This document shows, one piece after another, positions 1-64,000 of a stretch of DNA of 64,000 nucleotides. The notes under the pieces were generated by a model. That model saw only the letters and a program-made list of their open reading frames with translations, ran no database searches and was not told where the DNA came from. Each line of letters opens with the position of its first letter. Within the stretch, counting starts at the first letter, position 1. The position numbers were made by a program, and so were the translations under genes. The stretch is from positions 19,572-83,571 of the IMG/VR virus record IMGVR_UViG_3300023063_000001; one strand, given 5' to 3'. This DNA comes from a virus.

Positions 1-1
1 G

Positions 2-610
2 GTGACGTGGTGGGAAGATCTGACCAAACTCCAGATGGAAGGCGATTCATATAGTCAAATGTTTATTCGTGACGTGAATAATTACACCAGCATTACAGAG
101 TCCGGAAAAATCAAGCTTAAAGGAGCTTATGAATATATGGACTTTGATAAGCTTGGTTGGCACAAGAACCATTCAGCAATGGTAGTTCCTATGGCTGTGA
201 AAGCTCAACTGATTGATGGTGTAGATCACGAAGAGTTTATTCGTTTGCATGAGAACAAGTTTGACTTTATGCTGAGGACGAAAGTACCAAGGAGTAGTAG
301 TCTTGCGCTGGTAGTTGATGGTGAGGATATTCAACAACAGAATATCTGCCGTTATTATCCAGCAAAAGAAGGTGGTGGTAAGTTGATTAAGCTTATGCCT
401 CCTTTGGTAGAAGGAGGAGAAGTGCGTAGGTTGGGTATTGATACGGATTGGAATGTTAAGACGTGTAACAACATTCATGACTTCTCTTGGGGAGTTGACT
501 ATAAATATTACATTGATCAGGCAGCTAAACTTATTGAAGCAGTGTCCGAGGATGTAACTGATAAGCAAGGTAAAAATTGTGAAAGAAGTGTGGAAACCAG
601 TATTGATTAA
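2..610 (+). CDS. Family B DNA polymerase, C-terminal part (5' end outside window)
   Basis: IRDVNNY followed by KxKG (KIKLKGAY), as in phage PolB palm/thumb; heads the replication cluster. Confidence 0.75.
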   Translation: MTWWEDLTKLQMEGDSYSQMFIRDVNNYTSITESGKIKLKGAYEYMDFDKLGWHKNHSAMVVPMAVKAQLIDGVDHEEFIRLHENKFDFMLRTKVPRSSSLALVVDGEDIQQQNICRYYPAKEGGGKLIKLMPPLVEGGEVRRLGIDTDWNVKTCNNIHDFSWGVDYKYYIDQAAKLIEAVSEDVTDKQGKNCERSVETSID

Positions 611-1145
611 AGATGTACATGCACATTATGCTGTAAGTAATCACGGACGTGTGTATGATTTGAAGCTAAATAAATACTCAAATTGGGGTGATAATGGAGC
701 GGGATACAAAACCGTCTCATTGAAAACAGATAATTACTCACAACCAAGAAAAGTATTTTATGTTCATCGACTTGTCGGATTGATTTTCATTGAGAACCCG
801 AGTAAACTTCCTCAAGTCGGACACAGGGACCACAACAGAGAGAATAATCGACAAGATAATTTGTACTGGACAACACCTAAACAGAATACTGCGGATGGTA
901 TTCGTGATGGTAAAATCAATGCAAAGAAACGTCCTAATACAAAAAAACTGAACAAGGCACAGATCTGTGAAATTGCTTTACTTTCTAGCCAAGGGAAAGG
1001 TATAAACGAGATTGCAATTATGTTAGGCTTTCCCCGTACAACAATTTCTAGTGTATTTAACGGTCGTAGCAATTTTGAATTGTTTGATTTTGCTAGGAAA
1101 GAAATTCAAAATAATCCCTTGACCCACCCACACAACCATGTATAA
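579..1145 (+). CDS. Free-standing HNH homing endonuclease (NUMOD4-like N-term, HNH_3, C-terminal HTH)
   Basis: EVWKPV..YAVSNHGRV; VHRLV..FIENP..VGHRDHNRENN..NLYWTT; overlaps the pol stop. Confidence 0.88.
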   Translation: MKEVWKPVLIKDVHAHYAVSNHGRVYDLKLNKYSNWGDNGAGYKTVSLKTDNYSQPRKVFYVHRLVGLIFIENPSKLPQVGHRDHNRENNRQDNLYWTTPKQNTADGIRDGKINAKKRPNTKKLNKAQICEIALLSSQGKGINEIAIMLGFPRTTISSVFNGRSNFELFDFARKEIQNNPLTHPHNHV

Positions 1146-1146
1146 T
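1119..1146 (+). promoter_or_regulatory. Sigma70-like promoter
   Basis: TTGACC-16 nt-TATAAT upstream of a GGAG-preceded ATG at 1190. Confidence 0.6.
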
Positions 1147-1189
1147 AGATCTACGTTGAATTTCTCAGCGAAAAAGGAGAAGAAATTAA

Positions 1190-1345
1190 ATGAGCAAATT
1201 AGAAGCACTGCAAGCTATCAAAGCAGTTCTTGAAGACAGCTTGGATTACTTTGAGTATTTCGATACAAGCGGTGATGAGGATGAGCATGCCGATTTATAT
1301 TGGGGTATTAAAGATATAATTTCTACTGTTGAAAAACGTATTTAA
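1190..1345 (+). CDS. Small acidic hypothetical protein (51 aa, MSKLEALQAIK...), below ORF-track cut-off
   Basis: AGGAG RBS, ATG 1190, TAA 1343-1345. Confidence 0.65.
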   Translation: MSKLEALQAIKAVLEDSLDYFEYFDTSGDEDEHADLYWGIKDIISTVEKRI

Positions 1346-1347
1346 AC

Positions 1348-1539
1348 TTGGAGAATAAAATGAGCAATAACGTAAAACTCGAATACACCCTGATCGACCG
1401 TGAAAATGGTAAAGTGTTGAATGTACATTCTTCTCGTGAAGACGCAAGAGATGAGAAACGTGATTGGAAAGCTGAGGGGTTTCAAGTGGATATTATTCAA
1501 TCTCGTTTCCAGCATGTTATCTCTAAAATTATTCGGTGA
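1348..1539 (+). CDS. Hypothetical protein (likely start ATG 1360)
   Basis: GGAG RBS; packed co-directional ORF. Confidence 0.6.
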   Translation: MENKMSNNVKLEYTLIDRENGKVLNVHSSREDARDEKRDWKAEGFQVDIIQSRFQHVISKIIR

Positions 1540-1545
1540 AATATC

Positions 1546-1791
1546 ATGGGTAAAGTAGTCTACAAAGATTCCCACACAAATGCTAATGGTTGCTCAATCG
1601 TTGAATATCAATTTGATAGTGTTGAGGATTTAATTAAATTTGAAAATCATAAGCAACAAAGCTTGATTGATAGTTTCAAAGGCGTAGGATTGTTTGCATT
1701 GGATACAGAGGATTTTGATGAGGAAGATCATGAAATGAAACAAGCAAATGTAGTTGACATTGAAGTGAATAAGAAAACTACGAAACATTGA
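1546..1791 (+). CDS. Hypothetical protein
   Basis: Packed co-directional ORF. Confidence 0.6.
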   Translation: MGKVVYKDSHTNANGCSIVEYQFDSVEDLIKFENHKQQSLIDSFKGVGLFALDTEDFDEEDHEMKQANVVDIEVNKKTTKH

Positions 1792-1869
1792 AAGAATTTA
1801 TTGTAAGACAAATAGCTGTAAATGCTCAAAAATAAGTGACTAAATAATACACACAAATAGAGAAATAAT

Positions 1870-2547
1870 ATGACTAGTGTTATCGTAAAGCAACTCCCTA
1901 AGTCTGGTACGTTGGAAACCTTCAACGTGTACATCTTGAACACACCGGTGTTCTATCCTGTCGTGCATGAAGTAAAGACCAAGTATCAATCACAGGACCG
2001 TGAATTCAGTATTCAGCCTTTTGTTGATGAAGCTACTAAAGACAAACTTCTAGACGAAGTGATGCTGAACAAAACGTTTGCTGAAGTAGGCGTAACTAAA
2101 ACTAGCAAAGCACCCAGGCGCATCAAGTTTCCCCTATCTTCACAAGTAGAAGAGGGCAAGACCAATTACGATGTTGTTAAAGGTATGCATGGTTTTACTG
2201 TAGCCAAGCCTGAGTTTTCAAAGAAAGGCAATAAGATGACAGTGAATGTCATTGATAAAGAAGGTAATGCGTTTACAGACAACATTGGTAATGGCAGTAT
2301 CTGCACTCTTAAATTGTTTGGATATAAGAACGTAGAAGGCCAACTAACTGTTACACTTGATACTGTTCAAGTGCTGGAGCACGTTCCTTATGAGGGTAAG
2401 GGCTCATCTGATGAAGTTGTGGATGATGTACTGGGCAGCTACAAAGTTAAGAAGGTTGAGCCTAAAGCTACTGAAGTTGAAACACCTAAAGCTAAACCAG
2501 ATCCGCTTGAGCTAGACGAAGACGAAGAGAGTTTGCTCCCCTTCTGA
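1870..2547 (+). CDS. Single-stranded DNA-binding protein (T7 gp2.5-like OB fold)
   Basis: IGNGS..LKLFGY..LDTVQVLEHVPY motif; acidic tail ending DEDEESLLPF. Confidence 0.75.
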   Translation: MTSVIVKQLPKSGTLETFNVYILNTPVFYPVVHEVKTKYQSQDREFSIQPFVDEATKDKLLDEVMLNKTFAEVGVTKTSKAPRRIKFPLSSQVEEGKTNYDVVKGMHGFTVAKPEFSKKGNKMTVNVIDKEGNAFTDNIGNGSICTLKLFGYKNVEGQLTVTLDTVQVLEHVPYEGKGSSDEVVDDVLGSYKVKKVEPKATEVETPKAKPDPLELDEDEESLLPF

Positions 2548-2558
2548 TACACTCCATA

Positions 2559-2574
2559 AGCGCAAGGATGCGCT
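2559..2574 (+). promoter_or_regulatory. AGGA-loop hairpin (CsrA/RsmA-box-like)
   Basis: AGCGCA-AGGA-TGCGCT just after the SSB stop; same motif at 7449, 16657, 39138. Confidence 0.5.
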
Positions 2575-2594
2575 ATTCATTCAAGGACAAACCA

Positions 2595-2846
2595 ATGAAC
2601 TACAACATGTTAAACCTTTCCCTTACATACACTGAAGTGGTGGCAATACAAGCCCTTCTAGGCTATGTACAGCTACATACAAGCGAAGATCTTAGTAGTG
2701 TATCCATGAAACTTGAAGAGTTTTGCGATCCTGATGAAGTAGATTGTAGTCAAGTGAAGTTTATTAAGCTTAGTAAAAATCATATGGATGAAGTGAAGAC
2801 GTACAAGAATTCTAATTTTGCTATTAAATTTGTGGAGAGTAAGTAA
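2595..2846 (+). CDS. Hypothetical protein
   Basis: AAGGA RBS then ATG 2595, in frame with track ORF 2568. Confidence 0.6.
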   Translation: MNYNMLNLSLTYTEVVAIQALLGYVQLHTSEDLSSVSMKLEEFCDPDEVDCSQVKFIKLSKNHMDEVKTYKNSNFAIKFVESK

Positions 2847-3092
2847 GTGTTATTCTCTGAGTTACAAAACTCTATTATTTTAAAAGTACAAGATCACATG
2901 AAGTATGCGAGTATCTCAGACGGCTTTATTGCAGAGGTTACACCAAACTATTATTATGATCTGCTTAGGACATATCCTGATTTCAAGCCTTCACAGATGC
3001 TATACATAAACGTTGTTTTAAATGTAGACATCTCAACGGCTTATGCTTATCGTGATAATATTAAAATAGTAAGTTCCGTAGTTAAAATTTAA
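2847..3092 (+). CDS. Hypothetical protein
   Basis: GGAG RBS, GTG start abutting the previous stop. Confidence 0.55.
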   Translation: MLFSELQNSIILKVQDHMKYASISDGFIAEVTPNYYYDLLRTYPDFKPSQMLYINVVLNVDISTAYAYRDNIKIVSSVVKI

Positions 3093-3102
3093 GGAGAACA
3101 AA

Positions 3103-3375
3103 ATGACTGAACAAACGATCTACACCGAAGAAGCTCTATTCCAACGTCTGACTAAACTAAAGACTGACCTTCAAATCACTAAAGATGACATCAAAGCCAT
3201 CAAAGCAGACTTCACTTACGATGTTGACGTAAACAGTAAAGGCCTACACAAAGATGTGATTAAACTTGTTGATAAAGCAGCCTCTCTTTATGTGGCTGCT
3301 AAGTTTGAGGAAGTGGAGCAAGAAGCTCTTGAAGTGTTTGAGAAGTATAAAACTTTAACTTCATATGAAGGTTAA
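3103..3375 (+). CDS. Small DNA-binding protein, T4 DsbA/GapR-like
   Basis: Coiled-coil LFQRLTKLKTDLQITKDDIKAIK..GLHKDVIKLV pattern; AAGGAG RBS. Confidence 0.5.
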   Translation: MTEQTIYTEEALFQRLTKLKTDLQITKDDIKAIKADFTYDVDVNSKGLHKDVIKLVDKAASLYVAAKFEEVEQEALEVFEKYKTLTSYEG

Positions 3376-3381
3376 CTATTA

Positions 3382-3576
3382 ATGTCCAGTTTAATGGTGA
3401 GTATTAAAGAAAAAGTTGGGGAATGCTCTATTAACTTTGAACTAGATGTAGAGTTTGACGTCGTGTATATCACTGAGAAAGTGGGAAAGCTTGTACAGAC
3501 AGAAGTAACCACTTTAAATAGTGGTAAAATTCCAGCAGGTATCCTACAATATTTTCAGAAGTACATTAAAGAATAA
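3382..3576 (+). CDS. Hypothetical protein
   Basis: Packed ORF. Confidence 0.5.
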   Translation: MSSLMVSIKEKVGECSINFELDVEFDVVYITEKVGKLVQTEVTTLNSGKIPAGILQYFQKYIKE

Positions 3577-3583
3577 TTAAGAG

Positions 3584-3904
3584 GTGAACGTGACTGATAA
3601 TCCTGATGCACAGGAACCAAAGAAAAAGAAATGGCATAAGGCCGTTGGGCGTGTTGCTTGGTCTTTAGCAAAAGGCCTATCCATTCCAATCCTTGCAGGT
3701 GCTTTGGCTTGGTGTGTGTCCTATCCCCTAGGTATGTATCAATGCCGTAATTACACGCTAGGACTGCACCTAGACGGCTGGAATTATACATGGTTCACTT
3801 GCTTTCTTAATGAAGATGGTAAGTGGTATACAAAAGAACAGTATGAAGCTAGTGCTGTAGGTGTACGACTTATTATTAGCCCTGATGTGAAGTTTCCAAA
3901 ATGA
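3584..3904 (+). CDS. Hypothetical membrane protein
   Basis: Hydrophobic segment LSIPILAGALAWCVSYPLG. Confidence 0.55.
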   Translation: MNVTDNPDAQEPKKKKWHKAVGRVAWSLAKGLSIPILAGALAWCVSYPLGMYQCRNYTLGLHLDGWNYTWFTCFLNEDGKWYTKEQYEASAVGVRLIISPDVKFPK

Positions 3905-4036
3905 CAATAATATTTCTTACAGTTTTCTTCTTCTGCTGCTGGGAAGCAATCATTACAGATGAGAATATGTTGGCAGCTAGATATGAAGCTATTTGGTTGA
4001 AGTTTTTAGAAGATACAGGGTTGGAGATTGATTAAT

Positions 4037-4059
4037 GGGGCCGTAAGGCCCTCCTTTTT
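4037..4059 (+). terminator. Intrinsic terminator
   Basis: GGGCC-GTAA-GGCCC followed by TCCTTTTT. Confidence 0.7.
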
Positions 4060-4078
4060 GAATAGGAGTTGGATATGG

Positions 4079-5074
4079 ATGAGTAAGCTTACTGCGGTCA
4101 TAGACCTAGACTACGTTAAGTACAGTGCTGCATCTGTTGGAGAAACACGTTCTATCACTGTTGTACATAAAGCATCGGGAAGGGAAAAAGAGTTTCCTAC
4201 ACGTACAGACTTTTATGGCCGAGACAAACTTAAATCAGGTGGATGGCTTGGAGAACTGAACGCTAAACGAGAAAGTCCTTTTCTTCTTGATGAATTTAGT
4301 ATAATCGATGTACAAACTCCCGAGCCTATTGATCACGTATTACAGATTGCAAAGACACAAGTAGAGAATGATCTTAAGAAACTTGGGACAAATAAATACA
4401 AAGCTTTCTTAGGGAAAGGTGAAAGCTTTCGTGTTGAACTGTCTACACTTCAAAAGTACAAGGCAAATCGAAAAGATATGCTTCGCCCTCTTCATATGGA
4501 TGCTGTGACAGAATACCTTGAACGTAAATTCAAAGCTGAGGTTGTTACATCAATTGAAGCCGATGATGCTTGTGTAATTGAGTGCTATGAAAACCCTAAC
4601 AATGTTATCCAAGGGTTAGATAAAGATTACTACTCCAGCCCTAATAAATTCTTTAATGTGAATAGGCCAGATGAAGGCATTATTGATGCTGATTGTTTTG
4701 GTAAGCTATGGCTAGATGATAAGGGAGATGTTCGTGGTGTTGGCAGAATGCATCTGTATTGGCAGATGTGTAGCAATGACACCAGTGACAACTATGCTGC
4801 CAACTGTTTCTCTGACCTTCGTTGGGCGGGAAAGTCAGCCTATAAATCCCTTGTAGAGTGTGGGTCTGACAAGGAGGCGTGGGACAAGATGAAAGAGGTT
4901 TTCACCCTACTTTATCCCGAGGAAAAGACTGTTTTAGGGTGGAGAAATGATCCTATCAGCGTAACATGGGATTACGTACTGAATGAGATGTTCATGATGG
5001 CTAGGATGTTAACTAAACGTGATGAACATCTAAACGCTTATGATATGATGGATGAAATGGGGGTGAGTTATTAG
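4079..5074 (+). CDS. 5'-3' exonuclease (T7 gp6/RNase H-like)
   Basis: VIDLD, FR..YKANR, IEADD, DKD and D.SDN motifs; AGGAG RBS before ATG 4079. Confidence 0.88.
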   Translation: MSKLTAVIDLDYVKYSAASVGETRSITVVHKASGREKEFPTRTDFYGRDKLKSGGWLGELNAKRESPFLLDEFSIIDVQTPEPIDHVLQIAKTQVENDLKKLGTNKYKAFLGKGESFRVELSTLQKYKANRKDMLRPLHMDAVTEYLERKFKAEVVTSIEADDACVIECYENPNNVIQGLDKDYYSSPNKFFNVNRPDEGIIDADCFGKLWLDDKGDVRGVGRMHLYWQMCSNDTSDNYAANCFSDLRWAGKSAYKSLVECGSDKEAWDKMKEVFTLLYPEEKTVLGWRNDPISVTWDYVLNEMFMMARMLTKRDEHLNAYDMMDEMGVSY

Positions 5075-5609
5075 TAGTAAGGAGCCTTGGCTATCCCACC
5101 CTGAGATCTGGAAGAATTCAGTTTCTTGGTTTACATACCTGAGGGGGTGTCTGAGAAAGGCTTGGTCGTCATCCCCGGTAAAGCATAATTTAATTAAAAA
5201 GAAACGTAAACAAATACCAAACCCGAATCCTAAAGGGAAAAAAGAAACAGTGTTTGGTTTTACTTGTGAAATGTGTAACACTGACCATGTTATTGCTAGT
5301 GGTCAAGTGGACCATATAATTCCAGCAGGGAGTTTAAGGAAGACAGAAGATATTCAAGGGTTTGTTGAAAGGTTGCTTTATGTGGCTGAGGAAGACCTTA
5401 GATTGATCTGCAAAGGGTGCAACTCAGCTTTAGCGTATGCGGACAAACAAGGAGTTACATATGAACAGGCGATTAAGGAGAAAATGCTTATTGAAATTTG
5501 TAAGTCAAAGAAAGATATACAGTTTCTTAAAGACAGAGGAATTATTCCAGCCTCAAATGCAGTTAAACGTAAAGAACAAATTAGAGAGTTTTTAAACAAT
5601 GAAAATTGA
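5070..5609 (+). CDS. HNH-type endonuclease with CxxC..VDHI..CxxC; frame open from 5067, start probably near 5070
   Basis: FTCEMC, QVDHIIPAG, LICKGC; upstream in-frame KEPW..YLRGCLRKAW segment. Confidence 0.7.
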   Translation: MSSKEPWLSHPEIWKNSVSWFTYLRGCLRKAWSSSPVKHNLIKKKRKQIPNPNPKGKKETVFGFTCEMCNTDHVIASGQVDHIIPAGSLRKTEDIQGFVERLLYVAEEDLRLICKGCNSALAYADKQGVTYEQAIKEKMLIEICKSKKDIQFLKDRGIIPASNAVKRKEQIREFLNNEN

Positions 5610-5692
5610 TTACTGGCAATCCGTACAGGCAACACAACTAATTCAATACGCAACATTCTTCTACACATTCCTAAATCAAATAGGTCTTTGAT

Positions 5693-5989
5693 ATGTCAGT
5701 AGTGGAGCTATTTCCTAAGAAGCTTTCAGCTATTCCAGAAGGTGAGACTATGGAACAAACAGTTGTACGTTTCCATGAAAAGCTTGATATTGCTTTATCT
5801 GAATTTGGAACAATGTCTGTCATGGAGAAATGGGAGTTGTTTGAAACTGTTGTAGGGATGAACAAGAATATTTTTAAGCTCTATATGGATGTTAAGAAAC
5901 AAAGGGACTTTGATATTAAATGGTATGCTGATTTGAGTGATAAGTTGGCTAGGGCTATTGAGAAGAATGAGGAGATGGGAATTGAGTGA
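5693..5989 (+). CDS. Hypothetical protein
   Basis: Packed ORF. Confidence 0.6.
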   Translation: MSVVELFPKKLSAIPEGETMEQTVVRFHEKLDIALSEFGTMSVMEKWELFETVVGMNKNIFKLYMDVKKQRDFDIKWYADLSDKLARAIEKNEEMGIE

Positions 5990-6875
5990 TTTGGATTGGA
6001 AAGACAAGGCAATTGAACTTGCTAAAACGGGTAAAAGCTGGCGTAAGATTTCAGAGTTACTTGGGGTTGCTAGGTCTACTGTAAGTGATTATTTACGTAA
6101 AGAATTCAGTCAAGTGGTTCTAGATAATCGTAAATCATCTGAAACGTACTCTGTTCGTAAGAAAGATGGACCAGAGCATGATAATAGTAGGATTCTTTTG
6201 ATTAGCGATCTTCATATACCATTTCACCATCAAGATGCAATTGCTTTCTTACTGCATCTTAAAGAGAAATACAAACCTACACGAGTTATTTGTTTAGGTG
6301 ATGAAGTTGACGGAGCAGCGCTTAGTTTTCATGACCATGACCCGGATCTGCCAAGTGCTGGCGATGAAATTCGCCAAGCTTTGCCTGTAATTGCCGAACT
6401 ATTTAAAATATTTCCCAAGATGGATATTCTTGAAAGTAATCATGGAAGTCTAATTTGGCGGAAGGCTAAAGTATTTGGTATCCCTAAGCACTACATAAAA
6501 TCTTACAATGAGGTTCTTGGTGTTGACGATGGTTGGAAATGGAGCTTTGACTTAACAGTAGACCTGCCTAATGGTCAGAAGTGTTATATGCATCACGGTA
6601 AGACAAGTAATATTATTCAGCTTAGTCAGCAAATGGGCTCAGCGGCGGCTCAGGGCCACTACCATGAATCTTTTAAAATTGATTACTGGGGCAATAGTAC
6701 GGGTTTGTACTGGGGAATGCAGTGCGGCTGTTTGATTGATGATAACAAACTGGCATTTAACTATAATAATGTAAATATTAAACGTCCAATTATCGGTACG
6801 GGTTTGATTATTAATTCACTACCTATCTTAGAACCAATGGTTCTTTTGAAGAATGGGCGGTGGGAAGGTGTTTGA
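5982..6875 (+). CDS. Calcineurin-like metallophosphoesterase with N-terminal HTH
   Basis: SDLH, LGDEVD, SNH, HHG and GHYH motifs; HTH SWRKISELLGVARSTVSDYL; GAGGAG RBS before TTG 5982. Confidence 0.85.
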   Translation: MSDLDWKDKAIELAKTGKSWRKISELLGVARSTVSDYLRKEFSQVVLDNRKSSETYSVRKKDGPEHDNSRILLISDLHIPFHHQDAIAFLLHLKEKYKPTRVICLGDEVDGAALSFHDHDPDLPSAGDEIRQALPVIAELFKIFPKMDILESNHGSLIWRKAKVFGIPKHYIKSYNEVLGVDDGWKWSFDLTVDLPNGQKCYMHHGKTSNIIQLSQQMGSAAAQGHYHESFKIDYWGNSTGLYWGMQCGCLIDDNKLAFNYNNVNIKRPIIGTGLIINSLPILEPMVLLKNGRWEGV

Positions 6876-7434
6876 ACTAACACAAGTGATTCTTCATGAA
6901 GCTTTAGACTACAATAAAGACACCGGAGTTTTCACATGGAAAAGTAACAGACCTCTAAGCCACTTTAAAAATGCCCATGCACTCTGTGCATACCAAGGTA
7001 AATTTTCTGGTAAGGTTGCTGGGTATGCTTCAAAATATGGAGAGAAAGATTTATACTATCTTCAGATTAGAATTAAAGGCACTCTGTTTTTGGGGCATCG
7101 TCTAGCGTGGTTTTATGTAGAAGGGGTTTGGCCAGAAAAGCTTATTGATCACGAAGATGGAAATGGGTTAAACAATAAATGGGAGAATCTCAGAGAAGCA
7201 ACCCCTATAAGTAATGGTCGTAATTGTGGTTTGTCTTCCAATAATAAATCCGGTGTCAACGGTGTTTATTGGAATAAAGCAAACAGTAAATGGATTGCCG
7301 AGGGTCACTATACGGAAGATGGAGTGCATAAAAAGATTAACCTTGGTTCTCACTTAAGTCTTGAAGACGCTGAAAAAGCTAGATTAAAATGGCAATCTGA
7401 GCAAGGTGGGTTCACAGAACGACACGGAAAATAA
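6853..7434 (+). CDS. Free-standing HNH endonuclease with AP2-like C-terminal domain
   Basis: GHRLAW..IDHEDGNGLNNKWENLR; NNKSGVNGVYW..KWIA..NLGS..EDA. Confidence 0.88.
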   Translation: MGGGKVFELTQVILHEALDYNKDTGVFTWKSNRPLSHFKNAHALCAYQGKFSGKVAGYASKYGEKDLYYLQIRIKGTLFLGHRLAWFYVEGVWPEKLIDHEDGNGLNNKWENLREATPISNGRNCGLSSNNKSGVNGVYWNKANSKWIAEGHYTEDGVHKKINLGSHLSLEDAEKARLKWQSEQGGFTERHGK

Positions 7435-7438
7435 GCCC

Positions 7439-7467
7439 TTTACACCACATAGCAAGGATGCTATTAT
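7439..7467 (+). promoter_or_regulatory. Sigma70-like promoter overlapping an AGGA-loop hairpin (7449-7464)
   Basis: TTTACA-17 nt-TATTAT; ATAGCA-AGGA-TGCTAT. Confidence 0.55.
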
Positions 7468-7495
7468 TGTTCTACGAAATTAATTTAGGAGAGGA

Positions 7496-7924
7496 ATGAT
7501 GAATAAGTTTAAAGTTTCAGTAGGGAAAGAAAAGAACTTAGAATACATCTATGATGTTGTGTTTAATGGACTGACTTATAGTCTTCGGTGGTATGATGAA
7601 GACGGCCTGAATGAGTGCGTGTATACTAAGGAAAAGGGAGAGGAGTTTATTAAAAACAAAGCTTGGGTTGTTTTAGAGGGAAAACAAGAGCCTACAGGTG
7701 CTATTAAATCAGCAAGTGCCCTAGACAAACAAATTAGTGGCAACCATTACAAAGATTGCAAGATTCAACCCATTGAGTATATTCAAGCTAATGGCTTATC
7801 CTACTTAGAAGGGAATGTTATTAAATACACCACCCGTCACAGTAAGAAAAATGGAAAGGCAGACATTGAAAAAGCTATTCATTACCTTGAATTGATTTTG
7901 GAAATGGAGTACAAAGACAAGTGA
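7496..7924 (+). CDS. DUF3310 / T7 gp1.7-like protein (putative nucleotide kinase)
   Basis: GNHY..IQPIEYI..GNVIKYTTR..KNGKADIEKAIHYL. Confidence 0.8.
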   Translation: MMNKFKVSVGKEKNLEYIYDVVFNGLTYSLRWYDEDGLNECVYTKEKGEEFIKNKAWVVLEGKQEPTGAIKSASALDKQISGNHYKDCKIQPIEYIQANGLSYLEGNVIKYTTRHSKKNGKADIEKAIHYLELILEMEYKDK

Positions 7925-8247
7925 TATACCTAGCCAGTCCCTACAGCTACAAAGCAGACAAAGAACTGATGCACACACGCTACCTTCAAGCTCTAGCTAA
8001 GGCAGCTGAGCTTACAAAAGAAGGATTGGCTGTGTTCTCGCCGATAGTTTCATCGCATCAGCTTTCCTTGTTTCACGATATGCCAACCACTTGGGATTTC
8101 TGGAGCAATATTGATTATAAATTTCTAGATGCCTCTAGTGAACTGTTTATACTTATGTTAGAATCCTGGGACAAGTCAGTAGGCGTAGCGGCTGAAATTA
8201 AGTATGCTGAACAGATTGGTATCCCTGTAACATTTATTTATCCTTAA
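7921..8247 (+). CDS. DUF1937 / nucleoside 2-deoxyribosyltransferase-fold protein
   Basis: IYLASPYS..VFSPI..W..SVGVAAEIKYA. Confidence 0.75.
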   Translation: MIYLASPYSYKADKELMHTRYLQALAKAAELTKEGLAVFSPIVSSHQLSLFHDMPTTWDFWSNIDYKFLDASSELFILMLESWDKSVGVAAEIKYAEQIGIPVTFIYP

Positions 8248-8256
8248 GGAAAGAAC

Positions 8257-8742
8257 GTGAAAAACTTGCAAGACTACTACAACCAAATTATTGATTGGAA
8301 CAAGAAAGCCGGGGTTAAGGATTTCACCTACGGCACCTTGGATTGGGAACGTGCTGTAGAACTCCAATCAAAGTTGTTGGTAGAGGAGAGCAGCGAAACG
8401 ATTGAGTCTATTACTCACGGTAATATGGTAGAGTTGCTAGGCGGGGCTGTTGACACGTTTGTAATTCTAGCAAAGCTTATGGATATGCTAGAGAAAGCTG
8501 GTTTTGATGTTGAAGGCGGTATTCAACAAATTATTGATAATAATCAAAACAAGATTTTCAATTCTTTTTACGAAGCTTGTGAAGCTAAAGAAAAGCTTGA
8601 AGTTCGTGACAAGAAAGAATACTATATTGAAACATCAGTATTGAATGGCTTATCTTTTTACACTTGTCGACGTGAAGATGGGAAGATTGCTAAACCTGTA
8701 GGGTTTGTTGCTGTAGAACTAAAGGAGTTCGTACCTAAATGA
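8257..8742 (+). CDS. MazG-like NTP pyrophosphohydrolase
   Basis: LLVEESSE..ELL..VD..NN..K; REDGKIAKP. Confidence 0.7.
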   Translation: MKNLQDYYNQIIDWNKKAGVKDFTYGTLDWERAVELQSKLLVEESSETIESITHGNMVELLGGAVDTFVILAKLMDMLEKAGFDVEGGIQQIIDNNQNKIFNSFYEACEAKEKLEVRDKKEYYIETSVLNGLSFYTCRREDGKIAKPVGFVAVELKEFVPK

Positions 8743-9509
8743 CGCAGATTACTGTAGAGTATATTGATCATTGTGGCTCTGATTTAAGTGTAGCCAATGC
8801 CGCAAGAGTTTCTTTTGATAAGAAAAGTGAGTGGGAGCTTCCGATTGACGTCAAAGAGTTTATGGATCTTCCGCAAGCATTGGTGAGTGGGTGGCCGGAA
8901 AAGAATGGGTTTAAATTGGTAAATGGTTTATTCCAACGACTTAAAGCATCCGACACAAAACTCATTAACTACCTAGCTAAACACAAGCATTTTTCACCAT
9001 TCAATCACAGCTTCATTAGTGTTCGTGTAAAGGCTCCTATATTTGTGTGCAGGCAACTTGTGAAGCATAAATTCATGCCTTACAATGAAGTGAGTAGGCG
9101 TTATGTGACAGACAAACCTGAATTCTACACACCTGATTCATGGCGACAAGCTGCTGAGAATGTAAAGCAAGGCAGTAGTGATGTAGAAGTAGACATCAGT
9201 CCTTTGCTTGAGATGGAGACATTAGATGGTAATGCTGTGATGCTACCTGATGAGGTTAACACTATTGCTCTACAAACCTATGAAGCTCTATTAAAGCAAG
9301 GGGTGTGTGCTGAAGAGGCCAGGATGGTGCTGCCACAGTCAATGATGTCTACATTCATTTGGTCTGGTACGCTGGGGGCTTTCTGTGATATGCTTGTCTT
9401 ACGGCTTGATCCTCATACACAATATGAGAGTCGTTTGGTAGCGCAGCAAGTAGCAGAAATTGTTAAAGGGTTGTTTCCAGTTTCTTATAAAGCTTTGGTG
9501 GAGAAGTAA
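8739..9509 (+). CDS. thyX: Flavin-dependent thymidylate synthase
   Basis: ANAARVS, HFSPF, RQLVKH..NEVSRRY, EEARMVLP, LRLDPHTQYE. Confidence 0.93.
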   Translation: MTQITVEYIDHCGSDLSVANAARVSFDKKSEWELPIDVKEFMDLPQALVSGWPEKNGFKLVNGLFQRLKASDTKLINYLAKHKHFSPFNHSFISVRVKAPIFVCRQLVKHKFMPYNEVSRRYVTDKPEFYTPDSWRQAAENVKQGSSDVEVDISPLLEMETLDGNAVMLPDEVNTIALQTYEALLKQGVCAEEARMVLPQSMMSTFIWSGTLGAFCDMLVLRLDPHTQYESRLVAQQVAEIVKGLFPVSYKALVEK

Positions 9510-9510
9510 A

Positions 9511-9702
9511 ATGATTATTGAACGGCAAGATTATAGCGCTTCAGCTTGGCTTGCAGATCTTACGAATATTATCAAAAAACGTGGATTTCTTGATAAGAAA
9601 GAAAATGCTTGGCTTGTAATTGAGGAGAATATTGTAGAGTTGATTGAATTGTACGAGGGTGGTAGTTCACCAAATGAAGCATTTTTGGAGTTTTCAGAAT
9701 GA
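9511..9702 (+). CDS. Hypothetical protein
   Basis: GGAG RBS, ATG 9511, in frame with track ORF 9460. Confidence 0.55.
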   Translation: MIIERQDYSASAWLADLTNIIKKRGFLDKKENAWLVIEENIVELIELYEGGSSPNEAFLEFSE

Positions 9703-10064
9703 CAATCGGCCACACACTTTCAGTTTCAGACCTACTCCTAATCGATGATTTCAAAACTGCTTTTGGTAGTGATGATAAGAAAGCAATTGAAAAGATCCTG
9801 TTTGAAAATGGTATGGATATTAACGAACCAGTAAGCCTAGAGTTCTCCAAACATCGTAATCTACGAGGTAATATCGTAAGTTGTGAGCGTTATGTAGGGG
9901 AGGAGAGGCAGGACCTTAGTTGGAGGCAATCAGGTGCTGCATCATGGGATTGTATCGTTGCATCCTGTGATCTTGATTTGCGTATCCAATTAAAGGTTAT
10001 GGGGAAGAATTACAGTAATGCTGAACATATTTGTTCTGAACTAGAACGACACGCTACTAAATAA
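9699..10064 (+). CDS. Hypothetical protein
   Basis: ATGA overlap with previous gene. Confidence 0.65.
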   Translation: MTIGHTLSVSDLLLIDDFKTAFGSDDKKAIEKILFENGMDINEPVSLEFSKHRNLRGNIVSCERYVGEERQDLSWRQSGAASWDCIVASCDLDLRIQLKVMGKNYSNAEHICSELERHATK

Positions 10065-10084
10065 ATTATAACTAAGGAGCAACA

Positions 10085-12474
10085 ATGAGTAACGCTGGTA
10101 AAGAAATGATGAGTCAATCAAAGTTTTATATGGGTTATTCCCGCTGGGATGAAATCAAGGGCGGTTATGAAACATGGGAACAATCAGTTTCCCGTGTAAT
10201 GGATATGCACCGACAAAAGTATTCTTCTGTAATGACACCACAGCTTGAAGAGTATATTGCTTTTGCAGAACAAGCTTACAAAGATAAAGTTGTACTCGGC
10301 GCCCAACGAGCATTGCAATTTGGTGGTGAACAATTATTCAAACACGAAACTCGTATGTACAACTGCTCAGTATCCCATTGTGATCGAGCCACTTTCTTTC
10401 AAGAGTGTATGTATCTTCTGCTGTGTGGTTGTGGTGTAGGCTTCTCAGTACAGTCACACCACATTGCAAAGCTACCCAAAGTTCATAAGCGATATGAAAA
10501 GAAAGTAAAAGTATTTCAGGTGCCTGATACAATTGAAGGATGGGCTGATGCTTTTGGTGTTCTGTTCAGTAGCTACTTTGTAGATGGTGGTAGCTTTCCT
10601 GAATATAAGGGTTGCCAAGTTCACTTTGATTTCAATAAGATTCGCCCTAAAGGTGCTTTGATTTCAGGGGGTTTTAAGGCACCCGGACCAGATGGCTTGC
10701 GTAGTGCATTAGTTAAGTGTGAAGCTTTGCTAGAAGCACTAGTTGAGGGTAAGACAGAGGCTGTAAGTGTACCTACCATCACAGCTTACGACTTTGTAAT
10801 GCATATGTCTGATGCTGTATTAAGCGGCGGTGTTCGTCGCTCAGCTACAATTTGTATGTTTGATAAAGATGATGATTTGATGTTGAAGGCCAAGACTGGG
10901 GATTGGTTTGTTGATAACCCTCAACGCGGTCGTAGTAACAACAGCGTTATGCTAGTTCGTGATGAACTAAGCCGTGAAGAGTGGGCTAACATCATGAAGT
11001 CTGTTAAGGACTTTGGTGAACCCGGTTTCATCTTCACAGAGAATAAAGAGTTCTGCTTCAATCCGTAAAATTACATGCGGATTTAAAACCTTCTCTGATT
11101 GACTTGGAAGCCAAATATAAGGCGACAGGGCGCAAGGGTAATGCCAGCGTGAGAGACTAAGTGAGAGGGGCACTAAATAGTGTATGCGATAGTCCAGCGC
11201 ACAGTCAGAACTATATTTGATTACTGACAGTGTGAGGTGTAGAAATTGGTATGCTTCCAATTGCAGAAAATGGAGACTCTGGTTTTCAATTCTGTAATTT
11301 GACAGAACTTAATGGTAGCAAATGTGTGGATAAAGAATCTTTCTTTAGGGCTTGTAAAGCCGGAGCTATTCTTGGGACCCTTCAGGCAGGTTACTCAAAC
11401 TTTAAATACTTGTCAGATGCAACACGTCGCATTACAGAGAAAGAGGCATTGCTTGGGGTTAGTATTACCGGTTGGATGAACAACCCCGATGTGCTATTTG
11501 ACCCACAGAATATGATTGATGGGGCCACAGTTGTAAAAGATATTAACTCTGTTGTTGCTATTTTATTGGGTATCAATCAAGCTGCACGGACAACAGCAGT
11601 AAAACCCTCTGGTAATGCTTCTGTAGTACTAGGCACAGCTTCAGGTATCCATGGAGAACATAGCCCTAAGTATCTTCGTAATGTACAGATGAACGTAGGA
11701 GATGAGGTTACACGCATTATTACAAAGACCAACCCTAAAATGGTTGAATCAAGTGTTTGGAGTAGTAATGGAACAGATGTTGTAGTTAGCTTCCCTGTTG
11801 AAAGTAAAGAGGGATCTATCTATAAATCTGATTTGATGGGCGTGAAGCAGCTTGAGTATGTAAAGACAGCACAGCAATATTGGATTGAACACGGTACAAA
11901 CTATGAGCTTTGTGTTGACCCTGATCTTCGTCATAACGTAAGTAATACCATCACAGTTGATGATTGGGATGAGGTTGAGGAGTATATCTACAACAACCGT
12001 AAATGGTTTGCTGGTATATCCCTTCTCAGCTCTATGGGGGATCGCGCATATGCTCAAGCTCCATTCACAGAAGTATTCACTGCACAACAGATTGTTGATA
12101 TGTATGGTGATAGTTCAATGTTTGCATCTGGTTTGATTGTAGGTGCATTACAAGCTTTTGGTAACAATTTGTGGATGGCTTGCGATACTGCATTGGGATA
12201 TGGACTTAAACTTGACCCTGAAGATTCATCAGACCTTTTAAAGCGTGATTGGGTACGACGTATCAAGAAGTTTGCTGAACGAAACTTTGAAGGTGATACT
12301 ATGAAGCTTACGTTTATGCTTAAAGATTGTCATAATCTTCATAAGTGGGTGGGAATCAATAATAACTTTATTAATGTGGATTTCTCACAAGATTTGTCTC
12401 AGCAAAGCTATACAGAAGTTGATACAATGGGTAGCCAAGCCTGCGCAGGGGGTGTCTGCGAGATAAGCTTTTAA
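10085..12474 (+). CDS. nrdJ: Ribonucleotide reductase, probably class II (B12-dependent); exons 10085-11066 and 11237-12474
   Basis: YNCS, GCGVGFS, GGVRRSA, spliced FNPCVEIG, QFCNLTE, KPSGN, C-terminal CAGGVC; no beta-subunit gene nearby. Confidence 0.88.
11067..11236 (+). mobile_element. Group I self-splicing intron, 170 nt, no ORF
   Basis: P1 AATCCGT/GCGGATT with U.G at the 5' splice site; P7 GAGACTA/TAGTCC; P3 CTTCTC/GAGAGG; terminal G11236; removal restores the TGT Cys codon in frame. Confidence 0.92.
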
Positions 12475-12483
12475 GAGAAAATA

Positions 12484-12675
12484 ATGGACTACAAAGAGCT
12501 AATGAAATCTGTGGGTGTACAATCATGTGTCACCCACTCGTGTCCTCAGTGTCAACAGCCGGTTAAATGCGAGGTTTCTCAAGGTAAAACCTTTTGTTGG
12601 TGCTTCAACGTACAGAGTAAAGGGTTGGATATGAATGACGTTTGCATGTGTAAAAAGTGCCTTAAAGAGGCTTGA
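12484..12675 (+). CDS. Cysteine-rich CWC-family protein
   Basis: CPQC..C..CWCF..CMCKKCL. Confidence 0.75.
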   Translation: MDYKELMKSVGVQSCVTHSCPQCQQPVKCEVSQGKTFCWCFNVQSKGLDMNDVCMCKKCLKEA

Positions 12676-12700
12676 CACCACCCACAATTTCCACCATACT
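12672..12700 (+). promoter_or_regulatory. Sigma70-like promoter
   Basis: TTGACA-17 nt-CATACT. Confidence 0.7.
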
Positions 12701-12739
12701 AGCCTCAAGAGCAGAAATGCTTTTAGAGGCTTTTCTTTT
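12701..12739 (+). terminator. Intrinsic terminator-like hairpin
   Basis: AGCCTC..GAGGCT stem followed by TTTCTTT. Confidence 0.55.
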
Positions 12740-12756
12740 ATCTAGGATAAACAAAC

Positions 12757-12978
12757 ATGACTACACTAGAAATCCTGTCCCTCATCCGCCTGGGACTTTG
12801 TCACATTTCCTCAAGCGTGACAAAAGAGACAATGGCTAGGAATGCTGGACATTCTCAAGGGCAAGCATCCATGGCCATCAAGATGGGGGTTATCACTATG
12901 GATGATTTCAATTCTATTTTTAAAGATGTGGAAAAAGAAATACTTACTTGGTATGCTAAAAACACCAATATCTTTTAA
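12757..12978 (+). CDS. Hypothetical protein
   Basis: AGGA RBS downstream of promoter. Confidence 0.55.
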   Translation: MTTLEILSLIRLGLCHISSSVTKETMARNAGHSQGQASMAIKMGVITMDDFNSIFKDVEKEILTWYAKNTNIF

Positions 12979-12994
12979 ATAGGAGAAATTAATT

Positions 12995-13129
12995 ATGAAA
13001 GTAATTGAAATTTATTCTTTTCAAACATTGATGAACATGCTAACATCTGATGCTTGGGAAGTGGAGAGTGAAGATGATGGGAATTTTATCTTCACACAAA
13101 ATATTTATCTTAATGGGAGAAAGAAATAA
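12995..13129 (+). CDS. Small hypothetical protein (44 aa)
   Basis: AGGAG RBS; TAATG overlap with next ATG. Confidence 0.55.
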   Translation: MKVIEIYSFQTLMNMLTSDAWEVESEDDGNFIFTQNIYLNGRKK

Positions 13130-13381
13130 TGAGTGAATTTAAAGCCTTCCTTTCAGGTGAAGACGATGCACCTAAAAAGTCTTGAGCCCGAAGCAATGCC
13201 GGTTGATGAACGCCCAACGCACGAGCCGTATCAACGTGAATACCGGTGTCCTACTTGCCAGCAATGGCGGCCGATGATTCGACGTGGCGAGAAGCCGCCT
13301 TGTGGGCAGACAGCACAATGCAATGAACAAGAAAAATCCCAGCCCGCTGAGCCACTAAAAGAATGGTCCGGCAAATACTGA
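13129..13381 (+). pseudogene. Possibly frameshifted small CxxC protein gene
   Basis: ATG 13129 frame stops at 13185; the +1 frame continues past the A5 run at 13174-13178 to 13381. Confidence 0.35.
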
Positions 13382-13584
13382 GGTACTGCGATGAAATGGG
13401 TTGATGGATTGGTTATTCTTATCACTCTCCTAATTTTCTTAATTGGGGGTGGAATATGGATAAATATGAAAGCTGAAGAAGTATCTGTAAACGGAGTTTA
13501 TGATTTAAGGAATCATAACACAAGTACTCCAAGGACATTTGAATATATGGTAAAACACACAGACTAAATTATGGACATAAAAAT

Positions 13585-13620
13585 GCCCCGGCATCCTTCA
13601 CAGGACCGGGGCTTAGTTTT
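13585..13620. terminator. Probable bidirectional terminator at the convergence of + and - transcription
   Basis: GCCCCGG..CCGGGGC stem flanked by AAAAAT and TTAGTTTT. Confidence 0.75.
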
Positions 13621-13675
13621 GAGATAGGCTATGGCGGGCCTATGTCCGTAGAACGGTTCTTATTGTTATCTTTTA

Positions 13676-14224
13676 TTATTTACGGGTTGTCACTGTTTGC
13701 GTGTTTAGATTGTTTTGTATTACCCGAACACCACTCTTGTTAGAGGATTGAATGTTATAAAGCTTTTGTTCAATAACCTCTAGACGAGATGTTGTTTTAC
13801 TGTTTGTGGTGTCCACTTTCTCATCAATACGATTGATTTTATTTTCTATATATTCCATGTTACTTTCAACAGGAGGGGTTACTTCAGGGATCGTCTTATT
13901 GTCAGTGGGAGTATTTTCAATAATAGGAGAAGGGTCTTTTTGGTAAAGTTCATACAAATCATCAATTCGTTTAGAATAGAGCTTGGATCTATCTTCACGA
14001 AGTTGAATGTATCTGTTAACGTTGTCTTGCTGTGTCAAGATCTTTTGGTTAAGATCTGATACATCATTATTAATTCTAGTAGTAAGTTCTTTCTCTACAC
14101 TGTCAATACGGCTTTCGTAGGCATGGCGAGAGCTAAATTGATAAACGAGGAAGAGGGCTAATATGATTATAAGAAGGTTGGCTGAAGGGCCTATTATTTT
14201 TGTTATCCACATATCTAGCCTCAA
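13676..14224 (-). CDS. Membrane-anchored coiled-coil protein at the end of the lysis cassette
   Basis: N-terminal TM LLIIILALFLVY then coiled coil. Confidence 0.6.
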   Translation of the reverse strand: MRLDMWITKIIGPSANLLIIILALFLVYQFSSRHAYESRIDSVEKELTTRINNDVSDLNQKILTQQDNVNRYIQLREDRSKLYSKRIDDLYELYQKDPSPIIENTPTDNKTIPEVTPPVESNMEYIENKINRIDEKVDTTNSKTTSRLEVIEQKLYNIQSSNKSGVRVIQNNLNTQTVTTRK

Positions 14225-14236
14225 CTGCTGAAACGG

Positions 14237-14518
14237 CTATCTTGAGCTTTTATCTGATTGTTGCAAAAGGCGAACAACCATATCAAGCCTTGAATTCATT
14301 TCTGAAAACTTAGTCTCCATACTACGATTCAATCTATCCTCCATCAACTGACCTGCACTCTGTGTCATGGTGGTTGTAGAGATATTGAACACCCGGTCTT
14401 CCAAGTGTTGAAAGGAATTGAATTGCCATCCAATCAATACAAACAGCAACCCAATCAATGCGCTTTTTACAGTTTCAAAGTTTCTATCTTTTTGCGCATT
14501 TAATTCTGAGTTAGGCAT
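14237..14518 (-). CDS. Single-TM protein, possible holin/antiholin
   Basis: ALIGLLFVLIGW TM; lysis context. Confidence 0.45.
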   Translation of the reverse strand: MPNSELNAQKDRNFETVKSALIGLLFVLIGWQFNSFQHLEDRVFNISTTTMTQSAGQLMEDRLNRSMETKFSEMNSRLDMVVRLLQQSDKSSR

Positions 14519-14779
14519 TTAATTCTCCATCCTCTTTAAAGTGTTGATTTTCCATACTTGAAGCGTTTTAACCTTCTGGCTACACTTTCCAAGATTATTT
14601 GTTTGTAAGCTCCAAGCACTAGCAAGAAGAAGCTTATCTTTCTCAGTGTTACCTGACAATGTAGGGGGAGGGGAGATGATGCAATCTGATAAGAGCGCAT
14701 CCGATGGAAGTGGTGGGGTGGGGTTATTAGAAGAGCAGGCAGCAATGCTAAAACATATGCAAAGAATAATAATCCTCAC
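14519..14779 (-). CDS. o-spanin (Rz1-like lipoprotein), copy 2
   Basis: Lipobox IAAC, Pro-rich, LLSDC..C. Confidence 0.75.
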   Translation of the reverse strand: MRIIILCICFSIAACSSNNPTPPLPSDALLSDCIISPPPTLSGNTEKDKLLLASAWSLQTNNLGKCSQKVKTLQVWKINTLKRMEN

Positions 14780-15264
14780 TCTTTACACTCCTTAGCTGAA
14801 GGAACCGTGGCACAATAAGAATCTTTCATCATTGTGTTAAGCTCTTTATTAACAACAGTTTTTACCTCTACGGTTGTAGTGACTGTTTCAGTTTTAACTT
14901 TAGTAGGTTGATTAAGGGCTTTATCAATAATAATGTCTTGTACTTTAGAAATCTTATCATTAACTTTAGTGGCTGTCTTATCTACACCTTCATGCGCTGG
15001 TGTTATTACAGGAAGCATAAATTGATTTCTTTGTTTTTCGTTTTCAGCCCTAAGATCCATAATCTGTGTATGACTATTGACCAAGTCTATTTGTAGAAGT
15101 GCTATTTGGTCTTTCATTCTTAGGGACATATTAGCTTCCCGTTCGATTATAAATACCATCACAAATAAGGCTATGAAAGAAACAACACCATACCATATAT
15201 GTAGGTCATTCTCTACATACCACCCTTCTAAACGTCTAAACAAAGACTCTTCATCATCTTCCAT
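14776..15264 (-). CDS. i-spanin-like protein, copy 2
   Basis: N-terminal TM, coiled coil, C-terminal Cys pair; 4-nt overlap with the lipoprotein gene. Confidence 0.6.
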   Translation of the reverse strand: MEDDEESLFRRLEGWYVENDLHIWYGVVSFIALFVMVFIIEREANMSLRMKDQIALLQIDLVNSHTQIMDLRAENEKQRNQFMLPVITPAHEGVDKTATKVNDKISKVQDIIIDKALNQPTKVKTETVTTTVEVKTVVNKELNTMMKDSYCATVPSAKECKE

Positions 15265-15275
15265 ACTAAATAACC

Positions 15276-15557
15276 TTACTTAGTTTTATAAATGAGTAAC
15301 TGAGAGGCTGTCCACTTACGTTGACTGTCAATCAACAACTGATATTGTTGTATACAACTATTGTTCTGTACATATGCCTTGGCAAGCAATCGAACAGTGT
15401 CTCCAGCATCAACAGACGTACAAGGAGTGACCATCAAACTACTTGGCATCACCACCAACACTTCCTTGGACTGCACTACTTGATTGCTGCAAGATTGTAA
15501 GCAAAGAAGAGGGAAGCTTGCCATCAATATCAACAACATCTGTTTCATCTTGTACAT
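15276..15557 (-). CDS. o-spanin (Rz1-like lipoprotein), copy 1
   Basis: Lipobox LQSC, PSSLMVTPC..C; overlaps the 3' end of the i-spanin in another frame. Confidence 0.8.
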   Translation of the reverse strand: MYKMKQMLLILMASFPLLCLQSCSNQVVQSKEVLVVMPSSLMVTPCTSVDAGDTVRLLAKAYVQNNSCIQQYQLLIDSQRKWTASQLLIYKTK

Positions 15558-15891
15558 TCGTATTAGCCTGTTGTGTTGTAGCCTTTACAGGCTTCTTGGG
15601 AAGGGCATCAATAGCATTAAGCTTCTTGTCTTTCACATCAACAATCGTGGCTGTAGCTGTTTGGTATGCAGCTAATGCTTTATCTGTTACATCACAAGAA
15701 GCTGTCTTATCTATCAAGGATTTATCAAGAGTTTTGTTAGCATCTTGTGCCACCTGTACCTGAGCTTCAAACTTGTCAGCTTGAGTCTTGGAGTACCAGA
15801 AAAGCCCGCCGAATAGGAGAGTTGATGCCACTAATGCAGCTATGATGTAGAGCAGAATAGAACTTGAGATTGATGTAAACCAACTAAGCAT
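15439..15891 (-). CDS. i-spanin (Rz-like), copy 1
   Basis: N-terminal TM, coiled coil, D.KLP..L..IL C-terminal motif. Confidence 0.78.
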   Translation of the reverse strand: MLSWFTSISSSILLYIIAALVASTLLFGGLFWYSKTQADKFEAQVQVAQDANKTLDKSLIDKTASCDVTDKALAAYQTATATIVDVKDKKLNAIDALPKKPVKATTQQANTNVQDETDVVDIDGKLPSSLLTILQQSSSAVQGSVGGDAK

Positions 15892-16193
15892 TATTTAGTC
15901 TCCGTTGAAGCAACAGGATCAGTGACAGTCTCAACATGGGCATTAACAGCAATGTTCACTTGAGTGTCGGGAGGAGACTCATCTGTCTTCAAAGATTCTT
16001 GTGGGATGTACCGAAGAATACCAATAAGAGTGCCTAGTGTGAATGTAACCCACGCAAACACTTGAGGAGTGACTACAGCAGCTAACATAGGGACATTGAG
16101 TTGAACAATAGACAAGACAGCAAGAAGAAAAGACAACTTAACAGTATGTGATTTCCACAGTTTGCGATAGTTTGGCACGAGGTTAATCTTCAT
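15891..16193 (-). CDS. Holin
   Basis: LVPNYRKLWKSHTV then two TM helices, R.IPQ; adjacent to endolysin. Confidence 0.7.
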   Translation of the reverse strand: MKINLVPNYRKLWKSHTVKLSFLLAVLSIVQLNVPMLAAVVTPQVFAWVTFTLGTLIGILRYIPQESLKTDESPPDTQVNIAVNAHVETVTDPVASTETK

Positions 16194-16208
16194 CTTGCAT
16201 CATCTTCT

Positions 16209-16637
16209 TTATGAAAGGAATAAAGCTTTTTCTGCTGCCCTACGTTTTACTAACCCCGGTAAGATAACTCCTCCGGCATGTGTCCACTTAGGAAACTCAA
16301 GACTCGCCCCAGCATAATCACCAAGATTAAGTTTTTTGAGTAGTGTTGATCCACCAAGACTTCCTAGCCCTAAGTTGAAGCTAAAGCAAACAAGAGCATC
16401 AAATTGATTTTGGTTAAGAAATACTTTTACAAGCTTACTAACACCAATCTCAAACCTAGACAAATCTACAGTAAGTAGAAGTTCAGCTTCAGCAGCAGTT
16501 ATTTTCTGCCCCATTTGTACGTGTGACCCAGTCGAACCATATCCTATAGTTGTAACACCAACAGAATCTTTGTATGCTTCAAGTCTAAGCCCTTCTGAGG
16601 CTTTAATCAGGTCAATACCTTTCTGACTTGTTTTCAT
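16209..16637 (-). CDS. Endolysin, GH24 lysozyme
   Basis: EGLRLEAYKDSVGVTTIGYG (E-D-T triad), QFDALV, GLVKRRAAE. Confidence 0.95.
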   Translation of the reverse strand: MKTSQKGIDLIKASEGLRLEAYKDSVGVTTIGYGSTGSHVQMGQKITAAEAELLLTVDLSRFEIGVSKLVKVFLNQNQFDALVCFSFNLGLGSLGGSTLLKKLNLGDYAGASLEFPKWTHAGGVILPGLVKRRAAEKALFLS

Positions 16638-16656
16638 ATCTACCTCTTACAAAATA

Positions 16657-16672
16657 GACACATCCTTGTGTC
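16657..16672 (-). promoter_or_regulatory. AGGA-loop hairpin upstream of the endolysin RBS (CsrA/RsmA-box-like)
   Basis: GACACA-AGGA-TGTGTC; core ACAAGGATGT fits (A/U)CANGGANG(U/A). Confidence 0.5.
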
Positions 16673-16679
16673 ACTAAAT

Positions 16680-18611
16680 TTAAATACCCGTCGATACAAT
16701 CTTACACGTCACTAAGTTTGCTGTACCTGACCCTGTTTTACTCATCTGCCATACATGCCCCGGACTGATAATAAAGCTAAGACTTTGAGTTACAGTGTGT
16801 GGGGTTGTCTGTGCAGATACAGCAATGCCTGTACGGGCAGAGAGTACGCTAGCATTCTTGCCTGTATAGATAGTGATGGTTGAATCACTTGAGGTAGTAG
16901 GGGTTAGGCTATAAGCTAACGAGATTTCTACAGGCACCCCATAAGTGTTGGTGTAGTTTGTACCGGATACAGGAGTAGGAGATGCCGGAAGTGTTCCTGG
17001 ATTTGGGTGGCCAATACGCCATTGGTTCAAACAACCAGCAGCACTAAGATCTGATACAGTGACGCCCGGATTACCAACAACAAGTTTATTAGCGTCAGCA
17101 TTACCACCAAAGATAAAGAAACAATCAGGGGTCGATGCATATGTCACTTTAAAGTCATTGTACAAACCATAGATTTCAACACCAATCTTATCAGGAGAAG
17201 TACAACGCTCCATGGCGATAATATCAAATACTAAGTCATTACTATTGTTATCCGTACCGTCTGGATTACCAATAATCATGTGCTTGAAGTTGGTGACAAA
17301 GTTTTTTATCTTGAATCGGTTAACTTGTGTAGCGCCTACAGAAGCACTTATAGATTTAACAAAAATACCAATACCATTGTAGCCAAGGATTCCAAAGTTG
17401 AAATCGTTGTCTTGCATGTGTTGGCCAGAATAGATATTGTTTGTGGAGTTGAAATAATATCCAGCAAAAGTGAAAGCTAAAGCTGCTTTACATTTAAAGT
17501 CACTAAACTGTACATTGCGATATTCAATACCAATACTACCAGATGTGTTGTATCCGGTTGGGTCAGCCGAGTTACCATTAATAGCCCGCAACCCTTCAAG
17601 CTCTACATCAAAGTCTGTACGACTAATAGTTGGGGCTACACTCCCTGCAATGATTGCTGCACCCGTTGTAGGGGTGTATTGAATAAAGCTTTTAAATCTT
17701 GCATAAATAGGTGTGTCAAACACCAAACTACTTGCAATAACCAAAGGCATTCCGGGAGGTGATGTCAAACCACCACGCACACCTTCGGATGTTCCTGTGA
17801 TACTGCCAGCCCAATTGATTGCAGCTTGAATCTTTGCTGCTTGGTCAGTACCGTTATTTACAACACCCCATTGACGTAAATCAGTTATGTTGTTGTGTAT
17901 AAGCTTAATGCGTACACCATTAGCAACCCACACCGTACCATTATTAGCAACACTTGTGGTATCCGAAGCATCAATATAGTAGTCTCCCTGACCACCATCA
18001 CCGATAGTATTATAGCCCATGGTTGAGAAGCGTTTCACACGCCCTGTATCCAAAGCTGCGATCTGTTGTGCTGTGTCTAATACAACACGCCCCAACTGAC
18101 CAAATGCTTGGTTTAGTGTGTCTACGTTTACAGCAATGGTGCTAGGAGTTTTAAAGGTTGATGTGGTTGGTACAGCCACTGTCCCTGAAAAAGTAGGTGA
18201 TGCAATATTAGCTTTAGTGGCTAAAGATGTGGTTACATCAGAGCTATTAGCCTTTGTAGCAATGGCTGAGGATAGATCTGAAAGAGCAGGTTGAAGCTGT
18301 GGAAGAGTACCATCAAAGACGTACAATGCACCCGAGGATTTAATCTTAAATTCAAACCACTGAGGAAGTGGAGTAGAATAATAAGCACCCTCTACGACAT
18401 AATAAATACGCTTATCAGTTTTAAGGTAGTAGGCATTTCCGTTAACGGCTGTAGGAAGTGTATCTACTAAACCAATAACTGTTGAGTCAAAGAGGTAGGA
18501 GAATTTTAGAAGGTCTTCATCAACCCCAGTATTCCATTGACTCTCTCCATAACTCCAACCATACTTGGCTTCAATAAAAGGGCTTGTTTTTTGTGGCATA
18601 TTAAACCCCAA
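16680..18611 (-). CDS. Tail spike / receptor-binding protein with probable beta-helix depolymerase domain
   Basis: GY..IGDGGQGDY and LRQWGV..DQAAKIQAAI beta-helix entry motif; follows tail fibre. Confidence 0.75.
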   Translation of the reverse strand: MGFNMPQKTSPFIEAKYGWSYGESQWNTGVDEDLLKFSYLFDSTVIGLVDTLPTAVNGNAYYLKTDKRIYYVVEGAYYSTPLPQWFEFKIKSSGALYVFDGTLPQLQPALSDLSSAIATKANSSDVTTSLATKANIASPTFSGTVAVPTTSTFKTPSTIAVNVDTLNQAFGQLGRVVLDTAQQIAALDTGRVKRFSTMGYNTIGDGGQGDYYIDASDTTSVANNGTVWVANGVRIKLIHNNITDLRQWGVVNNGTDQAAKIQAAINWAGSITGTSEGVRGGLTSPPGMPLVIASSLVFDTPIYARFKSFIQYTPTTGAAIIAGSVAPTISRTDFDVELEGLRAINGNSADPTGYNTSGSIGIEYRNVQFSDFKCKAALAFTFAGYYFNSTNNIYSGQHMQDNDFNFGILGYNGIGIFVKSISASVGATQVNRFKIKNFVTNFKHMIIGNPDGTDNNSNDLVFDIIAMERCTSPDKIGVEIYGLYNDFKVTYASTPDCFFIFGGNADANKLVVGNPGVTVSDLSAAGCLNQWRIGHPNPGTLPASPTPVSGTNYTNTYGVPVEISLAYSLTPTTSSDSTITIYTGKNASVLSARTGIAVSAQTTPHTVTQSLSFIISPGHVWQMSKTGSGTANLVTCKIVSTGI

Positions 18612-19314
18612 TAGCTAAGTAGTTTACGGTTATGACCACTGGATTAGGATTCCAAACAGTGAAACCTGTAGTGGTGCGAGTGGCCTGACCTACTGCATAC
18701 TGATTACCTGCTGTAAGTTGAGGCGTCAATAGCAGTTGAAATACAGCACTAGTGAAGGCAACATCAAAGTTTAGTGCAGTAGTGGTGCTACCAACAGCGC
18801 TCACTTGACCCCACTTCAATTGTATACCGCCGGGTAGGATTTGCTTACCGTTAGAATTAGATACTTGCTGACTGCCTGTAAAAGCGTTAGCAAGCTGCAA
18901 AGGACTGATGAAAACAGTGTTATCAGTCATTGCCCTTGATTGAGCGGCAGTTGCAACATTAGGACCTAGAGCACTTGTACTATCAACAAAAGCTACCCGC
19001 CAGCTTGATGTTGTGTCTCCGACAGGATTGATGTTTGTGTTAGTGATCAAGCATTTGTAGACAACACCATCGCTACCCTGTGTGTAACTGGAGTTTGCTT
19101 GATAGCTTGTAATAGAATCCCAAAGAGCAACACCGTATTGGTTAATGTGTGCAATAGCTTGATCTTGTCGTCCATCAATATAATTGAAGTACTGCCTTGG
19201 TGGAATGGTGTTAGCTGACCAACCATTTGCTATATAGGAGTCAGGCGGGGCAAGTACATCGCCTGAAGCTGCCCATATTTTGTTAATATCTGCTGGTTTT
19301 GTGATCGCAGCCAA
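18601..19314 (-). CDS. Short tail fibre / baseplate-attached fibre protein
   Basis: WA..G..GW..PPRQYFN N-terminus; LPGGIQLKWG C-terminal fibre motif. Confidence 0.75.
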   Translation of the reverse strand: MAAITKPADINKIWAASGDVLAPPDSYIANGWSANTIPPRQYFNYIDGRQDQAIAHINQYGVALWDSITSYQANSSYTQGSDGVVYKCLITNTNINPVGDTTSSWRVAFVDSTSALGPNVATAAQSRAMTDNTVFISPLQLANAFTGSQQVSNSNGKQILPGGIQLKWGQVSAVGSTTTALNFDVAFTSAVFQLLLTPQLTAGNQYAVGQATRTTTGFTVWNPNPVVITVNYLAIGV

Positions 19315-19335
19315 TTGAATATTCCTTCTTAAAAT

Positions 19336-20136
19336 TTAATATAGCGTTGCGAACACACCGCCGTTCTTATTACTATAATCTGAATCGCCGTAGTTAAGAC
19401 CCCAACCAAGCCCGTACCCATAAGTCCCGTTAATATCACCGAAACCAAGGGCACCCGGACTGCCATCAAATCCAAAATACTCCCCGGCTTGGTATTCCCC
19501 ATACTTAACCCCTACACCAACTGTCTTAGGAATTAACCTAGAAGGGTAGCCATCTGTGGAGTTAATATAAGCTAACAAGCCTTTTTCATAGTCGCTAAGC
19601 TGTCTACCAAAGAGGACAGTGACGTTAGCATTACCATCTTCTGTAAGGGATGTACCTGTTGTACCAAAGATTAGATTGACTACTTCAAGAAATTCTTCTG
19701 GTGTAGAGGCTGTGGTGTTCTTATAAATCTTAGCTCTGATAAAAAGACGATAGGTGTCATCATCTAAGGCAATATTACCGCCTGTAGGAGCACCGTAGTC
19801 TAGAAACTTACCACCATATAAATTACTACCGTACTCTCCAAAACTTGCTGCTTTAGGTGCTCCGACAAAGCCAAAGAAGGTGTAGAGGTCAGCATTCAGT
19901 AGAACACGGTCTTGACCTACAATACGTCCTATGACATCAAGCTGAGCACCTGTAGCGTTATCAATATCACGAAGCTGAAGAAGATCTTTAAACACTTCCT
20001 GGATATTGGTTTGAGCATCTACTAGAAGTTGCAAATACTTGTCAAACACCGGAGCATATTCTTGTTTAAATTGTTCAGTTGTTCGACTTCTTGCCGTTGC
20101 TAAAAAATCCTCTTCATTAAACACAGGAGTTGTCAT
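19336..20136 (-). CDS. Baseplate wedge protein (DUF2612-like)
   Basis: ATGAQLDVIGRIVG, FFGF, DDDTYRLFIRAKI. Confidence 0.8.
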   Translation of the reverse strand: MTTPVFNEEDFLATARSRTTEQFKQEYAPVFDKYLQLLVDAQTNIQEVFKDLLQLRDIDNATGAQLDVIGRIVGQDRVLLNADLYTFFGFVGAPKAASFGEYGSNLYGGKFLDYGAPTGGNIALDDDTYRLFIRAKIYKNTTASTPEEFLEVVNLIFGTTGTSLTEDGNANVTVLFGRQLSDYEKGLLAYINSTDGYPSRLIPKTVGVGVKYGEYQAGEYFGFDGSPGALGFGDINGTYGYGLGWGLNYGDSDYSNKNGGVFATLY

Positions 20137-20148
20137 ATTTAAACTCCC

Positions 20149-21618
20149 TTATGTGTTAATGACTATATTGACTGAGGAAATTGAAGCTATCTGATTAAAA
20201 GCAATTGGGATAGTTGGTCCTGTGCCTGTTGGGCTTGGTGATGTGCCAACAAACAAACTGTCTACTTGAAAACCCGCAACAGAATTTATTGGAGTGTAGA
20301 GACGGCTGTAAATAACATCATCACCAATACCAAGAGTTCCAATGTAAGCAACCAAGGCCGAAGCAATATCATCTTTACCCGTTGCTGGAAAGTTGCTATC
20401 TGTTTCAAGGGTCATTGTAATGTATAGGGGTACAGGATCTGGTCTTTCAAAACCAATATTGTGTGCAAACCCTTGACCACCATCAACACCTTGATTATCA
20501 TAAATAACTACAACCGTGTCACCATAGCTTCGTATACCCATTGGTTTGTTTTCCCAAATGGATTCTGCAATATCGCTAGACAATCCACCTAGAACAATAG
20601 GCATGAAGCTGTGGGCAGGAACACCTAAAGAATCTGTCGTATCTGTATCATTCTCATAGATTCTAACCTCTTGCACGCCATCAAGGCTAATCAAAGAGGA
20701 ATAAAGAGCTTCAAGAATATTACTCGCACGTTCAAACTTTGTTTCTCGAAAGCGAAGACGAAGTTCATCATCTGTTTCAAGGTTTCTTCCGGGAGACGCA
20801 GCCGTTGGATTATAAACACTATCCCAACCAAGTTGTGGAGTTAGAATCTTGCTTAAACTATTAACTTCAGCATCCACAGGACCGCTGACAGTTGACTGCA
20901 CTTCACCAATCTTTTGTACTTTAGTGATACCAAGATTACTTGTGGTAGTAAAGCTAACTACTGCAAATTCATCTACACGAACTAATGTAACAACACTGCC
21001 AACAACTGTAGCTGTAAGAGTGGGGTGGCTTGTACCAACCAATGCTGCAATACCCGCAACAATAGTAGCTGCTGTAGCACCTGTTCCGCTTGTGTAATTA
21101 ATGCTATTGCTTGTAGAGATAGAAGAATAAGTGATGGTATATAAGGTGTTGTCAGCTACAACCAAAGGAGAGAATGTAGCACCTGTTGCAGATGTAGGAG
21201 ATAAGGCAACAGGGGAGAGGAGTGTCCATTGTGAGCTATCAACAGTACTACCAATAGTTAAGCCTGAAGCTACAAGAGTACCGTTATCACCAGCCAGAAT
21301 CACTTGTGCTGTGGAGAAAGAGGAGCCTAAACGTGTGATACCGCCCAAGGCTACTAGGTTATCAAGGGAGATTCCTGTGGCTGTATTAGGGTCAAATGCC
21401 CCGTATAAATCCTGCATTTGTTCCCATAGAAGAGATTCACCAGCAGCATCTAGAGCAATCAATCTACCAAGAATACTGGAGTCACTTGTGTCCACCACAT
21501 CGCCAACAGCTGTCTGATCTTGAAACAGTTGTACAGCTTTAGCTCTCTTTTCTGTTAAGATGTCAGAGAGTCTTTTATTTATAAATCCTAGTGACGTAAG
21601 ACCGTATGCAGTTGCCAT
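20149..21618 (-). CDS. Baseplate J-like protein
   Basis: TATGISLD, GRNLETDDELRLR, YENDT..PAHS. Confidence 0.9.
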   Translation of the reverse strand: MATAYGLTSLGFINKRLSDILTEKRAKAVQLFQDQTAVGDVVDTSDSSILGRLIALDAAGESLLWEQMQDLYGAFDPNTATGISLDNLVALGGITRLGSSFSTAQVILAGDNGTLVASGLTIGSTVDSSQWTLLSPVALSPTSATGATFSPLVVADNTLYTITYSSISTSNSINYTSGTGATAATIVAGIAALVGTSHPTLTATVVGSVVTLVRVDEFAVVSFTTTSNLGITKVQKIGEVQSTVSGPVDAEVNSLSKILTPQLGWDSVYNPTAASPGRNLETDDELRLRFRETKFERASNILEALYSSLISLDGVQEVRIYENDTDTTDSLGVPAHSFMPIVLGGLSSDIAESIWENKPMGIRSYGDTVVVIYDNQGVDGGQGFAHNIGFERPDPVPLYITMTLETDSNFPATGKDDIASALVAYIGTLGIGDDVIYSRLYTPINSVAGFQVDSLFVGTSPSPTGTGPTIPIAFNQIASISSVNIVINT

Positions 21619-21637
21619 ATATTTTTCTCTTTTTAAA

Positions 21638-21997
21638 TTAAACTGATACGGTCACAGAGGCACTGCCTTCTTTAGTCAGAACGGTAAATGAGCAACTGTA
21701 AAGTCTTGTGTAAGCATCAAAAGTAGATGTGAAAGATTGGATTTCTAATACACCAGATTCAGCAAGGATTTGTTCACGAAAAATGTTATCTACTGTTGTC
21801 TTGGAAACATTCTTCTTCAATATTTGCTCAAAGTAGGGCATACCATAAGTTGTGTTAATGAACCAATCACCTAAAAAACTACGAAGCCTAATAGTTAATC
21901 GTTGAGCAACAACATCTTGAGCAGATTGGGTAATACCAGCTAAAGTAAGTGGACCATTGATAAACACGGCATCACCATCAGTAAGTCTAATATCCAT
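21638..21997 (-). CDS. Baseplate wedge / sheath initiator
   Basis: QRLTIRLRSFLGDWFINTTYGMPY. Confidence 0.75.
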   Translation of the reverse strand: MDIRLTDGDAVFINGPLTLAGITQSAQDVVAQRLTIRLRSFLGDWFINTTYGMPYFEQILKKNVSKTTVDNIFREQILAESGVLEIQSFTSTFDAYTRLYSCSFTVLTKEGSASVTVSV

Positions 21998-22006
21998 ACT
22001 TCCCTC

Positions 22007-22744
22007 TTAGTTACTTGGTGGTGGTGAAGAACCGTGTTTATGGGTGCTGAAAATTACTCCGTTGAAGGTTTGAACACCGACAGATGTAAAGTTTCCAGTG
22101 TGTTGTATGTTACCCACCCAAGTGGTATTAACACTATCTACAACCAAGTTCTGAGCATTCAAATTAATAGAGTTGTTAGCATTGACTGTAACATCTGAAG
22201 CATTGATGGTTACAGGACAATTGCTCGTATTAATCTCAATTGATCCGTCTTGTTTAAGGCGTATTTCAGCCTCTACAGAGCCTAGCCCTGCAAACAACAC
22301 TGTATCCTTGGGGTCATGCGTTAAGACGTGTTTGGTAGGGTTATTTACCGATACTCCGGGGGGTTGAATCCCTGCAATAGCGATAGCATCCTTATAATCC
22401 AACATCCTGAAATCAGTAGGGGTGACAGGGTAACCATTGCCAGCTTTCCAAGAATCTAAACCTCTCTCTGAGAAGATAAGAAGAACTGTATCGCCCTTAT
22501 CGACTGGGAATGTCATACCTGCTGTTTTAGAGACAGGAAATTGAAGAGGGACATTTAGAATAGTAGGACGTTCTACAGCACCACTCCCATCGAACATTTT
22601 AAGGTTGAGAGAAGGTTGAACGTCCACTTGCATATTAGCAAGGTCTGCCCTTACAACTATAGCTGGAATGCTGAAATGAAAGTTTTCAAAATGATGTTCA
22701 ATAGCGGAGTTTAGTGTTTCTTGAAGCGAAGATTCTCTTGCCAT
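22007..22744 (-). CDS. Baseplate central spike (gp138-like)
   Basis: FPVDKGDTVLLIFSERGLD; C-terminal HKH tip motif. Confidence 0.85.
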   Translation of the reverse strand: MARESSLQETLNSAIEHHFENFHFSIPAIVVRADLANMQVDVQPSLNLKMFDGSGAVERPTILNVPLQFPVSKTAGMTFPVDKGDTVLLIFSERGLDSWKAGNGYPVTPTDFRMLDYKDAIAIAGIQPPGVSVNNPTKHVLTHDPKDTVLFAGLGSVEAEIRLKQDGSIEINTSNCPVTINASDVTVNANNSINLNAQNLVVDSVNTTWVGNIQHTGNFTSVGVQTFNGVIFSTHKHGSSPPPSN

Positions 22745-22747
22745 AAT

Positions 22748-23641
22748 TTAACTCGCTAATCTTTGACTGCAACGACATTCACTTACCCACTGCCCACCAC
22801 GCCAGCTACCTGTGTGCCTGACAGATTCAATTTTGTAAAACCCATCGAGACTGTTACCCTGATCAAGCTTTATGATTGACCCTGCATAAAAATCAGCATT
22901 TAAGTTTGCTTGAAATTGAATGCCTGCCACTTTTGCAGGGTCAGGTTTCTTAACAATACCTTGACCACTAACTTTATAAGCTAAGTCAATCAAACCCGTC
23001 TCAGGAGACACAACGATAGCTTGGTCGGTGGTTGATTGATAACTTTGTCCCCTATCCATAAGGTATAGAGTATTGTTATCAATTGTGTATTCCATTTCAC
23101 CATCATGACACAGCTTATCTAAAGCAGCTTTAGGGGTGCCAGTCAACGGATACCCTGAGATAACAGGGTTATTACAATTAACCCCCGAGTACAAGCCTTT
23201 GTTAATACCTGTGATCTTCTTTCTAATAGCTTCAACCACTTCTTTCTTCTTAGCTCCAGGGGGTAGAATACCTGAAAGCTGAGTAAAGTTTAAAGCAGAA
23301 TACCCCGCTCCCATTAGAATTTGAGTGATCAAATCTTGACCTGATTGCCTTGTTGTTACTTGGGCAATTTCACCAGCAAACAACCTCTTTATATGTGTGT
23401 TGTAATACCCTGCATTAAATTCAGCAGCTACGAACTCTTTATCAAGCAAAGCGAGCGTATTGTCATCCACATTATAGATTTCAATAGTGCAAGAATTTGT
23501 CTTGTCTTTATTACTACTACTTTTACTCACTTCGAAAGTAATCTGAAGATTATCAATCAATATGGCATTGTTAGGGTCATTTTTATAATCCCCTATTGTG
23601 AGTGAATACCCCCTATTAACATAGGTATTTTCCAACGCCAT
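22748..23641 (-). CDS. Baseplate hub
   Basis: ITFEVSK..IEIYN..AGY; SPETGLI; synteny. Confidence 0.75.
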   Translation of the reverse strand: MALENTYVNRGYSLTIGDYKNDPNNAILIDNLQITFEVSKSSSNKDKTNSCTIEIYNVDDNTLALLDKEFVAAEFNAGYYNTHIKRLFAGEIAQVTTRQSGQDLITQILMGAGYSALNFTQLSGILPPGAKKKEVVEAIRKKITGINKGLYSGVNCNNPVISGYPLTGTPKAALDKLCHDGEMEYTIDNNTLYLMDRGQSYQSTTDQAIVVSPETGLIDLAYKVSGQGIVKKPDPAKVAGIQFQANLNADFYAGSIIKLDQGNSLDGFYKIESVRHTGSWRGGQWVSECRCSQRLAS

Positions 23642-23654
23642 GTTTTATTTCCTT

Positions 23655-23996
23655 TTAAGTGAGAGAGGGTATGTATTCAAATGTGTAATATTGACTCAAC
23701 GCTTCAGGGACTTCTTTATACTTTTCAGAAGTTATCGAGGGTATAGGATATAGCCAAAAGAAGCCTGTAAGATTGGGAAGGATATAATCAATAGCAATAG
23801 GATATTTAGGCAGTAAAGCCAATCCGGCTATAATTAAAGACCTATCTTCTGTATACAATGACATAAACCATTTTTTAGAGTAGTCATTGTATTGTATTTC
23901 AATAATGTATACATCATTATCATCTTGCAAACTTATAGAATATTCATAAAAGTAATCAGAAAAGAGGGGTAGATTAACTGAAGTGTATGTTGTCAT
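23655..23996 (-). CDS. Baseplate/virion structural protein
   Basis: YN..W.MSL motif; synteny. Confidence 0.65.
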   Translation of the reverse strand: MTTYTSVNLPLFSDYFYEYSISLQDDNDVYIIEIQYNDYSKKWFMSLYTEDRSLIIAGLALLPKYPIAIDYILPNLTGFFWLYPIPSITSEKYKEVPEALSQYYTFEYIPSLT

Positions 23997-24757
23997 TGTG
24001 GCAACCCTTCTAAGTCATCTGATTGATCTTTTTCTTCATCAACTTTAGGTATATTACCTTTCTTAGATTTTGGGGACGCCCTACTTTTTAAAGCCTTGAC
24101 AACATCGGGTGTTAAAGCTGTAGTCTGAAGCGTTACAAAACTAACTTGTTCAAATTGAAGATCACAGAATAATGCATCACCACTGTCCACTGTTTCTTTT
24201 ATGTCAAGAGTTACTAAACACAAATCATCATAAGTCTTAGTTAAGGCTGAGCCTTCAAACTCAAATAATTTGATTGGTCTAATTCTTGTTTCTGTCTTTC
24301 CGGTTGTTGTGTTGTAGAAGCTGCCAGACATAAGTTTGGTGAGACAAGTTTCTACATACGTCTTGTAATTTGTTCGTATAGGAGAGACAGTGATGGTATT
24401 GGAAGAAGGTTTTAAGAATTGACCAATAGACTCAGGTAAAAAATTTAGTAATGAGTTTGAACTACTTTGGATAGTAGCAGCATCTGGCTGGTCAATAGCA
24501 TTATTAGCTAAATTATCCTCATCATCTCTAATCAAAGCATATACAGAGGATATATCAGCAAAGCTAACGACTCCTGTGAATCCAAAAGTAGGATTTTCAG
24601 CAGTATAGTTATCTGTTGATGATCTTCCACGGGCTGTAGGGTTCTTTGTAACCTGCCCTCGTTGGTTACGAGAGTAGAGAGTTACACTATCAAAGTACAA
24701 CCAAAACCCGGAATCCGACTTATCTGTTGAAGGTGGAAGCTTTATACCTAAACTCAT
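23993..24757 (-). CDS. Tail tube initiator / Dit-like protein
   Basis: VTKNP..G..TD motif; follows tape measure. Confidence 0.6.
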   Translation of the reverse strand: MSLGIKLPPSTDKSDSGFWLYFDSVTLYSRNQRGQVTKNPTARGRSSTDNYTAENPTFGFTGVVSFADISSVYALIRDDEDNLANNAIDQPDAATIQSSSNSLLNFLPESIGQFLKPSSNTITVSPIRTNYKTYVETCLTKLMSGSFYNTTTGKTETRIRPIKLFEFEGSALTKTYDDLCLVTLDIKETVDSGDALFCDLQFEQVSFVTLQTTALTPDVVKALKSRASPKSKKGNIPKVDEEKDQSDDLEGLPQ

Positions 24758-24766
24758 AAAGCCTCC

Positions 24767-26467
24767 TTATCGGGCACTTTTTGCATAATTCAATTGGGCA
24801 TTAGCCCATACAGTTTCCATTGCAGGGGCTAGCTGAGCTTTGAAATCATCCATCATACCAGAGGCATTAGTAGCGGATGTATTCACTATGATGTCCCCAA
24901 CAGTCACTGTGGTAGTTTGCGTAGTGGCTTTAGGTGTGGACATACTGTTAGATAAAATAGGGATGTCTTCATTACGACCAAGAGGATTGACGTTAACATC
25001 GGGCAGTGTATGTGTACCTGTAGCATCAACCTTTTTCTTCCAATCGTCTTTGGTCATATACCCAGCTTTCTCAGAAAAACTATCAACCATCATGCTGAAC
25101 TTTTCTGAAGGGCTCATATTCGGAGAATCCCAAATCATCCCTAAAACACTACCACTACCAATATTATTATTACCAATGTTACCAAGCTTTGTTGCTGCGG
25201 CAGGAATGTCTTTTCCACCAAACTGTACAGCCCAACGAATAGCTGAAGCTGAATAGTTCATAGTAGCAACTTCAGCAGCATTCATGGCTTCTTTTAGGGG
25301 TTTTAATGCTGCCTCTAGTTCACGTTCTGCTGCAATACGATTCTTTGTAGCATCTTCGATTTGCTTGCCGTCACGTTCAAACTGATTCCAAAACTTATCG
25401 TTTGCAAGCCGTTGAGCGTTTGCACGCACCGAGTTTACAGCCTCATCAAGCTCTTTTGTATATTTTGTTGAACTTATCTGATATGCTGAAATCAAATCCC
25501 CGGATGTAACCTGCCCTTTCTTCTGTGCAGTTTGGTAATCACCCGATAGGTTTTCCCCAGCGTAGTTGGTTCGTTTAGCCCAAGCTTTTTGAACAAGAGT
25601 TTTAATCTCCGGGTCACCACCACCCTCCACCAAGGCGTTCATATCTTGTTGGCCAACTTTCTGCTTACCTAGAATCTGTGTGATTTGACGCATAGCAGCT
25701 TTTTGTTGATCTGAGCTAAGGTGTCTTACAGCAAAACGTTGGGAAAACAAATCGTAGTTACTGAGTGCTTGGCGAGTACTAATACCATTACCACGTTGAA
25801 GAGCAATAGCGGTGTTAAAGTCTGTCACGCCCTCTTCAGCGCTATTACCATACTTATTGCTATTCCTTTTGTACCAAGCAATGGCATTTGCCTTTCGGGT
25901 ATCACTACCACCTACAGATTGACCAAGAAGGATACGTTTAGTATCGTTACCAATCACACGTTCTTGTACTTCATCTAGTCGCCGGTTTACAGCATAGCCG
26001 GCTGCAACAGTAGCCCCTATTCCTAGACCAGCTAAACCAAGACGACCACCCACAAGATTGGCCAAACCAAAGCCTGTGTGCTCAGCAAATCTAGGACTAA
26101 ATAATCTTTCGGATCGAAACTGGTGGGAGTCTGCAACAGAGCTTGATATTTGCTGTACTCTTGCCCTTCGTCCACCTTGTGCATTAAGATTTACCGGAAG
26201 GTTAACACCCCTGGATGCTCTGAGTAAACTAGCTTGAAGGTTACGTTCATTTACAACAAACTTAGATATTTGAAATGTAACTTTTCCAGTTGCAAGATCT
26301 AGGGCATCGCCCAAAACTTTTGTGAGATTTTTCTGATTAACAGAGAAGCTTTTAAGTCTATTTTCAATTTGAGTGAATAGACTATCTACTTTATGAATAC
26401 TTGTTGCGTCTACTTTAACACCGAGAGAGGCCCAAAACTTGGCTACTTCTTGACTATTATTTTCCAT
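24767..26467 (-). CDS. Tape measure protein
   Basis: Helical Ala/Gln-rich protein, AMRQITQILGK motif; follows chaperone genes. Confidence 0.8.
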   Translation of the reverse strand: MENNSQEVAKFWASLGVKVDATSIHKVDSLFTQIENRLKSFSVNQKNLTKVLGDALDLATGKVTFQISKFVVNERNLQASLLRASRGVNLPVNLNAQGGRRARVQQISSSVADSHQFRSERLFSPRFAEHTGFGLANLVGGRLGLAGLGIGATVAAGYAVNRRLDEVQERVIGNDTKRILLGQSVGGSDTRKANAIAWYKRNSNKYGNSAEEGVTDFNTAIALQRGNGISTRQALSNYDLFSQRFAVRHLSSDQQKAAMRQITQILGKQKVGQQDMNALVEGGGDPEIKTLVQKAWAKRTNYAGENLSGDYQTAQKKGQVTSGDLISAYQISSTKYTKELDEAVNSVRANAQRLANDKFWNQFERDGKQIEDATKNRIAAERELEAALKPLKEAMNAAEVATMNYSASAIRWAVQFGGKDIPAAATKLGNIGNNNIGSGSVLGMIWDSPNMSPSEKFSMMVDSFSEKAGYMTKDDWKKKVDATGTHTLPDVNVNPLGRNEDIPILSNSMSTPKATTQTTTVTVGDIIVNTSATNASGMMDDFKAQLAPAMETVWANAQLNYAKSAR

Positions 26468-26756
26468 TTAATTTAAAAGCCTCTTCTTTTCTTCGGTGGT
26501 TATCTATCTCAGCTTTTGTTTTAATTTCTTTTGATTCCTCAAAAGCTTCAAGCACTTCAATATCTTCTGCAAAATCTAGAAGATCTGAAAGTGTGTAGAC
26601 GCTAGCTAACTCAGCCTTGGTACATTTTATTCTTGGATGGGTGGTGACTTTCAGAATAAGCCAGTTTTGAGAGTATCCGTCTGTAATCTCTTTATCAAGA
26701 CTGGATGGTGCAGAGGAGGCTTTTACTCTCCTACTGAACCTTGATCGGGAAAATTT
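26457..26756 (-). CDS. Tail assembly chaperone -1 frameshift extension (lambda gpGT-like)
   Basis: Slippery A AAU UUU at 26756-26750; -1 frame open to TAA 26459-26457, includes ELASVYTLSDLLDF. Confidence 0.75.
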   Translation of the reverse strand, partial: KFSRSRFSRRVKASSAPSSLDKEITDGYSQNWLILKVTTHPRIKCTKAELASVYTLSDLLDFAEDIEVLEAFEESKEIKTKAEIDNHRRKEEAFKLNGK

Positions 26757-27046
26757 TCATCAAAGTTAAACTCAAGGACAGAGTTGTAAACATCCATCAA
26801 GTGTGTATACCGACCAGAAAAGTATTCATCAAACTTATCACTTGAAATTCGAACGCTACCAATTGCAACAGATGAACATACTACATCTTTAATAAAAGCT
26901 GGAGTCACCATATCATCACGAAGCTTGAACTGTACATCCAAACCTTTGATAGCTGAAAGCTTAGTGAATACATACTCCACGGGGGCTACATTGCCATCTT
27001 TACTTTTGTAACCTTCAATGGTAAAAAATTTAGTTTCGAGTGCCAT
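26723..27046 (-). CDS. Tail assembly chaperone
   Basis: Between tube and tape measure genes; ATG 27046. Confidence 0.75.
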   Translation of the reverse strand: MALETKFFTIEGYKSKDGNVAPVEYVFTKLSAIKGLDVQFKLRDDMVTPAFIKDVVCSSVAIGSVRISSDKFDEYFSGRYTHLMDVYNSVLEFNFDENFPDQGSVGE

Positions 27047-27059
27047 GTTATTTCTCAAT

Positions 27060-27533
27060 TTAAAACAAGGATGAAACTCCGGAGGAGATTGCATCTAAAA
27101 GTGAACCAGAAGGTGTGGTAGTGTTACCAACATTGTAAACGTCTGTACTTAGGCATTGTATTGTCCAAGCCCTTTCAGATAAGGAAGCGTCAAATACAAC
27201 GTCAGCAAAGTTAACCACAAAAGCTTCTGAGGATTTAAATAAGCTTGTCCCACCTGTGTCTTTTAATAACAACTCAAGACGTGATGTCCCAGAGGTTAAG
27301 TCAGCAGTTAGTAAACTAGAGAATATACTATTCCATTCGCTACCGGCTGGTAACGTAAGTCTAACCGTCGCACTTGTGTCATAGCTTAATACTCGCGTGT
27401 GCTTACCACGAATACCCTTAATCGTCAGGATAGGGTAGCTGTCTCTTGTAATAGAAATTACATTCCAACCTACTAAGATTTGTTCGCCAATAACTAGATA
27501 TATTGCTTCAGGATCATAAGTTGTTATTGTCAT
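27060..27533 (-). CDS. Tail tube-fold protein (paralogue 3)
   Basis: TYDP..KDTGGTSLF..R.W motifs shared with the two upstream genes. Confidence 0.7.
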   Translation of the reverse strand: MTITTYDPEAIYLVIGEQILVGWNVISITRDSYPILTIKGIRGKHTRVLSYDTSATVRLTLPAGSEWNSIFSSLLTADLTSGTSRLELLLKDTGGTSLFKSSEAFVVNFADVVFDASLSERAWTIQCLSTDVYNVGNTTTPSGSLLDAISSGVSSLF

Positions 27534-28030
27534 GAAATCAAACCTGCAAGACTTGGAATCTCAGCCACCAAAGTATTAATAATATCTTCAGCTATAGAGG
27601 ATGCACCATAGCTATCACCAAAGCTAACAACACCTTCACTCGCCCTGATAATCCAAGTGCGAGGTACTACACTATCACCAAAGATTAAATCAGGTTGTGC
27701 TTCAATCCAGCATGTAGTAGAGAAAAACAAACTTGATCCCGATGTATCTTTAATAAATAAAGGAAATTTAGCAACGGTTGTAGTTTGATCTGCAATCAGA
27801 AAGTATTGAAGTATTTTACTTGTCTTGCTGACAGATGATAGAGTTAATTCTATAGTGTAAGACTTACTGGAATTCCTGCGCCTGTATTGAACACCATCTG
27901 TTGAAACACTGCTTGAAAAAGTTTGTGCGTCTTTACTAACCCTAACAAATGTTCCTGATTCAACATCTTCTACAATAATACCAAGGATGTTAATAGTTAC
28001 ACTGGTTGGATCATACATTGAAAAAGGCAT
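27530..28030 (-). CDS. Tail tube-fold protein (paralogue 2)
   Basis: MYDP..IKDTSGSSLF..RTW. Confidence 0.7.
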   Translation of the reverse strand: MPFSMYDPTSVTINILGIIVEDVESGTFVRVSKDAQTFSSSVSTDGVQYRRRNSSKSYTIELTLSSVSKTSKILQYFLIADQTTTVAKFPLFIKDTSGSSLFFSTTCWIEAQPDLIFGDSVVPRTWIIRASEGVVSFGDSYGASSIAEDIINTLVAEIPSLAGLIS

Positions 28031-28081
28031 ATTCTCTCCTTATCTGGAGAGGGGCAATAAAGCCCCATCCCTCTTCTTTAT

Positions 28082-28615
28082 TTAGCTAATCCATTTGGCT
28101 GGAATAGTTACACCTAAGCTAGCAGCTTCGTCAACCAAAGCACCATCAACTTTACTGTTACCACCAAGAATATCTTCAAGCTTGTTAACACGTACCACCC
28201 ACTCACGGGTTTCCATTGTGTTACCATACATTGCATTTGGTTTAACAGCTACATAAGCTTGATAACCATAGTGTAGCGAACGGCCAGATGTGTCTTTAAC
28301 AGTAATAGAGAACAAGTTATCGCTTGACTTACCACGAATGTCACGAGCAAACAAAGCATCAAGAATATCATTGGTATCTGAAGTCATCTGTAGTGGGATG
28401 GTAATGTTAGCTTTATCCCAAACAGCATTATAGATACGAGTTGTATTGCCGTAAGCCCCAACTGATTCAGACCAAGCGTCTGAACGCTCGATTCTCACGA
28501 TCTCTGATTCGCTCACACCGTCAACAATATGTGAACGAGGGGCACCATTATTATCTTCCCAATCAAGAATTATATAAACTTGCGTGGGATCATAACTACT
28601 AAGCATACCACTCAT
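28082..28615 (-). CDS. Major tail tube protein (DUF3277-like)
   Basis: SYDP..LQMTS..VKDTSGRSL..REW; follows sheath, followed by a hairpin. Confidence 0.78.
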   Translation of the reverse strand: MSGMLSSYDPTQVYIILDWEDNNGAPRSHIVDGVSESEIVRIERSDAWSESVGAYGNTTRIYNAVWDKANITIPLQMTSDTNDILDALFARDIRGKSSDNLFSITVKDTSGRSLHYGYQAYVAVKPNAMYGNTMETREWVVRVNKLEDILGGNSKVDGALVDEAASLGVTIPAKWIS

Positions 28616-28642
28616 AGTAAATTCTCCTTATCAATCAGTTGG

Positions 28643-29665
28643 TTACACATGCACGGTTCCTTTTATAATTACTTTTTCGACGGCCCCTTGTAGGGTTGCA
28701 TCAAATAAGAAGTCACCGGCAATACGTTGCAGACGTTGGTTCTCCGGGATGTCACTCACTCTTGGGACCGTGATTGTGTAGGTACTATAAGCACCATTGG
28801 TCACACCAAGAGCTAGTACAGAACGCATCTGAGCTTCAACCAAAGCAAATCCTGCATCGGTGTACGGAACTTTAGGCTTGCGAACCAACATACCAAATAC
28901 TGACTCTTGCATACGGGCAATCGTCCAAAACACAATGATCTGTTGATCAATTTTTGTGCCATCTGCCATCATATTATGCCGAGTGATGTTTACCCCTGCA
29001 ATAGTGATATAGTAGGACATGTTCTTACTTTCTAGGTTAGTGCGAGCAGTCTTCGAAAGATTGTCTGCTGGGACACCTTCAAGAGTCTTAAATTCCCAAG
29101 TGTTAGCACCCGGAGTATAAGTCAACTGGCTGCCTACCCATGCAGCTTCTGGATAATATGTATCTGCTGCTGTGTGGAAAGTGGTGCTTGTTTGGTCATA
29201 ACCCAAGGCTTTAAGCTGGGCACCAATATCTGTTGTAGTCACTGCAAGGGCTGTAGCATCTTGGGTAGATGTGAAATATACTTTGTTAACCGTTGCAATA
29301 TAACCAGCCATGGCCAGAACATCAGCAGGAACGTGTGTACCAGCAACCAAAGCAAACCAAGTACTGTTTTCAGCATCTACGGCTGTCAAGGCTTGTAGCC
29401 AAGTTTCTGTAGTTGGTACTTTACGCCCAATCACTACAGTATTAGGAGATTGATCCTGACCAAAAATTGCTTCTGCCATTGTTAGAACAAGAGGAGCATT
29501 GAAGTCTTCAACAACCTCAGCGTAAGAGGAATAGGTACGAGTACGTGAATCAGTCCAATCCGTAAATTCGGCTAGAATTAGGGGGATCGTAAATGAAGCC
29601 GTGGTGATAGTTTCTGTCTGAGCACTGATGCTGACAGAAACTACATCATCTAGCATATTAGCCAT
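28643..29665 (-). CDS. Tail sheath protein (DUF3383-like), compact 340 aa
   Basis: TWEFKTLEGV, KVPYTDAG, LQGAV motifs; synteny. Confidence 0.88.
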   Translation of the reverse strand: MANMLDDVVSVSISAQTETITTASFTIPLILAEFTDWTDSRTRTYSSYAEVVEDFNAPLVLTMAEAIFGQDQSPNTVVIGRKVPTTETWLQALTAVDAENSTWFALVAGTHVPADVLAMAGYIATVNKVYFTSTQDATALAVTTTDIGAQLKALGYDQTSTTFHTAADTYYPEAAWVGSQLTYTPGANTWEFKTLEGVPADNLSKTARTNLESKNMSYYITIAGVNITRHNMMADGTKIDQQIIVFWTIARMQESVFGMLVRKPKVPYTDAGFALVEAQMRSVLALGVTNGAYSTYTITVPRVSDIPENQRLQRIAGDFLFDATLQGAVEKVIIKGTVHV

Positions 29666-29673
29666 TTATTATT

Positions 29674-30207
29674 TTATCCTATGCTTTCTGGGATTTCATA
29701 ACGATCACCCGTGTTTTGATTTACGATTTTTACTTGTTTAATGTAATCCACAGATTGCTGCGTTATATACGCATAACTGAAAGTTACATCTTGAATAAAA
29801 GTTTGTATATATTTTGTATCACGAACTTGAGGAGCATTCCTGATAGATGATGTTCTCATCTTACCTAGATTATTCTCATTCATTCGTTCCCTATATATAG
29901 GGCTATTAAATCTTTGGGCAAAGTCATGAGCAAGATCACCTGCTGTACTTCCCTTGAAAGTAAACTGTACTTGAGCTTCATAGTTAGCAATAATATTTAA
30001 AAAGAAACTGTCACTATCTAGAGCAGTTTCAGAAGCTAGACTACTAACTTGCTCTCTCCCTATCTGATCAATACTAAGAATATGCATTCCTACATAAGGA
30101 TCTGTAGGCTCTGTTCCACCACCATACATCCAAATAACTTGTGATGTTGGGAACATAAAAGAAATAGTGTTATAAAGAGCACTTCTTAACTCTGTGTATG
30201 CAGCCAT
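29674..30207 (-). CDS. Tail terminator / neck protein
   Basis: QVIW..PTDPY; synteny. Confidence 0.65.
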   Translation of the reverse strand: MAAYTELRSALYNTISFMFPTSQVIWMYGGGTEPTDPYVGMHILSIDQIGREQVSSLASETALDSDSFFLNIIANYEAQVQFTFKGSTAGDLAHDFAQRFNSPIYRERMNENNLGKMRTSSIRNAPQVRDTKYIQTFIQDVTFSYAYITQQSVDYIKQVKIVNQNTGDRYEIPESIG

Positions 30208-30230
30208 TGGTGCTCCTTACTGGTTATTCA

Positions 30231-30716
30231 TCAAGACTTTCCTACCTCAAAAGACACGTTGTCTATGAGTTCGTGTGTTTTTACTAGGGGATTATTAAAA
30301 CCTTTTAACTGTATAGTTATACGGGAGTTGGGCGGTGTATCCCAAGCATCCATAGTACTCTGTAAGGCTTTTACAAAGGCAGGACCAAGCATGTTGTATG
30401 CTTTTAAAGCTGTGTCACCACTCACAACAGCATTGATAAGAGCTTTAAAGTTGGTAGCCGCTTTATCAGTCTTCATGTAGTCTCTAAACCCTACACGCAT
30501 GAAAGGTCTAGGTGGTGTATAAGTTCCGGGGAAAGCAGCACCTGCACCGTTAACATGCCCATCTTCATTGAGGCTGGCCACAAATGCATGTGGGAGGTTA
30601 TCGTTGTCTGGCCCATAATGGGTATTGAACCAACCTATACGAAGCTCTGTACTCTCTAAAGTGAGTAGCTGTTTCTTTAGTTTATCCCAACCACTTTTAT
30701 CAACTGTATAGTCCAT
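30231..30716 (-). CDS. Neck / tail completion protein
   Basis: PPRPFMR, PPNS.ITI.LKG.NNPLV. Confidence 0.75.
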   Translation of the reverse strand: MDYTVDKSGWDKLKKQLLTLESTELRIGWFNTHYGPDNDNLPHAFVASLNEDGHVNGAGAAFPGTYTPPRPFMRVGFRDYMKTDKAATNFKALINAVVSGDTALKAYNMLGPAFVKALQSTMDAWDTPPNSRITIQLKGFNNPLVKTHELIDNVSFEVGKS

Positions 30717-30724
30717 AAAACACC

Positions 30725-31099
30725 TCAGTTGGGAGAAAGTTCTACTCTTGCAGCACGGCCTTCATAGTGATCACGGATTTGCATAGTCCAAACACTAGTT
30801 GCCATAATCTCGTAAAGATCACCATTCCATGAGAATCTATCGGCCCCGTATTGCCCTTCTTTCTTTGATCTAATCAGATCAGATGTAAACACCCACATCC
30901 AACTTTTAGTTCTATCAGCTTCAGGAAGGAGCATCACTTGATAATCAGAGAAGGGGTGGATATTGGCATTGATAGTTACATCTTGCTCTACTCCTTCCAC
31001 CCAATTACCATTTACATAACTACCTAAAGCATGACGTTGAATAGTGACAGGGACGTTATTAACCAAAGAAAAACTTGCAGTAGTCATCGTATGTACCAC
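30725..31099 (-). CDS. Head closure (stopper) protein
   Basis: GSYVNGNWVEG, LPEADR; synteny. Confidence 0.7.
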   Translation of the reverse strand: MVHTMTTASFSLVNNVPVTIQRHALGSYVNGNWVEGVEQDVTINANIHPFSDYQVMLLPEADRTKSWMWVFTSDLIRSKKEGQYGADRFSWNGDLYEIMATSVWTMQIRDHYEGRAARVELSPN

Positions 31100-31557
31100 A
31101 ACGGCAAGTCAGGAACACCATAACGAAAGCGATCTAGCCAACCATAAGGAGAGCAACCATCCATCTCTACTTGTTGAGTTGTGTTGACGAGATTACCTTG
31201 ATAACCACTGCGATCATATTGATTAGAACGAACATCTTCTCTATCAATACCAGCAGCATAAGGCATTAAACTACCAAGCCCCAATGTAGGGTTTGATGTA
31301 ATATTAGAAAGAAGAAGTTTATACCACTCAATGGCATTGCTCCAAACTTCATAATGTCCTGCTGTTTCACGGATGATAGACTTATTCTTAGCAAGGTCAG
31401 CAAGCAAAGCATACAAGGCAAATATAGTTGCTTGCCTTACACTCTGACCACCCATATCCAAGAAGTATTGGATTTCATCATCAATGAATGTGAAAGGGGC
31501 TGTGCTATCACCTATAAAAATTCTAACACCCTGTATTGGAGTCAACATGGATGCCAT
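31084..31557 (-). CDS. Head-tail adaptor
   Basis: VRIFIGD..FIDDEIQYFL; PYAAGI. Confidence 0.75.
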   Translation of the reverse strand: MASMLTPIQGVRIFIGDSTAPFTFIDDEIQYFLDMGGQSVRQATIFALYALLADLAKNKSIIRETAGHYEVWSNAIEWYKLLLSNITSNPTLGLGSLMPYAAGIDREDVRSNQYDRSGYQGNLVNTTQQVEMDGCSPYGWLDRFRYGVPDLPLWYIR

Positions 31558-31566
31558 TTCAAATCC

Positions 31567-31863
31567 TTACGCTTTAATAGCGCGAATAATTTCATTGAGC
31601 TTATCAGCGATTGCAACGCTTGATGTTGAGCTTGTATCTTCAAACTCTTCAATACTAATCAAAGCTGCATACTTAACCCAAACAGCTTTCTTAACTTCTT
31701 CTTGCACTTTAGCTTTAACCCAGTCATAGTCAACTGAATCATCTGGAACATCTACAGTGTTGTTAATAGTTGTATCATTGATCACGATTTCAAGTTGGTC
31801 AATAAGGTCATTAACAGCAGAAGTAGGGCCAGCAAAACGACTTGGTTTAGTAAACCGTGGCAT
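31567..31863 (-). CDS. Hypothetical virion-associated protein
   Basis: GAGGA RBS; KLNEIIRAIK C-terminus. Confidence 0.55.
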   Translation of the reverse strand: MPRFTKPSRFAGPTSAVNDLIDQLEIVINDTTINNTVDVPDDSVDYDWVKAKVQEEVKKAVWVKYAALISIEEFEDTSSTSSVAIADKLNEIIRAIKA

Positions 31864-31888
31864 ATCTATTCCTCACATTTAGAGAATA

Positions 31889-31908
31889 AGGGGTCAGTTA
31901 AGACCCCT
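31889..31908 (-). terminator. Hairpin terminator after the major capsid gene
   Basis: GGGTC-TTAACT-GACCC then TTATTCT. Confidence 0.6.
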
Positions 31909-31924
31909 ATAAAACTCACTTATA

Positions 31925-32998
31925 TTAAGCGAGGTACAGACGTACTATGGCTTGTGGTCTAAGTACTGCGTTCAGCATGTTGGACTCAGACATGATTTCG
32001 ATCTTGTCCATCTTGTCGCCCATGTACTCAGCGTAGTACTGAGACTGACCAACAGTGTTAACTGAAGGGAAAGTCAGAGCAGGAGCGTAGTAGGTCTGGA
32101 ACATATCAGTCACACCCAATGGGAATGCATAAGCATCGCCAGCAGGAATGAAAGGCTGTACAGCACCGTTTTGGTCGGTGTAAGTACCACGATATTCAAC
32201 GAAGGTGATACCACCAAAGGTGAACACTTGATAACGAGCGTCAAGACCCATTGCACCAGTAGCCAGACGGTTAACCAAAGGATCTTGGTCACGGCGGAAG
32301 TACTTGTATACTTCGGTGATGTAAGGGTTGGTGATTAGAGCTTGGAACCAAGTTGGGGAACACAGAACAACAAAGTTTTCAACTACTTGACCATTCAACA
32401 GACCATCTTGTACAGCGGAGATGATTTGGTTGGTATAGGTCAGGGGATCGGTGTTAACGTTGGTGAGAGTGGTTGGAATCTCAGTACGGGTAACGCCAAA
32501 CTCGGTGTAGTAGTTGATGGTGTTGCCGTAGGTGGTGGCCATAGTACCACTTGGAGCATATACGCTACCTGAAGTGATAATCTGCATACGCGCTACTTCT
32601 GCAAGGTTGGCATAGCGCTGACGCAGGTTAGCCATCTTACGAAGACGTACAGTAGCTTGGGTTTCCAGTTCCAGACCTTGGGCAAAGTTAGTCCAAGAGA
32701 TGATACCTTGAAGGTCACGCGGGGTGATTTCAGTATCAAGTGGGAAGTGAGGAATCTTGAAAGGCATAACACCACGCTTTGAAGGCTTCAGAGCGGAGTT
32801 ACGTTCATCCCAGTTGCGGTCAACAGGCAAGCCATCAACTTCAGTGAGGGCACTAACCAAAACGGTGTCTTGGGTAACGCCTTGCTCATTGAACAGGCCC
32901 ATGGTGTTGAGAAGACCCCAGTGGTTTGGGATGTTCAGAAGTTGTTGTGTTAGTTCGGCAACCCGACCAGTGTTGTTGGGTAGAAAAGCAATAGCCAT
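31925..32998 (-). CDS. Major capsid protein (HK97 fold, lambda gpE-like)
   Basis: IPHFP, FGGITFVEYRG, AFPLG..YYAPA, SESN..RPQAIV; strong codon bias. Confidence 0.92.
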   Translation of the reverse strand: MAIAFLPNNTGRVAELTQQLLNIPNHWGLLNTMGLFNEQGVTQDTVLVSALTEVDGLPVDRNWDERNSALKPSKRGVMPFKIPHFPLDTEITPRDLQGIISWTNFAQGLELETQATVRLRKMANLRQRYANLAEVARMQIITSGSVYAPSGTMATTYGNTINYYTEFGVTRTEIPTTLTNVNTDPLTYTNQIISAVQDGLLNGQVVENFVVLCSPTWFQALITNPYITEVYKYFRRDQDPLVNRLATGAMGLDARYQVFTFGGITFVEYRGTYTDQNGAVQPFIPAGDAYAFPLGVTDMFQTYYAPALTFPSVNTVGQSQYYAEYMGDKMDKIEIMSESNMLNAVLRPQAIVRLYLA

Positions 32999-33026
32999 AG
33001 TATTTAGACTCTCTGATTAATTGTTA

Positions 33027-33446
33027 TTAGTAAGCAGTTTCAACAAGCACACCCTGAAGTTCCAGCAGACCACGAAGGGTCACAATCTGAGGGGCAGTGA
33101 GTTGAGTGTTGTTAGCTTTAATCAGGAAGTCAGAAAGAATGACTCCGCCACGAACGAAAGCAACAGCAGGGGTAGCGGTGGCAGCAACAATGTTCCAAGT
33201 GGAACGGAAGCTATAACGATCACCAAACACTACAGCGAAACGAGCACCGGTAGCAGTGAGGTCAGCAGCAACTACCAAGTGGTAGGAAACACCAGCATCG
33301 GTGGAAGCAACAACAGTACCCAGCGGGATAGCTTGTGCAGCAACAAAGTTAAGGCTGATAACTTTGCGAGCATAGCCAATGCTTGGTTCGTGTTCGTGTT
33401 GTACTAGGTCGCCAAGGACATAGAAGGTTTGATCTAGAAATGCCAT
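33027..33446 (-). CDS. Head decoration protein
   Basis: LGTVV..FVRG; between scaffold and MCP. Confidence 0.75.
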   Translation of the reverse strand: MAFLDQTFYVLGDLVQHEHEPSIGYARKVISLNFVAAQAIPLGTVVASTDAGVSYHLVVAADLTATGARFAVVFGDRYSFRSTWNIVAATATPAVAFVRGGVILSDFLIKANNTQLTAPQIVTLRGLLELQGVLVETAY

Positions 33447-33463
33447 TAGGAAGATTCCTCGTC

Positions 33464-34855
33464 TTATTTAGTTTTTGTTTTAAATTGTTCAGCGATCAAC
33501 TTTGCGAGATGATCTTCCATTGCTGGTGTAACAGCAGTGTCTACAACAGTGTCAGCACCCATTTCTTTAAACAGAGATGAATCACCAATCACTTTATTGC
33601 TCATTTCATGGCTAGCTACAACAGCGTCCATCTGAGCATCTGACAAACCATCAAGAGAGGCGAGCAGGGTTTTAGCTGCTTCATCACCAAGGACGGCTGA
33701 AAGTTTAGCGGTGCGAGCTTCTACAATAACAACTTTAGCAGCTAGTTCAGCAGTTTCTTTTTCTGCTTTGAACTGAGCTACAAATTCATTTGCTTCAGCA
33801 AGTTTAGCTTGAAGATCTACAACACCAGAAAGGGCTAGTTGCATTTCTTGTTCTTTAGTTTGAAAAGCTAGCTGAAGTGCGGACAATTCCGACTTAGCGA
33901 GTTCTAGTTCGTTCATGTCGAAACTCTCCAGAGACACTGATGTGTCTACGTTCTTGGTCATTTTAAATAGTTTGTCTTTTAGCATTGAAGAATCATTTCC
34001 TTTATTGCTTTGGGCTGTATCTGCTAAGTATTCGTAAAAATCCTCGATGGACATTACCTTATCTGCTAGACCAAGCTTCAAAGCGTCTCCGGAGAGAAAC
34101 GTCTTTGCTTCTGTGGCTCTAACTGCTTCTACAGAAATGCTGCGATTCTCAGCAACAAACTCTGTAAAACTGTCGTAGAGAATATCTACTTTTGATTGAA
34201 TATCTTCTAAGAATGCAGGTTTGAAAGATCCGTCATTTGCAAATGGGGTCTTGGATGCACCTGCCGTAATAAAGGTACGTTCATAACCTTCTTTCTCAAG
34301 AGCTTTACTATCATTAATTAACTGAACAACTACACCAATACTGCCTATATCACTTTGAACATTAGTAATAATTTGATCAGAAATAGCTGTAAGAGCATAG
34401 GCGGCGCTGGCACTTAAACCATCTACATAGCTTAATATCGTGACATCGTTGGCTTGTGCATAAGCTTTGATATAGTTAGCTGCATCAAACAAACCGTAAG
34501 CTGAGCCTCCACCACTATCAACCATGAATGCAATAGTCTTTGCACCATTATCAACTAGATAAGTAAAGTCAGCTTTAAGGTTCTGATAGCTAGTACCACC
34601 ACAATCCATTCCCATCATTGTAACGGGTTTATCTGTAAGTGGGCCTTGGATGTCCATAACGGCTACACCAAGATCAGAGTTAAATGAATAGCGGTTTGTA
34701 ACTTTGTTTGAAGGGCTGTCTTCATCGTCATCTAGTTTAAAATCACTAGCTTCACGACTGTCTAGATAATCCAAGACTGTTTCAAAGGATTGAAGATGCA
34801 TCAAATGAGGAGTGTTAGACAGCTTCTCTTTAATACGTAAAAGTTGATGAGCCAT
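33464..34855 (-). CDS. Prohead protease (S49) fused to scaffold; probable internal scaffold start at ATG 33916
   Basis: DSGGG, ASAAY, GSIGVV, GLAD; C-terminal coiled coil; GGAGAG RBS 7 nt before in-frame ATG 33916. Confidence 0.9.
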   Translation of the reverse strand: MAHQLLRIKEKLSNTPHLMHLQSFETVLDYLDSREASDFKLDDDEDSPSNKVTNRYSFNSDLGVAVMDIQGPLTDKPVTMMGMDCGGTSYQNLKADFTYLVDNGAKTIAFMVDSGGGSAYGLFDAANYIKAYAQANDVTILSYVDGLSASAAYALTAISDQIITNVQSDIGSIGVVVQLINDSKALEKEGYERTFITAGASKTPFANDGSFKPAFLEDIQSKVDILYDSFTEFVAENRSISVEAVRATEAKTFLSGDALKLGLADKVMSIEDFYEYLADTAQSNKGNDSSMLKDKLFKMTKNVDTSVSLESFDMNELELAKSELSALQLAFQTKEQEMQLALSGVVDLQAKLAEANEFVAQFKAEKETAELAAKVVIVEARTAKLSAVLGDEAAKTLLASLDGLSDAQMDAVVASHEMSNKVIGDSSLFKEMGADTVVDTAVTPAMEDHLAKLIAEQFKTKTK

Positions 34856-36376
34856 TTAATTTTCCTTATTTGAAGTAGATGAGTCTCCAGAGCTACCCGT
34901 TGCACTACCCGTACCTGAGGGAAGACCAGCCGCCAACCCTTCACCACTGGAACTGTCTGCTGGACCTAGAAGCTCATTAAGATCATCCTGACTCATATCC
35001 TCATCCACACGATCTGGAAGACCAATAATCTCAGCAATGTAGTTAATGTTCTTAGGGGTAGGGGCTACAAGACCGACAGCTTTAGTTCGTTGCAAAGCGC
35101 TAGAGAGTGCGTCAATATCCGTGGCGTCCACTTCACCATAGCAAAGCTTAGGCATATCTACAGGATTCCAACCATTAAGCTGTGCAAGCTGTTTAATCAC
35201 ATCATTATTGAATACATCTTGAATTTCCATCAAGGCTGTTTCAACTCGTGTGGCTACAATGCTTGTCTTGTTATCAGCAAGGCTAAAAGAACCTGTATTG
35301 TTCTGACCCATCTTCAACACATCAGCAAAGAATGACATTAGAATTTCTGTTGAATACCTGTCAATGACAGCACCAACATCAAAGCTTTTAGCTCCCGTAA
35401 CACCAGCCAACTCAAAGTTGAACATCTTGTTACCAGACTCATCATAGATGGTTGGAAGAATCAAACCCTCTTGTTCTTCACGATGTAAATTACGCATCAC
35501 TTTCTTTAGGTATTCGTAGGTGGCTTTATCAGAGTCAGAAGCACCTTCCACCATATATTGAACAGGGATAGAAAGAACTGGAAGCCCTCTCATATCCTTG
35601 CTTATACCAACAGCTTCAGCTTCTTCTAACGCCTTCTTGAACTTCCACGATTCCCAACAATAGATAAGAGGACTTTCACCTGTTGGGCTATTCTTACGAG
35701 CGTTGGTTCTAAACAACATAAACTTTTCACGGGGGATAAGAACTCCAGGTGAAATCTGTGTTGATTGAACAAACTGTGTAGTTGTTGGGTTATCTATGCC
35801 TGTGTTATTTACTTGCCACTGGCGAACACCTGTTACATTACGATTGTTAGCATCCATTTCCCAACGAGCAATAGTTTCTTGACCACGACAATAAATACCT
35901 TTAAGACCAATCAACCCATCGTTGTAATAAGAGCCATTAATCTTTAATCTTTTTCTAAAAACCTTTTCACAGAGCGAAAATCCGTAAGTGTTAAAAGAAA
36001 TAATCTCTTTAATTGTTTGAAAGAAACTTGTATCTAAGTCTTCAAAAAATACTTCTTCTAGAAACTTCTTTTTAGCTTTCTGATCTGGTGTGGCATTGTG
36101 AGGAACATCAAAGCTCCACTTAGTCTTGCTAATCATTGTTTCAACAAGCTGAATAGCAGAACTTACTGTTGCATCTTTACGCATCTGTTTAAATGTGTAA
36201 ATGCATTGTGGCCATTGCAATTCTTGTCTGTAGCCATCTAGGATATTGTTTCCTAGTTCTACACCCGGTTGACCAGATTCAGTGAACTTGAGACGTGGGA
36301 TTGTAGAATCCGTTCCCGTTGTTAATGTCGGCAACTCTGTAGTTGCCCCCACAGGAGCCTTTTTTGTTGCTGCCAT
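34856..36376 (-). CDS. Portal protein
   Basis: QMRKDATV, YGFS..EKV, PTGESPL, GSFSLAD; follows TerL. Confidence 0.9.
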   Translation of the reverse strand: MAATKKAPVGATTELPTLTTGTDSTIPRLKFTESGQPGVELGNNILDGYRQELQWPQCIYTFKQMRKDATVSSAIQLVETMISKTKWSFDVPHNATPDQKAKKKFLEEVFFEDLDTSFFQTIKEIISFNTYGFSLCEKVFRKRLKINGSYYNDGLIGLKGIYCRGQETIARWEMDANNRNVTGVRQWQVNNTGIDNPTTTQFVQSTQISPGVLIPREKFMLFRTNARKNSPTGESPLIYCWESWKFKKALEEAEAVGISKDMRGLPVLSIPVQYMVEGASDSDKATYEYLKKVMRNLHREEQEGLILPTIYDESGNKMFNFELAGVTGAKSFDVGAVIDRYSTEILMSFFADVLKMGQNNTGSFSLADNKTSIVATRVETALMEIQDVFNNDVIKQLAQLNGWNPVDMPKLCYGEVDATDIDALSSALQRTKAVGLVAPTPKNINYIAEIIGLPDRVDEDMSQDDLNELLGPADSSSGEGLAAGLPSGTGSATGSSGDSSTSNKEN

Positions 36377-36388
36377 TTTGGCTCCTAA

Positions 36389-37975
36389 TTAACGGATGTT
36401 GTTGAGAGGGTTACTGGTTCTTTCGAAACCAAAAGATTGCATGCCGGAGAGGAAGTTTGGTACAGTGCGTTTGGATGCTACAGCTTCGAAGGCATCCGAG
36501 CACGCATCACATAAATCATCGTGACCTGCCTCGCCACTACGACGGGTTCCATCAAACACCTCCACTTGATTGTAAAAAAAGGATAAATCATTGGTTACCC
36601 CGTTTTCAAAATCAGTAGCACAATTCTTTAGAATCTTCATACCACCGTTCATTACAATAGATGCAAAAGGCTTAAACCTATCAGCTTTTTTACCTTGTGC
36701 CCTTAACTGTCTGCACATAAAACCGGCTGATGAAATATCCCTAGATAAGACACTGTTTGTAAACTTAGCCCCAGGGCCTGGGTCCAAAGGGATAATTATA
36801 TCTGTCCTTTTCCCATCTTGATAAGCAGCTTCAAGGATAAAAGGTAGCCACTCTCCCGGAAGAATACGAGTCTGCTTGATGTCATGAATAAAATAAGTAC
36901 CATCTTTGAGGCGACTCATTTTCACTGAAACTGTATAGTCCGGAGAACTGTTCTTTTCACTTTTCTTGGAAAAGGCAAAATCATAAGCGCGGACTGTGCA
37001 ATCAATGTCTGTCCAAGCGGGTTCTTGACTTTCTTCAATGAACCACTCGCGGCGCACCATGCCTGAACCTTCTTCGCGGGCCTCCCACGAGCCATAAAGA
37101 AGAATTTCTTTTTGTACGCGTGGCAATCCTTCAAGGAATGCTATATAATTATCTTCAATGTATGGGTTGTCATAAACAGATGCTGAAATCCAAGCAAACG
37201 AAAGAGGTTTAATTTGCTTCTTATCCGTATCCGGCAACAAGTCGCCAAAGGAATCTCTTCGTCCATGTTTCTCAAACATCTGATCCCGAGATTCAGCCCA
37301 AATCATGTTGTTGCCGTCACGGATAAACCAGCGCACAACACCTTGTTTAGCTGGGTCAGGCCTGCCAAAGAACTCACTTCCCTCTGGATATAAGTACCAC
37401 CCAACCCACTTCTTCACCCAGCTATCAGGCGAGGGGTTCATGGTAGCCCTCATCACCGGTTTCATTTCTGCTTTTGTACGAAGGCGGGACAAAATATAAA
37501 GAAATTGACTTTCTTCAAACTGACAAAGTTCGTCTAGGACCGCTGAACTAATTTGTGCCCCTTGAAAATTGCCCGTATCATCAACACTTTCAAAGTGCGT
37601 AAAGGACACTTCAGCTTTCTTTTCTAAACCCTGCACCGGTCCAAAGTTAATCTTCATGTCCTTGATTCGAACACGAGCATTTTCATCAAAATCTTTATAT
37701 AGGCTTTTAGCTTCGTCCCAAATTGCTCCGGGTTTAGTAAGCATGGGGGTTGTTCGGCGAATCACAATACCCTTATAATTAGGTAAGTGAATATATTTCA
37801 TGTGATGAATAAGCGCGGCAAAAGTCTTCCCTCCGCCAGCTTGCCCCCCATAGAAGATTATATCAACTTCTTCACCTTCTTCTGTCGCATACTTACTACG
37901 TTTTCCTGTACCATCTCTTAGATTTAAGAAGAGGGCTTGAGGTCGGCTTGCGGGGGCAATAATTTGTCCTGACAT
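36389..37975 (-). CDS. terL: Terminase large subunit
   Basis: Walker A GGQAGGGKT, Walker B VLDE, TMNP, RAYDFA, HDDLCDA. Confidence 0.95.
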   Translation of the reverse strand: MSGQIIAPASRPQALFLNLRDGTGKRSKYATEEGEEVDIIFYGGQAGGGKTFAALIHHMKYIHLPNYKGIVIRRTTPMLTKPGAIWDEAKSLYKDFDENARVRIKDMKINFGPVQGLEKKAEVSFTHFESVDDTGNFQGAQISSAVLDELCQFEESQFLYILSRLRTKAEMKPVMRATMNPSPDSWVKKWVGWYLYPEGSEFFGRPDPAKQGVVRWFIRDGNNMIWAESRDQMFEKHGRRDSFGDLLPDTDKKQIKPLSFAWISASVYDNPYIEDNYIAFLEGLPRVQKEILLYGSWEAREEGSGMVRREWFIEESQEPAWTDIDCTVRAYDFAFSKKSEKNSSPDYTVSVKMSRLKDGTYFIHDIKQTRILPGEWLPFILEAAYQDGKRTDIIIPLDPGPGAKFTNSVLSRDISSAGFMCRQLRAQGKKADRFKPFASIVMNGGMKILKNCATDFENGVTNDLSFFYNQVEVFDGTRRSGEAGHDDLCDACSDAFEAVASKRTVPNFLSGMQSFGFERTSNPLNNIR

Positions 37976-38529
37976 TCAAACTCCTCAAGACTAAACCTTT
38001 TAAAAACAGACTCTATACAAGTTGAAGAAACATTATATTTAGCTGCAAAATCTTTTTGTAAAACACCTTCAACCCTTTTCTTGCAATTCGTAAGAATATC
38101 TATAACAGCTTCCTTGTCTAATTTAGCTAACTTACTTTCTAATTTAGAGGCTGTTACTTTAGTCAAACCCGTTGCAAGAGCATGTGATTTATTTTCAGCG
38201 TAGGTATTCCACTCAAGATTCTCTACTTGGTTGTTAGTCTTATTTCCATCAATATGGTTTATTGTAATCTTAGTTTCAGGATTAGGTATAAAAGATTTAG
38301 CAACTAGCCGATGGATCATACAAGTTTCCCTAACACCCTCTAAAGAATAAAAGTGTAGGGTTGGGTAGCCTGATGTACCAACTGAAAATTTAAGAATCTT
38401 TTCTTTATATGGGTAAACACGCCCATCTTTATAAATTATAGTTTTAGCTAAAGCTTTAACCCTACCTAAAGAACTAACTTGATATAAACCTTCATACCCT
38501 TGTATATCTTTCCAAACTTCTTCATTCAT
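37924..38529 (-). CDS. Free-standing HNH homing endonuclease (NUMOD4 + HNH_3)
   Basis: EVWKDIQGYEGLYQVSSLGRV; IHRLVA..INHIDGNKTNNQVENLEW; overlaps terL start by 52 nt. Confidence 0.9.
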   Translation of the reverse strand: MNEEVWKDIQGYEGLYQVSSLGRVKALAKTIIYKDGRVYPYKEKILKFSVGTSGYPTLHFYSLEGVRETCMIHRLVAKSFIPNPETKITINHIDGNKTNNQVENLEWNTYAENKSHALATGLTKVTASKLESKLAKLDKEAVIDILTNCKKRVEGVLQKDFAAKYNVSSTCIESVFKRFSLEEFECQDKLLPPQADLKPSS

Positions 38530-38559
38530 GTAATTTAGTCTCTTAATAAAAAGAAAACT

Positions 38560-38660
38560 GTGTGCCTCCCGGCAAGACATGAGTATAGGAGCGTTTCACA
38601 ACGAGTCCTGAATAGGTGAGGGCGTCATCCCGACGAGCCTCGGTGTTGCTTTTATACAAC
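38560..38660 (-). ncRNA. Structured leader with two related hairpins
   Basis: CGTC-GGGAT-GACG and AGGA..CGTT-GTGA-AACG..TCCT. Confidence 0.4.
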
Positions 38661-38663
38661 TCT

Positions 38664-39116
38664 TTACTCTTCACCACTCACATCATCAACACCGTCTTCA
38701 ACGGCCTTCAGATATTTCACCTGCATAACCGAGCGCTGGCGCCCCTTGACGCCTCGACTCTGAACTGCATCTTTGAAATCTTCCCACTCCATAGCCTCTA
38801 GATCTTCTGCTGTAAACACAGAGTCCTTCAAAGGAACAGGAATAGTATGAATCCCCGGTTCCATCCGTAGAGTCTTATCTGTCTCAATCACAAGACTTGC
38901 TGTCAACGGGAAACCTTTAAGACGTGGGAATGTATTGTCTTTCAATACAAACCCTTGCTTACCAAGCTCAAGAATCTTCTTTACAAAATCAACAGGGCTA
39001 CCCATTGATAAATTAACTGTTTGTTCTGCCACGTTTATTCTCCTTTGTTCTAGCTTGTGGGGAGAGTTTAACATTGATTTTACATCCCTGTCAATAGTCT
39101 GAGTGTTTATTTTCAA
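38664..39116 (-). CDS. Hypothetical protein with SAP-like C-terminus
   Basis: FTAEDLEAM..GVKGR pattern. Confidence 0.55.
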   Translation of the reverse strand: MKINTQTIDRDVKSMLNSPHKLEQRRINVAEQTVNLSMGSPVDFVKKILELGKQGFVLKDNTFPRLKGFPLTASLVIETDKTLRMEPGIHTIPVPLKDSVFTAEDLEAMEWEDFKDAVQSRGVKGRQRSVMQVKYLKAVEDGVDDVSGEE

Positions 39117-39137
39117 CTATTTTAATAGATTTATTAA

Positions 39138-39161
39138 ATAACACCCATCCTTAGATGTTAT
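39138..39161 (-). promoter_or_regulatory. AAGGAT-loop hairpin
   Basis: ATAACATCT-AAGGAT-GGGTGTTAT with G.U pairs only on the - strand. Confidence 0.45.
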
Positions 39162-39180
39162 CTATAAAGCTACTTTACTG

Positions 39181-41217
39181 TTATAACAAGACTTCTTGTG
39201 CTGACATAAATGTAAATGTAGGTGTTTGTGTTACGTTCACTGTCCTAAGACGCACAAATTTACCTAGTGGAATAACACCAGATAGATTTGCTGTACCAAG
39301 ACTTGTGATACTAAGTACACCACCTGTACTGTTCCCTGATGATGTGACAGTAGTTACGCCTGTCGTAAATCCAACCTCGTTTGCATACTCTAAATAAACT
39401 CTACCACTTGCTCCTGCAATCAATACAGCAGACACTGTAATATCTACAGCATAACTTACTATAGCATCTTGTGTTGTGCTGATTTGAAATGCAGTGTTTA
39501 AAGTACGTGTGGGGTTGGCAAACGTCCTTGTAGGAATGGGAAGAGTTGCTAATGATCCATCACCACGGACATATTGAGATACTGTACCTGTTGGAGTATT
39601 AAACTTAGTTGACAATCCGCTTGTCAATGCACTTGTTGTAGCATAAGTGGATAGTGTGGTTGTAAGGCTAGTTGTTGTTACACCATCTGTAATTCCATAA
39701 CCACTTAATGTTGTAGGCTTACCTGTGATCGTGCTGTATGGAATATTAGCACCTACACTAATCTTCCCATCAAGACTTGTCTGTAAGCCTGTCACATCAC
39801 TAATAACATGTGTATGGTTTGTAGCTGCTGCTCCAACATCCAAATTGGTTAAGACTACAGCCCCTGTCTTTGTGTTAACAGACGTGACAGGGTAGGTAAC
39901 AGTAGTAAGATAGCCACTGTCGTTTGTAAGCTGTGATGTCTTTGTTACAACTGTTGGAACACCTGTTAATGTACTATAAGGAATACTAGCCCCTGTAGCA
40001 ATAGCTCCTACATCCGAAGCTGAAAGAACAACAGTTCCTGTTTTACTATTGACACTTATGACAGGATAGTTTACAACAGGGATAGTTGGCTTATTAAGAA
40101 TAAAAGCCACACCAGATGTTGCATTCCAATCTGAATTCACTTGTGCAGCAGGAATTACAGGCGTTCCTGTAAGCTGTAAATAGGGGATTGCTGTACTTGT
40201 CCCAATCTTGCTATCCAGCGCGTTTTGTAGCCCTGTAACGTCTGCTATAACGTGAGTGTGTGGGGTAGGAACGAATGCAGCAGGAACGTTGCTTAGGCTC
40301 GTATATTTCCCGTCAAATAGGGCAGGTTTGTTCAATATCTGGCTAACACCAGCAACACTATTCCAATCACTGTTAACTTGTGTAGGAGATGCTGGTATTG
40401 TCACTGCACCAGTTTGTCCATTTACAGATGTTACACTTGTTGCGGGGATCATTGCTTTTACAGCATTAAGATCATTGGTATCAACAAGACCAATATAATA
40501 GCCTTCTTGAATGATTGCTGAAATCTTTGGAATTCCTGTAGAGCTATTTCCTAGGAGTGCATAGTTGTCAGCAACAATATCAAATATTAAAGTTGTACCT
40601 GAAGTCAAGATAAGAGAGGTATCTTGATAATCAATAATATTATCACCTGTTGAAAGGTTGGTGCCATTACTACCAGACACCCAAGCTGACTTACTAGGGA
40701 AATACTTTACTGCAATATTGCTTGTCTTGTCTCTAATTCTAAGCCTTACATTTGTCATTGCCGATGATGCTGTGAATATCAAAGCATTTGATCTAGCTGT
40801 AAGGGTTGTTGTGTATTCAAAAGAAATAGGAGATGTTAAAACATCGCTTCCTGATGTAGCTGAGAACGTCCGTTCGGCTTCTTTCAAATAAAAATAGTAG
40901 GGTTTTGATGAAGCTGCATTTCTTGGAACTGAGTAGTCTACTAATTGGTACCTATTAAGGGACACCATATCTTGAATGGCAAGAAAACTTGCTGATTCAG
41001 ATAGCCTTAAGACATCACCAAAATCCACTGATCCTGATTCTACAGCAAACCCTATTGGAGCTAGTAGGGCTCCTGAGGAAAGCATCATAAGGCCTGAGCC
41101 TTGCAGAGTTCCATCTTCTGCTTTATAAGGAACTTCGTTAACACCTAAATTATCTAGGTTAACTCCGCTATCCCCTTCAATGATTGTTGTATTGTTTCTA
41201 TTAGGAATAATACTCAT
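39181..41217 (-). CDS. Fibre-like virion protein with internal repeats
   Basis: Repeats QVNSDWN..ILNKP, V.SVN..TG.V and HTHVI.DVTGLQ..LD.K. Confidence 0.7.
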   Translation of the reverse strand: MSIIPNRNNTTIIEGDSGVNLDNLGVNEVPYKAEDGTLQGSGLMMLSSGALLAPIGFAVESGSVDFGDVLRLSESASFLAIQDMVSLNRYQLVDYSVPRNAASSKPYYFYLKEAERTFSATSGSDVLTSPISFEYTTTLTARSNALIFTASSAMTNVRLRIRDKTSNIAVKYFPSKSAWVSGSNGTNLSTGDNIIDYQDTSLILTSGTTLIFDIVADNYALLGNSSTGIPKISAIIQEGYYIGLVDTNDLNAVKAMIPATSVTSVNGQTGAVTIPASPTQVNSDWNSVAGVSQILNKPALFDGKYTSLSNVPAAFVPTPHTHVIADVTGLQNALDSKIGTSTAIPYLQLTGTPVIPAAQVNSDWNATSGVAFILNKPTIPVVNYPVISVNSKTGTVVLSASDVGAIATGASIPYSTLTGVPTVVTKTSQLTNDSGYLTTVTYPVTSVNTKTGAVVLTNLDVGAAATNHTHVISDVTGLQTSLDGKISVGANIPYSTITGKPTTLSGYGITDGVTTTSLTTTLSTYATTSALTSGLSTKFNTPTGTVSQYVRGDGSLATLPIPTRTFANPTRTLNTAFQISTTQDAIVSYAVDITVSAVLIAGASGRVYLEYANEVGFTTGVTTVTSSGNSTGGVLSITSLGTANLSGVIPLGKFVRLRTVNVTQTPTFTFMSAQEVLL

Positions 41218-41227
41218 TGTCTACTCC

Positions 41228-41524
41228 TCAATCAAGCGTCTGAATAGAAACTTTACCAGCATTAGTTCCCTTCAGCCAAACTCTACTTCCTGTAGGTACA
41301 TCTGTAACTGTCGTCCATCGTTCCCCTGTCGTAGATCCTAAATCCCACCCATCAGTTGAAGCTACAGGAGGGGCTACAGCATTGATGTTAATATAAATAA
41401 CGGCTGAAGCTTTGTTTCTAATGATCAGGGATGTACCGGGGCTTATGCCTGTAAGATCGTAAGCATCAATCCATGTGTTAGTGACTAGCTGTACATCATT
41501 AAGTGTATTACTCATATTAAACAC
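41228..41524 (-). CDS. Small beta-rich protein, possibly virion-associated
   Basis: AGAGG RBS; lies within the fibre module. Confidence 0.55.
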   Translation of the reverse strand: MFNMSNTLNDVQLVTNTWIDAYDLTGISPGTSLIIRNKASAVIYININAVAPPVASTDGWDLGSTTGERWTTVTDVPTGSRVWLKGTNAGKVSIQTLD

Positions 41525-41622
41525 CTCTTATTGTTATTCTAGGTGCCTTTCCAAGAGGTCTTTATAGCCACTGACAGACAAACAACGGCTTTTGTATGAC
41601 ACAGCCTCTTTCTGCTTAAACT

Positions 41623-41640
41623 AGGGGCCTTACGGCCCCT
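41623..41640 (-). terminator. Intrinsic terminator hairpin
   Basis: AGGGGCC-GTAA-GGCCCCT; same core as the 4037 hairpin. Confidence 0.65.
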
Positions 41641-41648
41641 CACACATT

Positions 41649-42977
41649 TTAAAGTGCAGCTACGGTTGGTTGTACAACTGCTTGTAGCGCAACATAACCA
41701 GCGTTGCTGAAGTGTACGTTGTCACTTGAAGCCATACCTGATGCAATCTGAATTTGACCTGAACCATCATCAGCACCAGCAACAGCAGCTTGATAACCTG
41801 GCACTACTGCAACTCCACCGTAGTTATTGGTAAGAAGTGCAGCCTCACTATTCATAAACCGACGAACAGTTGTGTCATATGCACCAAGAGCACGGTATGC
41901 TGTGTTGGTTGGAGCACCTTCCAAGAAATACAGAGCAGGTGGAGCAGTCTTTAAGCTCACTGTTGAGAGTACACGGCTAAGGGCTGTGTAATCTTCTTGC
42001 AGAATAGCTGTTACGGTGCTGCTTGTATAAGTGTTGTTAATTGAATAGGGAGCATAGAACAATGCAGTAGGATTCACTTTATCCAAGTGGTTACTTACCA
42101 TCTGTGAATAAGTGGCGGGGGTCTGTGCATGTAAAGCCGCATTAAACCACTCAACAGGCGCTGTCGGCGAGGAAAGAGCAGCACAAGCACGTTGTACAGC
42201 ACCAAACGCACGAATATCACCACCAATCCCTTCTACAGTACTGTCGCCATTCACCATAACTAGTTTACCAGCACGAGGGCTGAAATAACGGATAGCTGGG
42301 TGAAATACACTGTCATAACTAACAGTGGTGGTGGTGTAGTTGGCAGGAGTTGTAATACCGGCTACAGCTTGGTATGAACCTTTAAGGATAGGCTGAGCCT
42401 GACCTGAAGTAGCCCAGTAGTAGGTGTTATTCGCCGGAATCATTGGAGAAATGGTGGTTGGGAATTGAATGCGTACACAAACAATAGCCTTGGTTCCGCT
42501 ATCGGTGCGTGCCAAACTGCGAAGTGGACTTACATCAAGAATGGTGTAAGAAGGAACTTCGTTTGCAATTTGGGCTGCAATGTTAATAGTGGTGGAACCG
42601 TTCAAAGTGGCGTTAGTCCACGTACCACCTGTAGGGGTGATAGGTACAACGTTATCAGCACCAATCGCACTGGCTACACAAACCTGAACAGTACAGCCGG
42701 CAATTGCTGGACCGTTGTTAGGAAGTATAACTTGAAAACCATAAAAACTATCAGCCATGACTTCTTGGATTGAAGTGTGGGTTTCAATAGTTGTTGAGGC
42801 AGTTCGTGGAATGTAACGCCCAAACCTAGACACAGTAAAGGTGTTGGTTAGTGGGCGTGTACGAACCTTAGCGGTGGTCAAGGCTGCTGGTAGGGTTGAT
42901 GGTAAAGATGAAGGAAGAGCAGTTGTGATAGCAGCAGGAAGCAATGCCGCCAGCGGTACTGAAATATCTGTGGTCAT
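41649..42977 (-). CDS. SGNH/GDSL esterase with N-terminal beta domain
   Basis: Block I GDSTVEG, block III SINN, block V DNVHFS..GY. Confidence 0.78.
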   Translation of the reverse strand: MTTDISVPLAALLPAAITTALPSSLPSTLPAALTTAKVRTRPLTNTFTVSRFGRYIPRTASTTIETHTSIQEVMADSFYGFQVILPNNGPAIAGCTVQVCVASAIGADNVVPITPTGGTWTNATLNGSTTINIAAQIANEVPSYTILDVSPLRSLARTDSGTKAIVCVRIQFPTTISPMIPANNTYYWATSGQAQPILKGSYQAVAGITTPANYTTTTVSYDSVFHPAIRYFSPRAGKLVMVNGDSTVEGIGGDIRAFGAVQRACAALSSPTAPVEWFNAALHAQTPATYSQMVSNHLDKVNPTALFYAPYSINNTYTSSTVTAILQEDYTALSRVLSTVSLKTAPPALYFLEGAPTNTAYRALGAYDTTVRRFMNSEAALLTNNYGGVAVVPGYQAAVAGADDGSGQIQIASGMASSDNVHFSNAGYVALQAVVQPTVAAL

Positions 42978-42980
42978 GTA

Positions 42981-45900
42981 TTAACTTCCGTAAGTGACGT
43001 AATCGCCATTATAAGTAACTGGACTACCATTATAAGTAACAGCATTCGAAGGTGTTGTTGAGGCAGTTTGTGGAGGGTGAGCAACAATAATTGGCAATAC
43101 AACTGTATTATCAGCGCCACTAACCGGACCAACTGCTGTGATAGAGCTAAAGCCATCACCAGCCGCCCAATACGTACCACTCCATTTGTAAGTGTCATAG
43201 AGGGTTAGGGATGCTGCAAAGTCTGTACGGTAGTTTGCAGAACTGGTGCTTGAATCACTTGGTACACCATATTCACCCATAAACACTTTGACAGTTTTCG
43301 CATCTGTCCACCTACCCACTGCGTTAACATACAGAGGCATACGGTCACGAACATCTTGAGTCCATGCAGTTGTATATGCACCGCTGTAGTCAAGGTAGTG
43401 GTGAAGGGATAGTTGTGTCTTGTTGAGTGGGTCAATCCAAGGGACATCAGGCCACCAACCATAACAAGAACCGAATGCCATCAAACCTGAAGCTTGATCA
43501 CCCTCCCACAAGCAATAACCCGTATAACCTGCGTTACGAACAGCAGCAATTGCAGTGTTTGTGGCGGTTGTTATACTTGCTGTAGGAGAACCATCATAAG
43601 ACCAAGTAACATATGGCTGTAGAGTCGACCCTTCAGTAATGTTAAAGTCTTCTACATAACCCATACCTACAAAGCCTTGCATGTTGAAGTTGTAGTACAG
43701 TAGGGTTTGACCAGAAGGCATTGTGAAAGTCAAGCTAACACGGCTACGACTTGTGGTAGCAACTAATGGTATGTTACCGAGTGCAACACCGCTAGCTGAA
43801 GCATACCCACCTGCTGCAAAGTACAGGATGTGAGTACCACCAGTGGCAGTTGACTCGTAGGAGAAGCTAATTGTGTAAGTACTTCCCGCTACTAGCGTAT
43901 CACCACCATCACTGCCATTAATCCTATGGCGAATAGCGTCTTTATACTGGGCTGTTGTAGCTGCCCATGAAAGACGACCTTGACCAGTTGTACCACCAAA
44001 TGAAACGTTAGTGTAAGGTGCAGTTGTAAACCAGTTACTTGTTGTCACTGGATTACGGTTGGTAGGATCGGTCATCAACTGCTTGTAAGGTCTAGCCGTT
44101 GGGTAGTAGTTGAACGCTGTAGAGGCAATTGGTAGACCGGCTGGCTCGTTTACAAAGTCAATACCGTAAAACGCTGTCTTACCTTGAATATAGGTAGCTA
44201 CGTTTGCCCAATCACTTGCCCAAGATGCAACGCTATAGCTGCTTGAACCAAGTTGTACTTGTGCTCCACCCACATAACGTTTGGCGTAGTCGTGACCATC
44301 TAGGATAATTTGCATACCCGTTTGATCAGCATACCCTTGAACCAAATCAATCTGAGACTTACCAGTAGCATTTAATGCAGCGCCTGGGGTATCAAACCAG
44401 CGAGCCAAAAGAATTGGCAAGCGAATGATGTTAAAACCTTTAGCTTTCCAATACTGGAAGTTTGCCAAGGTTGGGAGGAAATAGTTTTGACCTGGGGTGC
44501 CTGGAATAGTACTTTCACTATATTCCATACCACTTAGGTTAACACCACGCACGTAATAAGTTCCTGGGTCAGTACTTACAATAACTGTAGGATCATCCAC
44601 ACGACGCCAATTAGTCCCATCTGAATAAATATTATAGGCATAACCACTTGCTGGAACAAACATTGCTGTACGATATTTATACGTTGCAGCAAGGGCTGTA
44701 GTAGTTAGTTGAGTGATACCCAATACTAGAGGTTGACTTGAGGCTGCTGCTAAAAGAGCAAGAATCTTATCAATCGAGTATGTTACGTTTGAGCCACTTG
44801 TAGCCGCATCATTAACCGAGGGTTTTACTGATATGGCTGAAGCGAGTGCTGCTGGTTGTACGGCTGTACCTGCCAATGTACCTTGGGCTGAAGTAGCTGC
44901 TCCAACGTCTGTGGCGGCTAATGTAATAGTTGTACCAGTCTTACCATTTACTGTCTGAACAGCAGTGTCGGCTTTAGCACCTTGAGCGCTGCTTGCTGCA
45001 CTTAAATCTGTTGCAGTTAGAGTGACAGTAGGGCCAGCTTTACCATTTACCGTAGTGACTTTAGCATCAAGGGCAGATTGCAAACCACTCACTGTAGAAA
45101 TTGCTTGCACACCTGTGTGCGTAGTACGATCCCTTAAGAGAGCATCTGTACTGTTTGCTGTAGCACCCGTAGCAACACTAGCAACCTTGGATTGATCGGC
45201 TGTGGTGTAATCATTGGTGGATAAACCTTTACCAGTAACTGTTGCTTGTTTAGCGTCAAGTGCTGGCTGCAACCCCGTAACAGTGCTGATAGCCTGAACA
45301 CCCGTGTGGGTGGATCGATCACGCAAAGATGCATCACTACTGTTTGCTGTAGCGGCTGTTGCAATACCAGAAAGTTTTGTCTGTTCTGCTGTAGTGTAAT
45401 CATTTGTTGAAAGCTGTTTACCTGAAACAATAGCAACTTTTGCATCTAAAGCAGGTTGTAAGCCATCTACAGTACTAATAGATTGAGTACCAGTCTGGTT
45501 AGCCCGATTCAGAAGGGTCGCATCAGGACTGTTTGCTGTAGCTGCTGTTGCAATGCCTGCAAGCTTTGCTTTATCCGCATCTACATAAGCATTGGTGTTA
45601 GCGTTTGACTCATATGAAGTCTTTACTTGTGCAGGAGTTAGGGCAGGAGAACTGCTGCTAGTACCCAACTGCCAAGTATTATCACTTGTACGCCAGATGT
45701 AGAATAAGGCAGGCGTACCAGAGTTATCTACGAAAGCATAGTCACCAGCACGAGGATTTGTAACACCTGATGTTAGTGCTGCAAGGCTTACAAAGCTACC
45801 ACGAAAAGAGGCTGTATCAAGAGTACCAAGCTTAGTCTTTTCAGCAGTGGTGTAGTCGTTTGTAGAAAGACCCTTACCAGAGATGAAATTAACTTTGGAG

Positions 45901-46595
45901 TCAATAGCTGTCTGCAAACCATCAACTGTTGCAATAGCTTGAGTGCCAGTCTGATTTGAACGGTTTAGTAGAAAAGCATCGGCACTGTTTACAGTGGCAC
46001 CTTGAGCAATGGTGGCTAGCTTTGATTGTTCTGCTGTGGTGTAGTCATTGCTTGACAAAACTTTACCAACAACAATATCCACTTTAGCTGTAAGGCTAGA
46101 TTGAAGGTTGTTGATAGTAGAAATATCTTGTGTGCCTGTATGATTGGCACGGTTTTTAAGGTTTACATCTGTATCGTTGAGTGTAGCGCCTTGCTGTATA
46201 GTGCCGAGCTTGGTTTTGTCTACAATCGTGTAGTCGTTGCTACTAAGAACTTTGCCTGCAATCTGCTGTACAGCAGTGGTAGCTAGCAAACCTTGAGCGG
46301 CTGTGGCAGCACCAACATCATCTGCCTCAAGAACAACAACACCAATCTGACCGTTTACAGAGTCTACAAGACCGTCACCACCGCTACCATTGCCATCAGC
46401 ACCAGCTTTAGCTAGGATATTCCAGTAGGCTAAATCACTGACAGATACGCCTTGAGATATTTGAATAGCAACATAACTGCTACCTGCAAAGCCTACAGCA
46501 TCATTTAATGCATAAGACTTAGTTGAATCATATTGACCCCGCCATACTAGGCCCGGATCACCTTTTACATAATTGCCTAGAATAGGTGGTAGCAT
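42981..46595 (-). CDS. Fibre-like protein: repeat stalk plus C-terminal GH5 glycanase with inserted CBM-like domain
   Basis: RGVNLSGMEY, FNIIRLP, ILDGHDY, NEP, HHYLD, MGEYG, YWAAG; ~60-aa GK.LS.NDYT repeats. Confidence 0.85.
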   Translation of the reverse strand: MLPPILGNYVKGDPGLVWRGQYDSTKSYALNDAVGFAGSSYVAIQISQGVSVSDLAYWNILAKAGADGNGSGGDGLVDSVNGQIGVVVLEADDVGAATAAQGLLATTAVQQIAGKVLSSNDYTIVDKTKLGTIQQGATLNDTDVNLKNRANHTGTQDISTINNLQSSLTAKVDIVVGKVLSSNDYTTAEQSKLATIAQGATVNSADAFLLNRSNQTGTQAIATVDGLQTAIDSKVNFISGKGLSTNDYTTAEKTKLGTLDTASFRGSFVSLAALTSGVTNPRAGDYAFVDNSGTPALFYIWRTSDNTWQLGTSSSSPALTPAQVKTSYESNANTNAYVDADKAKLAGIATAATANSPDATLLNRANQTGTQSISTVDGLQPALDAKVAIVSGKQLSTNDYTTAEQTKLSGIATAATANSSDASLRDRSTHTGVQAISTVTGLQPALDAKQATVTGKGLSTNDYTTADQSKVASVATGATANSTDALLRDRTTHTGVQAISTVSGLQSALDAKVTTVNGKAGPTVTLTATDLSAASSAQGAKADTAVQTVNGKTGTTITLAATDVGAATSAQGTLAGTAVQPAALASAISVKPSVNDAATSGSNVTYSIDKILALLAAASSQPLVLGITQLTTTALAATYKYRTAMFVPASGYAYNIYSDGTNWRRVDDPTVIVSTDPGTYYVRGVNLSGMEYSESTIPGTPGQNYFLPTLANFQYWKAKGFNIIRLPILLARWFDTPGAALNATGKSQIDLVQGYADQTGMQIILDGHDYAKRYVGGAQVQLGSSSYSVASWASDWANVATYIQGKTAFYGIDFVNEPAGLPIASTAFNYYPTARPYKQLMTDPTNRNPVTTSNWFTTAPYTNVSFGGTTGQGRLSWAATTAQYKDAIRHRINGSDGGDTLVAGSTYTISFSYESTATGGTHILYFAAGGYASASGVALGNIPLVATTSRSRVSLTFTMPSGQTLLYYNFNMQGFVGMGYVEDFNITEGSTLQPYVTWSYDGSPTASITTATNTAIAAVRNAGYTGYCLWEGDQASGLMAFGSCYGWWPDVPWIDPLNKTQLSLHHYLDYSGAYTTAWTQDVRDRMPLYVNAVGRWTDAKTVKVFMGEYGVPSDSSTSSANYRTDFAASLTLYDTYKWSGTYWAAGDGFSSITAVGPVSGADNTVVLPIIVAHPPQTASTTPSNAVTYNGSPVTYNGDYVTYGS
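45050..46270 (-). repeat. About five degenerate ~60-aa coding repeats (GKxLSxNDYT..KL..AT.NS.DA.L..R..HTG.Q.ISTV.GLQ.ALD.K)
   Basis: Visible in the translation of 42981..46595. Confidence 0.85.
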
Positions 46596-46925
46596 TTATA
46601 AGCTCTCTGAAGTTATATCTTTAACAATTGTAAAAGGTATTGCCGATGAACTAAAAACATATCCATCAATATCTCTTACAAACTGAACATCCACAGTTGC
46701 ATCCCCTAAAGGCCAAGCTGTGGTGTCTATGCAAAAGAGACGGAGATATTTAGTAGTATCGGGGTCAACCCATGAGCACACAAGGTCTGAGATAAACTTG
46801 TTATATTTACCTGTTCTTATTTGTGATTTAACAGTAACCCCAGTGACAAAAGAACCGGGCGAGAAAGCATCACCAATTGGCGCTATTTGGTCAAAAGAGT
46901 CACCATGGATAATGATTTCTGCCAT
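46596..46925 (-). CDS. BppU-like adaptor / virion accessory protein
   Basis: GDSF..SQIR..TTAWPLG..DVQF..S..F.IVKDIT pattern. Confidence 0.55.
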   Translation of the reverse strand: MAEIIIHGDSFDQIAPIGDAFSPGSFVTGVTVKSQIRTGKYNKFISDLVCSWVDPDTTKYLRLFCIDTTAWPLGDATVDVQFVRDIDGYVFSSSAIPFTIVKDITSESL

Positions 46926-46946
46926 TTCTTATTCCTCTTGTTTATC

Positions 46947-48692
46947 TTATGCCCAAGCTGTTTGTAGAACACTGTTGTAAGTGCTTGCAAGAAGAGGAGC
47001 ACCGTTAACACCGCCACTAGGATGTGTACCATCACCAGTTTGTGAGTTGGCAGTTCCGTTAACAATCCACTTACTTACATCTGTACCTCGTACAGCATCA
47101 TTAACAACAACAGAGTCATATTTAGTAGTGGTGATCAAAGCATTGAACTGTGCAACCACTTGGCCTGGGTTCCAGTTTGCATTGATTGTTTGGTTAGCTT
47201 CAGTTACGAAACTATCTGTGGATGTGGTACGCGGCAACAGACGTGAAATGGAAGCCTTAACACCAGCCTTAACACCTGTAGCACCTTTATATCGAGCAAC
47301 GAATGCGTCGATATTAGAAATAATAGATGCTGCTGTTGGCGGTGTGCTGATACCAAAATCGTTAGTACCCACCATCACATGCAAACCGTCTGGTACGTAT
47401 TTGAAATAAGCCAAAATACGAGCATCAGTTATTAGAGATGTTGACAGAGCGCCTGAGATACCAAAGTTAATGGACGCAGCAGGCGTTGGAAACAATGCCA
47501 ATGCACGTTGGAAGAATCCACCACCAAGGTATCCTGGGTTCAAGTCGTTATAGCCAGATTCAATTGAGTCGCCCCAAGCGGCATAAGACTTGATGGTAGC
47601 ATCTTTGAAAATACCAATTAGAATTGGTGCATAAAGATTACCCGCACTAACCGGAGCAGTGCCTGTATAGCCTGTCGTAGAGTTAGCCAACGAATCTACA
47701 CTTGGGACTGTTGTTTGTGTTGAATCGTAAAACCAACCTGACAAGTTAGACTGCCCGTACAAGTTACGTGGGCTTGTTGGGATACTTCCATTTGTTGGAA
47801 CTGTTGCTTTCATTTTGAAGAACAACACTGTTCCAACAGGAATTACACCACCTGTAAAACCCAAGGCCGTTGGTGTGATCATGTCACTAATCAGGTTGCT
47901 ACCATTGGTCACAACACCTGTACGATTGCCTGAAAAGGTTACAGGAGCAGAAGTGGTAGTTGTTTGAAGGCTAGCCTCTATGATATTAATATCATTACCA
48001 AGGTTTGTGCCCGTACCTGTGTTAGTGTTGGGTGTGTACCATGCCGGAAGGTTTAAAGCAACACCTGTAGCATCACCCGATCCTGTAATCATTTTCACAG
48101 GAACGTAGTATGTGGTTAGGGTGGAGGATGTGGTGGCAATACCATCATTCATCGGATTCCAACGACCCAACGCTTTAACTGTAGCGCTTGCAGCAACCAC
48201 GTTACCAGATACAGAAGTAGTGACACCGCCTGTAGTAGTTGTGATGTCAATAGTGGGTGTACCAATAGCAACACCTGCAACAACACCTGAACTGTTAACA
48301 GTGGCGATAGTTGGGTTGCGAGAGGAGTAGGTGACTGATTGACTAGCGCCTGTAGGACCAACCACGGGGGTAAGTTGTACAGTACTACCAACCGCTACAG
48401 CGAAGGGATTAGGCGTTACAGAGATAGATGTTGGCAAGATAGGAGGGGTATAGATTGTCCCATCCATTTTACGCCAGTTAATCGCATCACTCAAAGCAAG
48501 GAACGGAGGATTACCATCTGTTACAACCACAAGCTCGTTAGCATGATTGGCTGCAAGGTATGTGGTGCCTAATGAAGCACCCGTTTGTGTGGTAATACCT
48601 GAATCGTATGCACCCGCAAGAGCAGCCCTTACAGGACCAACACGAGTGATTAAAGCGGCTTTATCATTACTAGATAGGGACATACATATCAC
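46947..48692 (-). CDS. Ig-like (Big_2) domain plus SGNH esterase
   Basis: PTSISVTP..VGSTVQL..YSSRNPTIATVNSSGVV; GDSIESG, NFGISG, GTND, DGTHP. Confidence 0.85.
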   Translation of the reverse strand: MICMSLSSNDKAALITRVGPVRAALAGAYDSGITTQTGASLGTTYLAANHANELVVVTDGNPPFLALSDAINWRKMDGTIYTPPILPTSISVTPNPFAVAVGSTVQLTPVVGPTGASQSVTYSSRNPTIATVNSSGVVAGVAIGTPTIDITTTTGGVTTSVSGNVVAASATVKALGRWNPMNDGIATTSSTLTTYYVPVKMITGSGDATGVALNLPAWYTPNTNTGTGTNLGNDINIIEASLQTTTTSAPVTFSGNRTGVVTNGSNLISDMITPTALGFTGGVIPVGTVLFFKMKATVPTNGSIPTSPRNLYGQSNLSGWFYDSTQTTVPSVDSLANSTTGYTGTAPVSAGNLYAPILIGIFKDATIKSYAAWGDSIESGYNDLNPGYLGGGFFQRALALFPTPAASINFGISGALSTSLITDARILAYFKYVPDGLHVMVGTNDFGISTPPTAASIISNIDAFVARYKGATGVKAGVKASISRLLPRTTSTDSFVTEANQTINANWNPGQVVAQFNALITTTKYDSVVVNDAVRGTDVSKWIVNGTANSQTGDGTHPSGGVNGAPLLASTYNSVLQTAWA

Positions 48693-48699
48693 TCGTGTT

Positions 48700-48895
48700 T
48701 ATTCTTATTATAAAATAGGTGGTAGCCGCCACTCTTACCTGCTGCACTACCGTGGAGACACAAAAGGCTTGTCTCCCTCACCACACTTACGCTAACCGCC
48801 AGATTAGCTTTCTTCAAAGGAACTAGGACTTACCTTGAAGACACCAAGCCGAAGCTTGATTCATTTCCTACGCTTATACATTTCTATAAGGCAGA
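48700..48895 (-). ncRNA. Multi-hairpin structured leader or ncRNA
   Basis: ATCAAGC-TTCG-GCTTGGT (cUUCGg), TCTTCAAGG/CTTTGAAGA, GCTAAT/GTTAGC, GGAGACA/TGTCTCC. Confidence 0.5.
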
Positions 48896-48915
48896 TAATT
48901 TTTAAAACTCTTAAT

Positions 48916-49083
48916 TTAAAACCAAAAAGTACGATTGCCACTAACAAGATTCAAAATCAAGCCAACAATAAATACTACTAGAAGAATTTTCAATAGCAAA
49001 CCAACAGTACCGGCGATTACGAACACACCGAACAGTGGTAGTACAAGAGCTAGAATCAATAGTACAAGAATTAGATTAACCAT
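48916..49083 (-). CDS. Small two-TM protein (55 aa), DUF1328/YtjA-like
   Basis: GAGGA RBS; IAGTVGLLLKILLVVFIVGLILNLVSG. Confidence 0.6.
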   Translation of the reverse strand: MVNLILVLLILALVLPLFGVFVIAGTVGLLLKILLVVFIVGLILNLVSGNRTFWF

Positions 49084-49095
49084 TTTTATTTCCTC

Positions 49096-49515
49096 TTATT
49101 CGTTTTCTTCATACCCAACTTCACCGAGTTTAGGGGTGTAGTTAAGATTCAATCTAGTGACAGGAACAAGCTTTAGGATTTCCGCAGCGTCTTCTTCCTC
49201 TTCATCGCGTTTGCCTTCAAGACGTAGTTTAGTGAGAGTGGACTCTTCCTGAGAAGCAGCACGGTCTAAGGAAATGATACTAGTTATCACCCACTGACTT
49301 GTTGAAAGTTGTTTAGCATCAACATCCCTACCTTCAACACTATCTTTAATGTTCTCTAGAGCTTTAGGCTCAATTTCACGCAGCTTGGCCGCTGTATCAC
49401 GCAGCTTAGACTTCTGTATGCGAATTTTACTATTTGATTTAGTGTTACGGTTACTACGCTCCCCATCAAACTGTGTTGAGCGTTGTGCTGGACTAGGTGT
49501 CTTTTTGTTAGCCAT
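49096..49515 (-). CDS. Putative terminase small subunit
   Basis: Basic N-terminus (STQF..RSN), helical core, acidic tail; first gene of the packaging-direction cluster. Confidence 0.4.
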   Translation of the reverse strand: MANKKTPSPAQRSTQFDGERSNRNTKSNSKIRIQKSKLRDTAAKLREIEPKALENIKDSVEGRDVDAKQLSTSQWVITSIISLDRAASQEESTLTKLRLEGKRDEEEEDAAEILKLVPVTRLNLNYTPKLGEVGYEENE

Positions 49516-49536
49516 TTTAATTACCTATAATTGTTC

Positions 49537-49755
49537 ATATTTTTAAGGAAGCTCGTAGACAATACGTCTTACAATATTCAATAGAAGGAGAATCCTTAAA
49601 AATATAACTTCCAAAAGAGGAGGGCAATCAGAAGTTATAGGAGGCAAACACGCAGGAGGGAACGTGCGCCTTTAACACAAGACTAGAGGAGAAGGGAGGA
49701 TAGTCTTGTGGATGAAGACAGAGCTTTATGGAGGATTTACTTCTTAGCGCTCATG
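49537..49755 (-). ncRNA. Multi-hairpin RNA with CCUCC-containing loops
   Basis: Four to five stems with anti-SD loops; G.U extensions favour the - strand. Confidence 0.6.
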
Positions 49756-49764
49756 CCGGTGAAT

Positions 49765-50139
49765 CTATTGCTTTGGTCCGACGTATTCTAAAGTAAACAT
49801 ACGATTTCCCATCTCATCAGTAATGGCAGGCAAAATCATTCCTTCACTCTCACCATTATTAATTTTTCTAAGCTGTTCTTTTAGAAGTTTGTAAATAGCC
49901 AGATCTTTTTCTTTTGCTGATTCTTGCATATATTGAATAGGTACATGAAGAACATATGCACCATTACAGTCTTTAAAATCAGTAACAGCTACAGCTTCTT
50001 GTTCTTCATATAACTTAAGTTTTTCATAAAGCTCAATAGCCATACTACGATACATAGGGCCATCATTATGCTGACGAGGGCCTGCGTAGTGTGCAGAAAG
50101 ATGGGCAGCAACAATAGAATGTTTTTCAAAATCAGACAT
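49765..50139 (-). CDS. Stand-alone portal-fragment paralogue (124 aa)
   Basis: About 37/77 identities by eye to the portal segment at 35403-35626; GAGGA RBS. Confidence 0.85.
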   Translation of the reverse strand: MSDFEKHSIVAAHLSAHYAGPRQHNDGPMYRSMAIELYEKLKLYEEQEAVAVTDFKDCNGAYVLHVPIQYMQESAKEKDLAIYKLLKEQLRKINNGESEGMILPAITDEMGNRMFTLEYVGPKQ

Positions 50140-50164
50140 TTTTATTCCTCAAAATTAAAATAAG

Positions 50165-50375
50165 TAAAACAAGAAATCCGGTTTTAGACACACTCCGGCA
50201 AGTGGTTTACAGAGGAAGGCGTACGCATCTATTAGCTAACGAATTTAATCGCTACATCTCTAGAGGAGAACCTTTGCAGGTTCAGCCACTTCCTGATAGA
50301 GAGTGTATTCCTCTATCCGTCTACAGGGTGGAGGGGCCTAATACACAACCAGTCTCCAAATCGTCTTACGCTGTA
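50165..50375 (-). ncRNA. Structured RNA downstream of tRNA-Thr
   Basis: GATAGAG/CTCTATC, GAACCT-GCAA-AGGTTC (GNRA), AGGAAG/CTTCCT closing helix. Confidence 0.45.
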
Positions 50376-50379
50376 AAGA

Positions 50380-50455
50380 TGGTGCCGTCACTAAGATTTG
50401 AACTCAGGACCTACGCATTACAAGTGCGTTGCTCTACCTACTGAGCTATAACGGC
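50380..50455 (-). tRNA. tRNA-Thr(UGU)
   Basis: Cloverleaf, anticodon arm ACGCA-CTTGTAA-TGCGT, GTTCAAA, encoded CCA. Confidence 0.95.
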
Positions 50456-50460
50456 ATATT

Positions 50461-50546
50461 TGGTGGGTGTTGATGGATTCGAACCACCGATGTATCAATG
50501 TACGGATTTACAGTCCGCTGTCTTCGCCACTAGACTAAAAACACCC
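50461..50546 (-). tRNA. tRNA-Tyr(GUA)
   Basis: GCGGA-CTGTAAA-TCCGT, long variable arm, GGTTCGAATCC, CCA. Confidence 0.93.
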
Positions 50547-50551
50547 AAGGA

Positions 50552-50628
50552 TGGCTGGTAGTAGTGGACTCGAACCACTCATCTGTAGATTAACAGTCTA
50601 CGACCCACGCCCGGTGAGATCACTACCA
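50552..50628 (-). tRNA. tRNA-Asn(GUU) with atypical D arm
   Basis: GTAGA-CTGTTAA-TCTAC, GGTTCGAGTCC, acceptor TGGTAGT/ACTACCA, GCCA end. Confidence 0.85.
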
Positions 50629-50722
50629 ATAATTTGAATTAAATACAATACATTTGTTTCTTATTCTATTGATATGCATTCCATACAATACATAAAAGCT
50701 ACTTTTATTTCGCAGTCATACT

Positions 50723-50752
50723 ATTATAGACACATTATTCTAATACTGTCAA
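50723..50752 (-). promoter_or_regulatory. Consensus sigma70 promoter for the tRNA cluster
   Basis: TTGACA-18 nt-TATAAT. Confidence 0.85.
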
Positions 50753-50764
50753 CCATTATTTCAA

Positions 50765-50974
50765 TTAGTTATCATAATCATCTGAATAGATTGTCCAGAA
50801 CTGTGTTTTACCCCTTTCAGTAAGAGATTCAAATGCCCTTTCCCACACAAAGCTTCTACAGCCTTCTTCCAATATCAATACATCTGGAAACTGCTGGTCT
50901 TCTATCAACACTTTCAAACTTTTAAGATCACCTTCAAAAAGAGGTAATACAGAAGTATCTTCGTCCTCTTTCAT
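50765..50974 (-). CDS. Small acidic hypothetical protein
   Basis: AAGGA RBS; TTGACA upstream at 51031-51036. Confidence 0.6.
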   Translation of the reverse strand: MKEDEDTSVLPLFEGDLKSLKVLIEDQQFPDVLILEEGCRSFVWERAFESLTERGKTQFWTIYSDDYDN

Positions 50975-51059
50975 GAGGTTTTTCCTTATTTGGTTTCAAT
51001 GCACATATAATTACATATACATCTATCAGATGTCAAGTGTTAATAGAAAATAATTATAA

Positions 51060-51317
51060 CTAACCAATATTACCCCACCTAGACCTCTTTAAGGCACATG
51101 CGTAATTCCCTTTACTGTCTACAACCAACTCACCAAACGCTTGTGTACAGTTTGTCCAAGCTTTGAGGAAATCCAATTGTTTCTTTTGTTCTTGTATTTG
51201 TGTACGCCACATGTCTAAATCAGCTTGTGTAATTCTAGGCTTTAAAGGCTCTTTTACTATGTAGACAGCGGCACCAATACCAATTACAGCAATAGCTAAT
51301 ATTGTAAATACATTCAT
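51060..51317 (-). CDS. Membrane-anchored small protein
   Basis: N-terminal TM, coiled coil, two Cys. Confidence 0.6.
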   Translation of the reverse strand: MNVFTILAIAVIGIGAAVYIVKEPLKPRITQADLDMWRTQIQEQKKQLDFLKAWTNCTQAFGELVVDSKGNYACALKRSRWGNIG

Positions 51318-51319
51318 AA

Positions 51320-51535
51320 TTATTTCCTAATGTTGTTTACACGATTAATATAATCCTTAAGACCATCTTGTATCTGTTTGTCAAGCATGTTTGAACAGTC
51401 AGAGCGAAGCTTAAGGTTTTCATCTTTTAGCTGACTATACGCCACCCAATGCTCTTGATTGGGATTGTCTTGTCCCCATTTGTAGAACATCACCATGCCA
51501 GCGATGATTAGGGCTGTGTAGATAATTGGTTTCAT
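51320..51535 (-). CDS. Membrane-anchored small protein
   Basis: AGGAG RBS, N-terminal TM. Confidence 0.6.
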   Translation of the reverse strand: MKPIIYTALIIAGMVMFYKWGQDNPNQEHWVAYSQLKDENLKLRSDCSNMLDKQIQDGLKDYINRVNNIRK

Positions 51536-51559
51536 GTGGTTCTCCTATTGTGTGGTTTG

Positions 51560-51588
51560 ATTCTAGCTTAGGAGAGTGCGGGTGTCAA
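51560..51588 (-). promoter_or_regulatory. Sigma70 promoter
   Basis: TTGACA-17 nt-TAGAAT. Confidence 0.8.
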
Positions 51589-51679
51589 GGGTTTATTTTT
51601 AACTCTTGATTGTTAATTTGTTTTCTGATCTTTTGTGCTTTAATCACATCTTCTATGTCTAAATTCATATCTTATCTCC

Positions 51680-52045
51680 TGTGTTATTACTTATCCTTAG
51701 TATCTTATATACTCATTCTGATAGATCTGTGGTAGGAAGGATAGAGAAGTCCCAAGGAATCGCCATACAGAACAAGTCTGCCTAAGACGAAACCTTGGCT
51801 CTATCCTTCACTAAATCAAGCTCATTCTGATGAGTCTGAGGTTAGGCTGCTAGGTTAGCAGAATGGACGGTTCTCATTCCATGCTTTACAGCATGTAGTC
51901 TCTGACGCTATAAGAACCTACGAGATCAGCTTGGGCGAGTCAGATAACCTCTTCATACCCTTTAAGACACAGCCGGTGAGTGAATGCTTTCGCTGACATA
52001 TCTCTCTGTGTCCGTACACCTAATGTCTTTACAGTTAGAAGGTGA
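51680..52045 (-). ncRNA. About 365-nt structured non-coding transcript or leader
   Basis: Own promoter; GACACAG/CTGTGTC, GC-GAAA-GC, CATGCT-GTAA-AGCATG, GAAGGATAGAG/CTCTATCCTTC, CCAAGG/CCTTGG. Confidence 0.5.
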
Positions 52046-52051
52046 AGATCA

Positions 52052-52080
52052 AGTATGGCAGATTAAATTTAATAAGTCAA
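52052..52080 (-). promoter_or_regulatory. Sigma70 promoter (divergent pair, leftward)
   Basis: TTGACT-17 nt-CATACT. Confidence 0.7.
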
Positions 52081-52081
52081 C

Positions 52082-52115
52082 CAAAAATAAATCTAAATCA
52101 AAAATAAATCTAAAT
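52082..52115. repeat. Exact 17-bp tandem duplication between divergent promoters
   Basis: CAAAAATAAATCTAAAT x2. Confidence 0.9.
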
Positions 52116-52121
52116 AACTGC

Positions 52122-52151
52122 TTGCATACCCTACCCACATACTGCTATCAT
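52122..52151 (+). promoter_or_regulatory. Sigma70 promoter (divergent pair, rightward)
   Basis: TTGCAT-18 nt-TATCAT with TG extension. Confidence 0.65.
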
Positions 52152-52190
52152 TCCCTCACTGAATCAAAACACACAAACAGGAGATACACC

Positions 52191-52376
52191 ATGTCAGGCT
52201 TTGCTCACTTCATCTGCTTCATCCTTACCTGTATCACTGGAGGCTTTTTCCTTCCGCTGTGGGTGTTGTTCGCCTTGATCGCAGGTAGCAGCAATCGAAA
52301 GAAAGAGATTCGTAAACGTGACCAAGAACTCAGCTTACTTCGGGAATTGGTGAAAAACACCAAGGGGAATAAATGA
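52191..52376 (+). CDS. Small membrane protein
   Basis: AGGAG RBS before ATG 52191; H..L..ITGG..L.W pattern. Confidence 0.65.
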   Translation: MSGFAHFICFILTCITGGFFLPLWVLFALIAGSSNRKKEIRKRDQELSLLRELVKNTKGNK

Positions 52377-52660
52377 CATACCTAGCCTACTGGATTATCC
52401 TATCCATATGCACCTATTTACTGACCAAAAACACCCTAGAAAAGCTTTTGAAGCCTATAGGTGGTGTGGTAGCATGGTTGGACAAAGGAGCACGTTTAGA
52501 CGGTGATAAATCCCTTGAATTAGTGCCTGATCAATTTAAGATTGCAGTGTGTTGGACATACTTTCTTATCTTGTCTTTGTTTCTATGGCCTGTTGTGCTT
52601 TCGTTCACAGTCTATTACACTTGGTTTCCAGAAAGATTTATACGGAGGGTTGAAGAATGA
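52373..52660 (+). CDS. Two-TM hypothetical protein
   Basis: ATGA overlap; hydrophobic helices. Confidence 0.6.
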   Translation: MTYLAYWIILSICTYLLTKNTLEKLLKPIGGVVAWLDKGARLDGDKSLELVPDQFKIAVCWTYFLILSLFLWPVVLSFTVYYTWFPERFIRRVEE

Positions 52661-54067
52661 GTGATCAAATGGATCAAGCCATAATCCGAATGCCAATACT
52701 CTTGGCAATGGAGAATAATTTATCTAAGATACAGTTTTACAACCGAGCGCAAGCTATTTTGACTGAGCGTGATGAACAAAGAGAAACTATTGAGTTGCTT
52801 CGTTACACCCTAGAACGTGCTCGTAACAAACTCTCAGAAGAGAGGTGTGATCGTATGGCAGATGATATTGACAAGGTGTTGGAAAAGCTATGAATATAGG
52901 GAGAACAGTTACTTTTGAAAATGATTCTATAAATATCAATGGATTTGTAGATGGTGGGAAAGTGATTGTTCTTTCTAAACACAGAAAAGACAAGAAGTTT
53001 ATTATTGAATACTTGAAACCTTTTCCTGAAAATATTACAATAGCCAAGAAGTATTTAGAAGCTTACAACAAAGTTTTCATGTTCTCAGAGGATTGGGAGA
53101 GCTACAATGAGTAAAATTATTCAACTACCGGGAGCACCCACCCTACAAGGGGAAGCTGTCCAATCCATTGTCTACATGCTTGAACAGCTATTGGATCAAG
53201 CCAGAGATGGAAAGATACGTTCATTAGCTGTAGCCTTTGTGGATGATAAGGCTGATGTTAAAACCAATTGGGAGAATGAAGAGAATTTCTTTAAATTGAT
53301 GGGTGCTGTGGCATACCTCAGTCATCGTATGTACAAGGAGGCTAAATGATTAAACTCTCTTTGTTTATGCTTGATCCTGTAAAAGCTCATGCACTATACG
53401 TTAAAGAACGTGAGACAATGGAGTATGAGATGTTTGAGCCTTATGTAAAAGAAATAGCTCGTTTGACAAAGCTTTATGAGAAGGCTACAAAGAAGAGGAA
53501 TAAATTAGATAATGAAGTCAAACAACTGAATAACAAATTGAAGGAGACTAAATGAAACACTTAACTTACGCTTATGCTGCATGGTTTGCACAAGATTTAA
53601 TGGATGCTGTTATTGCCCTTGATTCATTTAAAGACAATAAGAATAATTCTCCTTTTACATGGGAATTGAAACGTTGGAGCTATACGGATTATTCTGAACA
53701 TAGATTCTACAGGAAAACTATCCTGATTGAAGAAGAAGGGAAACAACCTATCCTAAAAGAGTGGTATCACAGAGAAGGGTTGGAATCAATCATTGCTGAA
53801 TTGATTTATGATAATGAGGAGATTTGAATGAAAAAGTCTTTAGCTGATTTGGCGGTTGGATTAAGAGGCAAAACTTTTGATGCTATTTGGAATCCTTATA
53901 AAAATGAACCGCATTTAGGTATTTCTAATTTATGGTATTTCACTATTGAAAGAAACAGAGACAGAGAGCACACGTTCTTTCTGAACATCCCGTTTGAAGA
54001 TGGTAGCTCTGTGCAGTGGAAAATAGATAGCATGACATTTAATAACACTTGGCAGAGGATTTCTTAA
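52657..54067 (+). other. Run of six tightly coupled small hypothetical genes (52657, 52890, 53107, 53346, 53552, 53828)
   Basis: Mostly overlapping stop/start junctions and GGAG-type RBSs. Confidence 0.7.
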
Positions 54068-54466
54068 TTGGATACAACAGAAGATTTCCAAACGCTACAA
54101 ACACAAGTAAGCGAGCTATCAGATATAGCTGAAGCTATTAGAACAGCTTTAGGTAATGTCACAGAAACAACAGATGTTACGTCAGCAGAACAAACGCTTA
54201 CAAATGTAATATCTACATTACAATCTTTTGTGACAACAAACTTAAATGCTATTGGAGGGCAAGATGTAGTGGAGGATTTTATTGCTGAATTGAAAGTACT
54301 GCTGGATAAATATACAGCTTCTATTGCTATTACAGATAGTGAAGGAGGGTATGGTGTTGGTTACGGAGAAGGTGGCACACCTAGTATTACGTTTACAGCT
54401 TCTCTTGATGGGGCTACAGGGAGTAAGACATTTAATGTGAGTAGTTTGGTGGGGAATGATTTGTGA
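54068..54466 (+). CDS. Acidic Thr-rich hypothetical protein
   Basis: GAGGA RBS, TTG start. Confidence 0.6.
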   Translation: MDTTEDFQTLQTQVSELSDIAEAIRTALGNVTETTDVTSAEQTLTNVISTLQSFVTTNLNAIGGQDVVEDFIAELKVLLDKYTASIAITDSEGGYGVGYGEGGTPSITFTASLDGATGSKTFNVSSLVGNDL

Positions 54467-54828
54467 ATATAGATTGCAGTTTACTGCCGAATCCCTACGA
54501 GATTAACATTTGGAATACTAGGCAACAGCTTACAAAAGATATGGTGACAGAGTGCCTCAAGCGTGGTTTAGTTAAACGCTACCCAATCTTTGATTATGAG
54601 GATCACGAGGACGAGTTGTTACATGCTCAAAGAGTTTGCCACTTCATTATGGATAAGTGGAGTGATCCAGTTGATGCGGATGTACAGTTTACACCAGAAG
54701 GCGAGCCTTATATTTGGAATATTGATGGTTGCCACCGCGTCGCTGCTGCTTTGTACATGGAATGGGAAACAATCACTTGTCTTTATAATGAAGTAGTAGA
54801 GCAATATTTAAGGGAGAGAGACTTATGA
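54463..54828 (+). CDS. ParB/Srx-like domain protein
   Basis: DPVD..IDGCHRVAAA. Confidence 0.7.
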   Translation: MNIDCSLLPNPYEINIWNTRQQLTKDMVTECLKRGLVKRYPIFDYEDHEDELLHAQRVCHFIMDKWSDPVDADVQFTPEGEPYIWNIDGCHRVAAALYMEWETITCLYNEVVEQYLRERDL

Positions 54829-55036
54829 GCGAAGATGTTATGGCGTACAGCACTGTTGTTGGTGAGCTTGTCAAGATGGTGCGTGAAGAGATTCCTCAAG
54901 TGTTTGTTAAGTGGGAAGATTACTTAGCTCTGAAAAAGAAAGCAGATGAGATGGAATTTGTTTTAGAAGAATTGTATAAATAAGATTGTAAATTTAAAGG
55001 AAGTGTGTCATATTGATCTTGTTGTACTTTTATTAA

Positions 55037-55882
55037 TTGGTAGCAAGTGAGGTGTACATGGGAAGTCGCGAAAGAGCATTTGTAGTACAAGTTGACGGAC
55101 AAGATGTTGCCGTTCCTCGTAAGCGTGTTCGTAAAGACAAGGTTGGTAAACCTGCTGTCAATCACAAGTATGATGAAGAAAAAGAATTCAACTCAATGCA
55201 CTTCAAGCCAATTGGTGATGCCCAAATACTAGGCGCTCAGTATTTGCAAGAGGGTAGGAAAATTGTAGCACTGCAAGGTCCAGCAGGTGGTGGTAAGAGT
55301 ATTCTTGCTGCTTGGCACGCTGCAAACTTGTTGAAAACTAAATCCATCAGTAAACTATTTCTTGTTCGGCCTTATGAATCTTGCGGACGTACAATAGGTG
55401 CAGTTCCAGGCACGGAAAACGAAAAACTGGCTGTGATATTCACTAGTATTCTTGAACATCTTGCAAAGTTTCTTGGACGTACGCAATTATCCTATCTTCT
55501 TGAAAAGAAAGTAATAGAATTCAAAAGTGTTGAATGGATGCGTGGATATAGTTTTGAAGATGGTTGTTTTGTCTTGTGTGAGGAGTCACAAGGGTTTGAT
55601 ACAGAGCTTATGCAGATGCTTACCACCCGTGTCGGTGATGGTGCTCAGCTTTGTATGACAGGTGACTGGCGGCAAAAAGACATTCGTAAAGAAACAGGTC
55701 TTCGTTATCTGGATGAGTTGGTAACAGCAGTTAATGGAAATCCCCCACCATTCTTGGACGCAGAAGATATTAGGGAAATTCGCGATAACATTGGTTTTGT
55801 GAACTTTACGTTTGAAGACAGCGGGCGTCGTAGTAAGCTAACTAAGGCACTTGTTAAAATGTTTTACTACGAGAAGGGGTAA
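55037..55882 (+). CDS. phoH: PhoH-like ATPase (start may be ATG 55058)
   Basis: GPAGGGKS, RP..GAVPG..EK, MRGYSF, EESQ, TRVG, GD.RQKD. Confidence 0.92.
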   Translation: MVASEVYMGSRERAFVVQVDGQDVAVPRKRVRKDKVGKPAVNHKYDEEKEFNSMHFKPIGDAQILGAQYLQEGRKIVALQGPAGGGKSILAAWHAANLLKTKSISKLFLVRPYESCGRTIGAVPGTENEKLAVIFTSILEHLAKFLGRTQLSYLLEKKVIEFKSVEWMRGYSFEDGCFVLCEESQGFDTELMQMLTTRVGDGAQLCMTGDWRQKDIRKETGLRYLDELVTAVNGNPPPFLDAEDIREIRDNIGFVNFTFEDSGRRSKLTKALVKMFYYEKG

Positions 55883-55885
55883 GTA

Positions 55886-56641
55886 ATGAGTAAAGAAGAT
55901 ATGATTTTCCCGATGATTCAAGATCAATGCCCCGTAATGCATTCCACAATTACAACAAATGTGTTTGATATTATTCTAGATGATAATATTCGTGAGCCCG
56001 CCTACTACCGAGATGCTTTTCAAGTGTTTCGTCAGGCACAACGAGGAGATCGAATCAATTTAATCCTGAATAACTCAGGTGGCCGTCTTGATAGTGCAGT
56101 ATGTTTTGTAAACTTAATGAAAGAAACTGACGCAGAAGTTGTTGCAATCTTGGAAGGCGAGACACATTCAGCCGCATCAATCATAGCACTGAATGCCCAC
56201 GGTATTGAAGTAAAGCCATATGCATCAATGATGATTCATCACGCAAGTTTTGGTTCTGGAGGAACTGTTCAGAATGTAATGGATCATGTGAATTTTACAA
56301 GCAAGCAAACAGAACGTTTGATTCGGGAAACGTATCAATTTTTTCTAACGGAGGCCGAGCTAGACGAAGTGATTCGTAATCGCGAAATCTGGTTGACGGA
56401 CGAGGAGATTGGAGAACGTCTAGATACTATGTTTGAGGCCCGTAAAGAACAAGGCTGTGGTGTAGAGGGTTGTAGTTGCTCGGAGATTACAGAAGAGCTT
56501 GAAGAGGGTGATGGATTTGATCTTGATATGATGATTGAAGAAAAAGTTCAAAAGGCCCTTGAAGTCTACGACAAGAAACAGAAAACTCTTGCAGCCAAAG
56601 CAGCCAAAAAGAAACCTGCGGTGAAATCAGATGAATCCTGA
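55886..56641 (+). CDS. ClpP-like serine protease
   Basis: NNSGG, HSAAS (Ser), MMIHH (His), EIWL. Confidence 0.88.
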   Translation: MSKEDMIFPMIQDQCPVMHSTITTNVFDIILDDNIREPAYYRDAFQVFRQAQRGDRINLILNNSGGRLDSAVCFVNLMKETDAEVVAILEGETHSAASIIALNAHGIEVKPYASMMIHHASFGSGGTVQNVMDHVNFTSKQTERLIRETYQFFLTEAELDEVIRNREIWLTDEEIGERLDTMFEARKEQGCGVEGCSCSEITEELEEGDGFDLDMMIEEKVQKALEVYDKKQKTLAAKAAKKKPAVKSDES

Positions 56642-56846
56642 AGAGTATCTAAGTAGTGTACTTTTAGAGATTATTAAGGAGAATAAAATTCCACTCACTG
56701 AGAGAGGTCTTGCTTTTCTACAGAAAGAAGTGACTAATCGGTTAATCGATAAAGGTTATGAGATAAATATTCAACCTGTCTCGGAACTATCTGGTGAAGA
56801 TCGCAGACAGAGGGCAACACCTAGGATTGAAATTATCCTTAAATAA
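56631..56846 (+). CDS. Stand-alone tail-sheath C-terminal fragment paralogue (71 aa)
   Basis: KIPLTERG..Y.I...VS..S..DR.QR vs sheath KVPYTDAG..YTITVPRVS..QRLQR. Confidence 0.65.
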   Translation: MNPEEYLSSVLLEIIKENKIPLTERGLAFLQKEVTNRLIDKGYEINIQPVSELSGEDRRQRATPRIEIILK

Positions 56847-56907
56847 CCCTTGACCTGAATACGTGCCCTCCTATAAACTGAGGGCACACAAACTAAAGGA
56901 GATACAA

Positions 56908-57117
56908 ATGAACAGTAAAGCATTGTTAGAAATTAAAGAGATGTTCGATAAATACAATATTTCTATTCAAATAGTTTATAACAATAAATTATCCGTAGGG
57001 AGATGTGAACCAGAGCTTTGTATGTATTTTAAAGATGAAAGTGGCTTAGGTTTAGAACTAGATCATTTTTGGGAAGACAAGATTAAAGCTTATAACTTAA
57101 TTCCATTTGCTGTCTAA
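56908..57117 (+). CDS. Hypothetical protein
   Basis: AAGGAG RBS before ATG 56908; TTGACC promoter-like element at 56850. Confidence 0.6.
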   Translation: MNSKALLEIKEMFDKYNISIQIVYNNKLSVGRCEPELCMYFKDESGLGLELDHFWEDKIKAYNLIPFAV

Positions 57118-57137
57118 ACTAACTAGAGGAGAATTAA

Positions 57138-57347
57138 ATGTCTAAACGTTATTGGGAACCAAATCTTAACCAAGGTAATCACTTCACAGAACAAGATGTG
57201 ATTATTGGAAATCTTTTGGCTTACATTGCTAAAAAAGAATACAAAGCTGATGAGTTTGGTTGGTTCTTGAAAGAATCATCCCCTTATTGCAAATTTAATC
57301 TTGACACTATGCAGCCTGAAATACTAGAATACAAGCCTACACTTTAA
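57138..57347 (+). CDS. Hypothetical protein
   Basis: GAGGAG RBS. Confidence 0.6.
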   Translation: MSKRYWEPNLNQGNHFTEQDVIIGNLLAYIAKKEYKADEFGWFLKESSPYCKFNLDTMQPEILEYKPTL

Positions 57348-57666
57348 CAACATAATAGGAGAGGATTATGACGTTTTACGAGTTTAAAGAAGAGAATTAT
57401 TCAGAGCAATATCAAGATAACATTGAAACTATCTTGGCTACGCTTGAGGATATACGTTATACACTAGGGGAGGAGCTTACTGCTGCTTTGTCATATGATA
57501 GATTGGATGCTGACTTCTAATGCACATCATCTTTCTAATATTAATGGTTTGTGCTGTTGCAGGGCGTAGACCACGAAGACGATATAGGCATGGAACAGAG
57601 ATTCCTATTTCTTTACAGTTGGTGGGACTATATTTCTTGTTGTGGTTTGCTTTGAAGGGGTAGGTT

Positions 57667-57933
57667 ATGACTAAAGAAGTTGAAGTGGTGATTGTTTCTT
57701 TTGCTGAATACACGTCTTATGATTTCATTGATCCTGGAACTTATTTCTCTGTATCTGCTATGCAAAAATATTACTTTTATAAAACAAGTGATCGTAAAGC
57801 TGCTCAAGATAAGTGTGATGAATTATTTGGTGTTGGTCATTATGTGGTTAAAACAAGCAAGACAGTCAAGACTAAGTCCCGCCAAGAATCGGGAAGCTAC
57901 ACATGTACTGGCACAGCGACTAGAAATAAATGA
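57667..57933 (+). CDS. Hypothetical protein
   Basis: Co-directional ORF with RBS-like sequence. Confidence 0.55.
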   Translation: MTKEVEVVIVSFAEYTSYDFIDPGTYFSVSAMQKYYFYKTSDRKAAQDKCDELFGVGHYVVKTSKTVKTKSRQESGSYTCTGTATRNK

Positions 57934-58036
57934 AATTAATCAACCTAAATGACCTTGAACAACGCATCAAACTGATTACCAAACCTACACCGCAGCAAGT
58001 GGTAGACTTAATCACTAAAATGTACAAGGAGATTAA

Positions 58037-58297
58037 ATGAATATTGCTAAATTTCTTTTAAGTTGTACATCAGATCAACATAATGGACACTTTCAAACAA
58101 TACTTAAAGGGCTTTCAATTAAAAAGGGTGTAAAGATTTGTAGGAAACTTGAGAGTATTACAAAGAAGGATTATGTTCTTGAAGTTTGGACTTGTGATAG
58201 CTACTGTATTTATGAAAAAGATGCATGGAAAGATGGAGAACATCCTTTGCATCATAAAGATCGGTTGATTGCCTCGGTGGATAAGAGTGAAAGATAA
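58037..58297 (+). CDS. Hypothetical protein
   Basis: AAGGAG RBS. Confidence 0.55.
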   Translation: MNIAKFLLSCTSDQHNGHFQTILKGLSIKKGVKICRKLESITKKDYVLEVWTCDSYCIYEKDAWKDGEHPLHHKDRLIASVDKSER

Positions 58298-58691
58298 GCA
58301 CATTAAAGCCTACATGAAGTGTGCAGAAGCTTTTGCTGAATGCTCTGTATCTAAAAGGTTGTCTGTAGGCTCTGTTATTGTTAAAAACAATCGGATTATT
58401 TCTTGTGGTTATAATGCCTTACCTGAGTTCATAGATGGACCACTAGAGGATGAGTTTGGTAAAACCCTACCAGAGACAAGACACGCAGAGAAATCAGCCT
58501 TAATGGGGCTTACTAAGAGCAATGAGAGCGCTGTTGGAGGTGTATTGTTCTGCACGCACGCATGTTGTAAGTTCTGCTCTATTGATATTATTGACAGCGG
58601 TATAACAAAAGTATACTATCGAAATGAATATAGGAGCACAGAGGGTTTAGAGTACCTTCGTGCAAACAACATTGAAGTAATAAAGATTTAG
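58269..58691 (+). CDS. dCMP deaminase
   Basis: VGSVIV..GYNA, HAE, THACCKFC (PCxxC variant). Confidence 0.9.
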   Translation: MPRWIRVKDKHIKAYMKCAEAFAECSVSKRLSVGSVIVKNNRIISCGYNALPEFIDGPLEDEFGKTLPETRHAEKSALMGLTKSNESAVGGVLFCTHACCKFCSIDIIDSGITKVYYRNEYRSTEGLEYLRANNIEVIKI

Positions 58692-58701
58692 GAGAACAAG
58701 A

Positions 58702-59214
58702 ATGAATGACAAAGACTATCTAGAATGGGCAAAGCAATCTTTACTAAAGAGCAGTGTGATGGAATACAAGAATACGTCTTTTGAAGAAAAAGAAGATAAG
58801 ATGCTTCTCCCTGAAGAGATTGTAGACACTAAAGAACTACAACTACACAGCTTAAAAGCCTTCATGTCTGCATTGAATTATGAATGGGCTGTGGTCAGTG
58901 TATTCTTTGACAAAGCGTGCTACTTTGAAAGCTTTACACGCAGTAATAAGGCACGACAGACAATAAGCTTTAACACGGCTGTTCAGTTGTACAATAATCA
59001 CTACTACGACAACCATGATTTCACAAAGCCAAGAGCACCATTTGATTTTGATGCTTATAGCTGGAAGAAAGCTCAGGCTGCAAAGATTGTAAAAGGTGTA
59101 AATCTACAACTCAATAAAAAGACAGGATTTATCAAAGCCTCTAGTAACATCGTAAACTTTGTAAATCCTATTTATTATCAGATGTTTATAACCTCTAAAT
59201 ATTTTCCATTCTAA
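58702..59214 (+). CDS. Hypothetical protein
   Basis: AGGAG RBS. Confidence 0.65.
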   Translation: MNDKDYLEWAKQSLLKSSVMEYKNTSFEEKEDKMLLPEEIVDTKELQLHSLKAFMSALNYEWAVVSVFFDKACYFESFTRSNKARQTISFNTAVQLYNNHYYDNHDFTKPRAPFDFDAYSWKKAQAAKIVKGVNLQLNKKTGFIKASSNIVNFVNPIYYQMFITSKYFPF

Positions 59215-59398
59215 AGGTGTTTTATGAAAATTATTTTATTAGCCGATGGAAGTTGGGAACACGAGGAAGACGTTTACAAACTAGAACAAGAATATATTAT
59301 CCTTACGATTGCAGAGAACTGGTCAGACAGAGAAATTAGTCAGATGATCAATGACTATTACAAAGAAAATCTTAATAGTATTTTTCAATAAATTTAAT

Positions 59399-59431
59399 AG
59401 CCCTGTGAGCTTGTGCTTGCAGGGCTTCTTT
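59399..59431 (+). terminator. Intrinsic terminator
   Basis: AGCCCTG..CAGGGCT then TCTTT. Confidence 0.6.
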
Positions 59432-59450
59432 GTTAGAATTAGGGCAGAAA

Positions 59451-59654
59451 ATGAAGCTAACAGCAAAACACATGAAATATTTCCATCTAGGTATGATGCT
59501 TTTATGGCTAGGGCTTACAGTGCCAACACTGGTGTTTTGGTCACAAAGCATCCTTTGGGTTTCTGTGATGAGTATCTATTCAATTATTGTAGGACACATG
59601 GCAGGGTATCAAGGTGCTCGGTCTGAACGTGTACAGGAGAAACGAGATGAATGA
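59451..59654 (+). CDS. Two-TM membrane protein
   Basis: Hydrophobic helices; ATG 59451. Confidence 0.55.
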   Translation: MKLTAKHMKYFHLGMMLLWLGLTVPTLVFWSQSILWVSVMSIYSIIVGHMAGYQGARSERVQEKRDE

Positions 59655-59852
59655 ACAAATAGAGACAGAACAACCAAATAAAGATATGGTGGGTCCATTG
59701 GACACCCCTGACTTCCGTATCAGGTATTTTCAAACACTTGTAGGTTGTACAGAATATATTAAAAACTTCAACATCAAAGGTGGTGAATGGGGATTTAATA
59801 ACGAAGAGCAATGTTTTATTCTTGTTTATCGGCCACAGTAAGGAGAATTTAT

Positions 59853-60203
59853 ATGAATCATCTTAAAGAGTTGACACAAGAAGATCGAGAAGCTATTGCA
59901 CAAGCTAGAGAAGATAAAAAAGATTGGGCTTTAAACAATCTAAAGCTAGAATATGCCGATATGCCTTATTGGGAGAACACAGCCTCAGAGCTTGGTGTAC
60001 GTCTCCCACAATGGATGCATCCGGGGACAGATGTTAAATATCTTAAACGTGTAGCTACAAAGCTTGGATATGACATCAACATCTTCATAGAAGAAACAGG
60101 GTTTTCATCCTTAAAATCCTTTGCACAAGCTAATAACACATACAATGCTCGTGCTCTATGTGGAATACTACTTGAATCATACCTTCAAAATCGTTTAGAA
60201 TAG
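59853..60203 (+). CDS. Hypothetical protein
   Basis: AAGGAG RBS before ATG 59853. Confidence 0.6.
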   Translation: MNHLKELTQEDREAIAQAREDKKDWALNNLKLEYADMPYWENTASELGVRLPQWMHPGTDVKYLKRVATKLGYDINIFIEETGFSSLKSFAQANNTYNARALCGILLESYLQNRLE

Positions 60204-60901
60204 GCTATTCATGCGGGGTTTTAGGTATGATTAGACGTGTTAGCTTAAAATCCAAGAGCATGTATGTCTTTACGAGAGATGTATAATTAATATGGGAAAT
60301 ATCCCGATGCTTAAATAATATTCACCACAATAAGCCTTATCCCTTATAAAGTTTACGGGTATTGATATTAAATATGAGGATTATAAATATAATGTGGCCA
60401 TTCAAGAAATCAGCAGAAAAGTTATACAAGGAAAAACAAGAAAAGTTAGCATTGGAATCCATCCGCAGAATGGCTGTACTCGTCTCAGATAGGGGTGGAA
60501 TCACACGGATAGGTTGTTCTGAATACGGGGCACGTAAACACCTAGAAGAAGGGACAGAGCCTCATGAGAAGGTGCTTACCTCTGAAGGAGATCTTATTAC
60601 ATGGGAAGAATGGAGGAAAAGAAATGTGTAATAATAAATGCTCTTGCACTAGACGAGACAAAGAGGAGTGTGTTGAGGAGTCTTCCAGTGGGAAGATGTG
60701 TGTGAAGGACATGCCCATTATTGAGGATATTAATTTATCAAATACTAAGCTGTTTGATAGTGGGGATTACACAGCAGACAAGTTAGAATATACCTGCATG
60801 AAATGCCTATACAAAGGCAGCCCTAAGCGTTATTGGAAAGGTGGTAACTATATGATTTGGTATCAAGGTTGTGCTGAATGTGGTAGTGGAGTATTTATAC
60901 A

Positions 60902-61471
60902 ATGAAATATTATACAGGGATTGGTTCACGAGAAACACCAAAAGATATTCTAGAGCTTATGCATGAGATTGCATTTACATTAGCTGATCAAGATTACGTC
61001 TTGCGTTCAGGCGGTGCTCAGGGTGCGGATACTGCTTTTGAGGAAGGTGCTAAAGAGTGGAGTTTAGATACAGCCACAAGCTTTAGCGACATACCTGTGA
61101 TGGGTAATATTTATATCCCTTGGAGTGGGTTTGGTAATTACACAGAGCAGTTTAAAGATTGGTATAAAGTGTTGGATCAAATGAGTACTAAGGTCTCAGC
61201 TTTCAAGCTTGCAGAGAATACACACCCAGCTTGGGATAAGTGCTCTATAGCTGCTAAGAAACTCCATGCACGTAATACTTATCAGATACTGGGGCCACTA
61301 TTAAATAACCCATCAAGCTTTCTCATCTGTTGGGCTAAGCTTGATAAGCATGGAAATATTAAGGGTGGTACGGCAACAGCATGGAATTTAGCCAAGAAGT
61401 ATAACGTCCCTTGTTTTAATTTATATAACGAAGATGAGAAACAACGATTAATTAAGTTTGTGGAGGGTTGA
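60902..61471 (+). CDS. SLOG/DprA-like Rossmann-fold protein
   Basis: YTGIGSRETP, LRSGGAQGADTAFE, HARN..ILG, GGTATA. Confidence 0.8.
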   Translation: MKYYTGIGSRETPKDILELMHEIAFTLADQDYVLRSGGAQGADTAFEEGAKEWSLDTATSFSDIPVMGNIYIPWSGFGNYTEQFKDWYKVLDQMSTKVSAFKLAENTHPAWDKCSIAAKKLHARNTYQILGPLLNNPSSFLICWAKLDKHGNIKGGTATAWNLAKKYNVPCFNLYNEDEKQRLIKFVEG

Positions 61472-61773
61472 TAAAAATGATTCCTTACAAACACAACACT
61501 TTGCTATTAAAAACACAAGGCTTACATCTTGAATACGGCTATGCAAGACAAGCTGAAATATTGAGCTTCGTTGGTATTGAAAACATACCTACCAATCCAG
61601 ATACAATGGTAGGAGAGCTACGCTGCAATCCCCTAGAGCCCTGTGCTAGATACAAAGAAGTACTTGCACTAAAATCTAAATATAGAACACAATATGGAGA
61701 CAATCAATTAGAACAAGACTACAAGAATATGCTTGAAAAGCTAAGGGGATACAATGAGTATAAAAACCTTTGA
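61468..61773 (+). CDS. Hypothetical protein
   Basis: GGAGG RBS. Confidence 0.55.
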   Translation: MIKMIPYKHNTLLLKTQGLHLEYGYARQAEILSFVGIENIPTNPDTMVGELRCNPLEPCARYKEVLALKSKYRTQYGDNQLEQDYKNMLEKLRGYNEYKNL

Positions 61774-62302
61774 CTCCAAGCATGAAGGATTGATCCTAGT
61801 AGATGATGATACAGGGGAGATTGTTTACCACAAGAAACCAAAGCATGTGAAACGTGGTAGCTTTGATAAGTATGTAGGGGTTGATGTCAGGTATGCGGAT
61901 GACTGCACAACGAAAGAAAGCCTTATTGAAACCTTGTCTGTAGTAGACGGCTACCTTAAGGACAAGGTATATCTTACATCTCACAACCTATTAGATGCTT
62001 TAAACCAAAATCTATTATCTCCTCTTGAGTTGAAACTAATTACACACATAGTCTTAAACCTGACAGCATGGAATATCTACATCGGAAGTGTAAAAGATCT
62101 ACTGGCTTGTGGTGTGTCTGAATCCAATCTAGCTAGGCTCCTAAAAGGATTGAGTCCTAATGTACTTAGGGTCACTCATAAGAATAAACCTTTAAGGGGA
62201 GATATTGTTATTCAAGTGTCCCCTATCTACGGATGGAAAGGAGATGTTAGGTATCGAGAAACAAGAACAAACAGTTGGTATGGTGTAGGGTCATCTGAAT
62301 AA
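61754..62302 (+). CDS. Winged-helix protein resembling RepL-type replication proteins
   Basis: VDDDTGEI, HTH-like VSESNLARLLKGL, VSPIYGWKG. Confidence 0.5.
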   Translation: MSIKTFDSKHEGLILVDDDTGEIVYHKKPKHVKRGSFDKYVGVDVRYADDCTTKESLIETLSVVDGYLKDKVYLTSHNLLDALNQNLLSPLELKLITHIVLNLTAWNIYIGSVKDLLACGVSESNLARLLKGLSPNVLRVTHKNKPLRGDIVIQVSPIYGWKGDVRYRETRTNSWYGVGSSE

Positions 62303-62418
62303 CGAACTCTTCATGGGTGACGAGTTGGTAGCCCTACAACCCTTATAAACCGTAGTGTGCTAAATCTCACTACTTATTATATATCCCAACTAGAAATATC
62401 TTTACGCCCCTCTGGAAA

Positions 62419-62454
62419 GACCCTTAGCTAATTCTAGTAGGGGTCTATTTCTTT
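62419..62454 (+). terminator. Intrinsic terminator
   Basis: AGACCC..GGGTCT then ATTTCTTT. Confidence 0.6.
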
Positions 62455-63004
62455 GTCTGTAAATATCCTCAAAGACTTGTAGATACAGGTCTGTAGGTCG
62501 GTGGGTTATTGGATAGTTGTATTGGGTGTTTAACGTACTACGCCCTTAGCTTTTGATTTGCTCTAGATCGCTTCAAATATGCTCACTCTATCACCACCCT
62601 CTACCTAATAGATACTACCTATACTCTATTGATCACCTTACTCTAATAGAGACTGACATAGACTCCTATGGGCGCTGTCAGTCCTTTACAGGCGTATTCC
62701 AAATGGTATTCCAAGACGCTACTTGATACACACAATCTCCTTTAATAACATACACTTAGGCTCTCTGTTCAGCTTCCCATTGAACAGTTGAATCGAGCTA
62801 TTGTATGTCTGATGTAGGCAAAGCTTGTATACTAATAGAATTAGCTAATTGATTGTAAGATGTTGATAGATAATGGTTAATTATAAGGTATCCCTGTATG
62901 TGGGATGTAAGGATACTGTGATAATGTACAGGATTGTACAGGTTGACAAAAGAGTAATTTAGATGCGCTTAACCTAGCGGTTAATCTCCTCCATACTTGT
63001 AGAC

Positions 63005-63098
63005 ATTCATTTAGTGACTAAACACTCTTTACAGTCGCATTACAGACCTTGCAGTTCAAGGCTTAGGCTAGGTTTGATAATTATTCATTTAGTGACTA
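63005..63098. repeat. 16-bp direct repeat ATTCATTTAGTGACTA (63005, 63083) containing palindrome TTTAGTGACTAAA
   Basis: Direct sequence match. Confidence 0.8.
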
Positions 63099-63132
63099 GA
63101 ATTGTCTTTTTAGTCATATTTTAGATAGCATA

Positions 63133-63154
63133 AAGCCCACTACACAGTGGGCTT
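63133..63154 (-). terminator. Hairpin terminator
   Basis: AAGCCCACT-ACAC-AGTGGGCTT after the 63181 stop. Confidence 0.6.
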
Positions 63155-63180
63155 AGAGTTTCCTGCTAGGATTAATCTAA

Positions 63181-63450
63181 TCAGAATTTCCAGTTCTCTA
63201 CACACCACGCCAGGAGAGGGTGAGAGTTTTTAACTATACCTGTCTCTTTCTTAGCCTTTACAAGAAACTCTGCCTTGCCATTAGAGTTACGTTTAACTTG
63301 CATCAGTGCAGCACGCATTGAATTATTAGCTCTATCCCAGGCATTCATATTACCATGTTCAATGATGCTTTGAGCAATGTTACCGAAGGTCTTCACAGCT
63401 TCACTGCTAAGGTTGCCTTTGTAGCCTGGAACATTATTGAGGGCTTTCAT
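63181..63450 (-). CDS. Early hypothetical protein
   Basis: AGGAG RBS; own promoter. Confidence 0.7.
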   Translation of the reverse strand: MKALNNVPGYKGNLSSEAVKTFGNIAQSIIEHGNMNAWDRANNSMRAALMQVKRNSNGKAEFLVKAKKETGIVKNSHPLLAWCVENWKF

Positions 63451-63495
63451 TTTGTTTCTCCTAGAATCTTAGAGCTTTTCTCTAAGGGATGACCC

Positions 63496-63524
63496 ATTGT
63501 AAACAGATACACGTCCTTGTGCAA
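63496..63524 (-). promoter_or_regulatory. Sigma70 promoter
   Basis: TTGCAC-17 nt-TACAAT. Confidence 0.7.
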
Positions 63525-63547
63525 TAGGTATCCTCAGAATTCTTTGA

Positions 63548-63712
63548 TTATTCGTAATCTCTGATTACATCTGCCTTTGCTTTGTGCTTTCTAGAAATAC
63601 GGATAATCTCTTTCTCAATGCTAGCCAAGGATTCATCGAACAGTTTGTACTCTTTGAAGCCTGGAACAGTGAGGACGTATTCGCTGTCTTGTTTGGAGAT
63701 GATGAATTTCAT
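63548..63712 (-). CDS. Early small hypothetical protein (54 aa, MKFIISKQD...)
   Basis: AAGGT RBS, own promoter; below track cut-off. Confidence 0.6.
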   Translation of the reverse strand: MKFIISKQDSEYVLTVPGFKEYKLFDESLASIEKEIIRISRKHKAKADVIRDYE

Positions 63713-63757
63713 GTCTTTATACCTTTTGGTAAGTAGGTTTTATGTTTCAGTCCCCAC

Positions 63758-63786
63758 ACTATAGCTCTCCTGGTGGAGTACGTCAA
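63758..63786 (-). promoter_or_regulatory. Sigma70 promoter
   Basis: TTGACG-17 nt-TATAGT. Confidence 0.75.
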
Positions 63787-64000
63787 CCACTTATTTTACA
63801 TTTATTTCAGGCAAGACAAAGGGCGCTTATGCGCCCTAGAAAGATTCTTTTAAGCAAGTCTGATAGAGGTGACTACTAAACGGCTTCCGTATGCCTGGAA
63901 CATCGTCTCAATCCACCATGCAAGGTCTTCCTGAGACTTACTATTGTACTCTTTAGAGTTGTCTGTAGAGTCAATGCAGTAGTTGATAAGGTACATTAGT

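Follow-up and report, generated by a model that had tools for sequence, protein, structure and literature searches.

Small genes resembling the portal clip and the tail-sheath core in an uncultured soil phage

Structural-gene paralogues are common in phages. The 64,000-nucleotide stretch of viral DNA analyzed here (the window), which belongs to an uncultured soil phage from a leaf-litter metagenome, raises the question of why a phage would carry two small genes that each resemble one segment of a virion protein. One, the mini-portal, resembles part of the portal, and the other, the mini-sheath, resembles part of the tail sheath (Table 1). The initial annotation proposed both as members of a candidate repertoire of truncated mimics encoded outside the morphogenesis operon.

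Table 1. Location of the two small genes, their full-length counterparts, and neighboring features in the window.
Feature	Position	Strand	Evidence
Mini-portal gene, 124 aa	49765..50139	(-)	portal homology, family, selection, self-association model
Conserved leader, directly 5' of mini-portal start	50140..50204	(-)	
tRNA-Asn, tRNA-Tyr, tRNA-Thr cluster, between promoter-like site and mini-portal	50380..50625	(-)	
TTGACA-18-TATAAT, sole 12/12 sigma-70-like site in the window	50723..50752	(-)	
Conserved 139-aa gene, function unassigned	49096..49515	(-)	
Portal gene, 506 aa	34856-36376	(-)	
Portal segment copied in mini-portal, residues 248-325 (stem-helix end and clip)	35402..35635	(-)	
Mini-sheath gene, 71 aa	56631..56846	(+)	profile homology, family, synteny, model
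ClpP-like serine-protease gene, upstream neighbor of mini-sheath	55886..56641	(+)	
PhoH gene, precedes ClpP-like gene	55037-55882		
Tail-sheath gene, 340 residues	28643-29665	(-)	
Sheath segment aligned with mini-sheath, residues 252-321 of 340	28703..28912	(-)	
Baseplate wedge gene	20149-21618	(-)	

The mini-portal and the portal clip

In the mini-portal, an N-terminal region that is helical and variable (residues 1-~55) precedes a portal-clip-like part (~60-124), and a GAGGA ribosome-binding site lies 8 nt ahead of its ATG. Residues 42-121 align with residues 248-325 of the window portal, with 38 of 80 positions identical (48%, E 6e-22). The same match is recovered on the whole 83.6-kb genome, in an all-vs-all BLASTP of 767 ORFs, and with the mini-portal family HMM (E 5e-19), while the mini-portal A1 profile matches residues 230-293 of the P7-1 portal chain (E 3.6e-7). 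Residues 263-275 of the P23-45 portal are described as its clip helix and loop (PMC7234808), and the mini-portal helix 77-93 maps onto them; on the basis of this correspondence, the copied portal segment is assigned as the clip. By these alignments, the clip part of the mini-portal is a homologue of the portal clip segment.

The homologous C-terminal ~65 residues present a strand, a helix, and a β-hairpin in the same order as the Mu-type portal clip (PF06074/phrog_113), and the nearest solved portal is that of the Pakpunavirus P7-1 (gp67, PDB 9ZBS/11BP). In contrast to portals, the mini-portal is missing the wing, the crown, and the second stem helix, and its N-terminal part is partly unrelated to portals. 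At 124 aa, compared with ~500 aa for a portal, no DNA channel is possible. Searches with the 124-aa protein return no Pfam family at E values up to 0.1 and no full-length match (wing, stem, clip, and crown) to Portal_Mu PF06074 or phrog_113, whereas the window portal itself scores 2.3e-22 and 1.2e-81. Among the PHROGs, the mini-portal matches only phrog_12381 (PHROGs v4, 91 positions, function unknown). This family is matched weakly by 26 of the 28 mini-portals (best E 3.4e-5) and, again weakly, by the clip segments in the portals of the window (E 0.012) and of L004 (E 4.9e-5); in the phage's own genome, it matches both places. It may represent small clip-like proteins in catalogued phages.

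Besides the window copy, the mini-portal family (111-128 aa) comprises 27 other clusters, and the reading frame is intact in all 28; its genomic contexts are the window and only three other distinct loci. All 27 invariant columns lie from G60 onward, while the N-terminal parts fall into mutually unrelated versions. The clip parts of the window and L004 mini-portals are 72% identical (pN 0.167, pS 0.686), compared with 48% (pN 0.343) for the matching portal segments, and those of L006 and L007 are 100% identical despite a pS of 0.465. Whole-protein identity between the window and L004 is 65% for the mini-portal, 44% for the portal, and 37% for TerL. With dN/dS near 0.1 or below and synonymous sites saturated, the sequence comparisons place the clip part under strong purifying selection and indicate slower evolution than in the portal's own clip. 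Being more constrained than its parent segment, the mini-portal therefore does something important to these phages.

A 96/94 branch separates the 28 mini-portals from seven portals, which is consistent with a single origin. The hairpin-tip motif D-x-x-G-N-K/R-M-F is common to the mini-portals and to the window and L004 portals; the G001 portal reads D-S-A-G-K-K-M-F at this position, and the PAK_P1 and phiPsa374 portals do not carry the motif.

The monomer models of the mini-portal and mini-sheath are moderately confident (pLDDT 66.7 and 70.4, respectively), and fold searches with the former give no significant match. A four-copy model of the mini-portal reaches an ipSAE of 0.52 (0.54, 0.52, and 0.40 across runs; best of three controls, 0.00), with a partner pLDDT of at least 75 and at least 82% of contacts common to the runs. 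Strand 60-68 of one copy contacts hairpin 98-119 of the next, so that the predicted lateral pairing is strand-to-hairpin, as in the Mu-type clip. Of the solved same-chain pairs, 20 of 30 attain the mark for self-association, compared with 1 of 23 single chains, although this run, unlike the calibration, used four copies and a custom alignment. The mini-portal is predicted by this model to self-associate by clip-like strand pairing; the pass may stem from portal-ring structures that the model has already learned.

The window, L004, L006, and L007 carry near-identical versions of the 3' 45 nt of the leader, an element with a single occurrence in the window. The next gene after the mini-portal in the window, L006, and L007, and a few genes further in L004, is the 139-aa gene, which is also found in G001, a phage devoid of the mini-portal. 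The initial annotation placed both small genes in regions with host sigma70-type promoters. This description fits the mini-portal, for which the 12/12 sigma-70-like site sits 583 nt upstream, before the tRNA cluster, and an equivalent 12/12 site lies 598 nt upstream of the L006 mini-portal. It does not extend to the mini-sheath, near which a scan of the window found no strong promoter-like site, and the window as a whole is not enriched in such sites (27 versus 25.3 ± 4.6 in shuffles; 4 with at least 11/12 matches versus a shuffle mean of 2.7). The mini-sheath does lie outside the morphogenesis operon, as that annotation states. The mini-portal occupies the strand of the structural block, at the head of that block.

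The mini-sheath and the tail sheath

The mini-sheath ATG is preceded at 6 nt by GGTGA. Pairwise searches are silent: BLASTP finds no similarity to the window sheath, tblastn finds nothing in 50,697 phage records, and a word-index search finds no relative. Profile searches, on the other hand, agree with one another. The mini-sheath matches phrog_205 ("tail sheath") with an E value of 2.4e-4, and eight of the nine family members hit this PHROG (best E 8.8e-8). The family HMM scores only one of the 767 ORFs above the phage's own sheath, which it matches over residues 251-314 (E 7.9e-4), and hhalign of the family against 26 sheaths yields a probability of 89.3% (E 2.1e-6), pairing mini-sheath residues 7-69 with sheath residues 252-321 and leaving the final 19 sheath residues outside the alignment. 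The two share about 21% identity and the motifs K-[IV]-P-x-T and R-x-x-R. DUF3383 (PF11863) gives an E value of 0.082 at 12.2 bits, far below the Pfam cut-off of 34.9, and only residues 252-321, not a full-length sheath with its N- and C-terminal arms, are covered. On these profiles, the mini-sheath is a remote relative of the C-terminal inner-domain segment of the sheath. Compared with DUF3383-type sheaths (PF11863/phrog_205; 340-430 aa; nearest solved, P7-1 gp76, PDB 9ZDK), the 71-aa protein is devoid of both terminal arms and the remaining inner domain. Both small genes are thus, as originally proposed, partial homologues of virion proteins, and each keeps a subunit-contact module, the clip in the case of the portal and the C-terminal core in that of the sheath.

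The mini-sheath model contains helices 3-17 and 24-41 and strands 43-48 and 65-70. Sheath chains dominate the top rows of a Foldseek search, but with E values of 0.058 or worse, and the best VIA match has a Z of 4.3 (XM1 chain, residues 379-481), while unrelated folds reach 3.6. These weak fold comparisons point to the same C-terminal sheath region.

Eight small homologues (69-77 aa) are full-length matches. The order PhoH, ClpP-like, mini-sheath is found in all four phage contexts available (the window and only three others, L008, L017, and L018), and in the window the mini-sheath begins within the last 11 nt of the ClpP-like gene, with an overlap also in L008. Mini-sheath identity across phages is 34-45%, compared with 42-44% for the sheath; the two diverge to a similar degree, and the constraint on the mini-sheath is therefore unremarkable. 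Its surroundings (PhoH, ClpP-like, and dCMP-deaminase genes) lie far from the tail module and on the opposite strand. Sheath initiators (gp25/TssE-like) are encoded in the baseplate module; the mini-sheath was rejected as such an initiator on the basis of its (+) strand location after the PhoH and ClpP-like genes rather than with the baseplate wedge gene.

Independent distribution of the two genes

The window harbors both genes. In contrast, the mini-sheath occurs without a mini-portal in G001 (100% complete) and G004 (98% complete), and the L004 fragment has the mini-portal but no mini-sheath beside its ClpP-like gene. No third virion-protein fragment paralogue was found, including in the all-vs-all BLASTP of 767 ORFs. 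The proposal of a single co-inherited system with a wider repertoire is at odds with this split distribution, and the best reading is that of two unrelated, separately inherited small genes. In the 339 GenBank phage records that the mini-portal matches, no second portal-like place was found. Since G001 and these 339 records encode homologous portals and no mini-portal, the latter is dispensable for this virion architecture.

Proposed interface mimicry and its alternatives

In the portal ring, the clip forms a lateral inter-subunit β-sheet, and both the large terminase and the head-to-tail adaptor dock onto it. The P7-1 adaptor is described as wrapping the portal clip and stem and competing with TerL (PMC12697256). 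The preferred reading, held with middling confidence, is that both genes encode free-standing subunit-contact modules of polymerizing virion proteins, which act as interface mimics in a manner similar to dominant-negative microproteins. We infer partners, timing, and purpose as follows. The mini-portal would present the clip behind a swappable N-terminal helical part, self-assemble via clip-type strand-to-hairpin pairing, and, once assembled, compete for or hold a clip ligand, which might be terminase, adaptor, portal not yet assembled, or a clip-reading host protein. The mini-sheath, whose two helices and two strands correspond to the C-terminal part of the inner (handshake) domain without the subunit-linking arms, would act as a cap or holder by binding either a sheath-binding partner or the arms left free on sheath subunits before assembly; the coupled ClpP-like protease may take part.

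Eukaryotic microProteins (Id, LITTLE ZIPPER) are small, single-domain proteins that derive from a larger protein's interaction domain and act by forming non-productive complexes; to our knowledge, they are known for transcription factors and not for virion proteins or phages. The mini-portal and mini-sheath are likewise small, homologous to an interaction module, and devoid of the other domains. It is doubtful, albeit conceivable, that such free copies (a self-assembling clip ring or arc, and a sheath handshake cap) are made before the full-length proteins and pre-empt whatever reads the interface, be it a host portal sensor (Avs4, Avs11, RAZR-like) or a terminase, adaptor, or sheath contact made too early.

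A less likely alternative is that the fragments are anti-defence decoys, occupying host portal or sheath sensors without triggering them, so that the later full-length proteins go unnoticed. Portals are described as triggers of Avs4 and Avs11 (PMC13581612) and of RAZR (PMC13017515), and the sigma-70-like site would permit expression of the mini-portal by the host polymerase. In the same phages, neither TerL nor the portal comes near the mini-portal clip in conservation, which is a poor fit to a fast-evolving phage partner; a conserved host target would explain its conservation above every phage partner examined. However, RAZR requires a large portal ring and is escaped by mutations at other places in the T7 portal (PMC13017515). 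The Avs targets given in the available text of PMC13581612 include the tail tube and terminator but not the sheath, and our literature search found neither a sheath-sensing system nor a report of a structural-protein fragment as a decoy. Moreover, the two genes are inherited apart, and a trigger mimic might equally activate a sensor instead of blocking it. The trait shared with anti-Avs phage proteins would be the countering of portal or terminase sensors; ORF55, a DNA ligase listed in the EVADES preprint (10.1101/2025.06.06.658234), does not mimic the trigger but works downstream, on DNA damage, and the available portion of that preprint contains no mention of a portal- or sheath-like anti-defence protein. 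PADLOC has no matches to these genes, as expected for a phage gene.

It is unlikely that the two proteins are minor virion or assembly components, the mini-portal being a portal-vertex or neck accessory and the mini-sheath an initiator- or terminator-like piece that completes the handshake sheet at one tail end. The position of the mini-portal, at the head of the structural-gene strand and adjoining the conserved 139-aa gene, would suit such a role. Small partners are also known to make the kind of sheath contact that, by analogy, is proposed for the mini-sheath: P7-1 adaptor-2 (gp87) is described as augmenting the handshake β-sheet (PMC12697256), and the Milano and R-pyocin tail terminators as joining the inter-subunit β-sheet (PMC10491603). 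However, these are products of tail or baseplate-module genes and not sheath fragments, whereas the mini-sheath gene stands beside a ClpP-like gene in a non-structural block, and near-complete G001 and all 339 GenBank records dispense with the mini-portal. It is highly improbable that the genes are debris of duplications or chance ORFs and that the sheath similarity is spurious, for although the 71-aa ORF is invisible to BLAST and word-index searches, both genes belong to conserved small-gene families, the mini-portal under strong purifying selection and the mini-sheath with conserved synteny and four concordant profile results.

For the interface-mimic reading, no published precedent was found of conserved stand-alone structural fragments that keep only the subunit-contact module. 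Titration of terminase, adaptor, or a host portal sensor by the mini-portal, if real, would be a new viral way to control packaging or to hide a conserved immune trigger, and the ~65-residue clip part would also be a compact reagent for probing portal-clip binders. The coupling of the mini-sheath to a ClpP-like protease poses a parallel question for sheath assembly. If true, early-made interface copies would constitute a new class of viral proteins, "interface decoys" that originate from structural genes.

Gene layout and separate distribution of the two fragments

The full IMG/VR virus record comprises 83,571 bp with direct terminal repeats and is rated complete; the window covers its bases 19572–83571. 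Of the datasets listed for positions 49000–57000, two are DNA runs from leaf-litter metagenomes, one of which is probably the source, and none is an RNA run. The phage is a myovirus with distant kinship to cultured phages; its portal is 40–44% identical to those of the Pseudomonas phages phiPsa374, PAO1_Ab03, and PAK_P1. The structural genes occupy the minus strand from ~51535 down to ~13676, and a plus-strand block of small genes, including that of a dCMP deaminase, begins at 51984. The KPP10_Orf10-like tail-tube protein is present as three tandem paralogs spanning 27060–28615. A second set of paralogs (188 and 218 aa, 29% identity over 195 aa, E 6e-11) has one member in a plus-strand block and the other immediately upstream of the large terminase (TerL); an NCBIfam search with the 218-aa member gave no match.

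Coordinates of the features discussed (window positions unless a relative's locus is named)
Feature	Position	Strand	Remark
Paralog, 188 aa	579-1145	+	
Tail-tube paralog	27060-27533	-	KPP10_Orf10-like
Tail-tube paralog	27530-28030	-	KPP10_Orf10-like
Tail-tube paralog	28082-28615	-	KPP10_Orf10-like
Sheath	28643-29665	-	DUF3383-type
Major capsid protein	31925-32998	-	
S49 protease	33464-34855	-	
Portal	34856-36376	-	
TerL	36389-37975	-	
Paralog, 218 aa	37924-38580	-	
139-aa gene	49096-49515	-	downstream of mini-portal
Gap	49537-49755		CCUCC-rich
Mini-portal, 124 aa	49765-50139	-	
Mini-portal leader, ~65 nt	50140-50204	-	DNA-level conservation in four phages
Leader in L004	~8015-8078		
Leader in L006	~640-698		
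Leader in L007	~895-953		
Sigma-70-like site, 12/12	50752-50723	-	
PhoH	55037-55882	+	
ClpP-like protease	55886-56641	+	
Mini-sheath, 71 aa	56631-56846	+	
255-aa gene in L017	1105-1872		between PhoH and ClpP-like
255-aa gene in L018	4383-5150		between PhoH and ClpP-like

The initial annotation treated the mini-portal and the mini-sheath as one repertoire of virion-protein mimics. Both fragments are real, the former being recognized as part of the portal by sequence alignment (E 6e-22) and the latter as sheath by concordant profile searches. Their union into a single system is not supported by their distribution. The related genome G001 (100% complete) harbors a mini-sheath and no mini-portal. 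G004 (98% complete) also has a mini-sheath, and no mini-portal was found there with the mini-portal family profile, a search that was insensitive in this genome, as even its portal failed to reach E 1. Conversely, the fragment L004, 20% complete and spanning the ClpP-like neighborhood, carries a mini-portal and no mini-sheath. A wider repertoire finds no support either: a PHROGs scan of a further 56 small ORFs, all lying away from the structural block, matched no family of structural proteins (among the best 25 of 37 families in the case of the first set). Given this independent distribution, and with no third fragment among the families listed, the “repertoire” amounts to a pair of unrelated genes that happen to occur in one genome.

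The mini-portal, a portal clip encoded on its own

Mini-portal residues 42–121 align to portal residues 248–325 with 38 of 80 positions identical, and in an all-vs-all BLASTP of the 767 ORFs in the genome (30 aa or longer) this is the sole pairing of a small ORF with a virion protein. The monomer model (pLDDT 66.7) has helices at 8–19 and 27–52, a strand at 63–69, a helix at 77–93, and a hairpin at 99–107/113–120. Residues 206–309 of the portal match residues 185–281 of the P23-45/G20c portal chain, in which the clip helix and loop span 263–275 according to PMC7234808. These correspond to ~289–303 of the present portal, i.e., to mini-portal helix 77–93. Thus, by this mapping, the mini-portal consists of the end of the stem helix and the whole clip, terminating before the returning stem helix. 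In Pakpunavirus P7-1, the nearest structural comparison, a head-to-tail adaptor is described that wraps around the portal clip, competing with TerL (PMC12697256). Fold searches with the mini-portal model returned nothing usable, either by Foldseek on the PDB (best E 0.07) or VIA-wide (best Z 5.8, to MinE, the remaining rows being helical).

Searching 5.8 billion proteins revealed 27 other mini-portal clusters of 111–128 aa, such that 28 of 29 candidates passed, the query included. The family alignment has 27 invariant columns, every one from G60 onward. At least two unrelated versions of the N-terminal ~55 residues exist (MSxFE.HPIVAAH... and MSKVTVTKNGPIVS...); they disagree with the tree of the clip part, suggesting domain swapping. 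In that tree, one branch with 96/94 support parts 28 mini-portals from 7 portals; deeper placement is unsure because the segments have just ~65 residues. A PHROGs family of unknown function, phrog_12381 (91 positions), matches 26 of the 28 mini-portals as well as portal clip segments. The mini-portal matched 339 GenBank phage records, each with no more than one portal-like place. The mini-portals constitute a well-supported small-gene family not described before. A separate tblastn with the portal hit 1219 places in 1217 GenBank phage records. The excess of two implies that two cultured phages each bear a second portal-like place, perhaps through gene splitting or as an additional fragment.

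Selection was compared among the window and three distinct loci (L004, L006, and L007; L005 lies on the same contig as L004). Whole-protein identities between the window and L004 are 65% for the mini-portal, 44% for the portal, and 37% for TerL. For the clip part of the mini-portal, the same pair gives 72% amino acid identity with pN 0.167 and pS 0.686, versus 48%, 0.343, and 0.706 for the corresponding portal segment; L006 and L007 are 100% identical in the clip part, with pN 0.000 and pS 0.465. The clip part is under strong purifying selection, and its synonymous sites are saturated. The pN/pS values rule out debris, and recent horizontal spread is rejected as the cause of the conservation because of the synonymous saturation.

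The mini-portal has the ribosome binding site GAGGA and is preceded by a tRNA-Asn/Tyr/Thr cluster. Both fragments had been proposed to lie in regions carrying host sigma-70-type promoters. Within the whole 64-kb window, a single sigma-70-like site scores 12/12, and its position 583 nt upstream of the mini-portal is what stands of this proposal; L006 has such a site 598 nt upstream of its mini-portal. As a class, promoter-like sites are not enriched in the window. The last 45 nt before the mini-portal start codon are near-identical in all four loci, despite the saturated synonymous sites of the coding region. The leader comprises a CACTT-R-CCGGAGTG box followed by a variable loop and AACCGGATTTCTTGTTTTA..ATTTTAAT. 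It is present at one place in the window and may serve in regulation or processing.

Downstream of the mini-portal, past a CCUCC-rich gap, a 139-aa gene is conserved in the window, L006, and L007. Its product has no Pfam or NCBIfam family, no tblastn match in phages, and a best PDB sequence match of E 0.57, while Atlas places it in unnamed viral clusters only, with DUF5681 as a lead at 0.87. None of these searches confirms it as a small terminase.

The mini-sheath, a remote sheath homolog next to a ClpP-like protease gene

BLAST detects no similarity between the mini-sheath and the sheath. An exhaustive HMMER search identified 8 full-length relatives, all small (69–77 aa), and a word-index search found none. 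Three further candidates, all long, were set aside as spurious repeat matches: P0031 (1651 aa), the His-tagged designed repeat P0035, and the ankyrin repeat P0037. Within the family, 8 of 9 members match phrog_205, “tail sheath” (best E 8.8e-8), and 6 of 9 match phrog_9590, as does the real sheath. With the family HMM, the phage's own sheath ranks second of 767 ORFs (E 7.9e-4, sheath residues 251–314). Consistent with this, hhalign of the family against 26 sheaths (89.3%, E 2.1e-6) pairs mini-sheath residues 7–69 with 252–321 of the 340 sheath residues.

The mini-sheath model (pLDDT 70.4) comprises helices 3–17 and 24–41 and strands 43–48 and 65–70. The top Foldseek rows are mostly sheath-containing entries, albeit weak (best E 0.058), and VIA superposes the whole model on the C-terminal 80–100 residues of sheath chains with Z of at most 4.3, unrelated folds reaching 3.6. 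The mini-sheath is a remote but consistent sheath homolog. In contrast to the full sheath, it lacks the last 19 residues and the N-terminus; in P7-1, terminal extensions of the sheath are described as joining neighboring subunits (PMC12697256). Many related sheaths are 427–430 aa long and cover 74–82% of the shorter sheath of this phage, which seems to be devoid of an inserted outer domain.

The order PhoH, ClpP-like protease, mini-sheath is retained in the window and in loci of three relatives (L008 in G001, L017 in G003, and L018 in G004). L017 and L018 have an extra 255-aa gene between the first two, which the window lacks. The mini-sheath and ClpP-like genes overlap in the window (by 11 nt) and in L008. 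Sequence divergence of the mini-sheath is similar to that of the sheath (34–45% versus 42–44% identity).

Possible modes of action

Four mini-portal copies modeled with the family alignment gave an ipSAE of 0.52 (runs 0.54, 0.52, and 0.40), and the controls gave 0.00 (best of 3). Partner pLDDT is at least 75, and at least 82% of contacts are common to the runs. Of the solved same-chain pairs, 20 of 30 attain the mark for self-association, against 1 of 23 single chains, although this job differed from the calibration of the tool. In the model, strand 60–68 of one copy pairs with hairpin 98–119 of the next. Clips in portal rings make a lateral sheet of this kind. The prediction supports self-association of the mini-portal, although the passing score may reflect portal rings memorized by the model.

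The main rival to the reading favored here is that of the initial annotation, in which both proteins would act as anti-defense decoys. Mini-portal conservation above that of TerL and portal would suit such a role, and sensors of portal exist, namely Avs4 and Avs11 (PMC13581612) and RAZR (PMC13017515). The literature passages and listings covered describe neither a sheath sensor nor a precedent for a fragment decoy. PADLOC gave no match for the 4 proteins tested.

What the analysis shows for the two genes is their homology, the identity of the retained modules, conservation, selection, synteny, and independent distribution. Interface mimicry by both proteins is the favored inference, such that each would act via its retained contact surface. 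For the mini-portal, a hairpin-tip motif is common to the mini-portals and the portals of the window and L004, slightly different in G001, and absent from Pakpunavirus and Otagovirus portals, which favors a phage ligand; the far higher conservation of the mini-portal favors a host target. On this reading, the mini-portal would self-associate and, as a clip module, retain a clip ligand or compete for it. The mini-sheath, as part of a handshake, would bind the arms of the sheath or one of its partners, perhaps jointly with the ClpP-like protease.

Follow-up and report, generated by a model that had tools for sequence, protein, structure and literature searches.

Is the short open reading frame that lies among the accessory genes of an uncultured phage a free-standing piece of a contractile-tail sheath, and if so, what could such a piece do? 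Contractile injection systems of every kind (phage tails, tailocins, extracellular injection systems, type VI secretion) are jointed by the β-sheet handshake, and the reading frame in question, encoding 71 amino acids, had been matched by eye in an earlier note to the C-terminus of the phage's own sheath. It lies in a 64,000-nucleotide stretch of viral DNA (positions 19,572 to 83,571 of IMG/VR record IMGVR_UViG_3300023063_000001), which as a whole is referred to here as the window.

The 71-aa reading frame and its genomic setting

The reading frame had been placed after a ClpP-like gene, on the opposite strand and 27 kb off the tail genes, and the ORF coordinates bear this out: some 27 kb separate it from the sheath gene of the phage, which is encoded on the opposite strand (Table 1). 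Its start and the stop of the ClpP-like gene overlap by 11 nt, and the sequence GGTGA is found 7 nt 5' of its ATG; a Shine-Dalgarno sequence stands ahead of the ATG both in the window and in the homologues at two further loci, L003 and L012. The 71-aa reading frame is a real gene, as can be seen from the intact reading frames of its family, the Shine-Dalgarno sequences and the conserved position. We also considered whether it merely extends the ClpP-like gene through a frameshift and rejected this, since in L003 and L012 the homologue stands apart from the ClpP-like gene and has a ribosome-binding site of its own.

The neighbourhood is non-structural, comprising PhoH, ClpP-like and dCMP-deaminase genes and no late genes. 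Past the stop codon, the -10 element of the promoter-like site is flanked by an 8-bp inverted repeat (56863-56870 / 56880-56887), and L003 shows a comparable promoter-like arrangement 3' of its 71-aa homologue. Read from the sequence, this site possibly places the 71-aa gene last before a new transcription start; sigma-70-like sites between 52000 and 60000 number 29, against 24.2 +/- 5.1 expected by chance, and are thus not in excess. A DNA sequencing run labelled leaf litter metagenome contains the stretch in full and is possibly where it comes from; no RNA run is among those listed as carrying it.

Table 1. Positions in the window of the 71-aa gene, its neighbours and the sheath gene
Feature	Coordinates	Strand	Remarks
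71-aa gene	56631..56846	+	ATG ORF; by profile comparison, free-standing relative of the handshake-platform (C-terminal) domain in tail sheaths of the DUF3383 type
Tail sheath gene, 340 aa	28643..29665	-	DUF3383 (Pfam) E 4.7e-23; phrog_205 E 3.4e-80
Sheath segment aligning with the 71-aa protein, residues 251-321	28703..28915	-	hhalign; hmmsearch domain 251-314
Last 19 sheath codons, residues 322-340	28646..28702	-	no counterpart in the 71-aa protein; alignments stop at or before residue 321
ClpP-like protease gene	55886..56641	+	CLP_protease E 3.9e-11; phrog_1827 E 7.5e-53; directly 5' of the 71-aa gene
PhoH-like gene	55037..55882	+	PhoH E 2.6e-35; opens the conserved PhoH-ClpP-ORF block
Promoter-like TTGACC-16 nt-TATAAA	56850..56887	+	read from the sequence, directly past the stop of the 71-aa gene

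A family of small stand-alone proteins

Searching 1.84 billion representative sequences with phmmer returned eight small relatives of the 71-aa protein (E 1e-12 to 5e-4); matches to ankyrin repeats (P0003, P0009) and to a His-tagged synthetic repeat protein (P0007) were dropped, their sequences marking them as repeat-summed artefacts. The family profile retrieved 43 proteins, all at E<=2.2e-12 and, except for one 51-aa fragment, all 69-84 aa in length. In total the family comprises 44 clusters of stand-alone proteins, some of them on 81-94 kb contigs, with a mean column identity of 50% and with similarity extending over the full length, so that, judged by sequence, the reading frame and its relatives form a new family of ~71-aa stand-alone proteins.

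The gene lies downstream of the PhoH and ClpP-like genes in all three contexts (the window, L003 and L012), and in L012 two further small ORFs are placed between the ClpP-like gene and the homologue. It is absent from G003, a 100%-complete relative, and is therefore accessory; in L004 the next conserved gene comes immediately after the ClpP-like gene, with no 71-aa gene between them. It follows from its absence in G003 and L004 that tail assembly does not need it. We thus regard it as an accessory gene of an uncultured phage group (81-94 kb contigs), outside the morphogenesis module. Neither a megablast search with positions 55800-57400 nor a tblastn search with family member P0151 matched any phage record, and no cultured carrier of the family was found in these records. 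The word-index search with the 71-aa ORF alone gave no match beyond its own sequence, the scan with family member P0004 gave no locus, and family-profile (A3) scans of viral and metagenome contigs gave one contig only, which is listed under two names. A published description of a stand-alone sheath-domain protein was likewise not found in the literature, which was surveyed mainly by listing.

Relationship to the sheath's C-terminal domain

The sheath of the phage belongs to a family present in 322 phage records, mostly of Pseudomonas, Escherichia and Salmonella phages. Its gene is flanked by a tail terminator gene (29674-30207, PF23961) and by three phrog_280 paralogues, and the tail module also encodes a phrog_120 baseplate-wedge protein, which has no Pfam match and which we take to be a gp25-type initiator.

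Pairwise comparison of the 71-aa protein with this sheath by BLASTP gave nothing, the best hit (E 3.1) covering 10 residues in another region. Comparison of the two families by hhalign aligned residues 6-68 of the ORF with residues 251-321 of the sheath at 90.4% probability and E 1.4e-6, with 20% identity over 64 columns, and thereby reproduced the colinear match seen by eye. Repeating the comparison with the 43 family sequences gave a probability of 86.3% (E 4.8e-6), and setting the family against the single sheath sequence gave 71.6% (E 3.5e-5); as controls, the family reached 0.3% against the baseplate-wedge protein (phrog_120) and 0.2% against the tail terminator. The match had been said to concentrate at conserved sheath positions, and this too proved correct: K19, P21, T23 and G26 together with R58 and R61 of the ORF align with K265, P267, T269 and G272 together with R311 and R314 of the sheath, and in both families the motifs K-x-P-x-T-x-x-G and R-x-x-R show no or almost no variation.

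Profile libraries point in the same direction. The PHROG tail sheath profile phrog_205, which has no curated cut-off, is matched by eight of nine family members (best E 8.8e-8) and by the ORF alone at E 2.4e-4; seven of the nine match phrog_9590 and four match DUF3383 (best E 0.0016). The profile phrog_38059 (88 positions, function unassigned) is also matched by four of the nine members and, in the genome, by the ORF only, with three of 14 control genomes matching as well. Among the PHROG and Pfam matches of the nine members, no sheath initiator of the gp25/TssE type was found. Taken alone, the ORF scores 12.2 bits against Pfam DUF3383 (PF11863; cut-off 34.9, E 0.082) and remains below threshold. 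Profile searches of the PDB gave weak and mixed results, in which the XM1 and Pam3 sheaths (E 0.27-1.7) rank no better than RFC, transaldolase and MTH889, and the first motif block is matched equally weakly by RFC and transaldolase chains.

The relationship is reciprocal within the genome. Over 1192 stop-to-stop ORFs from the window and four related loci, the family profile matched nothing but the two members of the family and, at E 0.0012, the sheath of the window, and over all six frames of the whole 83,571-bp genome the sheath was its sole extra match (E 2.9e-4). Conversely, the phrog_205 profile run over the genome gave the 71-aa ORF as the sole extra match (E 9.1e-4), with none in 14 control genomes. 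Run against a database of 120 related sheaths, the family profile also matches 115 at E<=0.1, always near the C-terminus; these sheaths are akin to one another and thus not independent tests. Among 50,697 phage records, tblastn gave seven weak matches (E 0.8-3) in five distinct ORFs, all five of which are sheath-family homologues (E 1.8e-46 to 9.2e-9), and here the matches stop 16-21 residues before the C-termini. Separately built profiles (the ORF-family alignments, the sheath alignment A2, phrog_205, phrog_9590 and DUF3383) thus converge on the same family, on the same C-terminal region and on two colinear blocks. The 71-aa protein covers residues 251-321 of the 340 sheath residues and lacks the full sheath architecture; in the sheaths examined the matches end 16-25 residues short of the C-terminus. 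From these profile comparisons we conclude that the protein, conserved within its family, is a stand-alone version of the C-terminal domain found in DUF3383-type contractile-tail sheaths, copied long ago and since diverged, and the profiles and the gene position together support the view that such a stand-alone homologue lies among accessory genes, outside the tail module.

Predicted structure

Two AF2 models of the 71-aa protein, at a pLDDT of about 75, show helices at residues 3-18, 24-41 and 55-60 and strands at 43-48 and 65-70; in the alignment-based one of the two the hairpin half reaches a pLDDT of 52-63 only. The predicted order helix-helix-strand-short helix-strand agrees with the three helices and two strands that the available text gives for the C-terminal domain in Pam3 (PMC9942802). 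In Foldseek searches, the seven best PDB rows are contractile tail or injection-system entries (E 0.09-0.45) and 11 of the best 50 BFVD rows are named sheath, with no match at E<=0.001 in either database. A second look with VIA scored sheaths at Z 6.1-6.2 and dynein-light-chain-like and POTRA domains at Z 5.1-5.7, while the wide (unbiased) VIA search returned no chain at Z>=5 and placed sheaths at Z 3.4-3.6 amid unrelated folds. A search of the ESM Atlas by features yielded no usable match. On such predicted models, structure searches do not separate the sheath from other folds for this protein. Co-folding of the sheath with the 71-aa protein, run without controls, scored 0.01 against a mark of 0.32, a value that we count neither in favour of binding nor against it.

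A possible arm-binding role

In the sheaths of XM1 and Pam3, as far as the available text of the two reports goes, the C-terminal β-hairpin is the platform on which the arms of neighbouring subunits dock; sheath initiators offer a similar two-strand platform, and terminators cap the platform with one strand (PMC10457771, PMC9942802). The 71-aa protein retains the helices and the two-stranded β platform and lacks the arms at both termini as well as the outer domain. By analogy with XM1 and Pam3, we infer that sheath residues 322-340, which have no counterpart in it, form the C-terminal docking strand. Fragments of T4 gp18 without the C-terminal domain are not known to polymerise. Since the platform is present and both arms are absent, the 71-aa protein presumably could not extend the polymer: a platform that accepts strands and has none to give would be a dead end for sheath growth. 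Most likely it would bind free sheath arms, or a terminator-type strand, by β-augmentation, and such binding would delay or block polymerisation; the target would be the sheath of the phage itself, as long as tails are not yet ready, or else a contractile machine that competes with it.

We therefore offer, tentatively and as a possibility more than an expectation, the proposal that the protein captures sheath subunits by their free arms before these have assembled and so holds back or blocks their polymerisation. Its absence from G003 and L004, the non-late gene setting and the ~20% identity to the phage's own sheath domain count against this proposal, and it can be objected on general grounds that a platform in monomeric form would face competition from a cooperative lattice. 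The family moreover scores 21-25 bits on sheaths from unrelated small phages and at most 16.7 bits on the sheaths of its own group; given these higher scores outside its group and the low identity, there is no sign of co-evolution with the phage's own sheath. We hold it to be quite unlikely that the handshake platform either poisons polymerisation or sequesters arms in contractile machines, be they those of a co-infecting myophage, a host tailocin or a type VI sheath, or else acts as a decoy towards immunity, and that it forms, with a portal fragment encoded elsewhere in the window, an undescribed accessory class built from single virion-protein interaction surfaces.

Alternative explanations

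The first alternative, which we rate as rather unlikely, is that a sheath-derived domain was exapted for an unrelated job, for example as an adaptor, a regulator or a substrate-like partner of the ClpP-like protease, or in host takeover. The position downstream of the ClpP-like gene in all three contexts, the overlap of start and stop codons in the window, the non-structural neighbourhood and the far divergence from the sheath (about 20% identity) would all fit such a role, as would the accessory nature of the ClpP-like gene itself, which is suggested by the separate S49 prohead protease already encoded in the head module of the phage. On the other hand, conservation in the family is strongest at just those residues that are invariant in sheaths, suggesting that the ancestral surface or its turns were retained; moreover, the ClpP-like genes of G003 and L004 occur without the 71-aa gene, and in L012 the two other small ORFs intervene.

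The protein could also belong to the tail of the phage itself as a minor component of the virion or of its assembly, either as an additional platform at baseplate or neck or as a chaperone for the sheath that only some lineages need. The AF2-predicted fold is compatible with this, and the core of the Pam3 initiator is described, in the part of the report available, as resembling the sheath C-terminal domain with the same two-strand platform (PMC9942802). We nevertheless consider it distinctly improbable, as the tail module already holds a terminator (PF23961) and the phrog_120 baseplate-wedge protein, neither of which shows profile similarity to the 71-aa protein, and as the gene, at a distance of 27 kb, runs on the opposite strand and is missing from the complete relative G003.

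That the protein is an immune decoy or blocker, which would mimic a sheath surface seen by a host sensor and occupy the sensor without activating it, appears highly doubtful. This idea draws on a second candidate mimic, the ORF at 49765-50139 on the minus strand, a stand-alone portal fragment that, over 80 aa, is 48% identical to the portal of the phage itself (E 6e-22); both virion-protein fragments lie outside the morphogenesis genes, and portals are stated to trigger Avs sensors in the accessible text of a 2026 preprint (10.64898/2026.01.04.697583). In the same text, however, the tail sheath is named only among what STAND sensors 'might' detect and not as an identified trigger, and nothing pertinent on sheath-triggered defence was found in the literature listings. 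A fragment with the recognised fold might, by reasoning, trigger the sensor rather than silence it. In G001 and G003, furthermore, the portal itself is the only match and no separate copy of the portal fragment is found, and thus the portal and sheath fragments do not travel together. Finally, a chance or convergent small α/β motif without evolutionary link to sheaths, which the empty BLASTP comparison, the DUF3383 score far under the cut-off, the unselective PDB profile matches and the non-discriminating structure searches would allow, is very improbable in the face of several separately built profiles that single out one family and one C-terminal region in two colinear blocks, the reciprocity and uniqueness of the profile matches within the genome, the coinciding invariant residues and the negative hhalign controls.

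If the 71-aa protein is a copy of the acceptor platform, it would provide a naturally selected, arm-less, ready-made probe or inhibitor of the handshake joint, only 71 residues long, and would at the same time be a first case in which a phage retains one interaction surface of a virion protein in the form of an accessory gene of its own. Should the function turn out to be unrelated, the family still illustrates the excision and re-use of a structural domain.

Comparison with known systems

A close counterpart of the 71-aa protein is the C-terminal domain of XM1 gp6 (PDB 7KH1) and Pam3 gp13 (PDB 8HDW), with which it shares profile homology over ~65 residues, the K-P-T-G and R-x-x-R positions and, as predicted, the helices and two strands. 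In contrast to sheaths of the XM1/Pam3 type, which measure 340-497 aa, it consists of 71 aa without docking strands or outer domain, and unlike a sheath gene, which would be expected between the terminator and tube genes, its gene is placed outside the tail module and occurs in only some relatives. A cluster of short viral proteins in the ESM Atlas (59 members, representative 99 aa) ranks second among the structural neighbours of the Atlas model (TM 0.62/0.50 over residues 1-71), which is itself poor (pLDDT 0.58); 25% of its members carry DUF3383, and the cluster may consist of true small genes or of broken sheath genes.

With the sheath initiators (T4 gp25/TssE, XM1 gp15 and Pam3 gp21) the 71-aa protein would share, according to our prediction, the nature of a separate small protein with a sheath-like two-strand platform. 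As far as the available descriptions go, initiators have in addition a wedge-binding part and a location in the baseplate module, both of which the 71-aa protein lacks, and by hhalign (0.3%) its family has no profile similarity to the window's phrog_120 baseplate-wedge protein. In the Pam3 initiator, the available text describes a core structurally resembling the sheath C-terminal domain (PMC9942802). The terminators (XM1 gp5 and Pam3 gp12), which have no sequence relation to the 71-aa protein (0.2%), donate a strand to the platform, whereas the 71-aa protein would be the platform; by ending sheath growth through β-augmentation at this same platform, as the accessible accounts describe it, they provide a precedent for control of the polymer.

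The 71-residue protein is very probably a homolog of the tail sheath C-terminal domain

An earlier reading of the DNA had noted, by eye, that the 71-residue product of the ORF at 56631-56846 resembles the C-terminus of the phage's own DUF3383-type tail sheath. Pairwise BLASTP finds no match between the two proteins. The accompanying expectation that profile and structure searches would lead to DUF3383 or the sheath C-terminal domain held in part: DUF3383 is the sole Pfam match of the ORF alone and phrog_205, the PHROG tail-sheath family, its best PHROG match (E 2.4e-4, with profile positions 355-416 of 455 aligned to residues 30-69), but the DUF3383 score of 12.2 bits (E 0.082) stays far below the Pfam cut-off of 34.9 and a Foldseek search of the PDB with the single-sequence AF2 model gave no row at E≤0.001. 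Searching 50,697 phage records by tblastn returned just seven weak matches (E 0.8-3) in five distinct phages; a profile of the window's sheath family recognizes all five underlying ORFs as homologs (E 1.8e-46 to 9.2e-9). In every case the matched stretch is close to the C-terminus and stops 16-21 residues short of it.

The resemblance is confirmed when the small family is analyzed as a whole. In an alignment of nine members, eight match phrog_205 (best E 8.8e-8), seven phrog_9590 and four DUF3383 (best E 0.0016), while any other Pfam family is matched by at most one member and, of the other PHROGs, only phrog_38059 (unknown function, four of nine) by more than one. Using hhalign, this alignment pairs residues 6-68 of the ORF product with residues 251-321 of the sheath in an alignment of 23 sheaths, picked among 120 listed of 158 found, with a probability of 90.4% (E 1.4e-6); with 43 family sequences the probability is 86.3% (E 4.8e-6), and against the single sheath sequence 71.6%. 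For two other tail proteins, the baseplate-wedge protein (phrog_120) and the terminator, this family profile gave no more than 0.3% and 0.2%, and a chance resemblance to the sheath is very improbable. Across the genome, the family profile adds only the sheath to the ORF itself (E 2.9e-4), and phrog_205 adds only the ORF to the sheath (E 9.1e-4), the latter with no signal in any of 14 control genomes, so that the relation is both reciprocal and unique within the genome. Outside the family, the sheath was likewise the sole match among 1192 ORFs drawn from four loci and the window.

Residues conserved in at least 90% of the small family are K19, P21, T23, G26 (invariant), S54, D57, R61, P64 and K65. 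As the earlier note had supposed, the matches fall on conserved sheath positions: the residues K265/P267/T269/G272 and R311/R314, invariant or almost invariant among sheaths, are the partners of K19/P21/T23/G26 and R58/R61 in the alignment. Taken together, these profiles make homology to the sheath C-terminal domain very likely.

Structural comparison agrees with homology but is no proof of it, and the sequence profiles therefore carry the case. In PDB profile searches XM1 gp6 (E 0.27-0.4; two colinear blocks, chain positions 397-418 and 445-481) and the Pam3 sheath (E 0.82-1.7) score level with RFC subunits, transaldolases, a methyltransferase and MTH889. The single-sequence model (pLDDT 75.4) and the alignment-based model both predict helix, helix, strand, short helix, strand. 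For the former, the seven best Foldseek rows were contractile tail or injection-system entries; a second structural look placed sheath C-termini at Z 6.1-6.2 versus 5.1-5.7 for dynein-light-chain-like and POTRA domains. For the latter, an unbiased search found no chain at Z 5, with sheaths at Z 3.4-3.6 amid unrelated folds.

The gene lies among accessory genes

Gene positions bear out that the ORF is located away from the tail genes, among accessory genes and on the opposite strand to the tail module, which further comprises a chaperone-like gene, tape measure, hub, wedge proteins and fibres. The source virus record (83,571 bp, direct terminal repeats, rated 100% complete) is covered by the window from base 19572 to 83571. 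The start codon sits within the last codons of the ClpP-like gene. This gene, the neighbour of PhoH among the accessory genes, encodes one of two ClpP/S49-superfamily proteases in the phage, and is an extra one, the head module being equipped with an S49 peptidase already. Directly after the sheath, where a single tail tube gene is expected, stand three phrog_280 paralogs, the 177-aa copy also matching KPP10_Orf10.

Immediately 3' of the ORF, a promoter-like element has its -10 between the two halves of an inverted repeat, perfect over 8 bp (GTGCCCTC / GAGGGCAC); at the same place in the related locus L003, another element carries its own inverted repeat around the -10. These could be a regulated promoter, kept in form and not in sequence. 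A small phrog_3948 protein (E 5.8e-24) with a C-terminal C-T/R-G-T-x-x-R motif is encoded downstream in all four contexts, with or without the 71-aa gene.

Features of the phage and of related loci (L003, L004, L012); window coordinates unless a locus is named
Feature	Position	Strand	Remarks
phrog_280 paralogs, three in tandem	27060-28615	-	157, 166 and 177 aa
Tail sheath	28643-29665	-	340 aa; DUF3383 E 4.7e-23; phrog_205 E 3.4e-80; phrog_9590 E 1.5e-30
Tail terminator	29674-30207	-	PF23961 E 8e-19
S49 peptidase, head module	33464-34855	-	likely prohead protease
Portal	34856-36376		
Stand-alone portal fragment	49765-50139	-	124 aa; outside head module
PhoH-like	55037-55882	+	precedes ClpP-like gene; PhoH E 2.6e-35
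ClpP-like	55886-56641	+	251 aa; CLP_protease E 3.9e-11; phrog_1827 E 7.5e-53
71-codon ORF	56631-56846	+	GGTGA 7 nt 5' of ATG
Promoter-like element	56850-56887		TTGACC-16 nt-TATAAA
Promoter-like element, L003	10211-10255		TTGACT-17 nt-TACAAT
phrog_3948 protein	57667-57933	+	
phrog_3948 protein, L003	10572-10910		
phrog_3948 protein, L004	6817-7110		
phrog_3948 protein, L012	4025-4399		
dCMP deaminase	58269-58691		downstream of ORF, along with small genes; phrog_174 E 5.8e-41
Cys-rich gene, L004	4962-5990		342 aa
Cys-rich gene, L012	1105-1872		255 aa

The small family spans 44 clusters and is dispensable

An exhaustive phmmer search of 1.84 billion representatives identified eight free-standing proteins, 69-77 aa long, at E 1e-12 to 5e-4. 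Three long repeat proteins (ankyrin-repeat P0003 and P0009, His-tagged synthetic repeat P0007) were dropped as artefacts, having reached E 1e-9 to 3e-5 through repeat summing, which calls for caution with short queries in this protein library. A profile search of 5.8 billion clusters yielded 43 proteins with E-values no higher than 2.2e-12. Apart from one 51-aa fragment they measure 69-84 aa, and none has an informative name or precomputed Pfam domain; adding P0004 brings the family to 44 clusters. Contigs of some members reach 81-94 kb. Two queries found no homolog in phage records. In the ESM Atlas, a cluster of short viral proteins, some of them matching DUF3383, gives a hint that free-standing proteins of this kind may be more numerous.

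The genomic context of the family ORF is known from three places, the window, L003 and L012. L003, in genome G001 (89,260 bp, 100% complete), holds a 46% identical copy with AGGAG 7 nt upstream, in the order PhoH, ClpP-like, ORF; this identity is close to the 41% between the two sheaths. L012, in G005, has the order PhoH, 255-aa gene, ClpP-like, 84-aa ORF, 31-aa ORF and family ORF. The family is missing from G002 (76% complete), G003 (100% complete) and G004 (39% complete), each of which carries a ClpP-like gene 68-72% identical, and in L004 no gene separates the ClpP-like gene from the phrog_3948 homolog downstream. From this spread, presence and absence it follows that the 71-aa gene is of old standing, maintained by selection and dispensable. 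It did not arise by recent copying of the resident sheath, since sheaths of unrelated small phages score 21-25 bits with the family profile and those of its own group at most 16.7.

The Cys-rich gene of L004 and L012 lies between PhoH and ClpP-like genes that are adjacent in the window and L003, and looks like a mobile insertion.

An arm-less platform as a possible binder of sheath arms

The data establish homology, the limits of the domain, its conservation and the gene's accessory status, whereas the mechanism is inferred. The cap or decoy proposed in the earlier note is plausible in its logic. In our tentative reading, which we consider possible but short of probable, the protein would act as a platform, the helices and beta-hairpin onto which neighbouring subunits' arms dock, that accepts strands and cannot donate any. 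By holding on to the arms of free subunits, or to a strand like that of the terminator, it would keep sheath subunits sequestered or act as a competitor of the initiator. Either the phage's own sheath or a contractile machine of foreign origin could be the target.

Rather unlikely, though next in line, is a re-used fold serving as partner of the ClpP-like protease or acting on another target. A minor tail or assembly part seems improbable, and an immune decoy marginally more so. The decoy gains a little from a second gene for a virion-protein fragment, the portal-like ORF, whose residues 41-120 match residues 247-324 of the phage's portal (48% identity over 80 residues, E 6e-22) and which also matches phrog_12381 (unknown function, E 4.5e-4). 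However, G001 and G003 contain no separate copy of the portal fragment, the portal itself being the sole match there, and the accessible part of a 2026 preprint mentions the tail sheath only as something that STAND sensors might turn out to detect (10.64898/2026.01.04.697583).

Returning to the arm-binding platform, the fold and the handshake principle are already known, while the literature searched yielded no description of a conserved free-standing arm-less sheath platform among accessory genes. According to the accessible portions of the two reports, beta-11 and beta-12 are capped by the final strand of the terminator in Pam3, where the initiator core resembles the sheath C-terminal domain and presents two strands (PMC9942802), and the XM1 initiator (gp15) and terminator (gp5) rely on the same augmentation (PMC10457771). 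The alignment with the ORF ends ahead of the sheath's last 19 residues, and this limit together with the predicted elements indicates that, in contrast to a full sheath, the 71-aa protein has the counterpart of the platform but neither docking arm.
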